Positions 1-64,000 of a stretch of 64,000 nucleotides of DNA are shown one piece after another (within the stretch, counting starts at the first letter, position 1; every line of letters begins with the position of its first letter). A model generated the notes under the pieces. That model had not been told where the DNA came from. It worked only from the letters and a program-made list of their open reading frames with translations, and did no database searches. This stretch comes from Lytechinus pictus. Its lineage: Eukaryota. Both the position numbers and the translations under genes were made by a program. The DNA lies in the NCBI RefSeq assembly GCF_037042905.1, contig NC_087255.1, positions 21,018,001-21,082,000 of the forward strand. Direction: 5' to 3'.

Positions 1-56
1 GTCCCCCCTCCCCAATTTTTAAGAAAGAAAGAAAGAAAAAAAAGAAAGAAAGAAAG

Positions 57-225
57 AATGTAAATCTATGTAAGGGATCCCTCTGTAAAACAGCGTTGAT
101 ATGTTATCAACGCTGCAGTATAGGGCAATCCCTCCGTCTTTTTAATGATCATTTCTTTGTAATTGTAAATATATATATCGATGTTATAATTTTTAATTGA
201 CAGAAAATAAATACAATACAATACA
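57..225 (+). mobile_element. LINE (CR1/L2-type) 3' end inserted in an (AAAG)n microsatellite
   Basis: Stem-loop CAGCGTTGATA-tgt-TATCAACGCTG, AATAAA and an (ATACA)n tail, with (AAAG)n on both sides (22-56 and 226-290). Confidence 0.55.
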
Positions 226-1167
226 AAGAAAGAAAGAAAGAAAAAAGAAAGAAAGAACGAAAGAAAGAAAGAAGGAGAGAAAGAAGAAAAAATAGACGAT
301 ACAGAATTTCCCTTTAGGCCTATTCAATATAAGACCAAAATATATTTGCCCAAAAAACGTTGGCTATACTTTAGACACAGTGGCGGCACCATGATTTTTA
401 AAATAAGGGTCTAGTGGGGGTAACAGACAAATAAGGAGGTGGGACAGAGGTACACGGGCCTAAGTTATATTTTCATCTGTATCCCAGGTTAGCTTAACAG
501 GATGTGAACTTACTAGCATGATGATACGTGCCTGGATTAATAACATGAAAGAGCTTACCTCATGACAAAAACAACGTTGGAAGAAAACAATAGAAAAAAT
601 GTCAATTTCCATGGACATCGAAATGGTGAGAAAATGTCAAAATTTCGATTACACTTTGATTTCCAACATAAAAATTAATGGCCCATAGATCTTGACTGGT
701 CAATCGAGGGAACCATATATTCACAACGGTTTATTTCTAATTTGGTCTAATGCCAATTATTGTCGAATAACCAACTGGACTACTATCATTTGGCCTACCG
801 TCAATTCGTCCACTATCCACATGGGCTAATTGCATTTCTTCCACTAACCATTTCGTCTAATAATAAGCCATTGATCCAGTAGCCATTTAGTTCATTTATG
901 CCAGTGAGCTTGGTCTAATTGGACTAAATTAAATATTTGAGTGAAATGAAATGAATTAAAATAAGATGGGTATTAGACGGACTGGTTATGACACGAAATG
1001 GTCACAGACGAAGTGATTATTGGACCAAATTATTATTAATGACTGTTAGACGAAATGTTGATGGACGGAATGGCATTAGACTAACCGCCGCATCTGATCC
1101 CACCCTTATACACATAATAATTATCCAGTTGGGCCTACTGACTGTTGATGCAAGCAACATTACACCA

Positions 1168-1398
1168 CACTGTAAAAACTGTGGTGTTAAAACTGACACC
1201 AGTTGGTGTTAATAGAGGGCCACACCCTGAGGTGTTAAAATTACCCCTAGAGATTGAACATAACGCCAAAGAGTGTAAATGTAACAATCAAAGGTGTTGT
1301 AATATAGGTGTTAAACTAACACTGTCAATTTAACACCGATGTAAAATAACTGGTGTGGTCCTCTATGTACACCGGTTAACACCACAGTTTTTGCTGTG
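1168..1398. mobile_element. CAC..GTG MITE, 2-bp TSD (CA)
   Basis: TIR CACTGTAAAAACTGTGGTGTTAA / CACAGCAAAAACTGTGGTGTTAA; internal TAACACC repeats. Confidence 0.85.
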
Positions 1399-1482
1399 CA
1401 CCAATCTACCACCACCACCACCACCGCAGCAGTGTCAGCAACCATCACCAGCAAAATCAGTGGCACCAACATGCTCAACGCT

Positions 1483-1757
1483 CTCGCGTCGTGGTCTATT
1501 TAGTGTTTCTGACTCTTGCCTTTCAAACAGAGGGTCGTGGGTTCAAATCCTAGCCATGGCGTGTTTTCCTTCAGCAAGAAATTTATCCACACTGTGCTGC
1601 ACTCTACCCAGGTGAGGTGAATGGATACCTGGCAAGATTATTTCCTTGCATGCACTGAGCACCGGTGATTGTAGCTCGAGCTAAAGCCAGGGTAATAATA
1701 GCAGCGCTTTGTATCCTCAGGCAAAAAGCGCTTTATAAATTCAGTTATTATTATTAT
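1483..1757 (+). mobile_element. tRNA-derived SINE
   Basis: A-box-like GTGGTCTA, B box GGTTCAAATCC at about 1540, L2-like 3' end AAGCGCTTTATAAAT followed by (TTA)n. Confidence 0.85.
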
Positions 1758-2164
1758 TGAAATGACTGCAGGAATTACCCAGCAGGAAGAAAATTATTTC
1801 AGAAAAGAGATAGAGTCAGTACATAATTATTAACCTTAAAACAATGATAATGATTCGAAAATTATCCTTAAATATGTCAGCGGTGCTTCCGTTTATTGTT
1901 GCTTTCGAAACCCGAGAGCCAGGAGGTTTCCATGGTAACAATCAATCACTATCACAGTCAATGTTACTTGTGGTCATTTAGCATTTTACACTTTTTTGTA
2001 TGATATATAATTTCCAACAAGAAATCTAAAACGGGGGGGGGGGTAATAACATACGTCATACTTCATAAAAATCATGTGGCTGAAAATTATCTCTCAAGCT
2101 TTTATTTTTATGATAATAATGCTGGATAAATATTGTTTTGTCGCATATAGCTTTTTGACAAGTA

Positions 2165-2410
2165 CACTGCAAAAACTCCGGTGTTGATTTAACACCAGCC
2201 TGGAATCTATATATGTCCACACCAGAGAAGCGTGAAATAACACCAGTTTCGTTTTGGTCTAACACCAGATAGGTGTTTATACAACACCAATTAGTATTAA
2301 AATAGCATCGGTTTGATTCCAAACTGGTGTTGTTTCAATACTTCTCTGGTGTGGACATATATAGATTCCGGGCTGCATGGTGTTAAATCAACACCGGAGT
2401 TTTTGCAGTG
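2165..2410. mobile_element. CAC..GTG MITE, 2-bp TSD (TA)
   Basis: About 65-bp near-perfect TIR starting CACTGCAAAAACTCCGGTGTTGATTTAACACCA. Confidence 0.92.
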
Positions 2411-3093
2411 TAATCCCTTTTATCTTTTCGGACACCCTTTTTTACATGACCTTTCTAAAGACCTACATTTTTAGTGTCTTCGTATGAGTTATGGGGTGGT
2501 CTATTTGGAGGTGCACATCTTTGGGTTTCGTTTCGTTTGTTTCTGTCTTTAAATTTTGTTTTGGATTTATTAAGATTACGTTCTTACTTTTTCCATGGTT
2601 ACAATACAAACTGGTCACAAACTCAGTCATACATCGTAAGGTTCCAACTATATGTTCTTTTAAAGGCATAGTTTTACCACATCCATATTGACATAACATC
2701 GAACCTTGGGAACGTTTCATCATCATTTTAAAATGGTTTGTCCGACAAGTTGACAGGTTTGACACCTTTACTTGATTATGATTCGGTGAGAAGCAGTGTT
2801 ACCTTATATAGTAACTGTTGGATAACATGGGACTTGTCGGATAAAACGTCCGACAGGTCATGAAACGCTAGACAGATCATGCGCCCTAACACGCAATGCA
2901 ATATTTTGATCGTGTAGCCTTATGATAAATACTCAATACAATGAAAACATATATATTTATTAATTCATCTTTGAAATTATAAATTTCAGCGATGAACGAA
3001 AGCATTACAATAAATTTTCTTTCGAGATTCTCGTTTTCCTCAGTGATCATTATAAATATATATACCAAACTTCGTAATATATTTCACATTCTT

Positions 3094-3352
3094 CACACTT
3101 AAAATGTTGGGAAACATACTGTCCACTATGTTGGGTAATGTTGGTAAATAAAATATAAAGTATATTACATAATTATGTAGATTCGAATCAGTGATAGGTC
3201 AATGCGCAACTTTATTATTACCCAATTGAGTCAATTTATTACCCAATTATTAGTTTTTATTACCCAATTTGGGCAGATTTTAGTTGTGGGGACAGGATGT
3301 TGCCCAAGGTTGGTTAAAAGTTGGGCATTTTAACCTAACTATTTTAAGAGTG
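3094..3352. mobile_element. CAC..GTG MITE, 2-bp TSD (TT)
   Basis: CACACTTAAAAT / CACTCTTAAAAT ends; internal TTACCCAA repeats. Confidence 0.7.
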
Positions 3353-3390
3353 TTGTATTAAAGGTGTATGCATCAAGACGTCTAGTATTT

Positions 3391-4307
3391 GGCTTCAGTC
3401 ACAACTCAGAGCGGCGATAGACCGATTAGTATCCCGGGGGGGGGGGGTACAAACGCGTGACCAAAAACGCGTTGAAAGGGGTGTTTTGAAAGACTGGTCA
3501 AATTGTCAATCGCGGGGTCAAACTTTTTTTTCTTCTTTTTTTCCAAAGCTTTTTTTAAAGACTAGCCAAACGTGTTTAGGGTATATTTCCCCCCCCCCCC
3601 AAGCTTTTCCCCCGGGGTCATATTCTGGCGACAACTTGTTTAGGGGCCAAAATGTGTAAATAAAGCCCGCGAAAAACTTGTTTAGGGGGTTATAATTTTG
3701 CACACAGAGAAAAAAATCGTTTAGGGATGTTTGGAAATTACTTGGTCACGCGTGTGTACAGCAATATATTTGACTGGCCCCCCGGGTTAGTATCCTGCTC
3801 GGGTGCTGGAATTTGGGCATCGCCCAACGATTTTTGTAGAAGTCGAGCGGGCTGATGAGGTGGCCGAGCAGTGCCCTGTGGATTACTCATGGCCAAATCC
3901 CAAATCTGGGTCAAATCCCGGGAACTTTTCTGTTTGGCGTCCTATCCGAGCAGTGATCGGCTGAGAACCTACTGATTCCCGGACGGTCTCTCATCGGCCA
4001 CCGGCTACTTTTAAGTAATCGCACGGCCGATCTTGTATTCGCCGCGATCTCTCAGCGGCCGGTGACCGCTCGACAGACTTTGAGCACACGAGTTCAATAT
4101 TTGACCTATAAATCCTTCGACGGCGACCGCTCGATTGCATCGGCGCCCGGACGGCGACTATCCGGGCGCCGAACGTATTTAAATTGAGCGGCGACCGAGC
4201 GATGCCCCCAAACCATTCATTGGTGCCCGGGCAAAATTGGCTAAAAACTCGCGCCGCCCGGTCGCCGAGCATGCTAAATTTGGGGGTTAATTATTGTGAC
4301 CATAGCC
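3391..4307. mobile_element. GC-rich Harbinger-like non-autonomous element interrupted by a CCCGGG-ended element
   Basis: Ends GGCTTCAGTCACAA / TTGTGACCATAGCC; CpG-rich interior. Confidence 0.55.
3433..3786. mobile_element. CCCGGG-ended DNA element with 7-bp TSD
   Basis: TTAGTAT duplicated at 3426-3432 and 3787-3793; ends CCCGGGGGG / CCCCCCGGG. Confidence 0.85.
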
Positions 4308-4969
4308 TAAACTAGTACATGAGTTTATAACAGGACCCCTTCCACTCTGCACTGACTTTCTTGGATTACAGTAGCCCTTTAAATAGTTTTAATGACATGT
4401 TTTTGCCTTTAACTTGATGTTTATTTAAACTTGATTTCTCTGGTCGTTACATCTAGACATTGTTATCTACGGCAGACTATTAGAAAAAAAAAGACCTTGT
4501 TCAATATCCAAATGGTTGCTGCAAACAAAGGAAATAGAAAGTAACCTGTACAAGCATAAAACAGGATATGGCCTTCCCTAAACCCTTTCGAAAGATAGGG
4601 CCCCGAAAAACATCCATGATTCCATTTGGCAGTCACATCAACAAAATTTATTACATATCGAACAAGCTTTGTGTACACTTTTTAAATGTTGCTGTAGTGA
4701 TCGGATGTGGAGATGGTATCTTTAGTGTGTCAGAACCATATCGATAATATTTGTAGGCCTTGTTTTTCCACTTGAGCTTTCGATGAAAGGGAGGTTTTTC
4801 GTAGGATTATTTTGATGAGTAATCAAATGTGCATGTGAACCAGAATAAATAGATGAAGAATAATTTTTTTTTGGTCTTAATAATCTTGGCTTCTATTTGC
4901 AATGATTTAACTGATCTTCGCCACCAACCCTACTATTCCCTGTTGTAATGGGACTGGGGGCTTGGGGCA

Positions 4970-5133
4970 NNNNNNNNNNNNNNNNNNNNNNNNNNNNNNN
5001 NNNNNNNNNNNNNNNNNNNNNNNNNNNNNNNNNNNNNNNNNNNNNNNNNNNNNNNNNNNNNNNNNNNNNNNNNNNNNNNNNNNNNNNNNNNNNNNNNNNN
5101 NNNNNNNNNNNNNNNNNNNNNNNNNNNNNNNNN
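4970..5133. other. Assembly gap (N)
   Basis: Run of N. Confidence 1.
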
Positions 5134-6299
5134 ATGAGGGAAAATAGAAAAGAAAAGAAAAGGAAAATAAAGGTGAAATTATGACATAACTTTTAAAACA
5201 GTATGTCAAATTATTACAAATTTGATTTTCATTTTAAAAAAAGATAACCTTTTGAATGAATTTGCCCAATACGCCAAGTTGTGCCTCCTCAAAATCATTG
5301 GCTCATTAAACAGCTACTCTCTTACAAATGGGGGGGGGGGGGGGCTTACTGCCTACCAAAAGTGTAACATTTTTTGGGGGGGAGGGGGTGGGGTTAAGTT
5401 CTTGTAATTTAGTGTTTTAAATCATGAATTAGGCCGATTCGTCTATACAATCAAGTTCATATCAGAATAAATTTATCAATTGTAAATAGAAAACTTAAAT
5501 TTTTGGCTCCCTAATTTGTTTTCCCTCATTAAGTCATTGTTGACTAAAGATCGCGAGCTTTTCGAAGTAACGGAAACGATCAAATAAGGGAAATATTTAA
5601 TTCAGCATTGTCATGGTAATGGAAAGTGTGAAGAATTAGATGTTAAAATTATACTTTTCCAATTGGCGGGCGCAACCCTCAACTCCCTTGCAGGGGCGGC
5701 GGAGCGAAGTTGAAAGTGGGGGGCACTGGGAAAAAAAATCAAAGAAAAAAAAGGACTTATTATTTACAGTGGTGTAATGAGCCCAAAATTTGGGGGGGGG
5801 GGCTAGAAATGACGTATCACATACATTCATAAGAAGCTGAGAGAGAGCGAAGCGAGCAAGCAAAAATTTTGACATTTTACAAGAAAAAACAATTTTGTGA
5901 TAGATGTTGACATAATATTTAAAAAAATAATATTATATTTTACCCTTCTCTCTTTCCTTTTCTCTGTCTTGATTGTGTCTTTTGGGGGGAGGGCTTCCCC
6001 CCCCCCCCCCATCTGTACCATAGGCGGCGGAAGCGGGGGGACGGGAGTCCGGCCGGTCCCCCCTAAATTTTGGTTGATAACCTTTTTTTTTTTGCTTCTC
6101 AATTTTTTTACCTGTGTCCATTCCAAAATTTTAGATAAACCCCCTCCGCCTTCATTTTTTGGCTTCCGCCGCCAATGATCTGTACGCCACTGCTTATCTT
6201 CCCCACTCACATGACTCGTAAAACTTTAGGCACGAAGGGTTATTCTTACAACTTTTTTCCTTCATAAGTAGTAACATATAAAAATAAGATTATTGTTTT

Positions 6300-6720
6300 C
6301 TTGTTTCAAAGGGGCACTCATTAAAACATAAAACGGGTCCTTCCCAGGTGAAAGGGGCACAGAACATGTTCGTTATTGGTACTTTTCTTTGGTGAAAAGG
6401 GGTACTGATACGAGAAAGGGCACCTATAAGAAGGCAAAGGGGCACTTGCTAACGGCATAAAACGGATCCTTTTCAGGTGAAATTGGCACAGAACACGTTC
6501 GAGAGGGGGCATTTTTGTATAAAAAAAGGCACTTATACGAGAAAGGGCACTTGGTAACACCTAAATCGGGTCCTCCTCAGGTGAAAGGGAAACATTACAC
6601 TTTTATGAGGGGATATTTTTTTTCTTGCATAAAAAGGGCACTTTTTCAGTACTTCAATAAGTGGGGGCACTGTGCTCCCGCCCTCCCCCCGGATCGCCGC
6701 CCCAAACAAGTGCCCCCATA
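6300..6720. repeat. Array of AAAGGGGCAC subterminal-type repeats (DNA transposon end fragment)
   Basis: About 9 copies of (A)AAGGG(G)CAC, with a roughly 120-bp higher-order period. Confidence 0.6.
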
Positions 6721-8855
6721 GCATCCCATCTGTAACCTATGCTAGTCGATGTCACTAACCTCACTTGCTTCTCGATCTTCTGCTCGGAATATGAACAATA
6801 TTGGATTATCTTCATCCAGTTTAGTATTTACAAAGAAGTACGATAATCATCGTGATTATGAAAATGGAAGTAAAATAATGAAAGCAACTATAAATAAAAT
6901 GGTTGGTGTCATTAACCTCGCCCCTAAATTCTCAAAGTGTTATCAATGCCACTGTGTATTTAAGCTCTACTCGGAATACGAACAATAAACCGCTCTTCAG
7001 TTTTGTATTTACATAAAAAGTACAATGAGAGCACATCCTGACAGAACGTCCTAAATTTAACTCTAGAGGCCTTGGAGTCTAACCGCTGATATTGTAATAA
7101 TCGATAGGTTTCACAGAAGGCGGACTGGCGCCATCATTCGACGACGAAGGGTCATGACACCGCATTAGTCTTTGATGCTTACTCCTTTAATCAATAATTA
7201 AAACACAACGAGAGTGTGTCGATATAGGCCTACTAATGTGAGTAATGATAAATCAGTGATGAATTATATATTTTCTGCATGTTCAGGCTACTTTGAAGAA
7301 TACATTAATCTGAGCAGCATTTTGGTAATAATTGAGTTCGAAATAGGGTATGATATTTTCTGTAACTTATCTCATTTCTGGTGCAGTACGTAAACCAAAG
7401 CCTCGTGTAAAACTGTCGAAGATTTTTATATTGTTATTTTTCCCATCCAAGCTTCCCATTATTGTTTTCTGTAAAATTAAGGCAACACGGCTATTATAAG
7501 CTGTCATACGCGTCCATGACAGTGGTGCCTCGAAACTGGCAAAAAAAATGATTTAAAAAAGTCACAAACAAAAATACACGGATTCGTGCGGTATGGTGTG
7601 TGATATCTCGTGTCAGTGCCCTATTTGTGGTCACGACTCGAGTAGACAGAGTAAATTGAACTGAGTTCAAATTTTCACAATGATGTTTGCATTCGATGCA
7701 AATGAGGTGAATTTCTGGGAAATATTGTTTAGCAAAGTGTGATCCTAATATGCCATGTGTGAATATCAAATCGATATATCTCGTGCTTCGTTTATAATTA
7801 CGGTATTGTCAAAGAAAATGGGTTCGTTGTTTTCGAGCTGAAGGCTATACTAATGCCTGGATTTCGAATTAAATCGCAGGGTCACTGACAGCTAAAGGAA
7901 TCGACCCTCGTCCTTCTGATATTCTGAAAGATAATTAAGGACTATTCCAAGTAAAATGAATCACCATTCGTTGATTGATTACCATTTCTCTTTCTCCCCC
8001 TTTTTATTTCAAAATTCATTAAATGAGTATAACCCAAATCCAAACGCTTTTATCCCCACGTGCATGATAACATGTTAATGATAATAATTATACTCTTTTT
8101 TTATTCATAGCGCTTAATAAAATCATGATCTGCGTGTTTATATTATTGATTTTAAAAATGCTTAAGACATTGTATTCATATTATGTGTTTCCCTTTTCGT
8201 TTCTTGTATTTAGGCCTGAAAAATATAGACCATAACTAAAAGTATGCTCCTATATTCACCTGCACTTTATCATAAAAGTAACTAGACCTATATAATTGAA
8301 AGAAAATGAAAAGAATTACATATTCGGCCTATGTGTCAATTCTATTCAGTAGGCTTACTGCAATACTAAACAGCAGCAATATCACCAAGAACACGTATTT
8401 TTTTGTCGATGTCTGCTATTCCATTGCCGGCTGAAATAATCTAAATGACTTAATTTGCAAATTTTGATAGAAATCCCATGCATGCGCAGGTGTGGGGACA
8501 AAAGTATTTCATGTCAAGATTATCAACTCCAAAAGTTGGCCCTACATTTTTCTCCCATGCAGAAAATCGGTTGGGGCGCATGAGGACCGAGGAACCGGGG
8601 AGAGCGGGGGGGGGGGGGGGGTGTACAGGAGGTTCTGTGTAGGTTATACAGCACCACCTTGGAAGCCAGGTCGGTATGCTAAAATGTAGAAATTTGAACA
8701 AAAGCACCTTCATTTTGGAGCTTAACCCCCTTTTTTGCCTTTCGATTTTTTTTGTTCGGACCAAACTCGCCTTCCCGGCTCACCTTCATTTCGGATTGAA
8801 AACCTTTTTTATTTGACCTTGTCTACCCCCCCCCCTCCACATCACCACCCCCTCT

Positions 8856-10236
8856 CAGTGGCGTAGCTAGGATTTTTTTCACGGGGGGGGCACTGGGGGG
8901 TCCTTGCTTTTTCAGGGGGGGCACCGGCCATTTTTCCGGTGTGTGTGTGTGTATGTGTCACAAGGGCGGATCCGACTTTCGCCATTAGGGGATGGGGCCC
9001 GAAATTATCTTCACCTGTCAGTCACTTCTTAGTTTTATTCTTATAAAACAACATAAACATGAAATAATCTCATAAGCCTTATAAAAAGTGCGAGCGCGAA
9101 GCGCGAGCGATTTTTTTTTTTTTTACTTTCATGTATTTTTTCCTGAAAATTTAATTTTCTGGGCAATGTTATGTGTGATCCTGAACAAGATTCGTATGTA
9201 ACTAGATGGTTACTGCGAACGCCAAGCGTGAACAGAAATTTTTATCAACTGTTCTAGCATTATCGAAAAGGACTGCTTAAGGACTGCTTACAGTTACCCA
9301 CGAAGACGGTATATATTTCAATAATGCGAGCGCGAAGCGCGAGCAAATTTTTTGACATTCCGACCTAAAAAATTGTCTTTCTAAGCACTTTTTGTATTAA
9401 TAAATGGAGTAGATATGTAACTAAATAATTGATGCGAGCGCGAAGCGCGAGAGGAAGAAATTTTAAAATTGAGATTTTAGACCTAAAAGCGGGACACTTT
9501 ATTCATATTTTGTAAATCATAAATAGAATATAGTCAATTGGGTATAATTAATAATGCGATTGTGAAGCGTGAGTAGACGATTATTGATATTCTGATGTGA
9601 AACTGGATAATTTAAGTACATTTTAAATAAAGAACATGCAGGCTATCGCGCATGTTTTAGATTTAGACCTAGAATCTGGGCATTCTGAATACATTTGTTT
9701 AATGGAACATTATGGAATACAATATGAACTTGGCAAATCAAACAATGTGACCGCGCAGCGTGAGCTTAAAATGCTGATATGTAGACCATAAAACGGACCG
9801 ATTTCACAGAGCACTTAAATTTGTAAATGAAAAAAAAATAATGAAAGCTCGATGTCCGAGCTAAAATATGTTTTGCATATTGACTTCAAAACTTGCTCCA
9901 TATCAGCCTATTGAGCAAGATATGAATCTCATCGAACAGGCAATTCTGGCGCGAAGCGCCAGCAAAAATTTTATATAGTAACATGAAAAGATTTGTTTTT
10001 TAATTGCAAGTCTTCCCCTCACATTATTTCATTCACTCGTCTTCCTCCTCTTATTTTCCTCTTCTTTTTTTTCTTCTGTCTTTCTTCTTCTTTTCCTTTT
10101 TCTTTTCTTCTTTCTCCCTTTTTTTTTTTTTTTTTTTTTGCTCTGCCAATTTTTTCTGGGGGGGCACCTGGGGGGGCACACCAAATCTCAGGGGGGGGCA
10201 CGTGCCCCCCCAGGCCCCCCCGTAGCTACGCCACTG
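8856..10236. mobile_element. hAT-like non-autonomous element, 8-bp TSD
   Basis: TIR CAGTGGCGTAGCTA / TAGCTACGCCACTG; TSD CCCCCTCT at 8848-8855 and 10237-10244. Confidence 0.9.
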
Positions 10237-12479
10237 CCCCCTCTTGATTAACAAATCGTTCCCAGGCCCTTTCGGGGGGGGGGGGCTGGCTTCAAAGAAA
10301 AAAATTATACCATTTGATCGTGATTTTTTTTTTTGAATGATCAGTCCCCTCCCCCCCCCCTTATTTTAACACCGTGCCGCGGCCCCTAATGCGGGGGCAC
10401 GGTACGGGACACCACCCTAAATCTGGATCCGCCTCTGGAATATTGCACTAACATCTCTCTATTTCCGATCGTTTCCCTTCTTTTTTTTTTCCTGTCCAGG
10501 TACCATAATGTTTTGTATATCGAACAAGTCGTTTCCATGGAAACGGAACGTATCGTATTACAGCGAGGTCGACCGGTTAGTTCACTTGTTTGGATCTGAC
10601 CCATTTTATCAGGGGCCAAGGACCAGAGAATTCAATGTGATGTAAGGTAGGTATTTTTCTCATGGCAAAATGATGGGTGCATGCAATGAATGATTTGCCG
10701 AATGAACTACAAGTTTTTGACGAAGACAAGAAGCATGCCACGTAGGCCTTTTTATGCTGGTTTGATAACGATAATTGAAAAAAAGAAAATTACATCATGA
10801 GCGCCCCCCCCCTTCTGGGTCTGAAAGAGTAGCGTGAAATTTGAGGGGGCCTGGCTGGCGTATGGTCAAAATTTCTTTTAAAAAGCTGTGAATGAGCGAA
10901 GCAAACAAGCAACATTTTTGACCTTTTAAAACAAAAATCTCTAATTTGGTGATAGATTTTGACACGATATTCATCAAATATTGTTTTACTTCATCCATTT
11001 TCCTTTTCTTTTATTTTCATTTCTCTTTTTTTCTGAGCCATGACTTTTTAAAATTCATTTATATGTTTTTATTTATTTATTTGCATTATTATTATTATTT
11101 TTTTTTTTTTTGGGGGGGGGTCCTGTCTGAACGCCAGTGGTATGTAGTGTTATTGTATGAGATTTTGGAAGGTGTTATGAAAGATGACGATTGCTGATTT
11201 CGAAACCATTATTGTACACAGCATCAACATTATTGTTATTCCCCGATCTATTTATAAACCCCGATGACAAACAATCATTATTTTCCAAGCAGCTATATTG
11301 ATCTTGTACAGGTTGATAAATGATTGGAATTGTGTTTTCACGCATGCTCTTATAATAATAGTTCTGAGATGAATCATCGAATGCAGTGGTTCTCTCTCTC
11401 TCTCTTATTATTTGTATAAAAAATAACAAAAATAATAATGAGGAATTACTGTCCCAGCTCGAGGTCAGCGATTTAGAGTCCGGGAAAGATTTATATAATA
11501 TGGAAAAATCTCAATTGTTTCTGTTTTCTTGGAAAAGAAAATAGATTTGGTATAAACAAGTTGAGTATTTTGTCAGCCCTCCAAAAATAGGTGATCTTCC
11601 CCGTGATCTTCAGAGCCTATGAGAGTTGGAGAGGGGGGGGGGGGGTGACATGAGGTCATGATTCTATTTATATGTCAGATCACATGATTTCTTTGTAAGA
11701 AGCCGGAGTCTTATCCATCATGGTAAACATTTCGAAAAACTGATTTTATTTTTGGCAAATGAGCTGCTACGTAAAAAAAAAGAAAAGAATAATCCGACAG
11801 TCTGCATGGTATCACTGTGTGTGTGTTTTTTTTAATCGGTTTGATATTTATGCTTTTCAGTCATGTTTTAATTTTAATTTTCATTCACTTTCGACACTAC
11901 ATATTTTGTTTATATTTTTTACGAAACGCCTCTTAGTTTTAGGCCGATTGGCTGTCAAAATATATATTTACCTTAAACACTCAGTATTATTAATAATAAT
12001 ACATATAGCATGCACTCTCCATCTGAATTTAATATATGCTCAAGGCGCTTCAGTGCAAATCGCAGAAACGGAGAAAGAAATATTATAACAGTGGGTTATT
12101 ATATAGCTCTATATAGCTAAATAGGTGCTACCAGTTTGATTTCCATGATTGTTTCTTTTTTTTTCTTTAGTGCAGAAGCACATAAAATATATTTTTGTGG
12201 TGAGAAAGGAAGAGAATCTGAGTGGTTAGTCTGAGTTTTGTTTTGGATGTAGATGTCAGTCATGCCTATAAATAGACCACGTGATACATTTTACAGATTC
12301 CTCTGGTATTTGATTCGCTCACTCTGAATTCTCAACCGATGTTTTCATAAAAAACAGAGGCTGTCATCAAATATAAAACTCCCATTCCAAACCAAAAAAT
12401 AACTCGTAAATATTGTGATTTTTCATGATTATTTTTCAATAAAAACAAAATTATTAGAAATAATTTATGTTGCCTATTG

Positions 12480-12646
12480 CACTCTAAAAAAAAGTATATC
12501 AAGGAGATAAAAAGTGATATCTCCTTGAAACTTACCCTTTAAACTTGCATTTTGCCCAATATTGGGGAAAAATTACACAGCACACATGCTTGTTCCCTTT
12601 CTACCCAATAATTGTGTAAATGTTTTACTCTTCTTTTTTTAGAGTG
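12480..12646. mobile_element. CAC..GTG MITE, 2-bp TSD (TG)
   Basis: CACTCTAAAAAAA at both ends in inverted orientation. Confidence 0.75.
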
Positions 12647-15600
12647 TGATCGAGGCTGTATTCCATTTTAATGGACGTTTCCTTATTATTGTTAGAACGG
12701 AAGGAAAGAAAATAATATAGGGCCTATAGGCCTATATGTATATGCGTATACATACCAGATGAAGGAAGGATATTTAAGAGGAAATTCCATGTCGACTTCC
12801 CCGCGTCTGTCTCAATGATCCTTTCCCCCCCAAAAAAAGAAAAAAAAAATGGAAAGCAAAAAGTACAAATGTTTTTTATAATGCACCACCGTCGCAGGCC
12901 GTGGTTGGCGTGGGTGGGGGCACGCACTCGTCACAGGGGCAACTTGCCCCTCCTCCATTGTGGGTAATCCACCGCTTTATGTTCTAACTAATCGAGAAAG
13001 TGCTGTCTACTATTTTTGTAATTATGCCTACTCATGCACTGGTCCTTTTGAAATGAATGATCAAAGTAAAGAACAATTGATTTTGTTCAAGTGCATATTA
13101 ACAAAATTAATTTGTAGGAAATTAGGAGACATTTTTTCAATGTACATGAAACCTATGTGTCCTTGTATGACGATGCATTTAAAAATAAATAATTTCTTTG
13201 GGTGTGTCCTATAGGCCAACACCAATATCGAAGGCGAAATGGGCGTTTATAAACACCAAAATCAAAAGGGGGAAGGGAGCAAAATAGGGAGTTGTTTACA
13301 TCGGGTGGGGCACATTATCATACAATTCGACTCATCAGCCGCAATATATGGTCATCTTGAATTGAATAACAAGACCTTGAGATTTGTTTAGCGTGAGTAT
13401 GAGTCATCATAAAACTCCAACATCACGGAAAGGGATGCCCTCTTCGTGCTATTAATAAGCGCTGACACATCGACCACCATTATTAGTCATACCAATACAA
13501 CCAGCCGTGTATAGCTAGGCGGCACGTTGAAAACAACAACAAAATGCACAGCTCTACACACACAGTGGATGTGTGTGTGTAGTAACCTTCGGTGCGCTTG
13601 GCCAAATTTCGTCTGGAAGCATACCATTTGATTTTGTTGCCTGTATAGGCTGTATTCTGTCTGCGGGCTATGCACTATGCGTGCAATACAATACCACATT
13701 CCTTCATAAATACACAATGGATGAAGAAAAAAAAACGGCACTCTTTGACATGTAGGGGTCTATGTACAGCAGCATAGTCTGGTCGCTGACGCGGCCAGTA
13801 TAGAGTAACTGAAGTTGAAGAAAATGTATTAACACCATTAATTTGGGGCATATATTCATTACAATTTACAAACATATATATCGCAATGCAAAATAGGCCG
13901 AAAGGTGTTGGAAACTCCTTACCAATCCCTGATTTAAACCTCGGATTTATTTTGTTGGGGTTTTGTCAATTGAAAAAAAATCTGAATACTAATAAAAACC
14001 TAGCGTAAGAATGTGTAACTAGCGTATCAAAATAGAGGCCTATGTAGTCTCCAATTAAATATTTGGCCGAGTATATCAATATTCCATGTGAACATATATG
14101 AACATGAACTAAATATTCCGGGTGTTTTCCCCACTATTATAGGAGCAATGAGGTTTAACATCCTTTTCACTTCATCATAAAGGTACCATTGATCATTCGT
14201 CATTATATTTATTTTCACTTCATGACGGAGTGTCATCTGCATGCCTTCGTATATGCGTCCTGAACCATTTCATTCTGAGAAGGCCTATATTCGAATTCTC
14301 TAAGGGCCAATTTTCAGGTTAATAATTGACCAATAAAAGAAAAAGAAGAGAAGATCTCCCTAATTATATATGCACGCCAATATTCACAGGCAGTGTGTGT
14401 ACTACGGTATTTCGTCTCGAGCAAATACAGTTTGTGTGTGCCTAACGTGTCAACGTACAATGTGATAGTCTACTTTCTGCGGACATGTTGTTATCAAGTT
14501 CTTTGAGTTCGCATATAAAATCATACAGCGGGAAAATTTGATCATTTGTATAATACAGATCACAGTCTATTGATATTAGATGAATATCAATGGCAAATCT
14601 ATAAACCTATCCAATCATAAATTAATATTTATAAATGTTTGATTTGATTTTGATATAGGCCCAAAGAATATTACAATTGATACACACTCATGAATGGTTT
14701 ATGTAAGTCTGAAATAATTCAAAGAATAATATTTGTTACATGTCAAAAGTGACATGCTGCGATTTTTAAAAGAAACTATCATAAATCTTTAAAATGAACA
14801 AACATTGTAAACTTCTATAATATAGTAAGTATATAGGCAAGGCATACTGAGGCAAGGCCTAAGCCCATATCAGACGTACTGAAGTCAAATATACTTTGCA
14901 ATTTACCATAAAATTCCCGATCAATTTTTTTTAAGGCTGTTCTTTTGCAAATAATCAGTGATGTCTTCGATTGAGAAGAGCTTTCCGTTCTCTTTCGTTA
15001 ACCCCCCCCCCCTTTTTTTTTTTATTCATGCACCTCCAGAAATTTTAACACCTCCACCATAGACCTATTAGAGCATAGCTCTATGCCTCCACTAATAATA
15101 TCCCATTTGACTATTAAAAAGGGACAAAGAAAAAAATCGGGATGTAGGTCTGTAACTGGAAAATGATTAGACGAATTGTTATGACTCTTGAATTTTTTTA
15201 AAGAAATGAAATACAATTGTATTCAATTAAAAAAAAATGATTGTCAAATGATACACTAAAAATGGAATGTGTAGATAGAAGTATGTTTGCAAAGACTAGC
15301 ATATCAGTTCAAAATGAGGACCGAGTGTGCATGCGGGGAATACCACCTGTCCCTGGGGGAATTGCATTACCCTTTGAATATTCTACACTCCTAATTATTT
15401 CAAGTGTCTCCCCCCGCATATATTTATGTGCATGGCTCGTGTTCAATCTAAAACATTACCCCCACACAAAATTGGACGTGAGCAATGCATGGGGAGGGTT
15501 CAGGACTGTCGAATATGGGGTTTCGAAAGACTCCCAACCGCGGTATTATAATTGGGTCCGGGAAGGAATATTCTGCAGGGTATGCGGTGGTATAATGTGA

Positions 15601-16386
15601 ACTTGAGGATGTATGACCTCTGGCATGCCAACGTGTCAAAGGAGTTGCATTGTGCTGCGCGCGCGAACGCGTTATGAATGCAAAACGAAAGTACCATAGA
15701 TGAAATACTCGATTGTATTATATGGTGGTTAGTCGTAATAATAAATTCAAGCGAAACTGAAATTGGAAATGAAATAATTAGCTTTAGGGGTTATAGGCGC
15801 GGGACGATTTTCCTTGCTATATGAAAACAAACGAGTCCGATGTATATGGGATGACATGTTCAATTTTACGACTCCGCTGCTTTCAATAGAAATCTGCTTT
15901 TCGGTATTTCATCAAGATTATTTCTGAACTTCACACCGGTCCTTAATCATAATCATAAATCATACCACACCGGCATAAGCTTATAACCAATAGAAGAGGA
16001 ATATGCCTATATAGCATACTGCCACGTCTATATTAAATGAAAGAGAAAATATCAACCGCATCTCTGGAATTTATCTGTTTTGGGATTGGAGTCGGTTTCA
16101 AGATTTTTTTGTTACTATCAGGCTTCCGAATTGGCTGTGAATATTGATGCGAGGTCATGTCACCGGTCGTATGTTTATTTGTAACTAAATTTAAAACTCA
16201 GTCACAAGGCTTGAAAATAAATCGAATTTGTTCAGGTTCGGGTCATTCTATTCACACCAGGTGTGGATTTATTTTAAATTGCTGAAATCTATATAAAAAT
16301 TACATAATCTATATTACATAATTCTTAAAACGAGACGCAAACCAGCGTGAAGGAATTCACAAAATGTGACATAAAGAAACATAACC

Positions 16387-16417
<31 letters not shown>

Positions 16418-17057
16418 GATTATATAGGCTTATATATGTACGTGATCATTCACGTGCCTATATTTCACCTGCACCTGTACTGTACTCATTTTTACCAGGA
16501 CCCGAGGAAGGGATGACTCATCAATCAAGGGAAAACACCCTGAAAATTTTCCATGCTTCATCAGCGGATGGACTGGGGTTCCCCCGCAGCCAGACGGCTT
16601 CTACTAATGCACCGGTATTGATCCAGCCTTTTTTTTTTCACATCCCTCGGTCTTCATGCATATGGAGTGTTCAGCGCATTGCATTTTGAATTGGTCATGA
16701 ATAAAGCGTATGGGTACATTAAAGGGAATAATGGAAATTTGCTTTAAAATTTTGTGCTAAGATGACTAAAATCTTCTTGGTATTTGACTCTTATCTGGAC
16801 AGCATATAGGCCATTAATGTAGGCCTACTATTTGTGGTTAAAATACCAATAGGTCTTATATAAGTCATGTATATAGATGTTCAATATCATTAATCGGTAC
16901 ATATACATTCGACTTATAAAATGTCAACGAATGCGAAATATGTAGTTTTCATCATCACAATGAAGTACATTAAATTTCCTGAAACATAAGAAAAATACAG
17001 ACTCAAATAAAATGTTGACTTTGTGAATTATTTTGGCTTATACCATTATTATGAAAT

Positions 17058-17134
17058 ACTACTACTACTAATAATAATATAGGGTATTTATATTGCGCAC
17101 ATATCCACCTTGTTAGGTGCTCAAGGCGCTCCTA
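17058..17134 (-). mobile_element. 3' part and (TTA)n/(TAG)n tail of a tRNA-derived SINE split by the CACTA-like insertion
   Basis: Simple-repeat tail followed by sequence that continues seamlessly at 34520 (…CAAGGCGCTCC-TA-TATTACCCGGCT…). Confidence 0.8.
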
Positions 17135-18212
17135 CACTCTAAAAAAAACCTCTTCATTTTTTAATAGAATCTATTCAGATTTGAATAGAAAACCTCTTCC
17201 GAGGGACACTTACAAGGTTCTCTTCAAAATGAAGAGGAAAATCTATTCAAATAAATGAATATGTATTCTATTCAAAGTTAAATAGTTTTCCTATTCAAGA
17301 ATGAATAGAATCCTATTAAAAATGAATAGAATCAGTTTCATCCTCTTGTTAAATTGGAATATACCCTATTCAAAGTTAAATAGTATTCCTATTCAAGAAT
17401 GAGTAGTCTTTCTATTCAAGAATGAATAGAATCCTGTTCAAAATGAATAGAATCATTGTCATACACACATAAAGAAAACAGGAGAATCATCAGTGTTAGC
17501 TTTCACATATAACACATTTTATTGCAACACCAAATTCAGGAATTGGTAACATTAACAATATAAAAAACATAACAAATTATAGAAAGGTATATTACATAAG
17601 TAAAAACAAAAGAAAGTCACATATTCACTATCAAGACATGATCTATGAACATTATGTTTATTATGTAGTGTAAGACAATAATTCCTGCACAGTAGTCATG
17701 GGATGATAAGTTGAAGTTATCCAATTTTAAAAAGTTTTTTCTGTAAATGATAAAACTTCAAGCATCCCCCCCCCCCCTCAGGTTCATTTCTATATATGAC
17801 GAAAGAGCTCTGTTTGATAACACTATACCCCTCTTCTCCAAGTACGAAAACCCTACTGCCCCAGGCATGCAATGTAAGTATCAAAACACCTGTTTCTTGA
17901 CCTCGGTCCGAAGATAACACAACAGCCCGAGTGCGGTCCGGGAAAACATGTCGCCATTTTTTATTCACTTACTTTCCTTATTTCGAGGTTGATTTTCTTT
18001 GTTCGAAACTGAAAATGGGCTAGCATTGAATTTCTGAATACAATATGCCTTTGAAAACGTGATTAAATATCGAATACAATAATTTAATTCCGAAGGTCCT
18101 TCTACAGGCAGAGAAGACTTACGTAATAGCACAGCTGTTGTTATCATTTCGTCCTTGGCTCAACGCTCATAATCTGGCCTGTGGGGATTACCTGGCCAAG
18201 CGGGGTGATCAG

Positions 18213-18349
18213 GCGGGTGTTTCATAAAGCTGTTCGTAAGTTAAGAGCGACTGGTGATCATGTCTTGCGGTAAATGGTACAATTGGCGATGATCACCAGT
18301 CGTTGTTAAAGTCGCTCTTAACTTACGAACAGCTTTATGAAACGACCCC
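18213..18349. mobile_element. Palindromic Harbinger-like MITE, CAG TSD (half copy at about 28755-28816)
   Basis: Long TIR GTTTCATAAAGCTGTTCGTAAGTTAAGAGCGACT; CAG at 18210-12 and 18350-52. Confidence 0.85.
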
Positions 18350-18657
18350 CAGGGCTTGGAAATGATGTTTTAGATTTTCAAACGCAAAATGGGGTGAAAT
18401 ACCGCAGTTTGCAATCCGAACTGCGGTCCGTTCCCAAACGGGGGTAAGACGTAATTGGCAATAGACATCCTGATAGCATACATGTAAGAACATGCAGCTC
18501 AGATTTTTAAAATTGAACACCATGTTGACCAATGCCTTTAAGCCATTGTAAAGCTTTCTCATAGTAAGAATTGTTTCCACAAAAATAGGGTTTGCAATTC
18601 TCGAGCTACATCTGGTATACAAAGCATTCACAGCTCTAGGTTAACATCTCCTTTTAA

Positions 18658-19252
18658 AGGGCAAGTCGACCCCAACAAAAAGTTCATTTGAATCAAAAGA
18701 AAAAAAATTAAACAAGCATAACGCTGAAAATTTCATCAAAATCAGATTTGAAATAAAAAAGTTATGAAATTTTAAAGTTTGCTTAATTTCACAAAACAGT
18801 TATATGCACATCCTGGTCAGCATGGACCGATGACGTCACCCACTCACTATTTCTTTTGTATTTTATTATATGAAATATAGAATATTTTCAAATTTTGTAG
18901 TTTTGTCAATAAGGGAGCTCTTTGTTTAATTGCAGTATGTTGCAGAAGTGGATTCCCCACATGTAGGAAGGAGTCAAGCCCTTTTAAAACTTGTAATATA
19001 GAAAAAAATTACGATATTTCATATTTCATATAATAAAAATACAAAAGAAATAGCGAGTGGATGACCACATCAGTTCCCTCATTTGCATACTGACCAGGAT
19101 GTGCATATAACTGTTTTGTGAAATTATGCGAAACTTTAAAATGTCATAACTTTCTTATTTTAAATCCAATGTTGATGAAATTTTCAGCGTTATGCTGGTT
19201 TGATATTTCTCTTTTTATTCAAATCATCTTTTTGTTGTGGTGGACTTGCCCT
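18658..19252. mobile_element. Kolobok-like MITE, TTAA TSD (copy 1)
   Basis: TTAA|AGGGCAAGTC...GACTTGCCCT|TTAA; long imperfect TIRs; homologous to 37582-38158 and 45705-46297. Confidence 0.85.
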
Positions 19253-21401
19253 TTAAGGACAAAGGAATAGGTTGTATAAAGTTACATGCTTGAGATTAGC
19301 TAAAACCAGATTTTGCATTTTTTAAATGTTAAAATGATAAATTTTAATGTTAAAATTTTAAAATTTTTTAAATGTTAAAATGTTAAAAGTTTGAGATATT
19401 TTTTTCTGAGGCGGCGACAAAATCGAACGGTTTCTCTGGTTTGAGTCCTGATTTACTGGCATTCAACAGCTGCATTTTTAAAAGTGTCTTTAAATTTAGA
19501 ATTTATGGTTTCTCTTTGGTGTGAGCAATACAAACTTTCAATTGCCATCCTGAGAAATTTGTAATCTACTTCTCATGAAGAACCCATCCAGGGTTGTTTG
19601 ATTTAAATCATGTCGATTTAAATCATGATTTAAATCATGTGAGTTTTTCAAAAAAAATCACTGATTTGGCCTGAATATGAATATCAATGTCATTTTTAGG
19701 TTTTCAGATAATTTGCTTTAAGATGCATATCTCATTTTTCTAAAAAAAAAGAGGTGATATTTTGAGACAGCGCATAAAACATGCTAAATTTTTGTTTTGG
19801 TTGCCCTACCTCCTTAAAAATACAACTTGAATGACTTACCCACTTGACTTCACAAGTAGGGGTTTGGGTGCAAGAACATTATTGCACAAGAAAATTGTTG
19901 ACATTTGTGATTGATTTTCACCCTTAATTCACTGAACTTGACCAATCTGAAAAAAAAAAATCTGTATCTATACATCTGTACAACAATTTCAAGCAATATT
20001 GTGAGATTTTTAGAAAACAAAAATTTCTTTTGAACTTGCCAGTTATGAGAATGGTCCAATACTCGCTTCTTTAATACTTCCAGCCCAATTTTCAAATGAA
20101 AACAAGTTTTGTCTACTTATGCTGGTAAACAAAACTTGTTACTTTTGGTTGCATTCTTTCTTTAAATGTTGGCATTTGCACAATGTGCTTGCCTCCACAT
20201 TTCTCTCTGTTATTTCATGTTATTTACCTATTTATGATAAATACTTCTAAAGCTACAAAAACCCTAACACATATATACAACCCAGTAGGCTACGCACTTT
20301 AACCTCTTTACCTTGTTTCTATATATAGGCTGTTATTGCTGGCACTGAGGTACCGCTGTCTTTTCCCTGCCCAGTAAAAAATCCCAAACATGTTGGCACT
20401 GACAAGCATCAGTTTTTAAAAGATAAATCACATAAATGTGTTGCGAAAAGATATGCCTTCCTACACTTTTTATAATCTTATATCCGAGTAGATATTCATA
20501 CGTAGTGATATTTAACATAATACGAAGTTTGAACTTCAACACTAGTTAATAAGTTTTACGCTAATCTTCTGCAGACAGAGGTGCTGTGATACCTGTCTAC
20601 AACTGGTATGACATCATACAAAAAACAATATGTACATCTTTTCAATTTTCTTTTACCCAAGGGGCCAGGTGGAGCAACATTGTAATGTTTTCATGATGTA
20701 ATCTTTTATGATGTTATACCAGATGAGGTTGCCGTTTTTAGACAGGTATCACTGCGCTAATATGTTGGACTAGTGAAAATGTTCCAGGTGAGCGTAGTAC
20801 TTATGTAGTACTTGTTGAAGTTTAAACTTTCATCAGGCTTTTTCATTTGAGGCGTACAAGTTCGATAGCACACCTAAAATAGTCTTGAGGTGTGCGATTT
20901 TCAGCACACCTAAATTTGGTAAAATTATACACAGTTAGATACAAAATGCACACCTACAGCATACCTGAATATATTGAGAAGTAGTGTTTGTAGCACAACA
21001 TTCATTTCTCAAAAGAAAAAGCCTACTTTCATATCATTCTTCTACTTTGTTTTCTACAAGACGCGTTACTGCTGGCATTGAGGTACCTCTGCCTTTCCCC
21101 TGCCACAGTGTGTATACATTCGTTTGCAATTAAGAAATCCCAAACATTATGGCACTGAAATTAAAATTAGACAAATCAATGCACTCCTACTTTGATGTTG
21201 GTTGTAATTGCTGTCTGGTTAAGAAAGTATCAACAAATCACTAACTGTGAGTGCATGGATTTGTCTTCACAAATGATGCAAGTTATTTACCTATCAAAGA
21301 TTACCACTTCTTAAAGCTACAAAAATCAGAACACTATAGGTACATCCATTAGGCTTAAATACACCAATTCACCTAAATGTGTTGTACAAACATATGCCTC
21401 C

Positions 21402-21728
21402 CTAAACTTCTTTTACCTTGTTTTCTAGATAGGTTTTGAGAAGTGTTACTGCTGGAACTGAGGTACCTCTACCTTTCACCTGCCCAAGTTTGTAAACATT
21501 CTTCTGCAGAAAGTCCCAAACATGTTGACATTGCCAAGCATAATCCATATCAAGGATATACACTAGTTTCATGCATATATCAATTCCTTTCAGGAGACTT
21601 GTACATGGGATGGTGCTATTTTCCACAACAACAAACACTTGTTCTGGTTTGTCAATTTCACCTTGAATTAACACAAACGGTTGTGTTTGAGTCTTCTGGT
21701 CCAAGAAGCCTGGTATGTTTGTACCAAT
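21402..21728 (-). CDS. Transposon gene terminal exon G (IGTNIPGFLDQ...QPFVLIQG...GIDICMKLVYILDMDYAWQCQHVWDFLQKNVY...KVKEV*)
   Basis: catatgcag| acceptor; 109 codons to TAG; corresponds to ORF 21402..21785. Confidence 0.82.
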   Translation of the reverse strand: MGTNIPGFLDQKTQTQPFVLIQGEIDKPEQVFVVVENSTIPCTSLLKGIDICMKLVYILDMDYAWQCQHVWDFLQKNVYKLGQVKGRGTSVPAVTLLKTYLENKVKEV

Positions 21729-22075
21729 CTGCATATGAAATACAAATAAAATTGGTGACAAGTGAGATAGCAGAACCATCCACAAATGAAGGAGGGAATA
21801 TTTAGTGCATCATTTCAATCTTAGTAAAACAGGCAAATGTAGTGAGGGTTGTGAAGCGGAGGGCTATACTGAATGCCAGACTAAGTTCTGATAAATGCAG
21901 GGAAATACAGCCAGCAGCTATACATGCCAATATTCGTTGAACTCAATTCTCACTGAAACATATTTTCCTCCAGAACAGTTTTCAAAGAAATTTTTTTAAA
22001 AATTAATTTCTCAGGTTTTTTAGTAATCACTACGGAACAGTACTATCATTTGTAATGTACGTCCATCCATTATGA

Positions 22076-22313
22076 CAGGCGCGGATACGGGGGGGGGGGG
22101 GGGGCGAGCGGGGGAAAAAAGGGAGTGATAACCTTTTTTTTTTTCTTGTAAGATTTCAAAAAGGAGTAATAAAGACTTTTTTTTTTGCTTGTCAGATTTC
22201 AAAAAGGAGTGATAAGCTTTTTCTTTCTTTTTTTTTTGCTTGTCGGGTTTCAAATTATTGTCAGAAAATTTTCCCAGTTTGAACCCCCCCCAGAAATCCT
22301 GGATCCGCGCCTG
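22076..22313. mobile_element. hAT-like MITE in an intron of the transposon gene
   Basis: TIR CAGGCGCGGAT / ATCCGCGCCTG; TSD CATTATGA / CGTTATGA. Confidence 0.85.
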
Positions 22314-23242
22314 CGTTATGAGACGATATATGACAGGCAAAACAATTAATTCTATCTTTTATTCTCATTCTCAGTCACAAATTTGAGTAATTTTCAAACC
22401 AAAGATGATGTCAACACCCCCCCCCAAAAAAAAAAAACATTTTTATTTAAAAATGTACACCCCTATTCAAACATACAATATTCCAAACCAAGTAGAGCAG
22501 TTCGCGTTTAGTTATAATGTGTAGCTTCACTGTGTTGACCGCTAAATGCACTGTCATATATTGTCTCATAATGGATAGCTTCATATTCCTATAGGATTAC
22601 AAACGCACTCATTTACTAGGAATAATAATTAAGGCTGATTTACAGAGCAAAACCTTTTCAAACATTGACAGGTTGACACCAGCCTTAAAACTGATTATTT
22701 TTTCTGTGAAGATTCAAAATAAACACGTCTGTTTGCAGATTTTTCTGACGGATCCACGTTTTCAAATGTCAAATTTTGGGGGTTAAAAAAGACGAAAATT
22801 CACCCACACACACACACTATGCGTCTCAGACGTGTAAATACCCTTGCTGCCACAATTGCTTAGTTTTTGTGTCATATAGCTGATTTAACTGACTCAAACT
22901 TATAGAGCACTATAGCGGGCTTGTCAAATTATTTAAATTTTACTATAAAAAATTCCATCCAGAAAGGAGTTTACTGCAGTTTCTTTCACAAAATGTCATA
23001 TTTTTGTCTAGGCTTTCATGGAGTCATAGGAGTGCCCCAGATATACTGTAGGAGAGCCGTTTTCTACTTTTTGCCCAGGTGCTACAACCCTTTGCAATGA
23101 GCCACTGTGTGTTTTATGTAATATCACTAAAATAATCTCAGTCCTGTCCTTTTAATAGCAGGCTCTGGGTATTTGTTTAATTTCTGCTTGATCTGTCTGA
23201 AACAGTGTGTGCCAAATAGTAAAAATAAAATTTGTTCCTCAC

Positions 23243-23377
23243 CTCTTTGCGCTGCACGAATGCCTTGCGGGCTTCATCCATCGTTGAAGAACCACTTCTC
23301 CCTTTTGCCCCTTTCTAGCTTTCCCGGTGGAAACAGCATAGGCAACACCTGCAGAGATAAGTTTACCTCCTGTTCAT
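23243..23377 (-). CDS. Transposon gene exon F (DEQEVNLSLQVLPMLFPPGKLERGKR / frameshift / SGSSTMDEARKAFVQRKE)
   Basis: gtttcag| ... GAG|gtgagg; 135 bp. One extra base near AAAAGGGAGAAG (about 23296-23312) leads to an in-frame TGA, and removing it restores phase 0 with exon G. Confidence 0.65.
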
Positions 23378-24864
23378 CTGAAACATAGGAGACAAGATAC
23401 AACTACATTTGTAAGTTTCTAAATTATAGTTCTTCCAAATGTTTATTTTCTCTCAAACTCACATCAAAGTCACATCTGTACAAGAACAATTTATGCCGCA
23501 GCATAGCAAGAGTAAATTGCTCATCAACCAGTTATGGGAGCGTGTTGTGAATCAAACAAGTGCATATGAAAGCGCGTACAGACGCCGCAAACGTGACATG
23601 ATAGCAACGGCAAAAACACCTGCAGAGAAGTAAACTCCAGGACAGACTAAGATTAATTTGTGCTCATTTTATCACATCTAACCTGAGATTAAAGTTAAGT
23701 ACAGATGTGCAGCCCGAACACCCAAAATTTCCAACAACCACCCTTTGATGAGTAAACCTAAGAAGATGCAAATTTGCAACCCATGTGTTAACCATTTACT
23801 TTTGTTGCTTTTGGAAGGGGCCTTTTTAAAACTAATCAGTGTTTTTTAATACCAAGTAAATTGGAATGCAAATAAGTACTTTTTGACAATATATCGGTAA
23901 ACCAAAGAAAAATTCCTCAAAAATTAATATGTACACCAATTTTTAAAAAAGGGGCCATAGGTAAACAAGAGAGGCCAAAAAGGACCCTATTCGGGCCACA
24001 CATCCCCGTACCCACCCTTTTACTAAGACCCCCTTCCCAGCATCAAACACGGGCTTTGTCCTCCATTCATATCACACAATTTCAAATTGGAGATAAAGAG
24101 GTGGTTATCAAATACGACTCAACACCAGTGAATGAGACTATAATATCATTGGTTATATTATAGTCTTAGGTGGGTGAGAATGATGTTGGCAGAGGTCAAA
24201 TTAGAGTTATCTTGAAATAGCAAATTTTTTACAAAAATTTTCATCCTTCAATACTAAAATCACTGTACATGTCAGTAGCATAAATTTAAGATCCCAATAT
24301 TGGCGTAGAGATGATAAAAATCGATCTGCATGTCAAATTTTGATGAAAATGACTTTAAAAAAGATTTTGTTGTTGCTAATTAATTCAGATTTTGTTCTGA
24401 CAAACTTTTGCATTTCAATTTGCAAATATTATGTCCTACATGTACAATGAACTTACTGAACCTTGCAACTTACATGAACATGATCTGTAATCTTGTATTG
24501 AAAGCAATTAATGTATTTATGCTCTCCTGAACATTTCACTTTTTTGTTGAGATATAAGGCTTTTATCATCTCAGCAATGATATGATGAAGGAAGCAAGTT
24601 TTCGTACGACAAAGTAAATGAATTAATAATAATATTCATATTTAAAAGAAACAAATACTTTTCCAGACATATTTGTAGTTTATTACTATTACTGCAAATT
24701 GTAAAAAATGTTGGTATAGTTCACATCGCTCTAATTAATTAACATTAACATTAATCCCACTTACTGAAATGGGACAATCATAGTCTGGATTATCAGGTTT
24801 TCACCAAGCTATTATAATACATACATGTAGAATGGATTTCAAATTGCATATTCACTACTGTAGG

Positions 24865-25008
24865 CAGGGCCTTAGTTAGAATTTTGGAGTTGCCCCTCAT
24901 TTTTGAAAGAGTGCCTGTCCAAAATGGGCTGAATTTGTATAAAATGTTCATTACTTGCCCGTCAAAAAGGGAAGTTACCTGTCAAAGTGACGGGCATGGC
25001 ATGGCCTG
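24865..25008. mobile_element. hAT-like MITE, 8-bp TSD
   Basis: ACTGTAGG duplicated at 24857-64 and 25009-16; CAGG..CCTG ends. Confidence 0.75.
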
Positions 25009-25059
25009 ACTGTAGGTTTGAAAGAAGAGTGAAGCTGTTAGACATAAGCACCATTTTAC

Positions 25060-25207
25060 CTGTTTCAACAGCACCTTTGAAGTTAAGGTATAGCCTCCAA
25101 TCCACCTGCTTTTCAGCATAGTTCAGGACATGTCTGCAAAATTTCGGCCATGTGAGGAATAACTTATCTGCTGATTGTGGGAAAAGAATTCGGAAATCCT
25201 GGTCAAC
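25060..25207 (-). CDS. Transposon gene exon E (VDQDFRILFPQSADKLFLTWPKFCRHVLNYAEKQVDWRLYLNFKGAVET)
   Basis: ttatacag| ... CAG|gtaaaa; 148 bp, phase 0 to 1. Confidence 0.8.
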
Positions 25208-25683
25208 CTGTATAAAGACAAAGTTAAAATCGAATAGTTTTATGTTTTGTCATTAGTATAAAGAAAACCTGTTTTGTACATTCTATTTGCTCTATTAAAG
25301 TGGAAACTACAAGAATTACATATACATAAAATTGAATAATTTACTAAGCTGACTGGTCAAAAAATGGCTCTGCAAAAAATTTGAACGCAGGGAGCTAAAA
25401 AGTGTATAAGTTGTGAACTGTGAGAGCTGTGATATTTTGCCACCCTATGTAGACACCCCTATTTTTTTCACATCACATTACAGAACTGTGCCATCGTCTT
25501 AGAAATGCAAGCTGGCCTGAAGGAAAAACCTGAAAATGTGAATGAATCTGGGCTTTTAAAAGCCTTCAAAACGGGCTGAAATTAGATAAAAGTGCAAGAT
25601 CAAGCTGGAAATCATAAATTAAAAAAGCAGGAATTACTGCAAAAGCAGGAAGACTTTACTAGTCAGTACCATTGAAAACTTAC

Positions 25684-25868
25684 CATTCCTTCTGTGTCAA
25701 TTAAACGTGGAAACAACAGTAAAAGCTCTTGCACAGGTTTGTCCTTATTGTCTCTAATGTAGCCTGCCCTCGCCTTACAGGTATCCCTCATCCATGATCG
25801 AACTTGTTGCCTTGGCTCTTTGTGGTCCTGAAGCCACTTTATTTTTGCATCTACTTCCTCATCTCTAT
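25684..25868 (-). CDS. Transposon gene exon D (DRDEEVDAKIKWLQDHKEPRQQVRSWMRDTCKARAGYI...LLLFPRLIDTEGM)
   Basis: atttag| ... ATG|gtaagt; 185 bp, phase 1 to 0. Confidence 0.8.
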
Positions 25869-26753
25869 CTAAATATGCAAATAAATTCAGGGAGTTAATG
25901 CATTATGCCTTTTTAGTTTATTTATAAGTCATGACAGTCACAAGCAAATGTTCCATTTCACCTGATGACAGTAAAAAATTAACACAAGAAATAAAACATG
26001 TGGGCAGGCTGTGACAATTGGTTGCCTGATTGCCCTGGGCAATCATTTTTTGGTTTGGGCAACAATGATTAATATCAAATCGTAAGTTAGCTTGCATCAA
26101 TGTTATCACTTAAGTTACACACATCCAAAAATTATACATGTCTTAAATAGTTACAAACCATAAACATATTCTGACTTTTAACTTTGCACAGACCGTTTTG
26201 TTATGCGGCTTGTTAGCAAGGTCAAGCAGTTTTAAGGCCAAGCTTGCCTGACCAGGCAATCAAGTGAAGAAAAAATCGTCGCAGCCTGCATGATGCACGC
26301 TCAACCCCCAGGCTCATACACTGTAATGTGCATGGTGCTGAATAGATGAAGCATGTGAAGCCTTAAAGCACTAGGAGTTTATTTGTTAAGATGTCAAGAA
26401 TTAACCACTTCCCTGAATATTTCTTGACTGATTTCACTATTTTGTACAAACAAAAAGGGTACAGAAAAAAAGGAAGGAACTTGTGGCGCAGATCTCCAAA
26501 ATATCATTCAGATCGATACGAAAAATTGCCTCATTTTCGTTACAGCGCAACTAATTTGTATATTCAGATGTCGCTTGAATGTGTCAGCATGATTGCTTAA
26601 ACCCACTTTTTAAAAGACACTATACACATGCATGGGTATTATTTGAGACTAATTCTGTGTATGCTTCCCTGGCAGACACAAATACCCCTATTAGATCTCC
26701 ATGACCAATTAACTAAGGTTATGTAATGTTCAGTTGTTATATTTCTTCCTTAC

Positions 26754-26922
26754 CTGACGACAGATCCAGGTCTTCTGTATTAGGCAAGTTTGCTTGCACT
26801 TTCTTGTTGCTTTCTTTTGGCGTTCTGGCAGGATCACGATATCTGACGTTCCTTAGCCGCATTTCAATGTAACCTGATGAATCTTTTGTTTTGTTTTGGC
26901 TTGCTGGAGTGAACCAGGTCAA
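26754..26922 (-). CDS. Transposon gene exon C (LTWFTPASQ...SSGYIEMRLRNVRYRD...DLSS)
   Basis: tttaaag| ... CAG|gtaagg; 169 bp, phase 0 to 1. Confidence 0.8.
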
Positions 26923-27349
26923 CTTTAAAGTAAAAGAGTAAAAAAAGTAAAACAAAACTATTGAATTTTAGAAGTAGAGATCACTGTTCATAAGAATTTG
27001 TATTACCCTTTGGGGTAACTGTACGGTCAATCAGATTTACCTTAATAAAGGCTTGCCCAATCTGAGACAATAACGTACTTTCAATGATTTAAGCATTTAG
27101 ACTTTCAGTTGTATCAAGTTTCATCCACTTTTGTCTGGTTGAGTAAATAATAACCTGCTGCAGATAACGTGTTCAGGGGGTCATTTAGCATTAGCTGATA
27201 TTAAGTATAAACAATGGTTATCTTGGTCATCATGAGCCTAAAGTCAATGATGAACATGGCTTGTAAATGGGTGATCCTATCTTTAACAAGTAACAATGTT
27301 ACACACAATTTATCTAGCCATGAACTAACATAATGAACTCAAAACTTAC

Positions 27350-27434
27350 GTAAGCATCATGATCATCATTGTCCAACGCAGGAAACTGGGTAACAATGCA
27401 TTTTGCCATTGCCAATTTTTGCTCTGTTTTAGGC
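27350..27434 (-). CDS. Transposon gene exon B (WPKTEQKLAMAKCIVTQFPALDNDDHDAY)
   Basis: ctaaag| ... TAC|gtaagt; 85 bp, phase 2 to 0. Confidence 0.78.
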
Positions 27435-28299
27435 CTTTAGAAAAATGAAAATTGAATGTTTAAGAATATTGTTTTAAAAGGCTATATATATTAGAGATTA
27501 AATGCAATTCTTTGCAGGGAATAAATTACCTAGTATCGCATCGCAATTTGCTTTGCTTTTTTGCAGGGCTGCTACACAAAATTTACTTTGTGTCACAATT
27601 TTTTTTCCATGGGATTGTACATAATTTGTTTTAAATATTTTCCCATCTCCAAAAATTTCTAATCAAATCTGGGAAGCAAAATTATTCCCTGCTTTGAATT
27701 GTAGTCTGATGAATTTCTGCTTCATTGGTGATCTGCTTTGAGAATATCCTTTATATAGCAAAATTTTGATCCACCCATTTTCTGATTTTAGTAATTCCAA
27801 ACTCCCATCCTTTAATAAAGCAGACAAACAGTGCAAGGTGTATGTATCACACCAAACTATTTCCAAGCACCTGCATAATACACATGTAATGTCAGCTCAT
27901 TGCATGTATTTGTTATGTAAATGTGATAAACAATTCAAAAGCTGTGTTTAAATATCAACACACAAGTTTCAATTATGCCATGAAAATGTAAAAAAATATA
28001 AATTTATGTGAAATTTGTTAGATAAGATTACATGTATACAATTTTTATACCAAGTGTCTGGTTATTTCTGGTATGCAATGCACCAGTTAAGTTGATAATT
28101 AACTTTTGTGTCATCTACAAGAGAAAGGGATTGCTTTTGAAATGGTATGTATGTGTCTGTGGTCAAACTTTTAATCCTTGACATCTATTTGATCACTGGA
28201 GTCAATTGGTAAGGCAAATAAGCAAATAAACTACCACATAGTATAGCACATCTAAATACGCTAGCATTTCCTTTTTCTGCTCATAGGATTTTAGCTTAC

Positions 28300-28439
28300 C
28301 ACTTTGTATATGTCTCTATCAGGTGTGAGACCAATGTGTTCACTATCAATTTTCGTGAATTGTAGCTGATGCACCCTTCCTCCATCTCCTTTATAAGCTC
28401 CTCCCCCTCTCTCCGTTTGGACAAGATGGCTCGTATGTC
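28300..28439 (-). CDS. Transposon gene exon A (DIRAILSKRREGEELIKEMEEGCISYNSRKLIVNTLVSHLIETYTK)
   Basis: ctgcag| ... TG|gtaagc; 140 bp, phase 0 to 2. Confidence 0.75.
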
Positions 28440-31400
28440 CTGCAGATCAGAAGTGATTACAAAGAAAGGTCATAAGTGGATGCTTTAAGTGATCCATGTA
28501 TGTGCCGGGGCCTTCACATCTAGAATATGAGAGAGATACTATAGGAACAGGAACAAACAAGGAGCCTAGCTAGTACATTTTTTTTCTTCATTTTGCGCCA
28601 ACAATCGTTAAATGTGGTACCATCATCCAAATCGATAGTTTCTGGGATTGTTTTCATACCTTTTTTTTAAATTAATTTCATATTTTTCTAAAAAACAGCC
28701 AACATGTTCTTAGGTCATAATTCAATTACATAGGGATATCACAGAGCACAAGAAAGGATCACCAGTCGTTCGTAAAGTCATTCGTATCTTACGAACAGCT
28801 TTATGAAACACCCACCAGGTGACTTCAAACTTTTTGATCATCAAAATGTCATTTTAATACTCCTTGGGTATAAATTTTTCTAAAATTTAACTCTTGGGCG
28901 ATTATGAGACACATTTCTTTTTTATTTAAATTTTTTCCCCTCAAATAGAGCTCAAACTAAATTTCTATCTGATTTAATTTGACATGATAGACTAGAGCTG
29001 AATTAAGAAGCACTCATACAGGAATGTTAATTATTTGTCTCTGGAGACATAAGAACATTTATAAGATGGAAACTATCCCCTCTAATTTCATAATTTTTTC
29101 GATTTTGAGAAAACCATTAGAGTGGTGGGTTTGTATGTTGCTGCTGTTTCTACAACATAAAAAATCAATAGGTGTGGGTAAAAAATACAGTTGTCTATAA
29201 GGCAAGGGCAATAATGGAACTTGTAAACATAAAACTGGCAACGAGTTCTCAAGCTTTAAAATGGGCCAAAAATTAGTTTAAAAAAATCAGTTCTTTGAGC
29301 CCCTATTTTGGTGCCTTTCCATTCTTTAAGCCCCTATTTTCAGCCCTGCGAATCTCACACCCATACCAAAACAAAAGTTTAGTACCCCTCCCCCCCCCCC
29401 CCCCGATCGATATTTGCTCTTGGAACCAAATTATGTCTCACATATATGAAATTCTTGTAGGCCTACATGGCATTATAAGCTTAGTGTTCAAAAATAAAAA
29501 TTCCAGGGGAATTCGTCCCCTCCCCCCCCCCCCCCCCTTAGTACTGCCACTGCTGAAAAATGTCTCTGGAGTGGCTTCTGACATGACTTGCCGCGATAAA
29601 TTGCTCTGACTTAACCCATTTTAGATGTGCCACTGAGCGAAATCATGCACGCTCGCTTTAAAAGACAATATCTGATCTGATTTTGTAGGCACACAATATT
29701 TCATTTCCAGTAATTTTTCAACAAACCCCCCCCCAAAAAAAAAAAAACACATTTTAAGGCCAAGTAAAACAAAAAAAAATGGTTCTCTTCTGGTTTTTGG
29801 AAAAATAGGAGGGGCTCTTTGTTTTTTATTGAATTAATTTCTGAATACCTACGGTTTATAGCACTATATTTTCAATATGCGGTGCCCCCCAAAAAGATGG
29901 AGGCCTTTTTATTTTCTTGTTTCAAACATCTTTATAAAACAAGTTATATGGCCTTGGGAATTAAAGTTCCGGGGAGGGGAGGTAGTAGACTTGCATCTTT
30001 TTGAAATCACACAGGGCTTTATTTTTGTTCATTATCAGATCACTTATATAATATTCTGAGAAAATAAAAAAGTCCTGAATACAAAGTCTGTTGCAATTAG
30101 AATTTGTTGAAATACATGTAAATATATGCAAATGTCTCTAATTTCCCCCCTCGATCGGATTTGTTCTTTTTTACTAGCCCTGACAATATACATATCGGTC
30201 ATATCAGACCAGCAAACTAAGCTAATTGCCTGACAGTGACTTTTACTGGTAAGGCCAAGTAAAATCAATTCCTAGTTTCTCGTCCGGATTTTTCGAAAAT
30301 GAGGAGGGGGTTCCATGTTATTTATTTGATATTTGATTTTTTTTAATACACAAAAATGCTATTGGGTCAACTTCAACACATTCTTCACAAATTTAGTAAC
30401 ACTTGTACTACACTACAGAGGATCGAAACAAGGTGTAATTGCATATTAATGTTTTTTGGTATATCATTGTCTAGAAGTCCTCATATTTTTATTCATATCA
30501 TTTCAGAACAAAAATATCAAATAACAAAGCAATTAAGGCGGCCCCAAAAAAAGGAAGGAGGGGACGAGAAAAAAAATTGAAATTATTTTTATTTGGCCTC
30601 ATCTGACCACCTGACAGGTGTGTGTCAAGCCCTTTTTTTGGGGGGGTGGTCTACATATGTGACCTACTATCTCAAAAGCCCACAATAAGTCACCTAAAAT
30701 GAGTTTTGAAATTTTCATTGTTGAAATTCCATTATTTTAATTATATTATTCTAGAATTTACAAGACGGCTGTGCCCTTAGCCTTTAGGTGTTGACATGCG
30801 TAGTCAGTCACAACTATGTCAACAGAGAGTTTCCTTTATGATAAAAATATTGAGGCCTAATCTTAAAGATCCATAATGCTTAGAAAATGTTTCGAATCGG
30901 CTACTCTTAAAATGTGGGATAATTCATCAAAGCACATAGTAATAAAGTACTAAAATCTACAAGAAAGGCCAACTGAGAAACTCTGATTTCTGAAACGAAT
31001 TGAAATAAAATCACAGGTTTCTGGTAGGCTTTGAGTTTCCCCCTCCTGCGCTAAGCGTGGAAGCTTTGAAATTTCCTGAAATCATTAGCAAAAGAAGACA
31101 ATCTTTGTTGTGATTCTACATCTGCCCTTTCCCTAACTTCTCTTACTTTTTCATTTTTTTTTCTCTCTCCCCCTTTCTCCCTCTCTCCTTTTTTTGTTTT
31201 TTTTTTGGGGGGTGACTGCCCCAACCCCCCCAGCTACATGCCTGGTAGTTATGACACTGATGGCTAGTTTTATCTCAATGTCAATCTTGACACTTTGCCA
31301 AAGACTCTCTTTGCATGCATATAATATAGGCCTAGGCCTACATAAAAAAACTAGAAATATCACTATCAGTGATTAATAATACTACCCCCGCCAGCAGCGC

Positions 31401-31569
31401 TCTACCTACATAAAAAATAATATCCCACTATAATAACCCCAAAAAGAAAAGAAAAAATGAAATATTTTGAAGTCTATCAGTTAGGGCAAAAACTATGCAT
31501 CATCAGATATATCAAAGAATGACATTTCACTGAGAATCCAATCAACAGTGCAACCTTCTTTTTTTTTAA

Positions 31570-32442
31570 CTATTAGGCCTATATCTTGCACTTCTTCATA
31601 TCACTATGGACCCATGCACCGAATTTCAAATCAATTGGTCAAAAAATGAGGGAGTAGTATGATCCACAAGATTTTTGCACCAATTTTATTTTAAAATGTT
31701 GTTGCCATGGCAACGCAATTCTCGACTTTGACGAAAATTATATCTTGCACTTATATTTTATACACATCAATATGGACTTAATGTTCCAAATTTCAAATTA
31801 ATTGGTCCTTAACTGAGGGAGTAGTATGATCCACAAAAATTTTGCACAAATTTCATTCAAAAAATGCTGTTGCCATGGCAACACGATTCTCGACTCTGAC
31901 GAAAAATATATCTTGAATTTTTATACATCATTATGGACCTATGTAAGCCTACTAGCCTAATTAAAAATTCAGGTCAATTGATCAAAAACTGAGGAAGGAG
32001 TTAGATCCACAAATTTTTTGCATGAATTTCATTCAAAAAATGCTGTTGCCACGCGGCAACGCAATTCTCAACTTTGATGAACAATATATCTTGCACTTCT
32101 ATACATCATTATGGACCTATGTAGGCCTACTAAATTTCAGGTCAATTGATCAAAAACTGAGGGAGGAGTTAGATCCACAAGATTTTTGCATGAATTTCAC
32201 TCAAAAAATGCTGTTGCCATGGCAACGCATTTCCCGACTTTGACGAAAAATATATCTTGCACTTCTACATATCATTATGGACCCATGTATTAAATTTCAA
32301 GTCAATTGATCAAAAACTGAGGGAGTTTGATCCACAAGATTCTGCAACGGACCGCCCGCCCGCCCGGCCACACGGTGATTCCTATATAGGGCCTAGGCCT
32401 ACCCCCTTACAGTTACACACCTTGTGTGTGGCGGGGGTATAA
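31570..32442 (+). mobile_element. Helentron/HINE(DINE-1)-like element with a roughly 170-bp tandem array (about 4.5 units)
   Basis: Units recur at 168/176/168 bp spacing, followed by (CCGC)n, GGTGATTCCTATATA and a terminal hairpin TACCCCC..ACACAC..GTGTGT..GGGGGTATAA. The classification rests on recalled HINE end architecture. Confidence 0.7.
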
Positions 32443-33593
32443 AAAATCAGTAGTAGGCCTAAGTTAGGCCTACTAGGCCTAGGCTATAGCTACCTTCAAG
32501 ACAGTGAAGCCATAACTTAGGCATTCATTGAAAAAAAATTGAATATCAAATACTAAAGTTAGGCCTAGGCCTAAACTAAGTTTGGGCCTAGGCTAGGCTA
32601 GGGCTAGGCCTTGATCTAGTCTAGCCTTGGCCTGGGTCAGGGCCCAGGCCTAGTATGAAATGAGGTTTGGAATAAAAATATGCTTCTTGACATTTTTGTG
32701 CATGAGATCGCTGAATACCTTAGCCTTCAGGGCCTATACAATCCACGCTTCATGAATATACTCGTAATGTAGATAGATCTAGGCCCCGCCGGGATCTAAC
32801 ACTATAACAGTTAGGCCTATAGCTAGGCCTACATGGGTCTGCCTTGTTTTGCCTTGCCTTGCTCAAGACGACTCGACATGCTATTGCTAACCATAACTTA
32901 CTAGGCCTAGTAGGCCTAAAGTTAGGCCTAATACTAGTTAGATAGGCCTAACGTTAGACCTAAGGTAGGCCTAGCCTAGCCCAACTTCCAAGCCTAACTT
33001 ACTCGAGTTCCATTTGCTGTCTTATGACTGAGACTGCTAGTGCTAGCCGCGAGACCAGGGCCAGGGCCAGGCCCAGGGGTGAACATCATAAAACAACATC
33101 AATTCCAGACTAATCATTGTGCAAACTGCATGCAGACTGTCGAATGCAGTAGGCTAAGGCTAAGCTACCGTACATCAATCATATTCATAACGTATGTGCA
33201 TCGAGTAGCATCGCAGTGATCGTACATGACATTTTGTGAGTTGCATTGACATTTTGTGAGTTGCATTTTGACCGAAAATCGTATGATGGCACTGTTGCAG
33301 ATACAAGAAATTTGTTCAAGAGAATAGAGCATATTAATACATATAAAAATAAAACTACTTCACCGACAAAATCATGTAATATCTTACAGATTAAACTGGA
33401 TAACTTACCGCGGTATACACTCATGATATGGCGACTGATTTCAAATGATCGTCTGCGCTGCGCTGCGCTAGCTGCGCGCGCGGCCGGCGCGGTGACGTCA
33501 GTCAACAAGTTTGACCAATGAAATGTTTCATCGAAGACAACGTCATTTTGAAGAGAATACGTATCAAAAATTTTCAGCATCCACGTCATTTTG

Positions 33594-34182
33594 TCGGGGG
33601 GGGGGGGGGGGGGGGCACTCAACTTTGGGTTTGGTAGGGATGTGCGGCCCCGGTTTCTGAAACGGGGGACAGGTATAACCGAGTTGACTCTGAAAAGGAG
33701 ATCTATAACCGAAGTGACCTTAAAAGCAGTGGCGGCACCAGGATTTTTAAGGGGGGGGGGGGCAAATAGGGGGCAAAACAAAATGTGGGGGGGGGGGCAA
33801 TGCCGGACAAAAAAACCCTCCCTTTTCTTTTCTTTCTCATTTTCAACCCTTTAATTTTTCACTCCGAAAATTATTGGGGGCAACTTGGAGGGGGGGGGGG
33901 GCCGGGCAAAGCTTCTGACGGGGGGGGGGGGGTCAAATGCCGTTTGAAGTTGAGAGCTATTTTTTGTCAATTGCTCTGGAAGCAAAAAAATCTGAAATTT
34001 GCTTAAAATGGCCGGGGGTCTAGATATTAAATTTCCCCCAAAAGGGATTAAGAATTTTCAAAAAGGGCTTGTGAACTAAATATTGTGCTTGAATTTATAT
34101 GGGGTCTACGGAGCGGCAGGCAATTAAGGCGTGAAGAGGGTGTTTGCGGCGGCACATTTTTTAGGTCAGTACGTGCCCCGGG
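33594..34182. mobile_element. CCCGGG-type DNA element with 7-bp TSD, nested near the CACTA right end
   Basis: CATTTTG at 33587-33593 and 34183-34189; ends TCGGGGG / CCCCGGG; contains a CAGTGGCG hAT-like end at about 33727. Confidence 0.7.
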
Positions 34183-34517
34183 CATTTTGTCATTCAAAAG
34201 GGAACGATTCTCTATTTTCATTAAATAGTCTTCTATTCAAAATATTTGACAAGGAAATCTTTTTGTTATTGTCATTCAAAATGAAACGATTCTTTTCATT
34301 TTAAATAGTTTTCTAATCATTTTGAACAGTTTTCTATTCAAAATATTTGACAAGGAAATCTTTTTATCTTTGTCATTCAAAATGAAACGATTCTTTTTCA
34401 TTTTGAACAGTTTTCTAATCATTTTGAATAGAAAACTATTCATTTTGAATAGTTTTCTATTCGAAAATATTTGACAAGGAAATCTTTTCAGAATTTGAAG
34501 AGGTTATTTTAAGAGTG

Positions 34518-34692
34518 TATATTACCCGGCTAAGCTAGGCGTTCATAGCGCACACAGCTTTTTAAGGAATTACTTCCTACCGGTACCCATTTACCTCACC
34601 TGGGTTGAGTGCAGCACATTGTGGAACAGTTTCTTGCCGAAGGAAATTACGCCATGGCTGGGATTCGAACCCACGACCCTCTGTTTCAAAGT
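34518..34692 (-). mobile_element. 5'/central part of the split SINE
   Basis: The reverse complement contains B box GGTTCGAATCC and aligns by eye with the SINE at 1483-1757 (AAACAGAGGGTCGTGGGTTC..CCATGGCG..GTGCTGCACTC..CCCAGGTGAGGT). Confidence 0.85.
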
Positions 34693-34766
34693 AATAGGGG
34701 GCCTAATTCAGAATATATTATAATTCAGAATATATTATAATATATTCTGAATTAGGCCCCCTATTA
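34692..34766. repeat. 58-bp perfect palindrome with a 17-bp internal duplication
   Basis: TAATAGGGGGCCTAATTCAGAATATATTATAA[TTCAGAATATATTATAA]TATATTCTGAATTAGGCCCCCTATTA. Confidence 0.9.
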
Positions 34767-36243
34767 GTATAGTCTTAATGTTGGGGTACGAGATGGACAC
34801 CCCCTTAATTTTGAAATCTTTACATCCATGCCCCACATAGCATCATTACTCCCAAATTATACAATGTACGTTTTCATCTTGCATTTTGAAATGCATGTAG
34901 AGGGGGGGGGGGGGGGTGCGGAGGTCACGCCGGTACGAACGGTGACTATTTTTAAAGAAAAAAAAATACCATCGTCAATAAACCTGGAACATTCAAATCG
35001 ATGCATATTTAAAAAACAAATTGTTTGTCACACATTTTTATTCCAGAGGCTCTGACATAGCAATATGTAACGCTTGCAAACTACATTCTAAAATATGGTT
35101 CAAACTAAAGTGGTATCCATGATTTCAAACACTTTTTTTTATTTTTATAGCAAACAGAGTGTGTTCAGCAAGCGATTGTGTTCATGGATAATACTTTATA
35201 AGATAATAATCACGAGATTCATTTTGGTGAAATTTTGATTTTTTTCCCCCATCGTTCAAGATCTCTCGGGTCTTAGCTACATCTCTTTTTTTCGGATTAT
35301 AATAATCACTCTCTGAAATGTCACGACCGTTCTCATGTGACCCGAGAAAAAGATTTCTAACTCAAATCTAGTCGGGGATCATGGCCCACTAGGAATTTGG
35401 GAAATCAGATGGCTATCTCACGGAGTAAGAGATTAAAAATTGAACCTACATTTTAACTCTTAATTGGATATAGATTTGCATCATGAGTTTGTTTGATTGG
35501 AAAAGATTTCCTTGGCCTTAAAAAATGAAATAAAAACACTGTTGGAATGAACGTTCATTAACGCTCAGTATTTGCAAATGGAATTTTCTGCAGTTCTTCA
35601 AACAAGGAATAAAAATAAATAATAGAACCTTTGCTCAAAGAAACGCGACAATAGTTTTTATTGGGACATGTTGGAGTTTGCTTTTCTTGCGCAACGTCGC
35701 TTTTGAATAGCGTGCTACGTCACAATAGAATGGAATGCAAAGAATGCAGCCGAGCGGATCACATGATTATGACGTCACTAATCGATATTTCGAAATACAC
35801 ACGTGTGTACATGTATTTCAAAATATATGTATTCTTGTGGAGGTACTAGACATATTATATAATTTCGTTCAGATCAAAAGAGTTCACGATTTATAAAAGG
35901 TATCATGCAAATTTGACATCACAATAGTGGTACCGCGCTGTACCAGTTTGTTATCTTTGACTTTATAATCGTCGAATAATGACATTTTAATGGGAAGCCC
36001 CTTATAAATTGGTATTACGAAAAGGTAGCTGCACGTTTACCGATCGTTTCAGAATCGCAATATTGACTTATTGCATAACCTCATTTATCCAGACGAGTCT
36101 TACAGAAAAGACTATATAGGCCTATGTATATTTTCTATGTATATATGGCCTAGCTAATAATAATGATAATAATGTTATTATATTATTCTTATTCTTGTGA
36201 TTATTATTATCATAATTATTATTATCATTAATTGTTATATAAT

Positions 36244-36456
36244 NNNNNNNNNNNNNNNNNNNNNNNNNNNNNNNNNNNNNNNNNNNNNNNNNNNNNNNNN
36301 NNNNNNNNNNNNNNNNNNNNNNNNNNNNNNNNNNNNNNNNNNNNNNNNNNNNNNNNNNNNNNNNNNNNNNNNNNNNNNNNNNNNNNNNNNNNNNNNNNNN
36401 NNNNNNNNNNNNNNNNNNNNNNNNNNNNNNNNNNNNNNNNNNNNNNNNNNNNNNNN
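36244..36456. other. Assembly gap (N) within an (ATT)n microsatellite
   Basis: Run of N flanked by ATT repeats. Confidence 1.
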
Positions 36457-37581
36457 TTGATTATCATTCACATTGCCACAAGCTCCTTTATTTAATGACC
36501 TTCACAAACTAGAAAAGGACATTGCTTTTATAATCCTCGATTTTTGTGATGATAAAACAGCTGAAAACTGTCAAAGTGGAGGTTTCTCTCTCAAGGAAAT
36601 AAAAAAAAAGCTACATTGGAGGCGGAAAGAGACAGGAAGGGGACGGTGACAGCCTGCCTACCGGGTCCAACACCCGACGGGAAACAAGGAGGTACGCTCT
36701 AACTTGCTATAGCTCAGTTGAAAACCAGACTCCATACACCGTTAATACACAATTCCTGTTATTTATTCAAAACCATACAACAAGGTTATTACGACTGATT
36801 ATGCACGTAGAGAAACGTTCATCCAGTAGAGACGGATGCGAATTATGATTTGATCGTTTGACCAGGTGCAATTATTAGACAACATGACATGGTTATTTAT
36901 GTACTTGTTGTGTAGGTCTTCACAATGTTAATAATCAATTTATTTTTTTTTTACTGTAATTTATATGAAAAAATAGAAGCAGGAGAGACAAAACTAGGTA
37001 TTGATGAAACTCATCGATTTTAGAATAGATGCTGCTGCTTGATAAAATTATAAACAAATAAAAAAATGATCATGCATATTTCCTCTGATTATAATAATAT
37101 TGCATATGTGTATTATATACAGTTCTAGATCATGTGCTTAAAATGTTCAAGACACTGAGAAAGAAAAATAAGGGGAAGAAAAGGGAGAAAGAGATAGAGG
37201 GGGGGGGGGGGGGGGGTGTGGGGCAAAAAGGACCCCCAAAAAAAATCAATGAAGAAGAAGAAGAAAAACCAACAACAAAGCAAATGCAATTTGTGAGGTT
37301 TACAAGAAAGAATCTATGTAGACCTACATGTAGAAGGGAAACACTGAGAATTACCTTCTATAAAATAATCCACATGAGGAAGAAGGAAAGTAATTTTTTT
37401 TTTTCAAGCAGACAAGAAATGCAAATTTACCCTAGCCAAGTTTCAGTTAATAATTATGTGGATGTATTTATTTTATAGCAGTGCCTGTTATACATGTAAT
37501 ACACAAAAAACACTATTTTCTATTTTTGACAAGCCTCACATCTACGATACAATAAATTTTTATACATGTACATGAAGTTAA

Positions 37582-38158
37582 AGGTCAAGTCCACCCCAGA
37601 TAAATGTTGTTTTGACTAAATAGAGAAAAATCAAACAATCATTATGCAGAAAATTTCATCAAAATCGGATGTAAAATAAGAAAGTTATGACATTTTAAAA
37701 TTTCGCTTATTTTTCACAAAACAGTGATATGCACAGCTCAGTGACATGCAGATGGGACAGTCGATGATGTCCATCACTATTTCTTTTGTTTTTTATTGTT
37801 TGAATTGTACAATATTTCATTTTTTACAGTTTTGACAATAAGGACCAACTTGATTAAATCATATAGCATTAAACAATACTAATTGCTCATGTTCAGGGAG
37901 GAATTAATCGCCAACAGGGAGAAAATTTGAATATTTCATATAATAAAATACAAAAGAAATAGTGAGCGATATCATCAGTCTCCTCATTTGCATACCTACA
38001 AAGGATGTGAATATAACTGTTTTGTGAAATTAAGCGAAACTTTAAAATGTAATAACTTTCTCATTATACATCCGATTTTGATGAAATTTTCAGTGTTATG
38101 CTTGTTGGATTTTTGTCTCTTTATTCGAATCAACTTTTTGTTGGGAGGGACTTGTCCT
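37582..38158. mobile_element. Kolobok-like MITE, TTAA TSD (copy 2)
   Basis: TTAA|AGGTCAAGTCCACCCC...GACTTGTCCT|TTAA. Confidence 0.88.
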
Positions 38159-39199
38159 TTAATTATGAACTACATGTACTTTTATGACTGTCTGCGTCTA
38201 TAATAAATTGTTGATCGACTATCAGTGGATATATAAATCATAGTATTCTTGTACATATGATAAATGAATTTAAAGCGTTATTTCTCTACCAACTGCCCAG
38301 AATTCATCCACAAATACAGACACAGCCAATTGACACTTCTCTCTCCACTCTCTATGACCTATGACACAGTACTAGTACATGTACACAGTATGGTATTCTC
38401 TATCAGGCCATGGCATGATCGGGCATATATATATTCAATGATTGCATGCACTACACAGTATGACATGCCCCAGCATAGAATTACACATACTGTACATGTA
38501 CAGTGCACACGGCAATGTGAGATGCTGTAAAATATGTAGGCCTAATGACACCGCTCTCATTTTCCAAGCTTTTTTGTTAATTAAATTACAAATTAGCAGT
38601 TGAGCTCTTAAACTGCTCATTGATTTGATATATGTAACCGGTGAAGTACCTGGATATGAATCATCCCATTTCATCTGTGAGAATCGTTTCGAAAATGAAA
38701 ATGTTTGATCATGATGCCAGGAGATGCAAAATGTTTGATATATCAATACCTCTTTGACGGACTGAATTAAAAAAAATGGAAATGGAATGGGCGTTGGACT
38801 GGACATCCAGTCACAACTCACAATCATCCCCGAATATCGCTGCTACCACTTAATTATAGTAGCCTGCATGTATCATGCTTGAAGCTTCATGAGAAAACTT
38901 GGGATTTATTGAGAAGTCGGAGGCCTACATATTTTTGCAAATCAGTTTTCAACTTGGGCCTACGTGATTATAGAAATGTAATTAGGACCACTCTCCACTC
39001 TGTGTCTCCATATTCATGCACTCGAACACCAAACTCATGCAATTTTGTCCATTAACGTCATTGTTATTCACAAGATTAACACTTTATCCCGTTCTTCACT
39101 TATGTTAGCAGCAAAATTAATACATGCCTCTCCTACACACACCATTCGATCACAACACAAACATGAAAACAATTTCACTAAACCCAACAAATCACATAA

Positions 39200-41036
39200 G
39201 AAATAACATTTTAATTTTCATAATTTTTATTATCCAGCAAACTGAGCTGTAGTTTCTTTTTTTTCTTTCAATAATTTTGTTTTTACAATACATTGCATGA
39301 CAAACTTCATAAAAACGAAATAATGGCAATAAAGGTAAAATGCATAACTAATGCACATGTATTAGTTGATGCATCTTTATAGAAAAAACACAAAATTGAT
39401 TTGGAAGAAAAGATCTAATTCATTCAGATACATGTAGGTATCATACAATGAAGAATTGAAAATATTACCCAGCTTTCAAATGAACACAATATTCACATGA
39501 CTTTAAATGGTTAAAAACATGAAAACCTATTATTGCAAGTACATTTTATTGGAACATATTCCAGCAAAGATACAAAAATTTGTAACGTCAAATTCTGTGC
39601 AACACGTGGAGAATACAACAGAGTTATTTTTTTAAAGAAAACGTTGTTCCAGAATCTAGCATGTGAATAATGGGTCAAAAGAAACTCATGTATGATTTAA
39701 TTAAATAACAGATTATTCTTCAGCAGTGTTTCATATTTCGCCTTCATACATGGATTGCTTATATTAATGAATCACAACCTTTCTGTTTATGCCTATGTCA
39801 TAGACTCATCAGGCAAAATGTTATCTGTCTGAAGTTGTATTGCAAGAATGGCGGCATTGGTAAATACAAAAAAATAAACAAAACACCGACCACAGGTGTC
39901 CACAGGTGTCGTAGATCAAAATGCGTAACTTTTACTGTAAGTTAAGAGTCTAAAAGCTTTGGTGCAGTAATGTGCAAACAAGTCGCAAAATATTTTATTT
40001 GGCCTCCCAATGGTGTGAGCTGTTGAAATTGTTGCAAGATTAAATTGATAACACAGATGAGCTACATTGCATTTGCAGCCATTTCTGATGGTCAGTGGTC
40101 ATTACAAGCAAAAAATAAAGAAAGCTGATTATTTCCTTGCACACAATGCTTTCGTCAAATGTACAATTGGTAAAAAATAAAATCTGAGGAAAAACAAGAA
40201 ATTCATAACACAAGACCATACATTCTGTTCGAAATAACTTCTCAAAACCAGTATGCTTCTTTGAAAGACAAAAAATTTTCATACGAATATTCACATCATA
40301 AACCATTTCAATGTACAACTTTATAAATTCCTCGCAGTTTCCTTCAAAAATTTTCTCACAAAAAATTATTTGACTTTCCTTCCCTTTTTTCTTTTGAATA
40401 AAGGACCATCCTACTACACTGGACTTCAAAAGACTAAGCATGGACAAGTACAATTAAAATTTGGGCATTATAAGTGAGTTTACACCAAATGACTGTTACC
40501 AAAGTACTGACTCAAAATTACTGGGCAAGCTAAAAGACAAATTGTCATTAGGTTACTAGGTTTGATGGGTTTATCAAATCGTCTTACTGGGCGGAATAAA
40601 CAAATTCTCAATTTGCTCTGCATTTTTAGACATGTACAGTGTACCTACACAGAGATTGATAAATGCAGAAGATTATCAATTCCATACAACGAACATCATG
40701 GACTTGAGATATTTGAAAATCAGAAATAGGAATACTGGGGATCCTGCCCCAAATTTCTGGTAATTTTGGATATAACCAGGTCGGAACTACTGAATGAAAG
40801 TAATTTTGTATCAGCACTATAATATTGGGAACTGCAAACCAGCACAGTAAAATAGATTACATAGGTCTATACATGTCTTCTAGGTCAATTTTAAGATCTC
40901 AAAGAATATGAATGCAAATACAAAGTCCACATCCACAGTAATGTTTGTTTCGCAGGCCTCGAAAGTCAATAGTCTGTAGATCACTATTTTCAGTTATGAA
41001 TGTCAGTGTTTCAAAATCATCTGCAATTATTCCAGA
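39200..41036 (-). other. Putative jun 3' UTR (up to about 1.8 kb)
   Basis: AU-rich sequence downstream of the stop codon, with minus-strand AATAAA at about 39545-39550 and about 39226-39231, several ATTTA pentamers and a TTTTTAT at about 39309. The end point is inferred. Confidence 0.45.
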
Positions 41037-41972
41037 TTAAAAAGCCAGTTGTTGTGCCAACATAACTTGACATCCACTCTTTACGTGTTCCATCACACTC
41101 TGTTTCAAAGCACAAACTTGTTCACGAAGCTTGGTTGCTGTAGTCGACAAGTCTGTATTTTGCGTTTTCAGGTCCTTCACTTTATCCTCTAGCCTGGCAA
41201 TTCGCTCAAGCTTGCGCTTACGACATTTACTGGCGGCAATTCGATTCCTGAGCCTTTTCCTCTCAGCCTTGATGCGTTCTTGTGTTTCCATATCGATGGG
41301 GGACATGGGTGGGTTAGTGGTGGCGTGGTACACCGGGACGGTCTGGGGCTCTTCGCACGCAGGTTCTTGTTTGATACGTTCAACACTCGTCTGCCATCCG
41401 CATGTGATGGCTGTAGAGTCAGTGGGCATAGAATTACGAGATGAAAGGCTAACGGTTGATCCAGGCAGTGTAGTCGTCGTAGGCATTGCAGGGTTGTAAA
41501 TCGATGTCGCAGCTGTGGTCATACTAGAGATGGTGGTAAGGGGGTTGAGGACCTGCTGCTGCTGGTAGGTTGTTATTGGATCACTTAGGTCCAGCTGGTC
41601 AACCGACGATTCATCATCGCTCACCACGGACTCGGAGTCCCCCGAATCATTCCGTTGGTGAAGGCTCTGGAGCGCCTCGACGAAACCCTGGGCGAAGGCG
41701 GCTTGCTCTTCGGTAACGTTTTTCGGGCAGATAAATTGAGTAGGCGTTGGTGTAGTACAAATATTGCCTTGCTGAGAAATAATCATTTTTTCGAGTTCAG
41801 GAGAAGCGAGTTTGAGCATCTGAACGTCTGGAGTCGACAGCACAGCAGCCGTAAGTTTGCGCTTGCCCGTGTCCAAATCCAGAGTCATGCATTTCTTCTT
41901 GCTCAGCCACGGGTTATGTGCATCTTCGTAGAACTGAGTCTCCATCTTTTTGCGACCGTTTTCGGCTGACAT
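41037..41972 (-). CDS. jun: Transcription factor Jun (AP-1 bZIP), intronless, 311 aa
   Basis: Single ORF with the Jun hallmarks: [10 protein letters not shown]-terminus, JNK-docking [29 protein letters not shown] (S63/S73 region), [44 protein letters not shown], basic region [17 protein letters not shown] and a leucine zipper ending [11 protein letters not shown]. Confidence 0.98.
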
Positions 41973-42013
41973 ACAAACAGTTATGAGCTTTCTCTTGCTA
42001 TGAGCTACAAGTC

Positions 42014-42310
42014 TGAGTCACAGGTCTCGAATTGATGTGGCAAAGAGGGAGATCCTGTAGTTGGCCAGGTAAAGGATTGAGAGAATTCTCTGTCTCTTCA
42101 CAGTGCAAAATGAAATGATCGTAGCATGAATTTCCGATACCAACGCTGACTCACTATATATACACTGACTAAGGATTCCCAAAATAGACGGAAGAGCAGT
42201 GACATCAGATTCTCGAATAACGATTGGTCGGCGATGATGTAAGACGTGTGTTTGGCAATGTCATCTTGCGATCTGATTGGTCGATCCCAAATGTCAATCA
42301 AAGCACGTGC
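42014..42310 (-). promoter_or_regulatory. jun proximal promoter / 5' UTR motif cluster
   Basis: TATATATA 42155-42162; AP-1 sites 42147-42153 and 42014-42020; TGACATCA 42200-42207; TTACATCA (minus) 42235-42242; two CCAAT boxes (minus; 42223-42227, 42276-42280); ETS CGGAAG 42189-42194; MEF2/CArG-like CCCAAAATAG 42178-42187; E-box CACGTG 42304-42309. TSS inferred at about 42105-42135. Confidence 0.8.
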
Positions 42311-42569
42311 AGTGCTCTGGAAGTAAACGGTAACCCCTTCGACGACTCCACTTTTATAGTAGGGATGATATATTCCAGTGTACATATCAAGCGTATCATG
42401 ATATAATCACGTTATAAATTAAAGAGACAAATATAATTCCTATTCAGTTTTGGTTATTGAATAATATATCTTCTTATTTTGATACCTTTTATCTCGAAGA
42501 ACTTTAGATGAAATATTATCTAAATGGTGATATTCTATTGTTTTTAGTTTGAGTTTACCCGTAACGATG

Positions 42570-42760
42570 TGGACGCATCCAATTACACGTCACAATCTTT
42601 TTCCGGGTAATAGAACCAACCTCGCCGGAAGAGGTCCTTCATTTCCATAACAAAACATGCATAAACCTTGATTTCGCTACGTCACAAGTAACAACCCCTT
42701 TTTCCTTATATGGTATTGTTGTGGAAGTGAACGAGATCAATCAGGTGGTAAAAAGGTGAG
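42570..42760 (+). promoter_or_regulatory. Distal jun element and/or divergent promoter with a putative first non-coding exon
   Basis: CCAAT 42579, two ACGTCA half-CREs (about 42588 and 42679), CCGGAAG about 42625, perfect CArG CCTTATATGG 42704-42713, GGAAGTG about 42723, then a plus-strand splice donor AAG|GTGAGA at 42755/42756. Confidence 0.55.
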
Positions 42761-44179
42761 ACTAAATTTTGTATGTTGCTTGTAAGTTACTCTTAAGTTA
42801 TCACTAACGTTTCAAGATGGAAATAAGTGGATGTTTGTGCTAGTAATAGTATTTGCTGTTTCAGTTAGTGTTGGCATTGGCATTGCTCGGCCTAACTCAC
42901 TTTTACTTTAAAGTTTTAGTTCATAAAATCTTACTCTTAGTTAAAACACGTGCAACTGCAATGCTATTTCGAACACGTTGAGGTGGTGGGCATGCCATGG
43001 CATGGTCACATTCATGGACATGTCATGGACATGGATTTTCCCATTATTTATGCAGTCTAGGCCTATCTAGTATAAATCTCGATGTACATGTCTCTCCTGT
43101 TTCATTTGCCCAAATGAAGATCTAACGTTAGACCTAGGCTTAAAAGTTTTTAGAGGCAGTGACTGTCTTTTGGGACGATTCAAAGATAAATGCAAATAAA
43201 AATAGGGTCTAAATTTTTTTTTTTTACCCATGGCCATGCATGATTGAAAATAAAGTTTTGTAACCTATAGATCTAACGTTAGGCCTAAATAAAAAAAAAT
43301 AATAACCTAGCCCAGGTAGGTAGAACAAAAAAAAGAAACAGCATTTCTACTAAAAAGCATTAGTGGCTAGATTTAAGAGTCTAGGCCTACCGTAATATTA
43401 TTATTAGCATTATTATCAGAGACATTGCTCAAAACTTACCTCAAAATTTCCTAAATAGTGAAAAACAAGGCTTAAATACTCAATAAAAATATGTGCCTGG
43501 AAATGCATGTAGCATAATGATCCATTCCTATAAGCTATACTGTGTGGGATAGTGGCTAAAAATAGGCATTTTAAAGTCTTTATGTTGACCTAGACTGTTT
43601 GAACCTCTGTGAGGAGCTGTGAAACGTGTCACATTGATAGATAATGAACTTGGCTGCCAGAAAATGTTAAGATGTCGATACATTGTTCACTCAAAATATA
43701 GAAAGAAAATTTGAGGCCAACTAACCCATTGACTTTTTTTATACACATGTCTACAGCACAAATCTAGTGCCATCATAGCCTAGCCCTTCTGCCTAGATCT
43801 AGACCTAACGATAGGCTAGACAGCCATCTGTTTCAAGGATTTAAAAAAAAAACTTGTACTAGATCTAGATCTAATTGGTGAGTGGAGCCAACTAGTGGAA
43901 CTCAGAGACCGAAGCTTGTGGTCTAGATCTAGAGAGCTGAAATCTGTCTGGTGGAGTTTTAAACATATAAAGCATTTTTTTACATTTTGAAATTTCTCCT
44001 CCGTTTGAGTGAGTGACGGTGGCAGTGTCAGTCTACACATGGACTGATGAAATTGGAGGAGACGGTGAAACAAGACATAGCCAAGTGCAACACTGACGAA
44101 CAGAGACTCAAAACGGCAAAGCTATTGGTCTAGAATTTAGACTAAGTTTGGCCTAGTTTAAGCCTAACCTTATTTATTA

Positions 44180-44620
44180 AGGCCACCGCACACCTTACGA
44201 CCCGATTGGTCTGCGACTGGCTTGCGACTGAGTGAGGGGATATGAATCGCAAGGTAGCCATAAGCCTCGACACCGCACACCTTGCGATCCGATCCAACTA
44301 CCAAGCCGACTACCATGCTGTCTGCGACTCACGCATGCGCTTTTTGCCATAGCAACTAAGAAAATGCGCTTACTACTGCATATGCGCGTTGTATATCATA
44401 TACGCGTCGTGCAACTCTGCTGTCTGATTGGCTGGAAGTTGGATTGAGCTTGCGATCCAGTCGTAAGGATTCGGCATGTCAAATCCTTCCGATTATCCTT
44501 GCGACTTGTCTCTGACCGGTCTGCAACTATCAAGCTGACAAGAGCTGTGACATCACATCTCCCCTCACTCAGTCGCAAGCCAGTCGCAGACCAGTCGGGT
44601 CGTAAGGTGTGCGGTGGCCT
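44180..44620. mobile_element. PIF/Harbinger-like MITE, TTA TSD
   Basis: About 59-bp near-perfect TIR AGGCCACCGCACACCTTACGACCCGA...; TTA at 44177-79 and 44621-23. Confidence 0.92.
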
Positions 44621-45704
44621 TTAGACATGACCTGGCTAGGGCTTGGCCCTGGCCTAACATTAGACCCTACACTAAAGTAACAATAAGGTATGATATGATA
44701 AGATATAAGTATACTGTTTTCTAGGGATTGTTGATAAATTAATTAAAGTTTATTAACTCTAAAGTCTAGTTGAATAAAAAATCCCCAGAAATGATAGCAG
44801 ACTTCTATTCCTGTCTAAGACCTAGATCTAGCCTAATTTCTAGTCCAAATACTAAAATAAAACAAGTTTGAACTAAATCTTTTCAACTTTATCTCTAACT
44901 TAGTCTTAGACTATGATGTAAGATTTAGCTTTTGGAAGTAACAAGGTCCGTACAGTATGTCATATCTGTGTTCTATTTATAGATGATAAAAAAATGCCAT
45001 AGACCTTAAATCATTTTTTAGGGTACAATAAAACTAGGGTTGACCACCGGATACTGCCATTTTGGTGTCTTGAGTACACTGAAGCGAATATCCAGTACTA
45101 TGGAGTGGGTTTAAATGAAGATTAAAGATGTCACTTTAATGGTATGTGGCAAGCAGATCTACACAAACCAATTGTAATGCTGTTTTGGTCTGTAGTAAAT
45201 CCAAACAACACCTGTGCTTACTTCCTTTAAGATGGGCTTCAAATCTCTAGTTGTCCTTGTTTCTAAAGGTTAAGACTACATTGTTCTTCAGCTATTGCTC
45301 ATGCCTGTTTACACCGTACTAGACATGTTTTTCATCCGGTTTCTTCAACACTTTGAAAAAAGAAAGTTGTTTGCTGCAAAATTCTGTCTGCCTTGAACAC
45401 TGTTTAATCAATTGTGGTTAGATTTATAGATCTGTACTGTTATTCATTTTGTTAGATGTAAGACAAGCAGCTTACTTATTGACAATAGTGAATGAAGGGT
45501 TTATTGGTGCAGTGCTATTTTGGGTTGTTATTTCATTGTGCCTATTTTTTCCATTCTGGGAAGAAGGGAGTTTTTATCCTAATGGATTTCATAAGAACTG
45601 CTTACACTGTTATCACAACTTATTCTTTGGTATTTTATTTTATTAATAACATCTATTCAAATTTTGTCTACCAAGAAAAAAAAATGGATTGACAATTGAT
45701 TTAA

Positions 45705-46297
45705 AGGTCAAGTCCACCCCAGAAAAATGTTGATTTGAATGAATACAGAATAGCATAACACTGAAAATTTCATCAAAATCGGATGGAAAATAAGAAAGTT
45801 ATGGCATTTTAAAGTTTCGCTTATTTTTCACAAAACAGTGATATGCACAACTTAGTGACATGCAAATGAGTCAGTCGATGATGCCCATCACTCACTATTT
45901 CTTTTGTTTATTTATTGTTTGAATCATACAATATTTCATTTTTTACAAATTTGACAAAAAGGACCAACTTGACTGAACCACATAGTATTAAGCAATGCTA
46001 ATTCCATGTGTTCAGGGAGAAATAATCATTGTTTCACTTGACAATGAGGAGAAAATTAGAATATTTCATATTTCATATAATAAGATACAAAAGAAATAGT
46101 GAGTGGATGGCGTCATCTGTCTCCTCATTTGCATACGACCAGGATGTGCATATAACTGTTTTGTGAAATTAAACGAAACTTTAAAATGTCATAACTTTCT
46201 TGATTTACATCCGATTTTGATGAAATTTTCAATGTCATGCTTGTTGGATTTTTCTCTTTTTATTTTAATCAACTTTTTGTTGGGGTGGACTTGTCCT
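45705..46297. mobile_element. Kolobok-like MITE, TTAA TSD (copy 3)
   Basis: TTAA|AGGTCAAGTCCACCCC...GGGGTGGACTTGTCCT|TTAA. Confidence 0.9.
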
Positions 46298-47834
46298 TTA
46301 AGGTGTAAGATAATAATTTATCCAACTTATTTTGTTACAAGGGAGATAGATATACATGTATATGAAATAATTATGATTTCATGTAGTACTCGTCAAATAA
46401 GGAAAGTGGGAACATGACATAATCTGCCTTCATATTGTATATTATCTGGCATTTAGTAATTGCTTCCACAAAATATCTCTAAACTTTAAGATATTGATAA
46501 ATTTGTTATTTGATTTCAGATTTTGCTCAATGAGTTTTGCTCTATTTATTTAGATATAATAATTACTTCCAATTTTGAGTACCCTTTTACATTCATTAGG
46601 TCAATGTGTTGTTTTGTAGCATGTAAAACTCACTGATCTGAGAATCCCCTTATTTATATTCATTGATTTATTCCTTGACTGATGGATTAATTCATATTAA
46701 TAGATCCACATTTTTTTTTTCAAAATATAAAAAGACCAATTATGATTTTATCTGCATATTTAAAACAAAATTTATTGAAAGAAGACCATGTTATATGTAT
46801 ATGCTCTGTTATTTGCTAGTCTGCAAGCGAAGACTCATATTTGACACTTTAACCAATAACAGGTCTTGAGTGAAGACTATACGCCAAAGGCTCTCAGCCA
46901 TAGTACATAGTGAATCTAGTCTCACTGCTTCAGGCTCTGCATAATGCACTATGCGGATTGCAAAAACCAAGGGTCTGTGTCTACAGACTAGTCATTTGCA
47001 TGGAATAGGTGAAACACATTCAATTTCAAGCAAAGTCATTCAAGAGTGCATAAAAACACTGCGAGCTTGTTCCACCGAATTACAGGTCAGCTGCATTCCG
47101 ACTTCTACCACCCCTGCCAGTGCTACCTGTTGAACTACATGTACATTTCTTCTACCTCACCGTTTCCATGGTTACCATGTACACTGAATATGAAGGTGAT
47201 ACAGAGTGAGAATGAGTGTATGGTGAGTCCTCATGGATCGATGGTGCTACTGCTAGCATCATGCAAATATGACTCAACTCTGGGACTGCTACCCTGGGAA
47301 CCGGGGAGAATCCAGTCATCGCTCGCTTGCGTAACTTCTCCTTCAAGCTGTACATGTGCATGTTGGAAAGTATAGTATCTTGTTTAACTGGCAAATTAAA
47401 GTCTATTTATTTCCCCCCCAAAAAAAAAATATTACTAAGGCTGATTGAAGCTTAGACTTTATTTATTTTATCATCCCCAACTGATTAAAGTTTTTGTATA
47501 TTGTGTATAATTCTTAATTTATCTGTTTGCATTTCTTTTTCAATTGTGTCAGATATTCTTTAACTTTTTTACCTAGAGATCTAGAAGTAAACGATTAAAT
47601 TTAAACTTGAAGCCTCTTTATTGATATCAAAATGTGACAATTATAGCCTGACCTTTTTAAAGAAGAGTTTCCATCTTAATCGAATCATGAAATGACAATT
47701 GTACATTTCATGGGATATCGTTAACATGTTTTAGCCCATGTACATTATTATGTCTCTTTCAAGGATTAATACAGGAATCATTTATTAAAATAATGTTTTG
47801 GTCTAGGCATGTCAATATCTGATACAGACAGAAG

Positions 47835-48036
47835 TTTATTTTATTTTATTTTTTTCATTTATTTATTTCACTTTTAAAACAAATAACATAATATACAAAC
47901 AAATGTATTCGAAAACATAGTGTATCAATAATCAAATTAAATATCTAACATAAGTATTTAACATAAGATACACTACAAAATGTAAAAAAAGTGAGGAGCC
48001 TAAATAAAAAGCAGAGCTTGTAGAAAATTAGGCTCC
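47835..48036 (-). mobile_element. LINE 3' UTR fragment
   Basis: GGAGCCTAA...TTAGGCTCC stem and an (AAAAT)n tail on the minus strand. Confidence 0.5.
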
Positions 48037-48374
48037 CATTGGGAGAAAATATGAGTTGTTACTTTGAGCGAGAAAATGTGGAGACGGAATACATATTTTA
48101 TTACATAGATTGTTTTACACAAAATATATCAAAATGCATCAAGTTACCAGAAAATGATGGAGTAGAAAAAGAATAATGATAAAAAAAGTACGATATTAAA
48201 CTATTACCTTATAGTTATGATTGGAATAAATCTTATTTTTCAAAGTAAATAAGTGCTTTTGATAAACTTTGTAAGCTATGTTGGGCTAATGTTCTTTTTA
48301 ATTTACATAGGAAACCTGAAATCCTGCACTGTTCGTCAGTGTAATATTAACAATTATGATGAAGATGATAATAA

Positions 48375-48630
48375 AAATTATAATAATAATAAAATATTAT
48401 TATTATTATTATTATACAGATTTCTAGAGCACTGCAGAAGCTTTTCACCAAAGTATATATTCTACTGCACTATATAAGACTATAAAATGCTTGTTATTAA
48501 TAAGATATATGTGTCTTGAGTTTTGATTAAAGTTGTTTACGGGTGGTGCTTTCAAGACTTCCAGGGGTAAGCTTCTACTAGTATTCCCGAGCTTGGGGTC
48601 TACACAAGCAAATGATCGATCTCCTGGTAT
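48375..48630 (-). mobile_element. L2 LINE 3' fragment
   Basis: Translation GDRSFACVDPKLGN..SLPLEVLKAPPVNNF resembles the L2 ORF2 C-terminus (GDRAFSVAAPKLWNSLP); a TAA/ATT tail follows. Confidence 0.7.
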
Positions 48631-50654
48631 TTTTGTACACATATATAAGTACATACATGTAAGAAAATGAAGATGCGAAGAACCTATCTTGCCTCCGAAA
48701 TTGGCACTCGTACTGTATACCCTCGCTAATGAAAGATGGCAATTTGTACTGATTTCATTAATTTAGCTTTCTTTACTTGGCAAGCATAAAGGAATTCAGA
48801 GGCTTGAATGATATTTATAGTCTATTAAATACACAAAAAATTTATTCAATTTGTGCTGAAAAAGACAAAAAAAATCATTTCATAAAACGTTACTTTTATC
48901 ATAACTTGTGTGAATGATTACAGAAATCTTCATTTTGTTTGGTTCTTGAACAATTTTTACTAATATGAATTATTGAAAGGGGCTCAATGGTTGCTGTATT
49001 TTCTAAGAAATGTAGATTGAGCTTTTCTTATTTATTTATTTATTTGAATTAATAGATAGATAAATGAACAATTAATAAACTTATTTATTTATTCACTTAT
49101 TTATTGATATCCATCTAGCTATTTTTTTTTTTGGGGGGGGGGATGGGCTGGGGTTAAAAAAACACTATTATTTACAGGTTGAATGTTGACAACATTTTAT
49201 TGAGCCATGTAGTATGATGTACATATGAAGTAGACAGTTATTGGCTCTCAAAAATATATGTTTTGGCGAGGGTCTCTAAATCATTTAAAGATTTTTTTGT
49301 GAGCCTGCAGCTACTTGTCTTACAAGGTGGATTGTATTCCTCTTGACGAAACTTGAACAGTTAGACTTCTGAATAGTTTCTAGAAATTGGCTCAATTCAT
49401 ATTACTTGTTGCTATGCCAGGTAGCCATGCATAAGGCCATTCAGAGAAAACCTAGCACCCAAGGAGACCTTTAGCAGATACCGTTTTTTTTATTTCAAAT
49501 GACCCCTTGCAAATATGATCAATGTCTTAGTGCGATGTCTTTTCCTACTTGGTGCACCATTGCCATTTAGTATCCTCATCACCAGGTCCCTCAGAGAGGA
49601 CCTTAAGCCTTTGGTTCTTTGGTTGCTTGCTAACAATAGCAATCGGGTAAAACCACCGCCTATTTGAACAATTTATCAACAAATTCAAAATGTCTTGTAT
49701 AAAAAATGGCTTCTGAACTATAGTGTTGTTCTCACCCACCCAATAGCTTGTGTAGTTTGTTAGCCTTGCCTGACATGGTAACAGATAATGTATTCAACTT
49801 GGATTCCCAAGTATAGTACTTTCATTAATGTCTGAATCTTTAGTCATTCTTAGATTTACACCTTTCTGTACTAAAAAAAGGCCACAGTCACACAAACAAA
49901 GCAGAGTCCATACTGATGAAAGCTATTACACTATTTCTAATGACATACCATCGGACGGGTTGCATTGGTGTGACTTGTCCCATGAAGGTGGAATGCCTGA
50001 GAATTAACCAAACAAAACGTGGTGTGAAACGTTGATGATTGGTGTCCGCTAAGGTAGCTTGGAAGAGGCTGATTCATGCAGGAATTCTGCAGGAAATCAA
50101 CACATCCTGTTCATACTAGCAGGGAGAGAAACGATCCATCACCATGAGACTCTAATTATGTTCTAAAGGACCATATATTCGAAATTTTGACTATTAGGGA
50201 TATGTTCACTTCCCAAGAAATTAATTGTGCGCTCATGATACGTATTCAATAGTAGATATGCCATTTCTCTTCAAAATAATGTAAAATAAAGGCGAACAAG
50301 AAAGTGGTACGATAAGAACTGTAACAGTTCATACAAAGTTGCTCCAACAAACACAAGGAAAAATAGGCAAAAATATATGTGAAATGGTAAACAAAAAGGT
50401 AGGTTTTGGAAATTTATGGGGATAGGGGCAATTAGCGCTGCTGCCCCCTATCTTCTACGAGAGACCATGAGTTGTACCCCGTTTATACTTTTGGTCCACA
50501 ATCATTGTAAAGTGGCCATTGGGTAATCGTATCCTGCTAGTCGTACAATCTTCAAGGGTGGAGTATAGTACTTAGCGATCATGCAAATTTTGGGGGGATT
50601 CCTGATCATCTTATATATGGTATATGATTTTGGCTAGCATGTAGTTATGCAAAT

Positions 50655-50927
50655 TTTGAACAGTCACACTGTCGAGGTGTCCACATTGTGGAAATATCTT
50701 CACACTGTTAAATATGAGTATTTCATCAGTGTGAATCACATATTCACATAGTCGACCATGTGAACACACTGTGTTCACAGTTTCATTGTCGAGGTGTCCA
50801 CAGTGTGAAAATTTCTTCACACTTTTGAATTTGAGCATTTCAACAGTGTGAATAATATCTTCACATAGTCCACTATGTGATCACACTGTGATCACACTGT
50901 GTGACACCGTGTTCTTACCAGCAGGGT
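50655..50927. repeat. Roughly 118-bp tandem duplication at a transposon-like end
   Basis: TGTCGAGGTGTCCACA.TGTG.AAAT.TCTTCACACT at about 50670 and 50787; ends in TTCTTACCAGCAGGG|TA. Confidence 0.7.
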
Positions 50928-52637
50928 AATTCAGCAGTTGATCTGGCAAGCTTAAATTTCTAGGAACAAAATGGGGCAACAAAATTTTCAGAGTCATGGC
51001 CTATTTACAATTATATAGCCCTATTTTCAAATGTTTTTATTTATAACAAGCATTTCTCAGCGAGGGAGCTTGCATGCTGTATATAGTTCTTCCTGTCAGT
51101 TCACAAAAATGTAATTTATGTGCAAATAGTTTGATTTTGATGAACTGGTATATTGCAGCCTATTTATAAATGGAATATTAAAACTTTTGATTTTGGTTTA
51201 ATTCCTCCTCTTCCTTTTCTTTGTATGTATGTGGAGGAATGAGGTGTACAATGCGATAAACTATTATTGTGACCTGGGTCCCGTAACACAAAGGTTGGCA
51301 ATTAATCGTACGCTTGATTCTTATGATCGATTGTACATTATAGTCAATGCAATCAATCGTAGAAAAATGTTCTACGATCATTGTTATTAAAGCTTTGTGT
51401 CACGGGCCCCTGGATGACTTTGAACTGTTTGGCATGGTACCATCATAACAAAAATGAAATAAGGAACCATTTTAGAAGTAAAAAAACCCAACATAACACA
51501 ATCCGTATGCTTGTAAGATTTGAGATTTATTCTTTTCTGTTCACAACAAAATACAATCAAAGTATAACAAAATGTCACACATTATAATTGTCAAGTATGT
51601 TTTTATTTGTAGCTTTATCAATAGTTACCGGTATTAGGAATCTTACATATTGTCTTCATCCTAGGTACCCGTTTCATTTTTTGTTTCTTCAAGTAATTTA
51701 CTTCTATCAAATTTGATGCGGAAACTTTTTTTTTAGTAGAAACTTGCACCTGAACTTCATTAGGATGCATCCTATCCTATGGATGCCCTGAATTTATTTT
51801 TTCTTTTAAAAGATGCTAAATGTTGTTTGCTTCTCTCTTGGTCCCATTCACCCTTCTCCCTTCCTGGCGGAGATTAGCGTGATGTTGCTAACAAGCGGGC
51901 TGGCATCCAGGGAGCGCTTATTAAGGGGTGCGTAGACGTCACCCAGATGCCCCCGTCATTGGACATGGCATCTCATTGTTAAGGCTGACACGCAACCCTT
52001 GCTCGCGTTTGTCTGGCAGCGCTGCGAGGATTAGCAGGAAATCGCATCAAGCCCCGACCAGAGAAAGACAATTAGCCCCCTTCGTCTCTTTTGTCTTTTT
52101 CGTCACTCGCTACAAAATAGGGAAACGCAGGAAGAGGAAGACAAAATCACAACCAGGTTTAGCTGATCATCTTTAACAAATTCAACAGAGTTCCTCTACT
52201 TTTAGGCTTCTCCAGTCGCAAGGGATGTTGTCATTTTAGATTTTAAGACGGTAAAATTATGAGTTTGAAGACCTGATGCTGGGTGCATTATCCTTTTTTT
52301 TCAGGAAACAATGCTCCCAGCCCACCAAACTCGCATTTAGGTTTTAAATCTCTGGCAAAGTCTTGCGTGGTTATGAAAGGCAGTAACGTTGCCATAGTTC
52401 TGTTAATGATCCAACCTACATGTACTAATGGTCAGATACTAGTACTCCTGAGAGAAATTGGATGGTCAGATAGAGTAATGATGAATATGTGATTCTTAGC
52501 AGGTGTCCTGGTCATTTTTTTGTCTTCATCAAAACTTATTTATCCTAAGAGCAAATTAATGACCATTATATTCTTTCATCCTCTGAAAGGTAATCAAAAT
52601 TTAATTGTCCTTTCAAATATGAGAAGATCCAAATCTA

Positions 52638-53071
52638 AGACACCGTTCTCACTACCTTCCTAAAACTAGTTTGGTGGAAACTAGTTTAACGTGTAGTGGG
52701 AACGGTCGAAGCGATCTTCCAAACCGGTTCAGAAAACCACCTTGCGATGTAGTTTTCAAGATCGCTTTGCCTCGTTAAACTGGTTTTAGCGTGAGGACAC
52801 AACCGTTCTTCGGGAAGCAATCTTCACACATTTTGAGCATGCTACTCCACACGACAGGTGTAGAATGCCTACGCTGTGGTTTCGAATTTCGCGCGAAACG
52901 TGTCACCCCACTGAGAGCGTTTCCATAGCAACATAATCGCTTTACGTGAAGTGATTTTGAAACCACTTTCGTGTGATCAAGTTGGAACACTAGCAAAGCA
53001 ATCTTCCAAACTGGTTTCCTAAATCGGTTTCCAGTAAACTAGTTTTAGAAAGCATAATGAGAACAGCCTCT
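52638..53071. mobile_element. Older Harbinger-like MITE
   Basis: Degenerate TIR ..GTTCTCA..CTAAAACTAGTTT at both ends; internal AAAC(C/T)(A/G)GTTT repeats. Confidence 0.7.
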
Positions 53072-55739
53072 AGGTTCCATTGTCTCTTGTGACAATTTGT
53101 TTTAACTTATTTTTATTGCAAGTTTTTGCCTCATTGCCGGTGCATTTTCCACAAGACATGCCAATGAAAAGACATAAGCTGCTAAGTGATTGAAATCCTG
53201 CCATTTGATTGGTTGAAGCAGTTTGTGAAAGTCATTTGTTCATCAATACCAGGTTTTATGTAACCTGGTATTTTCAAATTGTAGCCTTTCTTCCTTCCTT
53301 GAAAGAGATGGGCATGTGGTGGACTTGAAAAAGTTTTACCACTTCAAAGAAATAAACTGATTTAACTTGTCATCATAAATGAAATAGGATGATGGGAGGC
53401 CAAATGGTTCCGCTGTCTGTGCGATGTGACCCAGATATCAAAACTATGTCAAAGTGCATGTCCCTTTAAATTCCTCAAGACAAAGTCAGTTAAATAAGAT
53501 TTTGTATAGTTAGCATTTAACTTTCATAAGCACATACACCAGTTTTATTTTCTATTTACCAATGTACTTGCATATGTTATTGGTCAAACTAAATTATGTC
53601 TATAAAATAATGTTTAAAATGCATTTCCATATATGCCACCACTGTAATTTCTAACAGTTTAGAAGAGTAGTGACTCGTGACATGGGTATCTGATTTTTGG
53701 AATAGAAATGGCATTAGAATTCCTTCTTTTTAAAATGGAAATAAAACTGTTAGACCTAAATGGATACTCTGCAGAATGGCTTAATCATGACTTCTTTTAT
53801 TTTGCTATTTGTGCAGATACTTTCGTTAATATTTCCCAAGCAGTTGTCACACACTGCATTTATTCATCTCATGAAGCATGAAAATATAATGGCCTATACG
53901 GATTGACTCACAAGTAATTCAAAATTTTCTTGATATTAGTCATTTTATCAATTTAAAAAAATCTTAATCAATCTACAAATTGTACAGAATACCATAAGAT
54001 TTATCTTTAATTGACATCTAAGGCTAAATGAACTATTGAAAATAATAAAAGTATTGAAATAAAGAAAGAGTGTCAAGGATTTTTGTATGAGGATACACAA
54101 AATGTCAAGGAAACTCTACCGATTCCTTCAAGCCGTGAAAAGCTGTTTTAAAACGTTATGATAATAATCTGATACTTCTCTATCCCCCTTCTCCATCCAT
54201 TTAAACCAAAACTCAAGTCTGCAAACTCATAGTATATCTTGTAATTCTTGAAGCGTGGCTTGTGCCAGCCCGGCTCCTGCGAGTCTGGCAATCCACGCTC
54301 CGATCCTTGCACGTCTGCCATTTGTTTTATACTCAACTACCCATGCTAATCTCCTAACGAATCTCCCTGGATCTCCCACCTGTCGCTCTGTAGGGTATAC
54401 CTGGGGAAAAGCGGCCCAGCAAGCCCAGCGGTAGATTCAAATTATTATCCTAGTTATTAGCTTATGACTCATCAAGTCTCTAAGCCTTTTAGGCAGGGCA
54501 GTCAGGTTTAGTTAGAGAAGGAGAGGAGAGAAAGAGATAGAGAGAAAGAAAGAGGGAGAGAGAGCAAGAGCAACTGACTAGGTCTATCAAAATTAAAACA
54601 GTTTCAACTATTGTGATGTATTAAAACTGGCCAAAATCCTTCCAAGTCAATTAGTGCATTATCAAATAACAGGTCCTTGATAATAAAACTCCTGTTAGAT
54701 CACATAAAACTTACTTACTAATAATAATCTTAAAATGGTTTCTTCATTGAAATCTTGATTTTGGTAGGCTGATGAACGATATTGCAATTATTAATAATGA
54801 TAATAATAATTATATATGTACCCAGAGTAGCCACTTCATTTCCGAAAACTGTTCTACCAGCTGGTCCTGCTATCATTACAACATTAGTATTACTTGGCAT
54901 AAGTTCTTCAATCAGTTATCAAAGTTCATAACCTTGGTACATAAAACTAATTAAAAAAAACTTTGTCGTCACTGGTAACTTCTGAGAGGGCCAAGAACCA
55001 ATTATCTTTTTTTTTCAAAATCAGAAATAATGACATGATTTATTATGCTAGGCTACACTTATTTCAATTTTCATTTCATATTCAATTTTCCTTTATGCTT
55101 TGCCTCATCTGATGTTCATCAAATACATATGCAGTATTCGCCTGTCAAATATGATTACTCTTTAATTTTTGAAAGTGTAAATGTTTGATAAAAAATGATT
55201 AATTTAAAGTAAATAGAATAATGCGATGGAGGTGGAGCAGGAGGAGTATAAAAAAAGAGATATGAAAATACAAAGATGATGATAAAGATAAAGAGACAGA
55301 TAAAAAGAGAAAGAATAATAAGAAAAAAGATAAATGCAAAGAAAGAAGCCAGACATAGAAATAGAAAAAAAGACATAGAAAAAACTATTCATAGGATTAT
55401 GTTGGCCCATTTTTTGCAGTCTGAGTTTCTGCATTTTATTCACAAATCAGTCATAATTTAACATCTTCATATAATAATAACAATGATATCAATGAATACA
55501 TTTTAAATGTGACAATAAAAAAGATAAATAATAATTTCAAAGACTGAGAATAGTATCATAAATAAAGCATGTGAAATTGTAAAAATGCAGGGGTAAGCGT
55601 TAATCAGGAAACTGCTTGAAGCAATGGCAGCCAGCAGGGACGTGTATGTTAAAAATCATCTATTTCCATTTTAAATTTCCATGTATTAGGTTACCTGATC
55701 CATACTCTGCATCTATCAAGGCAACCGATCAACACCATC

Positions 55740-55958
55740 ATGGCCAGCTCTGTTGACCGGAGACTATCCACATCGGGAATGACCAGGTCCAGCTCAGCGA
55801 GGTCATTGACCTCTACTCCCATGACGACCGCTACGTCCACATCTAACCCGGATGACACCTCAGAGATGACAGAGGATAGCATCAGGCGTGTCCGAGGGAG
55901 CCAGGCAGGAGGGGATCATGCAGGGGGGAGGCTGGAGATGGATGGAGATGACTCACAG
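55740..55958 (+). CDS. Probable first coding exon of an unidentified gene (Ser/Thr-rich N-terminus MASSVDRRLSTSGMTRSSSARS...DGDDSQ)
   Basis: Acceptor tttccatgtattag|G at 55689/55690, Kozak-like ACCATCATGG, 73 open codons with raised GC content, and a phase-0 donor CAG|GTAAAA at 55958. Confidence 0.65.
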
Positions 55959-56450
55959 GTAAAAATTAAAATTCTTCTCAAAGATTTTTTTTCTGTTTAG
56001 AGCTAAAAGGTCATATGTCTATTTCTATTTTATGTGTCTACCAATTCTTCCCAGTTTATGGGGGGGGGATGGAAGTTGAGATTTCACTGTTTAGCCTTGT
56101 GATCATATATGCTTTATATTTTTCATACAGGTAAAATCAAAAGTATTCTCTAAGATTTTGTTTCTGTTTAGAGCAAAAGGGTTGTATGTACATGTATGTA
56201 CATGTCACTTTTACATAGCTACCAGTTCTTGCCATTTGGGGGGAAGCGCTGATATTACTGTACATAGCCTTGTGATCTTTTGTTATAAATATACACTTTA
56301 TGATATACTCACAGGTAAAAGTCAGATCCTTGTGAAAGATGCGTTATCTGTTTTGGAGCTAAAAGGTAATTTGTCCATTTTTATGCATACATGAAATTGG
56401 AAGCGCAGCTCTCACTGTACATGTCCTTGTGATCGTATGAACATGCTTAA
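55950..56450 (+). repeat. Three diverged copies (172-184 bp apart) of the exon/intron junction
   Basis: ACAG|GTAAAA...AGAT..TCTGTTT.GAGC.AAA.GG at 55958, 56130 and 56314. Confidence 0.8.
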
Positions 56451-59400
56451 TTTTTATGAACATAGTTTTTATCAATTTTACAATTTCACATCTAGGAGCA
56501 ATTTTGCGTAGTGCTGATCAATTTCTCATTTTCATGTTGGAACATCTCTGGGATAAGTGCAAGTGTTTTCGCTAACACGGAAGAGAAAGCATTTCAAGCA
56601 CTGATATGTGTAAATCATGATCGTGTGTGCAACAAAACGGGCCATTTCAAGGATTCAAGAGGCATTTCAATCAAAATTAAGATGAATTTTTGTTCCAGGT
56701 ATAACAAAGTCCTACATTCTTTGATATGGAACCCGCAAAACATCAGATTCATTGTTAGTAAACTGTTCGGTGTGACCATTAATTTAAATTTCACCCTCAC
56801 TTTGTGTGTAATTCAGGGGATGTAGAAAATTATTTGCATTTTCATTTGCCAGACAATGTGCATCGGTCGGGCTACGTCAAGGTGTGAAATAAGCTTTTTC
56901 TTTGATTTTATTGTTATCTCATTATACGTGTACATGTTAAGGAGATAGTGAAAATTGTGTTGACATTAAATTTCCAATCTTCAGGATTTTATTACAAAAC
57001 AAACATTAAGAGTGTTTGTCCATTGTATTTCTTTGACCTTCGGAAGTTTTCCCTATTTAAATGACCCTTGACATTTTACTACGTCCACATCTAATGTGGA
57101 TAATCCACTGTTGGTCCAAGGCTCCGTTCAAGAACCATGGCCGGACGGTGTTAGGAAGGGGGTCAGAGAAGACCGAGGATTAAAGAAGATTTGCGGAACC
57201 TTGGCCTAGCAAGATCAGGAGAGAATGTCAACAATTAAAGCTTGAAGTATAATTATTAGTGACATGTTTTCAAGACAAATTAATAGGGAAGGTAAGATAG
57301 AGTTTACCAGTTGGCATGGAGGGAAGAGAGAAATAGGGCGGGGAGAGGGAGAGAAAGAGAGAGATATGTAATGGCTCATATTCACAAAGGTGGATTCAAT
57401 TGTACCATTGTATTAATGAAACCATTGATTCCGCAGATTAATTGTATTATCGCGCATCGATTTAGCGCCCTATTCCAAATGCGTGCATTTATAACGGGTC
57501 TTTTCTTATACAGGTATGACATGGAAACCCCCTCCCCCTTCCCTGAAGAAAAAGTTTCATGACCATTAAAATAATAGAAAAAAAGAAAGGAAAGGGAAAG
57601 GGGTGAACTATTATATTTTTCTGAAAATTATGTCAAAATCTAAATTGCTTGCTCACTTGTGACCTTTTAGCAATTTTGCCTTATCCACCATGTTGAGCCC
57701 CTCAAATTGTGGCTCATTCAGGCATTGATGATACAACACATAACATATAAGAAAGGTCGTATTGAAACAAACATCATAACTAGTCTCTTCCCTAATGACA
57801 TAGAGAAAGGAACATGAAAGGTTATGCTTGGTGATTGCCATTTTGATTTCCAAATCAAATTCATTTAAGATATGTCTACCTGAATATAACAGATATTTAT
57901 CTGAACTTCAGGCCTCTTTATCTCACTTTCTCTCTCTGTCACTTAGGGTGTCTTATCAGCCGTACAATCGGAATGGTAATTCTGTGATTGAGGAATGATC
58001 TGTCAAATTGACTGTTTGTAATGACTTTGAAAGGCAGTAGCAGGAGGGTTCTGGGTAGGGCTATTGTTTCCTCTCTCGCTTTCTGTATTGCTTCCAATTA
58101 ATTCCCCCTTCCAAGGTGGCCCTGCATGCACTAAGGCACTGAGGAAGGAGATGAGGAGAAGGAATAGAGGGAGCAGAGAAAGTATTAACTAAACACAGAA
58201 GCAGAGAATGAAAGTTGGAGAGAGGGAAAGAGAGAGAGAGAGAGTTGGGGGGTTAAGAAAGTGATAGAGAGAGATACTTATAGAAGGAGAATGATGTAAG
58301 CACATAGGATTTAGAGTGAAATGAAGTTTTTAAAAACGCAGGACTTTCAAGGAACACTGAACAAACGGTTAACAACAATAGGAGAATGAGGAGATAGGGA
58401 AGAAGGGAGAGAAAGCTAGAGGAAGAGCAAAAGAAGGAAAATTTAATGGTGTAAAGGAGAAATTGAGTAACAGCAACAGAAAGCCATCTGTTCACGTTTG
58501 CTGATAGCAGCAAACAATTTTGGAGAGACAGGATGACAAAATATGTATGGGACTTTCTTTTAGTGGTACATTAAAGTCACTTTAAAGATACGAGGGGGGT
58601 GGGGGAGAGACCAGGTATGATAGTTAATAGGTTTATAGAATTCAGAAAAAAGGAAAATAAAATTAAAAGAGAGGGGAATCAGAGAAAGGCGGAGGGTGAT
58701 CGAGGAAAGGGTTCCATGACATTTGCTCTGTTCTGCATTTCACACATTAATCAAATGACCAACTTCAGCCTTGGGTTTTACACTATACCCTATCCTAAAC
58801 CTTACCCTAAACCTAACAAAAGCCTATTGCAACCTTAACTCTACATGTTAGATGAAAATAAGCCCGGATCAATTGTCGCAGGAGTGAATGTTGTGTCACC
58901 TAGGAAAGTCCTTCAGAAAATCTTACAGAAACTTGAAGAGTCATCCTACCTCCTTGTTTGAGGTGGAGCAGGTAACGTCAAGGATTGGGAAATGCAAGGA
59001 AGTTTTGTGACACTTCGATGTCTGGAGATGGCGGGAGATTAATAGATGACTAACAGGACGCATAAAATCTGGATTGAATTTTATGAATGGGAAAAAGGCA
59101 GTGCATTTGTTTTCAGAGGAGCTTTTATGTGACCCACTCTCTGTTTCTGGTCAGTTCTCTAATAACATCTTTCTGAACTCTTGAAAGTGTTACAATGCAA
59201 TCTTGTATCATGAAAGCATTCTACCTGTAACATATAGAGACTCTTAAAAGAAAAGATGATATTCTATGAGGGTATCTTAGAGAGACAAACATGGAACTGT
59301 CCTGTGAAATAGTGGTAATAATTTGTTGGGAGATCTTGTTAATTGTATGCTTACTGTGTTAAAAGTTCTCTAACTTAAGAACAGCCTAAGAAAGTTTTCC

Positions 59401-59918
59401 TTGGTAATTGTAATTGTATATTCCATGTGAAATTTTACAGCAAGTAATTTCTTAACTTAATTAACTTCACACATCTTCTTATAATTGGTAATAACCAATG
59501 AGTCATACAAATATATATAAATTAAGCAAAAACCTTGGCTATCAGAATAAAATTATCGAACTTAAAGTACCTCCCTAGAAAGTAAAGCCTTTTGACAAAA
59601 CTTGATTTCAGAGATGCCTTGACAGTCCAGGATGTCTTATTGGATTAACCACTTCTTTGTAGTTAGGGCACATGATGATTTGACAGTATTTATAATGATT
59701 CCTAGCAAAAAAGTGCATATTTCTTTTGAGGTTTTTGGTAGAATGTCCATTAAAAGAGATTCCATCAGCAGGTTGTCAGTTTTCCGAAGGACACCGTGAG
59801 ACAGAAACAAGACCTTTGTTAAATTTTGCTCGCGAGCGAAGCCGCAACAATCGCTGCCCGGAAGCCATATGTTCTCACTTAGCGCCAGCTGACCTAACTC
59901 CAAAGTCCTTGCTGACAG

Positions 59919-60002
59919 ACTACAGATTCTCCTACGCGTGTTGTTCCTGTGCTTGGTCCAGGGGTAGCCTCATCAGAACCAATTTCCTCTGCGGCATTTG
60001 AG
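59919..60002 (+). CDS. Candidate next exon of the same gene (TTDSPTRVVPVLGPGVASSEPISSAAFE)
   Basis: Branch-point-like CTAAC at about 59894, acceptor gtccttgctgacag|, 84 bp open in phase 0 (compatible with the 55958 donor), donor GAG|GTAAAC. Confidence 0.4.
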
Positions 60003-62821
60003 GTAAACAGAGGTACCCCTCTATCGCTTCAGTCGCAGTGTCCTCTTATAGGAGAGCCATGGAGAGATGGCAAGAGAGAAATTGAGACAGGGAAAGAGAA
60101 GGGTAAAGGGGACAAAAATGAGGCGTATTAAGTTCTTCCCCTTCCCCATAATTTGCCAAGCCACGTCAGGGTTAGTCACATCCTGTCCATTAAACACTGA
60201 TCTGGGTCCTCTCCTAAAACAATGCTCACCAATTATCGCCATCCCCCTTCCCAGCATCTTGGTAGACTCGCTGGAATCTGGTCCCAGCTGCTGATAGGAG
60301 TTCATATAAATGTCCTTTCTTTTTCTTATGGTCCATTTTGCTCCAGTCAAGTTCTGAACATTGGCTGACTGAAATATAGTCAACTTATTAGCTGTAGGTA
60401 CATGTATATCACCAGCGTGGAAGAAGCTAGAGGGTCCCAAGACCCTTACCAAATTCTGAACTGTGGAAGACTCTGTATGATACTAGTTTGTCATTGGTCA
60501 ATATAAATGGATGAGTGGGCCACAAAATATTAACCATTGTAGAAATTGCCGGAAAAATTGGTGCAGGATTTAAAGAGAATGGCCTTGTCTGAAATTTTGA
60601 ATTACTGCTTTTTCCAGAAATACATTGTCAGTCTTATTTTATTGATGCCATCACTCATCTAATTGATCTGGCATGAAAATTGTAATGTTGTATTTTTTTG
60701 ACGCAACATTTTCTTTTTTTTTCTTCGACAGCAATGAAATCAATTTCCACTCCATTCTATTGATTTCAAGTAGACACTTTTCTGTGAATTTTAAAGCTTT
60801 GAACCTCACATCTGACCCTAATTCTTCTATTTCATTCTATTAAAGGAAACCCCAGAATATGGGTTGAATTACCTCACAGAGGAATAAGCCTATCAAGCAA
60901 TCACTCTGTAAACTTCTCCCGGGTGGAGTTTAGGTGTGCAATGCAATATAAACTTGATCTATTTTCCTTTCCTGTTTGTCTCTGTTGGTATCTATGGGAC
61001 AAAGGAAGTTGCCAAATCTACCTGGAAACCAGGAGTCCTCTGTTATCTCTCCAAGGGAAATTATGGTTTTGATAGTTAACATGGTAACAAATTAGGTTAG
61101 ATTTAACTAGTGCCAAATTGGAGAGGTACACTGTGGAGCTGTAATGCTGATGCAAAGGGAAATATCCAAGGAAAGGGGCAAACTGCTCTGCAAAGCGAGT
61201 AGAGCAGTGGCCTAGCTTTGAGAAGAAGATTACCCAGATCAAGGATGTAAACCAAGAATTTGTTCTATGGTCAGAAATTCATTTCAAACAGTTAATGAAA
61301 TATTGTCTGAAAAATTTGTTAGATTGGTTTCTTGTCTGGAATTCCAACTTGTCTGGACATAAAAGTACCCATCGCTAAAGAAAGATTAAAGAAAGAAGAC
61401 CTGGGGGCCCAGTTTCATATAAACTCCAAATTATGGCAGCTACCATGGTAACAGCTCAGCAGCCAATCACAATCAAGGTTCCCATATAATGTTAATTACA
61501 TAAATGGCACATTTGCCAAAGTTGTAAGACTTTGTGAAACCATGAACCCTACCATGGTGAAACTGACCTCATGACCACCAAGTTGTGTCTTCGGTATAGC
61601 ATAATTGCTCATAATGCAAGGATCAGAAGACTGTTATATAATTTTCTTGAAATCAAATTATCTTATAATTCTTGCCTCTGCACTATTTGAGATTTGATTA
61701 CATTTTATAATTGTTTGAACTGTTGTATGTGCTGTGTTTCTTCATGTGATGTCAAGACAGTCCATGCTATTCATATTTAGATGCAAATATGGTATCCAAT
61801 CTTGACAATGTAACACCCAGTGGTCACTTTGACATCGTATGATCATGTGTTTCCTCCAAGAATCTGACCTAGTGTTTCCTGAAAACAGCATATGTCCTTT
61901 TACCATTGCATTTCTCTGAATAAAGGAAGCATATTGGTTTCAAAAGGACATGTATCCCTTGTGCTAATTAATTTATCAATTGTGCAATTTAATGATATTT
62001 CTTGTTATCAAAACCACTCTTTCCCTTTCCTGTTTTGCATTAAATTTGCAATACTTTGAATGAAGGATCCATGCTAAAAAGGCAAAATAGAATCTATTCA
62101 AAGTTGTATGGTCTTTTCAAACTGATCAGTTTTGTGTTGGTCACTATAAACCATTCTGTACTTCCTTTCTTTTTCCATTTCTATTGTATTAGTGTACAAA
62201 TAAAGTGTCATTTGTTCAAAGTCTAATGTTTTTCTTAAAAGCTGAAAGACTTTAATGACATATCTTTTTAATTCAAATACTCTTTATCTTGAAATATTTC
62301 ATGTGGTTAAAGTTTACAATTTATCATCCAAGAATTATTTTTTTACTTTTTGCATTATTTTGATGCAATACATATATTTATATATTTTTAAGTTGCAAAG
62401 TGAATAAAGAACTTATTCCCTTTCTGAAAGTAATATTTGTTTTAAAGATATTTCCAGCTGGCTGATTTTACATCTTGTGATGTACCGCTCATTTCTCATC
62501 CCTCATCACGTATTGCCCAAAGTTTTGCAATATTCCAGCTGACCGTTCAGTCTGGAGACACTAGATTTTGATGGGTAATTGTTAGGAAACAGCTGAATTG
62601 TTTTGGCAAGATCTAGGCAAATGCATAGCCTGCACCCCTTCACCTGTTGGCGAAGTCTTCCATATTGTTCTGACAATCTGGGGTTAAACCTTGCTCTGAA
62701 GTTGCATGGAAGGATCTGGTTAATCCATTGAATGAAGTTATTTCTTGCAGAATAGATCTTTGATTATAATTTAGATACAGATATTCAGATCTATATGACC
62801 TAGCTCAAAATGCATGTTGTT

Positions 62822-62940
62822 ATGGACGATTGGTCTAAGGAGTCTGACAGGATACTACATATAGGTCCAGGATTTGAAACCCGACCACTGCATACTGAAT
62901 AGTTATCCACCTGAGCAAGACATTTTATGCACACTGTTTT
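62822..62940 (+). mobile_element. Degenerate tRNA-derived SINE fragment
   Basis: TTGGTCTAAGG (A-box-like), GATTTGAAACCC (B-box-like) and a CTGAGCAAGACATTTTATGCACAC core-like segment. Confidence 0.45.
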
Positions 62941-64000
62941 TTCACATCTTTTCGATGGAGATGTAAAAAATTTGGTTTCAAGATTGAATGATAATATCTG
63001 ATTGATAAATGTCTGGAAAAAATCTGAAAGACACACATTCATGTTTTGGGAATCAAGACAACTTTGTTTTTAATTTAAAATGTATTTTACTTCATCTGTG
63101 TGAGTAGGAATCAAGTAACCTAGGATTATGAAAAATTTGATGGTGCAACAAAGGATTTCTTATATCTTGAATCACACATTTTCAGTCAAACTTACGGGAC
63201 TGAGTGGACTCAGTTCACTGTTTATCACCATTTTATGGAACAGAACTTGTGTTCCAAGTGTGGGTAAATGCACAGCCACACCCACACATGACTTTGTATT
63301 TATTGGTAACTTCTATCCAACTTTGATCAACAAACAGTCAGAATCAAGGATTCCTTGGAAGTTATTATCTATACTATTAGTATCATAGATAACAAGTATA
63401 CTTCGATTCAGCTTTGCAGAAAAAAAGGAAAATGTGAGAAATCTTCTTTCGAGTTATTCATGAACATGTACAGAAAACAATATCTTATTTACTTTGTATA
63501 ACCATGCATGTACTTCAAAAAGCAATCATAAAGAGCTATCAGATTTTCTTGTTTGATCCTCATCTGCTATCACATACACCAGGTTTCAATCCCGAAAGAG
63601 AGCTAATTAACGCCACTCTCAGCAAAGTCACGCTCTAACGAAACCCATTCCCATCCTCTCAGAGAAACAAGAGGCCGTAACCAGTCACGAATGTTTCTCT
63701 CTGCACAGGGGAAGGCGCTTTATGTCTCATAGGTAGGGTTGTGTTTATCCGTGTGAGCCGCATCAATGTCAGAACATCTTATACAAGCCCACATCCATAT
63801 CTCCCTCTGTCCTTTCTAATATCCGTGCGACGCTCTCATTCTAGTTTCACTTCTCATTGCCTGAATGAATATGAAGTGCTTGATGGAGGAAAAGAAGGAA
63901 TAAAATGGGCTAAAATTGTGTCTCTGATGATTTAATTCTGCTCTTGAGATTTAGGAATGAATTTCTGCTAAGTAATACTAATGTCTGGGTGAAATTCAGT

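What the first reader, a model, noticed from the sequence alone, without database searches (positions are those of the whole stretch)
17135..34517. 17.4-kb CACTA/EnSpm-like element that splits a SINE and carries a spliced gene but no transposase
Seen: 22-bp TIRs, a TA duplication and subterminal CTATTCAA repeats at both ends. The flanks rejoin into a single SINE, which fixes both boundaries to the base. Inside are a 7-exon gene, a promoter-like region and at least 7 nested elements. I could not recognise any DDE transposase exon. Established: plant CACTA elements encode a transposase plus an accessory protein, and animal EnSpm-type elements have CAC..GTG ends with 2-bp TSDs. Inference: this is a large accessory-gene-only derivative mobilised in trans, inserted about 6.5 kb downstream of the jun stop codon.
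Basis: partly seen in the sequence, partly recalled or inferred. Interest (0 to 1): 0.85.

Follow-up and report, generated by a model that had tools for sequence, protein, structure and literature searches.

The report
Deleted copy of giant sea-urchin transposon
This 17.4-kb stretch is a real, very young DNA transposon of the CACTA/EnSpm kind in the sea urchin Lytechinus pictus: a copy that lost its transposase and the front of its second gene in one 6.3-kb internal deletion and was then moved by intact 23-kb sister elements, which is the classic autonomous/non-autonomous pattern and not a new kind of element.

Summary
Window 17135-34517 has 22-bp terminal inverted repeats (TIRs) matching at 20 of 22 positions, CAC...GTG ends, a TA duplication and dense CTATTCA repeats at both ends. 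Contigs of other SINE copies read straight across the insertion point, so both ends are fixed to the base.

The genome is Lytechinus pictus (GCA_037042905.1). It holds sister copies with identical TIRs and other flanks. Four complete copies are 22.8-23.1 kb. Each carries a 10-exon, 551-aa SAM-domain gene with an intronless 837-aa transposase in intron 2; the transposase is intact in two.

The window copy is 98.7-99.7% identical to them but lacks 6,341 bp: the transposase and exons 1-3. A copy on another scaffold has the same deletion junction, different flanks and its own TA duplication. So the deleted form transposed after the deletion, necessarily with transposase supplied in trans.

The "7-exon gene" is exons 4-10 of the accessory gene. 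It also has a private +1 frameshift (23317-23318) and a premature stop (23276-23274), and it matches RefSeq's 258-aa model exactly. Only one insertion (17796-18458) is private to this copy.

Earlier first-reader notes of this scan report two-gene CACTA elements elsewhere in this genome. Verdict: new member of a known kind.

The parts
17058..17134 (-). Tail-side half of the interrupted SINE. It ends in the left copy of the TA duplication (17133-17134).
   Evidence: Very high word depth at 17064-17157. Contigs of other SINE copies run through 17134 into the sequence of the right flank. A related SINE copy lies at 1520-1760.
17135..17156 (+). Left TIR. This is the 3' end of the element relative to its genes.
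   Evidence: The same 22-mer sits at the corresponding end of L003-L010.
17160..17460 (.). Left subterminal array of CTATTCA/TGAATAG motifs, about 21-23 bp apart.
   Evidence: 12 motifs in 400 bp against 0.12 per kb inside the element. Tandem arrays reported.
17796..18458 (.). 663-bp insertion private to this copy; it replaces 3 bp. It contains a small inverted-repeat element at 18212-18350.
   Evidence: Absent from L003 and from L004-L007. Its left part has high repeat depth in reads.
18654..19256 (.). 603-bp palindromic MITE-like repeat, shared with the sister copies.
   Evidence: Inverted repeats I1-I3. Copies at 37578-38162 and 45700-46303.
21402..21728 (-). Accessory-gene exon 10 (last exon, conserved C-terminal domain). 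It is out of frame in this copy.
   Evidence: 653 related representative proteins.
23243..23377 (-). Accessory-gene exon 9. A private +1 frameshift at 23317-23318 leads to a premature TGA at 23276-23274.
   Evidence: Only exon difference from L002. L002's frame is the one conserved in the family. Position of the stop codon.
25060..25207 (-). Accessory-gene exon 8.
25684..25868 (-). Accessory-gene exon 7.
26754..26922 (-). Accessory-gene exon 6.
27350..27434 (-). Accessory-gene exon 5.
28300..28439 (-). Accessory-gene exon 4, now the first exon left. RefSeq's 258-aa model starts at the internal ATG at 28385.
   Evidence: The spliced translation equals P0296 exactly.
28701..28707 (.). Junction of the 6,341-bp internal deletion. 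The missing segment holds the transposase gene, accessory exons 1-3 and 469 bp upstream of the accessory start codon.
   Evidence: The two alignments to L002 abut here. L002 7600-13940 is missing, with 2 nt of microhomology. The same junction is present in L004.
31580..32325 (.). 168-bp tandem repeat (4.5 copies) inside the element.
   Evidence: Also present in L002.
33001..33750 (.). CpG-rich patch (CpG observed/expected 1.1-1.2) about 0.8-1.5 kb inside the gene-upstream end. It is a candidate promoter or control region and was not tested.
34190..34495 (.). Right subterminal motif array, including a 101-bp repeat present twice.
34496..34517 (-). Right TIR. This is the 5' end of the element relative to its genes.
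   Evidence: The identical 22-mer is in L002-L007 and L009.
34518..34703 (-). Right copy of the TA duplication (34518-34519), followed by the tRNA-like head half of the SINE.

Best explanation
Window 17135-34517 is a non-autonomous internal-deletion derivative of a young family of CMC-superfamily (CACTA/EnSpm-like) cut-and-paste transposons, about 23 kb long, in Lytechinus pictus.

The autonomous form has 22-bp CACTC TIRs and arrays of CTATTCA motifs at both ends. It carries two same-strand genes: a 10-exon SAM-domain accessory gene (551 aa) and an intronless 837-aa DDE transposase inside intron 2 of that gene.

One 6,341-bp deletion removed the transposase and accessory exons 1-3. Its 2-nt microhomology is the pattern expected from abortive gap repair (inferred). 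The deleted form kept both ends. Transposase made by intact sister copies then moved it to at least two loci. One of these is a TA inside a SINE, 6.5 kb downstream of jun.

After insertion this copy gained a 663-bp insertion and a frameshift in exon 9. Its 7-exon gene is therefore a remnant.

Shown here: the structure, the sister copies, the shared deletion and the target duplications. Inferred: the repair mechanism, present-day activity, and binding of the accessory protein to the subterminal motifs by analogy with maize TnpA.
For: Ends and the split SINE.

Same assembly as the sister loci.

Sister copies with identical TIRs and different flanks. Target duplications are TA in the window, L004, L005, L006 and L009, CA in L003, and ATA or imperfect in L007.

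Collinearity at 98.7-99.7% apart from one 6,341-bp gap.

L004 has the same junction, no flank similarity, and 5 further shared derived sites.

No transposase similarity anywhere in the window. Intact 837-aa ORFs in L003 and L007.

The 10-exon model reproduces RefSeq P0292 exactly and places the transposase in intron 2.

The window's spliced remnant equals RefSeq P0296, 258 aa.

Transposase alignment: invariant D401, C421-x2-C424, H628-x3-H632 and E652, and nearly invariant D307. These are the motifs published for this superfamily (PMC12730594).

PF02992 is hit by 11 of 35 relatives.

Pairwise divergence among copies is 0.17-0.28%.

L009 is a second derivative with a different deletion.
Against: No excision, empty allele or new insertion was observed, so present-day mobility is inferred only.

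The family's own transposase (P0176) does not reach Pfam Transposase_21 on its own.

The ends read CACTC, not CACTA.

Only two copies with this deletion were seen, because no whole-genome nucleotide search was available.
Confidence: 0.9

Rival explanations
1. A full-length autonomous element inserted here, and the 6.3-kb deletion happened afterwards in place. On this reading the copy was never mobilised in trans.
For: Internal deletions can arise in place. Only one other copy with the same junction was found.
Against: L004 has the same breakpoints to the base (L007-element 5766 joined to 12108), yet it has unrelated flanks and its own TA duplication. Two independent identical deletions are very unlikely.
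Confidence: 0.04
2. The remnant gene is functional. From the internal ATG at 28385 it would make a truncated 258-aa protein that regulates the family, for example as a repressor, in the way truncated products of other transposons do.
For: RefSeq annotates exactly this 258-aa product. RNA-type runs of the same species hold all sampled words of exon 10, so some copy or copies of the family appear to be transcribed.
Against: The product lacks the SAM domain. It also lacks everything after residue 249, which includes the most conserved C-terminal block with the only invariant residues, D493 and K497. The frameshift is private to this copy. The 469 bp upstream of the normal start codon are deleted. 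The RNA words cannot be assigned to this copy.
Confidence: 0.08
3. The family is not EnSpm/CACTA proper. It would belong to another lineage of the same wider group with 2-bp, mostly TA, duplications, such as Mirage-like or ESTA-like elements.
For: The duplications are 2 bp and mostly TA. The ends are CACTC. P0176 itself misses PF02992. TA-duplicating EnSpm-like lineages have been described (PMC12730594).
Against: 11 of 35 close relatives hit Transposase_21. Animal CACTA elements with 2-bp duplications and Strongylocentrotus homologues were described in 2006 (PMC1636069). One copy has a CA duplication, so TA is not obligatory.
Confidence: 0.25

Closest known systems
Maize En/Spm and its deletion derivatives dSpm/I (CACTA superfamily)
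   Same: CAC..GTG termini and short TIRs. Arrays of short subterminal motifs at both ends. Two element-encoded proteins: a transposase and an accessory protein. Non-autonomous copies arise by internal deletion and are moved in trans. (Background from PMC1636069 and general knowledge.)
   Different: The duplication is 2 bp, not 3 bp, and the ends read CACTC, not CACTA. The two proteins come from two nested genes, with the transposase ORF inside intron 2 of the accessory gene, and not from alternative splicing of one transcript. The accessory protein is SAM-domain/SAMD3-like and unrelated to TnpA. The element is about 23 kb long.
Animal CACTA elements (SmTRC1 of Schistosoma mansoni and relatives; PMC1636069)
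   Same: Transposase related to the Transposase_21 family, 2-bp target duplications, and homologues reported in Strongylocentrotus.
   Different: The SmTRC1 TIRs start CCC. Its accessory products were reported as not conserved in other animals. Here the accessory protein belongs to a large family (653 representative clusters) that spans echinoderms, fish and brachiopods.
Vertebrate SAMD3 (accessory-gene side only)
   Same: The predicted structure of the 551-aa accessory protein aligns over its full length with human and mouse SAMD3 (Foldseek E 8e-13 and 2e-11). Both have an N-terminal SAM domain.
   Different: SAMD3 is a single-copy host gene with no TIRs or transposase nearby, as far as I know. 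Sequence identity is only 14-16%. The direction of descent was not tested.

Membership tests
CMC superfamily (CACTA/EnSpm-Mirage-Chapaev) | Termini 5'-CAC...GTG-3' (PMC4079192; CA..TG in PMC12730594) | tested here: met
   The window and seven sister loci begin CACTC and end GAGTG.
CMC superfamily (CACTA/EnSpm-Mirage-Chapaev) | Short target-site duplication of 2-5 bp (2 bp in animal CACTA; PMC1636069, PMC12730594) | tested here: met
   A 2-bp duplication in 6 of 7 complete copies (five TA, one CA). L007 fits 3 bp (ATA) or an imperfect 2 bp. The window's TA is confirmed against uninterrupted SINE copies.
CMC superfamily (CACTA/EnSpm-Mirage-Chapaev) | [quoted passage not shown] | tested here: met
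   For the family's autonomous copies: D401, C421xxC424, H628xxxH632 and E652 are invariant in 35 sequences, and D307 is nearly invariant. The window copy has no transposase at all.
CMC superfamily (CACTA/EnSpm-Mirage-Chapaev) | Match to Pfam Transposase_21 (PF02992, tnp2) | tested here: inconclusive
   P0176 gives no hit even at E<=10. 11 of 35 relatives hit it, best E 4.9e-07. P0011 scores E 7e-4, below the curated cut-off.
CACTA in the strict sense | CACTA pentanucleotide at the ends and a 3-bp duplication | tested here: not met
   The ends read CACTC and duplications are 2 bp in 6 of 7 copies.
Non-autonomous deletion derivative (dSpm-type) | Same ends as an autonomous element, collinear interior with an internal deletion, and no transposase | tested here: met
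Non-autonomous deletion derivative (dSpm-type) | Transposed after the deletion arose (the same junction at independent loci) | tested here: met
   The window and L004 share the junction, have unrelated flanks, and each has its own TA duplication.
Non-autonomous deletion derivative (dSpm-type) | Excision or mobilisation that depends on the autonomous element | not testable with these tools
   This needs a transposition assay or population presence/absence data.
Gene-capturing ('Pack'-type) transposon | The internal exons come from a host gene and not from the element's own genes | tested here: not met
   The seven exons are exons 4-10 of the family's own accessory gene, 99.65% identical to the autonomous copy.

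The most novel reading that the evidence does not exclude
The SAM-domain accessory gene of this transposon family shares ancestry with vertebrate SAMD3. SAMD3, whose function I know to be poorly understood, would then be a domesticated CACTA accessory gene. The accessory protein would work as the TnpA analogue: it binds the CTATTCA subterminal repeats and brings the two ends together by SAM-domain oligomerisation. Neither idea appeared in the literature I could search.
Probability: 0.35. Interest if true: 0.7.

Novelty: new member of a known kind. Interest (0 to 1): 0.42.

Why it matters
The element gives a base-exact, well-controlled example of the autonomous/non-autonomous transposon relationship in an animal. 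The family is so young (0.2% divergence, two intact transposase genes, several intact accessory genes) that it may still be active in L. pictus, a sea urchin used for genetics. It also flags RefSeq LOC129261372 as a transposon gene remnant and not a host gene. The wider point concerns the family more than this copy. The large 'SAMD3-like' group of uncharacterised animal proteins is the second gene of CACTA-type transposons, with the transposase nested in its intron. That bears on how these proteins are annotated and on the origin of SAMD3.

Tried and rejected
- Pfam on ten candidate exon and ORF pieces gave nothing.
- Rfam and tRNA scans of the window gave nothing, so the SINE head is not recognised as a tRNA.
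- The protein-atlas search gave only a weak SAMD3-like lead.
- The PDB sequence search with the accessory-protein profile gave nothing meaningful. The PDB fold search matched only the SAM domain.
- The only other SINE copy in the window (1520-1760) is of another subfamily and left a 1-nt ambiguity at the junction. The reads resolved it.
- The read-laying run could not span 17 kb, so no empty allele could be seen. Unique left-flank sequence is absent from runs X19-X21.
- Literature searches for a link between SAMD3 or SAM domains and CACTA/EnSpm found nothing relevant.
- Rejected readings: host-gene capture, deletion in place, and an intact 395-codon gene.
Full report
**Observation.** The stretch 17135-34517 begins with the 22-mer CACTCTAAAAAAAACCTCTTCA. 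It ends with the reverse complement of CACTCTTAAAATAACCTCTTCA, so 20 of 22 positions pair. With up to 3 mismatches the pattern occurs only at these two places in the 64-kb window, and none is expected in shuffles. TA lies directly outside each end. The heptamer CTATTCA (either strand) occurs 12 times in the first 400 bp and 5 times in the last 400 bp, against 2 times in the 16.6 kb between. These motifs form tandem arrays of about 21-23 bp.

**The split SINE.** The window holds only one other, divergent SINE copy (1520-1760). It left a 1-nt ambiguity at the junction. Laying Logan contigs of four public runs on 16500-17900 settled it. In each run, 24 to 144 contigs match the left SINE half up to 17134 and then continue with TATTACCCCGGCTAAGCTAG. 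This is the sequence that follows the second TA at 34520 onwards. The uninterrupted SINE therefore reads ...CTCCTA|TATTACCC.... The element sits exactly between the two halves, and the duplication is the dinucleotide TA.

**Where it comes from.** The jun ORF (41037-41972, minus strand) is found by exact look-up on CM073236.1 of assembly GCA_037042905.1. Proteins from the same assembly are named Lytechinus pictus by NCBI. The element ends 6.5 kb downstream of the jun stop codon, as stated.

**The gene.**
- The minus strand carries seven exons: 28439-28300, 27434-27350, 26922-26754, 25868-25684, 25207-25060, 23377-23243 and 21728-21402.
- The last exon has 653 related representative proteins at E<=0.001. 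None of the exons matches a Pfam family.
- Longer relatives show what the gene is. Two Holothuria gene models (P0011, P0151) fuse three parts in one prediction: an N-terminal SAM domain, a region with Transposase_21 similarity, and this C-terminal domain.
- That pointed to a transposon in which the transposase gene lies inside the accessory gene.

**No transposase here.** I collected 120 homologues of the transposase part and ran a sensitive tblastn against the whole window. The only hits below E 0.01 are the accessory exons, through the fused models.

**The autonomous sisters.**
- The L. pictus transposase P0176 (837 aa, intronless) lies on another chromosome (locus L002, extended as L007). 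It sits inside a 551-aa SAM-domain gene on the same strand.
- The window element aligns to L002 in two blocks: 28701-34517 at 98.7% and 20130-28707 at 99.65%. L002 has an extra 6,341 bp between the blocks (L002 7600-13940).
- I reconstructed the accessory gene in L002 as ten GT-AG exons whose translation equals RefSeq P0292 exactly. The transposase ORF (10001-12514) lies in intron 2 (9946-13254). Exons 1-3 (8069-8135, 9830-9945, 13255-13539) all lie in the segment missing from the window.
- The junction in the window is clean and has 2 nt of microhomology.
- Further look-ups gave complete sister elements L003, L005, L006 and L007 (22,779-23,086 bp). L004 (16,689 bp) and L009 (12,769 bp) are also complete but shortened by internal deletions, and L008 and L010 are partial loci.
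- Wherever an end is present in these loci it carries the same TIR 22-mer as the corresponding window end. The flanks are unrelated.
- Target duplications are TA in the window, L004, L005, L006 and L009. L003 has CA. L007 fits ATA or an imperfect 2 bp.
- The 837-aa transposase ORF is intact in L003 and L007 and broken in L005 and L006.
- Over 10.9 kb of shared sequence the copies differ by 0.17-0.28%.

**Mobilised in trans.**
- L004, on a different scaffold, has exactly the same deletion as the window copy: both join L007-element position 5766 to 12108.
- The flanks of L004 share no similarity with the window's flanks. The two copies also share five further derived sites.
- One deletion followed by transposition of the deleted form explains this. 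Because that form has no transposase, the enzyme came from elsewhere.
- L009 carries a different, larger deletion (4162 joined to 14418), so deletion derivatives arise repeatedly in this family.

**State of the gene in this copy.**
- Exons 1-3 are lost: 157 codons with the start codon and the SAM domain (PF00536 in P0272).
- The copy also differs from L002 in one exon position. At 23317-23318 it has CT where L002 has A, a +1 shift in exon 9.
- L002's frame is the one conserved across the family. The shifted frame stops at 23276-23274.
- Splicing the seven exons and translating from the internal ATG at 28385 gives exactly RefSeq XP_063963067.1 (P0296, 258 aa, LOC129261372).
- The product lacks the C-terminal block that holds the family's only invariant residues.
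- L004's annotated product (P0299, 377 aa) runs in frame to the normal C-terminus, so L004 lacks the frameshift.
- Exon 10 words are present in RNA-type runs of this species. With at least nine near-identical copies this says only that the family appears to be transcribed.

**Nested elements and promoter.**
- Only 17796-18458 (663 bp, replacing 3 bp) is private to the window copy.
- The 603-bp palindromic repeat at 18654-19256 has two other copies in the window, but the sister elements share it, so it predates the recent spread. The 168-bp tandem array at 31580-32325 is also shared.
- A CpG-rich patch at 33001-33750 (observed/expected 1.1-1.2) lies near the gene-upstream end and survives the deletion. 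It could be the control region. This is untested, and the 469 bp directly upstream of the accessory start codon are gone.

**Classification.**
- Animal CACTA elements with 2-bp duplications, and Strongylocentrotus homologues, were reported in 2006 (PMC1636069).
- The ends and duplications fit. In an alignment of 35 transposases, D401, C421xxC424, H628xxxH632 and E652 are invariant and D307 is nearly so.
- Pfam Transposase_21 is hit by 11 of 35 relatives but not by P0176 itself.
- The strict CACTA pentamer and the 3-bp duplication are not met.
- I therefore file the family in the CMC superfamily as EnSpm-like and leave the sub-lineage open.

**The accessory protein.** An AlphaFold model of P0272 is confident outside two linkers (mean pLDDT 80.8). 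In solved structures only the SAM domain finds matches. Among Swiss-Prot models the top hits, over the full length, are human and mouse SAMD3 (E 8e-13 and 2e-11). By analogy with maize TnpA, it may bind the subterminal motifs and pair the ends through SAM oligomerisation. This is inference only.

**Verdict.**
- This is the classic autonomous/non-autonomous relationship, here in a very young and possibly active 23-kb animal element.
- Unchecked first-reader notes of this scan had already flagged two-gene CACTA elements with a SAM-domain accessory gene elsewhere in this genome. I verified that architecture independently for this family.
- No paper in the searchable library links SAMD3-like genes to CACTA elements.

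Noticed in passing
L002:8069-21242 (same locus as L007); also L003, L005, L006: In the autonomous copies the intronless 837-aa transposase ORF starts only 55 bp after the end of accessory exon 2. It lies wholly inside intron 2 on the same strand. Gene predictors in other echinoderms fuse the two genes into one model (P0011, P0151).
   Followed up: yes
model md65894256a04 (P0272): The predicted structure of the accessory protein aligns over its full length with human and mouse SAMD3 (Foldseek E 8e-13 and 2e-11). SAMD3 may share ancestry with this transposon gene. No literature on such a link was found.
   Followed up: partly
L009:5222-17990: A second non-autonomous derivative of the same family (12,769 bp, TA duplication). 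Its deletion is different and larger (L007-element 4162 joined to 14418).
   Followed up: partly
window 17140-17589: A run labelled as a different organism (X1) holds a contig 95% identical to the left end of the element, with different sequence beyond 17589. The family, or a close relative, therefore exists in another species.
   Followed up: no
window 17130-17795: Small runs of the same species (X19-X21, kind unknown, possibly RNA) have contigs 100% identical to the left end of the element at depth 20-26. They show no depth on the unique flank, and the matches stop at 17774-17795, just before the private insertion begins at 17796. They probably derive from sister copies or transcripts.
   Followed up: no
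window 18654-19256, 37578-38162, 45700-46303: Three copies of a roughly 600-bp palindromic MITE-like repeat, 73-77% identical to each other.
   Followed up: partly
window 34692-34766: A 75-bp near-perfect palindrome directly beside the tRNA-like head of the interrupted SINE.
   Followed up: no
window 28762-28823 and 18205-18350; L002:7484-7663: The left breakpoint of the 6.3-kb deletion lies inside a small inverted-repeat (MITE-like) element that is nested in the autonomous copy. Another member of that repeat sits in the window's private insertion.
   Followed up: partly
window 21402-28439 (RefSeq LOC129261372): RefSeq annotates the transposon gene remnant as a 258-aa protein-coding gene. An older annotation of the same locus name gave 406 aa (P0301), read as if there were no frameshift.
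   Followed up: partly

What the first reader, a model, noticed from the sequence alone, without database searches (positions are those of the whole stretch)
21402..28439. Hidden 7-exon transposon-borne gene of unknown function (about 395 codons)
Seen: seven exons with canonical splice sites, five of them absent from the ORF track. Their phases chain correctly (0-2-0-1-0-1-[shift]-0) into one protein with motifs SRKLIVNTLVSHLIE, LAMAKCIVTQFPAL, SGYIEMRLRNVR, LLLFPRL..GMVDQDFRILFP, QPFVL and DMDYAWQCQHVWDFLQKNVY. Nested MITEs fall only in introns, which hints at past selection. Inference from memory: it belongs to the uncharacterised EnSpm-accessory/SAMD3-like family and could be the factor that binds the subterminal repeats.
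Basis: partly seen in the sequence, partly recalled or inferred. Interest (0 to 1): 0.8.

Follow-up and report, generated by a model that had tools for sequence, protein, structure and literature searches.

The report
Expressed SAMD3-like gene in transposase-less transposon
The seven exons are real and are spliced exactly as predicted in RNA; they are the second, non-transposase gene of an echinoderm CACTA-type DNA transposon, related to the uncharacterised body of human SAMD3, sitting here in a copy that has lost its transposase.

Summary
Seven minus-strand exons (21402-28439) have GT-AG borders and chain in phase. An assembled RNA contig joins exons 2 to 7 at exactly those borders.

The frameshift in exon 6 is present in the window. 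It is absent from that RNA contig and from a second, independent contig, where 'AG' at 23317-23318 reads 'T' and the frame stays open.

The model is incomplete at its 5' end. Exon 1 starts at an acceptor, and the RNA contig carries 543 more bases upstream that I could not place.

The gene lies inside a 17.4-kb element with CACTCT...AGAGTG ends, a TA duplication and end-restricted repeats. Four sea-cucumber elements with the same termini and 2-bp duplications carry a SAM exon, a CACTA-type transposase and this same seven-exon module in the same order. The window copy shows neither transposase nor SAM domain.

Human and mouse SAMD3 are the only significant structural matches. There is no Pfam family and no solved fold.

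Binding of the subterminal repeats remains untested. The evidence for it is weak and mixed.

The scan has already met this family on other DNA of this genome. What is new here is an expressed, apparently constrained, transposase-less copy.

The parts
28300..28439 (-). Exon 1 of the model (DIRAIL...ETYTK). It begins at an AG acceptor, so it is not the first exon of the transcript.
   Evidence: Homologue matches. The RNA contig has 683 nt 5' of E2. The 551 nt directly upstream are not held by runs X1-X4.
27350..27434 (-). Exon 2
   Evidence: The joint 27350|26922 is in the X1 RNA contig.
26754..26922 (-). Exon 3. It holds the conserved basic helix GYIEMRLRNVRYR.
   Evidence: Joints 26922|27350 and 26754|25868.
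25684..25868 (-). Exon 4
   Evidence: Joints. The only substitution here in the X5 contig (25771) is synonymous.
25060..25207 (-). Exon 5
   Evidence: Joints.
23243..23377 (-). Exon 6. In the window it carries a frameshift. At 23317-23318 (+ strand 'AG') two independent contigs read 'T', and the frame is then open.
21402..21728 (-). Exon 7 with the stop codon. It encodes most of the conserved C-terminal alpha/beta domain (QPFVL, DICMK, HVWDF).
19608..21401 (-). Approximate 3' UTR, inferred from the length of the RNA contig. It contains two decayed copies of the 3' end of exon 7 at 21037-21157 and 20300-20431.
   Evidence: D9; the record runs to 3525, and 21510-21541 is matched a second time at record 2724-2755.
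17135..17155 (+). Terminal inverted repeat at the 3' side of the gene, CACTCTAAAAAAAACCTCTTC. It is preceded by the TA target duplication.
34497..34517 (-). Terminal inverted repeat at the 5' side of the gene. It matches the other arm at 19 of 21 positions and is followed by TA.
17156..17470 (.). Subterminal repeats with motif TTCTATTCA(AA), in both orientations.
   Evidence: (D6). There are 10 copies in the two 450-bp ends and none in the 16.5-kb interior.
34190..34496 (.). Subterminal repeats of the other end, with the same motif.
   Evidence: (D4, D7, I7).
22076..22571 (.). Two small inverted-repeat insertions (22076-22313 and 22316-22571) in intron 6.
27505..27701 (.). Small inverted-repeat insertion in intron 1.

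Best explanation
This is the non-catalytic second gene (the 'SAMD3-like module') of an echinoderm CACTA/EnSpm-type cut-and-paste transposon. It is preserved in a 17.4-kb internally rearranged copy in which no transposase and no SAM exon can be detected.

Shown:
- The exon structure.
- Splicing in RNA.
- The open frame in two independent contigs.
- Retention of the family's invariant residues.
- The element's termini.
- The same gene sitting beside, or around, a transposase in four sea-cucumber elements.

Inferred mechanism, about 0.35: the protein is the functional analogue of maize TnpA. It would be a partner of the transposase that helps to recognise or pair the element's ends, using a helical N-terminal part with a conserved basic helix. 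The C-terminal domain of unknown fold would handle protein contacts. Lacking its own transposase, this copy could act only in trans on autonomous relatives, as helper or as inhibitor.
For: - Gene model and splice sites.
- Five of six junctions lie in one RNA contig whose exons are otherwise identical to the window.
- 646 homologous clusters were found for exon 7 alone.
- The model aligns colinearly with full-length relatives.
- All 5 invariant and 11 of 12 near-invariant family residues are kept.
- Against an independent 4.2-kb contig, 33 of 35 substitutions and all but one indel are intronic. Both exonic substitutions seen (25771 and 21471) are synonymous. The exonic deficit has binomial p 0.046 for substitutions and 0.011 for all events.
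- TIRs, TA duplication and end-restricted repeats.
- Sea-cucumber elements L001 to L004 are 15.0 to 18.1 kb, have termini CACTCT(T)AAAA and 2-bp duplications CA, TA, TG and TA. Each has a transposase followed by the same seven exons with matching intron positions. In L003 the transposase lies inside an intron of the SAM-module gene.
- The transposase resembles Plavaka/Transposase_21.
- SAMD3 is the sole significant structural match.
- For DNA binding: residues 70-160 of the model repeatedly superpose on DNA-bound homeodomain-like three-helix domains. Animal CACTA elements are known to make a short spliced non-transposase product that was proposed as a TnpA analogue (PMC1636069).
Against: - The window itself has a frameshift in exon 6. 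If that is a true allele, constraint is not absolute.
- No start codon or 5' exon was found.
- No SAM domain was detected.
- Two deep RNA-seq runs sampled at about 6% show no exon reads, so expression is restricted.
- For the mechanism: the homeodomain-like matches have Z of only 4.2-5.4, within the tool's stated noise. The candidate recognition helix is almost invariant across families and phyla, whereas the subterminal motifs differ between elements: TTCTATTCA, TCCTGGTTA, GTTGGGTAA, TTGGTCAAA. That pattern argues against this helix reading those motifs.
- The selection statistics rest on one pair of haplotypes.
Confidence: 0.8

Rival explanations
1. This is a gene being tamed by the host. 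Freed of its transposase, the copy is kept because the protein now serves the sea urchin, the route by which vertebrate SAMD3 may have arisen.
For: - It is transcribed and correctly spliced at moderate depth in four samples of one study.
- Differences are depleted in exons, and the exonic ones are all synonymous.
- The invariant residues are kept.
- There is no transposase in the element.
- Related SAM-plus-module genes are annotated with isoforms in echinoderms and fishes.
Against: - The termini and subterminal repeats are still well preserved (19 of 21 TIR positions), so the insertion need not be old.
- The reference carries a frameshift.
- No orthologue in another species was examined.
- Purifying selection is equally expected for a transposon gene that still serves its family.
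Confidence: 0.2
2. This is a decaying relic. The copy is a dead deletion derivative whose transcription and splicing merely persist because promoter and splice sites have not yet eroded, and the protein does nothing.
For: - There is a frameshift in the window.
- The SAM exon and the transposase were not detected.
- Introns are littered with small insertions.
- The 3' end of exon 7 is duplicated and decayed in the UTR.
- There are no reads in two RNA-seq runs.
Against: - Two independent contigs have the open frame.
- There are no nonsynonymous differences between haplotypes.
- All invariant residues are retained despite only 40% identity to the nearest relatives.
Confidence: 0.2
3. This is a captured host gene. 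A non-autonomous CACTA element picked up a cellular gene, as Pack-type elements do.
For: The element has no transposase, and the gene has ordinary introns.
Against: In four autonomous sea-cucumber elements the same gene sits at the same place and in the same orientation relative to the transposase, with the same intron positions. In one of them the gene contains the transposase in an intron. Predicted fusion proteins joining transposase and module exist.
Confidence: 0.03

Closest known systems
Maize En/Spm (CACTA) with TnpA and TnpD
   Same: - Termini begin with CACT.
- Subterminal repeats lie in both orientations and are restricted to the ends.
- There are two element-encoded proteins.
- In the relative L003, the transposase reading frame sits inside an intron of the other gene on the same strand.
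- Defective derivatives lacking the transposase exist.
   Different: - No sequence or Pfam similarity to plant TnpA (0 Pfam families).
- The target duplication is 2 bp rather than 3.
- The protein has a SAMD3-like body of unknown fold.
- Alternative splicing from one transcript was not tested here.
SmTRC1 and other animal CACTA ('TRC') transposons (PMC1636069)
   Same: These are animal elements with a Transposase_21-type enzyme, 2-bp duplications, and short spliced transcripts that lack the transposase domain and were proposed to act like TnpA.
   Different: SmTRC1 ends begin with CCC, not CACT. Its accessory proteins were reported to have no detectable relatives in other animals. The protein here belongs to a family of at least 646 clusters spread over echinoderms, fishes, a brachiopod and arthropods.
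Vertebrate SAMD3 (Q8N6K7, Q8C4H2)
   Same: It is the only significant structural match. It is colinear over SAMD3 residues 83-505 (E 1.4e-9), and over residues 400-518 for the C-terminal domain (TM 0.54). Relatives such as P0070, P0151 and P0163 have the same SAM-plus-body layout.
   Different: - Sequence identity is only about 15%.
- Whole-chain TM is 0.39.
- No sequence-profile test against true SAMD3 could be run.
- The window copy shows no SAM domain.
- SAMD3 is a single host gene, not transposon-borne.

Membership tests
CACTA/EnSpm (CMC) DNA transposon | Terminal inverted repeats beginning CAC(T) | tested here: met
   CACTCTAAAAAAAACCTCTTC at 17135 and its inverse ending at 34517 agree at 19 of 21 positions. 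The same CACTCT(T)AAAA tip is found in L001 to L004.
CACTA/EnSpm (CMC) DNA transposon | Short (2-3 bp) target-site duplication | tested here: met
   TA lies on both sides in the window. The duplications are CA, TA, TG and TA in L001 to L004. No empty site was available to confirm this.
CACTA/EnSpm (CMC) DNA transposon | Subterminal repeats confined to the ends | tested here: met
   TTCTATTCA occurs 10 times in the two 450-bp ends and 0 times in the 16.5-kb interior. Each sea-cucumber element has a different motif.
CACTA/EnSpm (CMC) DNA transposon | Transposase of the Transposase_21/Plavaka type | tested here: not met
   No transposase remnant was detected in the window, so this is a non-autonomous copy. 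In relatives the neighbouring ORF hits Transposase_21 at only 19.2 bits against a cut-off of 28.6. Its nearest named feature-space clusters carry Plavaka (best score 0.92) or Transposase_21 (best score 0.86).
SAMD3-like proteins | Colinear similarity to the SAMD3 body outside the SAM domain | tested here: met
   Tested on a modelled homologue (P0009, 40% identical to the window protein). SAMD3 of man and mouse are the only hits with probability 1.00. An Atlas cluster named SAMD3-like lies among the neighbours. A sequence-profile test against SAMD3 itself was not possible.
SAMD3-like proteins | N-terminal SAM domain | tested here: not met
   No SAM-like exon was found on the minus strand between 28440 and 34517. 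The 5' exons of the transcript remain unplaced, so this could still change.
Plant TnpA (Pfam Transposase_24) | Sequence similarity to TnpA | tested here: not met
   No Pfam family was found at E up to 10 on the exons, or up to 0.01 on the body of ten full-length relatives.

The most novel reading that the evidence does not exclude
A transposase-less, SAM-less copy of the transposon's accessory gene is kept intact and expressed. It either acts in trans as a regulator of the autonomous family, perhaps as an inhibitor that competes with the full-length SAM-bearing protein, or has been taken over by the host. Either way it would be a living intermediate on the path that produced vertebrate SAMD3.
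Probability: 0.25. Interest if true: 0.65.

Novelty: new variant of a known kind. Interest (0 to 1): 0.5.

Why it matters
Two-gene CACTA transposons are textbook in plants. The second protein of the animal elements is hardly described, and I found no paper in the searchable library that links SAMD3 to transposons.

This locus shows that the SAMD3-like gene can outlive its transposase as a spliced, expressed and apparently constrained gene. That gives a concrete handle on what the protein does, and on how a human gene of unknown function, used as a marker of NK and cytotoxic T cells, may have originated.

It also matters for annotation. Many 'uncharacterized LOC' and 'SAMD3-like' genes of echinoderms and fishes are probably transposon genes.

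Tried and rejected
- Pfam on each exon and on ten full-length relatives found nothing for the module.
- Foldseek and VIA-align against the PDB gave nothing significant, for the whole model or for the C-terminal domain alone. The best Z was 5.5 and 3.6 respectively.
- A search for transposase remnants in the window found none.
- A search for SAM or other N-terminal exons upstream of E1 gave only chance-level matches. A tempting small ORF at 28577-28657 (MKTIPETIDL...KKKN) is not supported, because runs X1-X4 do not hold the 551 nt upstream of E1.
- Raw RNA-seq runs X8 and X9 gave no exon reads at about 6% sampling.
- I tried to confirm the empty site from another copy of the flanking SINE. The only other copy, at 1520-1629, does not span the junction.
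- A profile search to pull in true SAMD3 orthologues returned only close relatives.
- The duplicated 3' end of exon 7 is not a conserved feature of the sea-cucumber elements.
- P0031 could not be located on a contig.
- Two literature searches for SAMD3 together with transposons returned nothing relevant.
Full report
**1. The observation**

Reading the minus strand, I fixed seven exons by their splice signals and frames:
- E1 28439-28300
- E2 27434-27350
- E3 26922-26754
- E4 25868-25684
- E5 25207-25060
- E6 23377-23243
- E7 21728-21402

Exon 6 changes frame near 23315. Frame 0 runs into TGA at 23276, while the following 24 codons, which lead in phase into exon 7, are in frame +1. Read through with X at the break, the model has 396 residues.

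Exon 1 starts at a good acceptor (ttctgatctgcag|GAC) and has no start codon, so the model is truncated at its 5' end.

**2. The exons are real**

Exon 7 alone finds 646 protein clusters at E <= 0.001 among 1.84 billion representatives. Many are 350-470-aa proteins matched at their C-terminus. Those proteins hit all seven exons in tblastn, and the model aligns colinearly with them from the 'FDV..IL' motif to the last residue.

The window protein is a divergent member, 40% identical to the nearest full-length relatives. Even so, it keeps all five invariant and 11 of 12 near-invariant positions of a 37-sequence alignment.

**3. RNA evidence**

Four runs of one study (X1-X4) hold 15-16% of the sampled words of the 7-kb span, which is about the exon fraction of 17%. 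Laid on 21435-27434, run X1 gives one contig of 3525 nt (depth 27.6) made of exons 2 to 7. Its joints fall exactly at my borders, and all are CT..AC on the + strand.

The exons in that contig are identical to the window except at one place. The + strand 'AG' at 23317-23318 is 'T', one base fewer. On the coding strand this reads ...FPPGKKKGAKGRSG..., which leaves the frame open and resembles relatives such as P0004 (LFPPRKKK).

An unspliced 4.9-kb contig of another study (X5) is 98.7% identical and has the same shorter form. A second X5 contig carries the E6-E7 joint. So the frameshift is private to the assembly. It is either an error or a null allele.

The X1 contig extends 683 nt 5' of E2, which is 140 nt of E1 plus 543 more, and about 1.8 kb 3' of the stop. 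The 551 nt directly upstream of E1 are not held by X1-X4, so the acceptor at 28439 is probably used and the 5' exon(s) lie further upstream. I could not find them.

Two deep RNA-seq runs sampled at about 6% show no exon reads, so expression is not ubiquitous.

**4. Signs of constraint**

Between the window and the X5 haplotype:
- 33 of the 35 listed substitutions over 23243-27434 are intronic, although exons make up 17% of that stretch. All but one indel are intronic too.
- The binomial p is 0.046 for substitutions and 0.011 for all events.
- The single exonic substitution away from the frameshift site (25771) is GCG>GCA, which is synonymous.
- The one substitution seen in exon 7 (21471) is GGT>GGA by my reading, also synonymous.

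This is one pair of haplotypes, so the result is suggestive only.

It is weak evidence, because three insertions would miss the exons by chance more often than not.

**5. The surroundings**

The gene lies in a 17,383-bp element. The left tip is CACTCTAAAAAAAACCTCTTC at 17135. Its inverse ends at 34517, agreeing at 19 of 21 positions. TA flanks both sides.

The motif TTCTATTCA occurs ten times, in both orientations, in the two 450-bp ends and never in the interior. The right flank carries a repeat with another partial copy at 1520-1629.

No transposase remnant is detectable in the window.

**6. The same gene in autonomous elements**

| Locus | Product | Termini (locus coordinates) | Length | Duplication |
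|---|---|---|---|---|
| L001 | P0010, 1216 aa | 9616 to 25247 | 15.6 kb | CA |
| L002 | P0050 | 7482 to 23066 | 15.6 kb | TA |
| L003 | P0163, SAM + module | 4252 to 22392 | 18.1 kb | TG |
| L004 | P0159, the nearest full-length relative of the window protein | 5023 to 20046 | 15.0 kb | TA |

- **L001.** P0010 is a predicted fusion of a SAM domain, a transposase (weak Transposase_21 hit) and the module. The transposase is one long open stretch at 13238-15868. The module follows in seven exons whose borders fall at the same residues as in the window. The element has perfect 18-bp termini, CACTCTAAAAACATCCTG.
- **L002.** It is built alike.
- **L003.** The transposase reading frame (8952-11322) lies between the SAM exon (8656-8778) and the next exon (11708) of the SAM-plus-module gene. 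That places it inside an intron, on the same strand.
- **L004.** A SAM fragment, an 835-aa transposase and the module follow one another. The whole element sits in an intron of a wnt gene.

By protein-language features, the transposase part is nearest to Plavaka and Transposase_21 clusters. Both belong to the CACTA/EnSpm group by established knowledge.

The 11-bp tip is thus shared between sea cucumber and this genome, while the subterminal motif differs in every element.

These results make capture of a host gene very unlikely. They identify the window element as a derivative in which neither the SAM exon nor the transposase can be detected.

**7. What the protein is**

There is no Pfam family. 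An AlphaFold model of P0009 built from 37 relatives is confident (pLDDT 83.7, pTM 0.80). It has:
- a disordered N-terminus;
- a helical part (residues 50-310) interrupted by a disordered acidic linker;
- an alpha/beta C-terminal domain (310-445).

Against Swiss-Prot models, only human and mouse SAMD3 are significant. They are colinear over SAMD3 residues 83-505 (E 1.4e-9, TM 0.39). The separately modelled C-terminal domain (pLDDT 89.5) again finds only SAMD3, residues about 400-518 (TM 0.54).

Nothing in the PDB matches. The C-terminal domain's best Z is 3.6.

Relatives occur in echinoderms, cyprinid and other fishes (si:dkey-286j15.1), a brachiopod and, by Atlas features, arthropods. Some carry SAM, CIDE-N or DUF4769 N-terminal parts.

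**8. How it may work**

By analogy with En/Spm, and with the short spliced products of the animal element SmTRC1 (PMC1636069), the likeliest role is a non-catalytic partner of the transposase.

In favour of DNA binding, residues 70-160 of the model repeatedly superpose on DNA-bound homeodomain-like domains, in about 16 of the 50 best VIA rows. This region corresponds to exons 1-3 here and ends in the basic helix GY.E.RLRNVRKR.

Against it, those scores (Z 4.2-5.4) are within the tool's stated noise. The helix is also nearly invariant across families whose subterminal motifs all differ, which is not what a motif-reading helix should do.

I put about 0.35 on end recognition or pairing. The remainder falls on protein-level regulation of the transposase or on something unrelated. 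A copy without SAM and without transposase could act only in trans.

**9. Relation to earlier notes of this scan**

The scan has met this family before on other DNA of the same genome, which those notes call Lytechinus pictus. I did not verify the species. Earlier notes describe:
- intact two-gene elements with the transposase nested in an intron of a ten-exon SAM-domain gene (s1-317490, s1-327672);
- a SAMD3-colinear accessory protein (s1-317497);
- a CIDE-N variant (s1-323337).

My own checks on sea-cucumber loci and on structure agree with them. What this locus adds is a transposase-less copy that is nevertheless transcribed, correctly spliced and apparently constrained.

**10. Verdict**

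The element is ordinary as a transposon relic. The gene is of moderate interest as a possible trans-acting or half-tamed member of the family that gave rise to SAMD3.

Noticed in passing
window 41037-41972 (-): An intronless 311-aa ORF encodes a Jun-type bZIP protein (…[35 protein letters not shown]…). It is the host gene of this window, and another note of the scan concerns its promoter.
   Followed up: no
window 21037-21157 and 20300-20431 (-): There are two decayed tandem copies of the last ~40 codons of exon 7, spaced about 380 and 700 bp downstream of the real one. They lie inside the 3' UTR and are present in the RNA contig. They are not a conserved feature of the sea-cucumber elements.
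   Followed up: partly
window 31614-32326: A tandem array of five units of about 168 bp lies inside the element, upstream of the gene. Another note of the scan comments on TAGGCCTA octamers here.
   Followed up: no
window 18654-19256: A roughly 600-bp insertion with long inverted arms (86 nt at 86%, 55 nt at 89%) lies in the 3' part of the element, downstream of the inferred end of the 3' UTR. It is probably a nested MITE.
   Followed up: no
window 18205-18353 and 28757-28823: These are copies of a short repeat with a GTTTCATAAAGCTGTTCGTAAG core. RNA contigs of a second, differently coded organism hold about 13% of the words of 28440-28990, probably this repeat. It seems to be shared between species.
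   Followed up: no
L004 (Holothuria leucospilota CM055974.1, 48.10-48.13 Mb): A complete 15-kb element with SAM exon, transposase and module lies inside the range of a wnt gene called on the opposite strand.
   Followed up: partly
P0048 and P0192: Predicted fusions join the module to a nucleoplasmin-like domain (sea cucumber, named '46 kDa FK506-binding nuclear protein') and to a Tc1/mariner transposase (fish). They are probably gene-prediction chimeras, but they were not examined.
   Followed up: no
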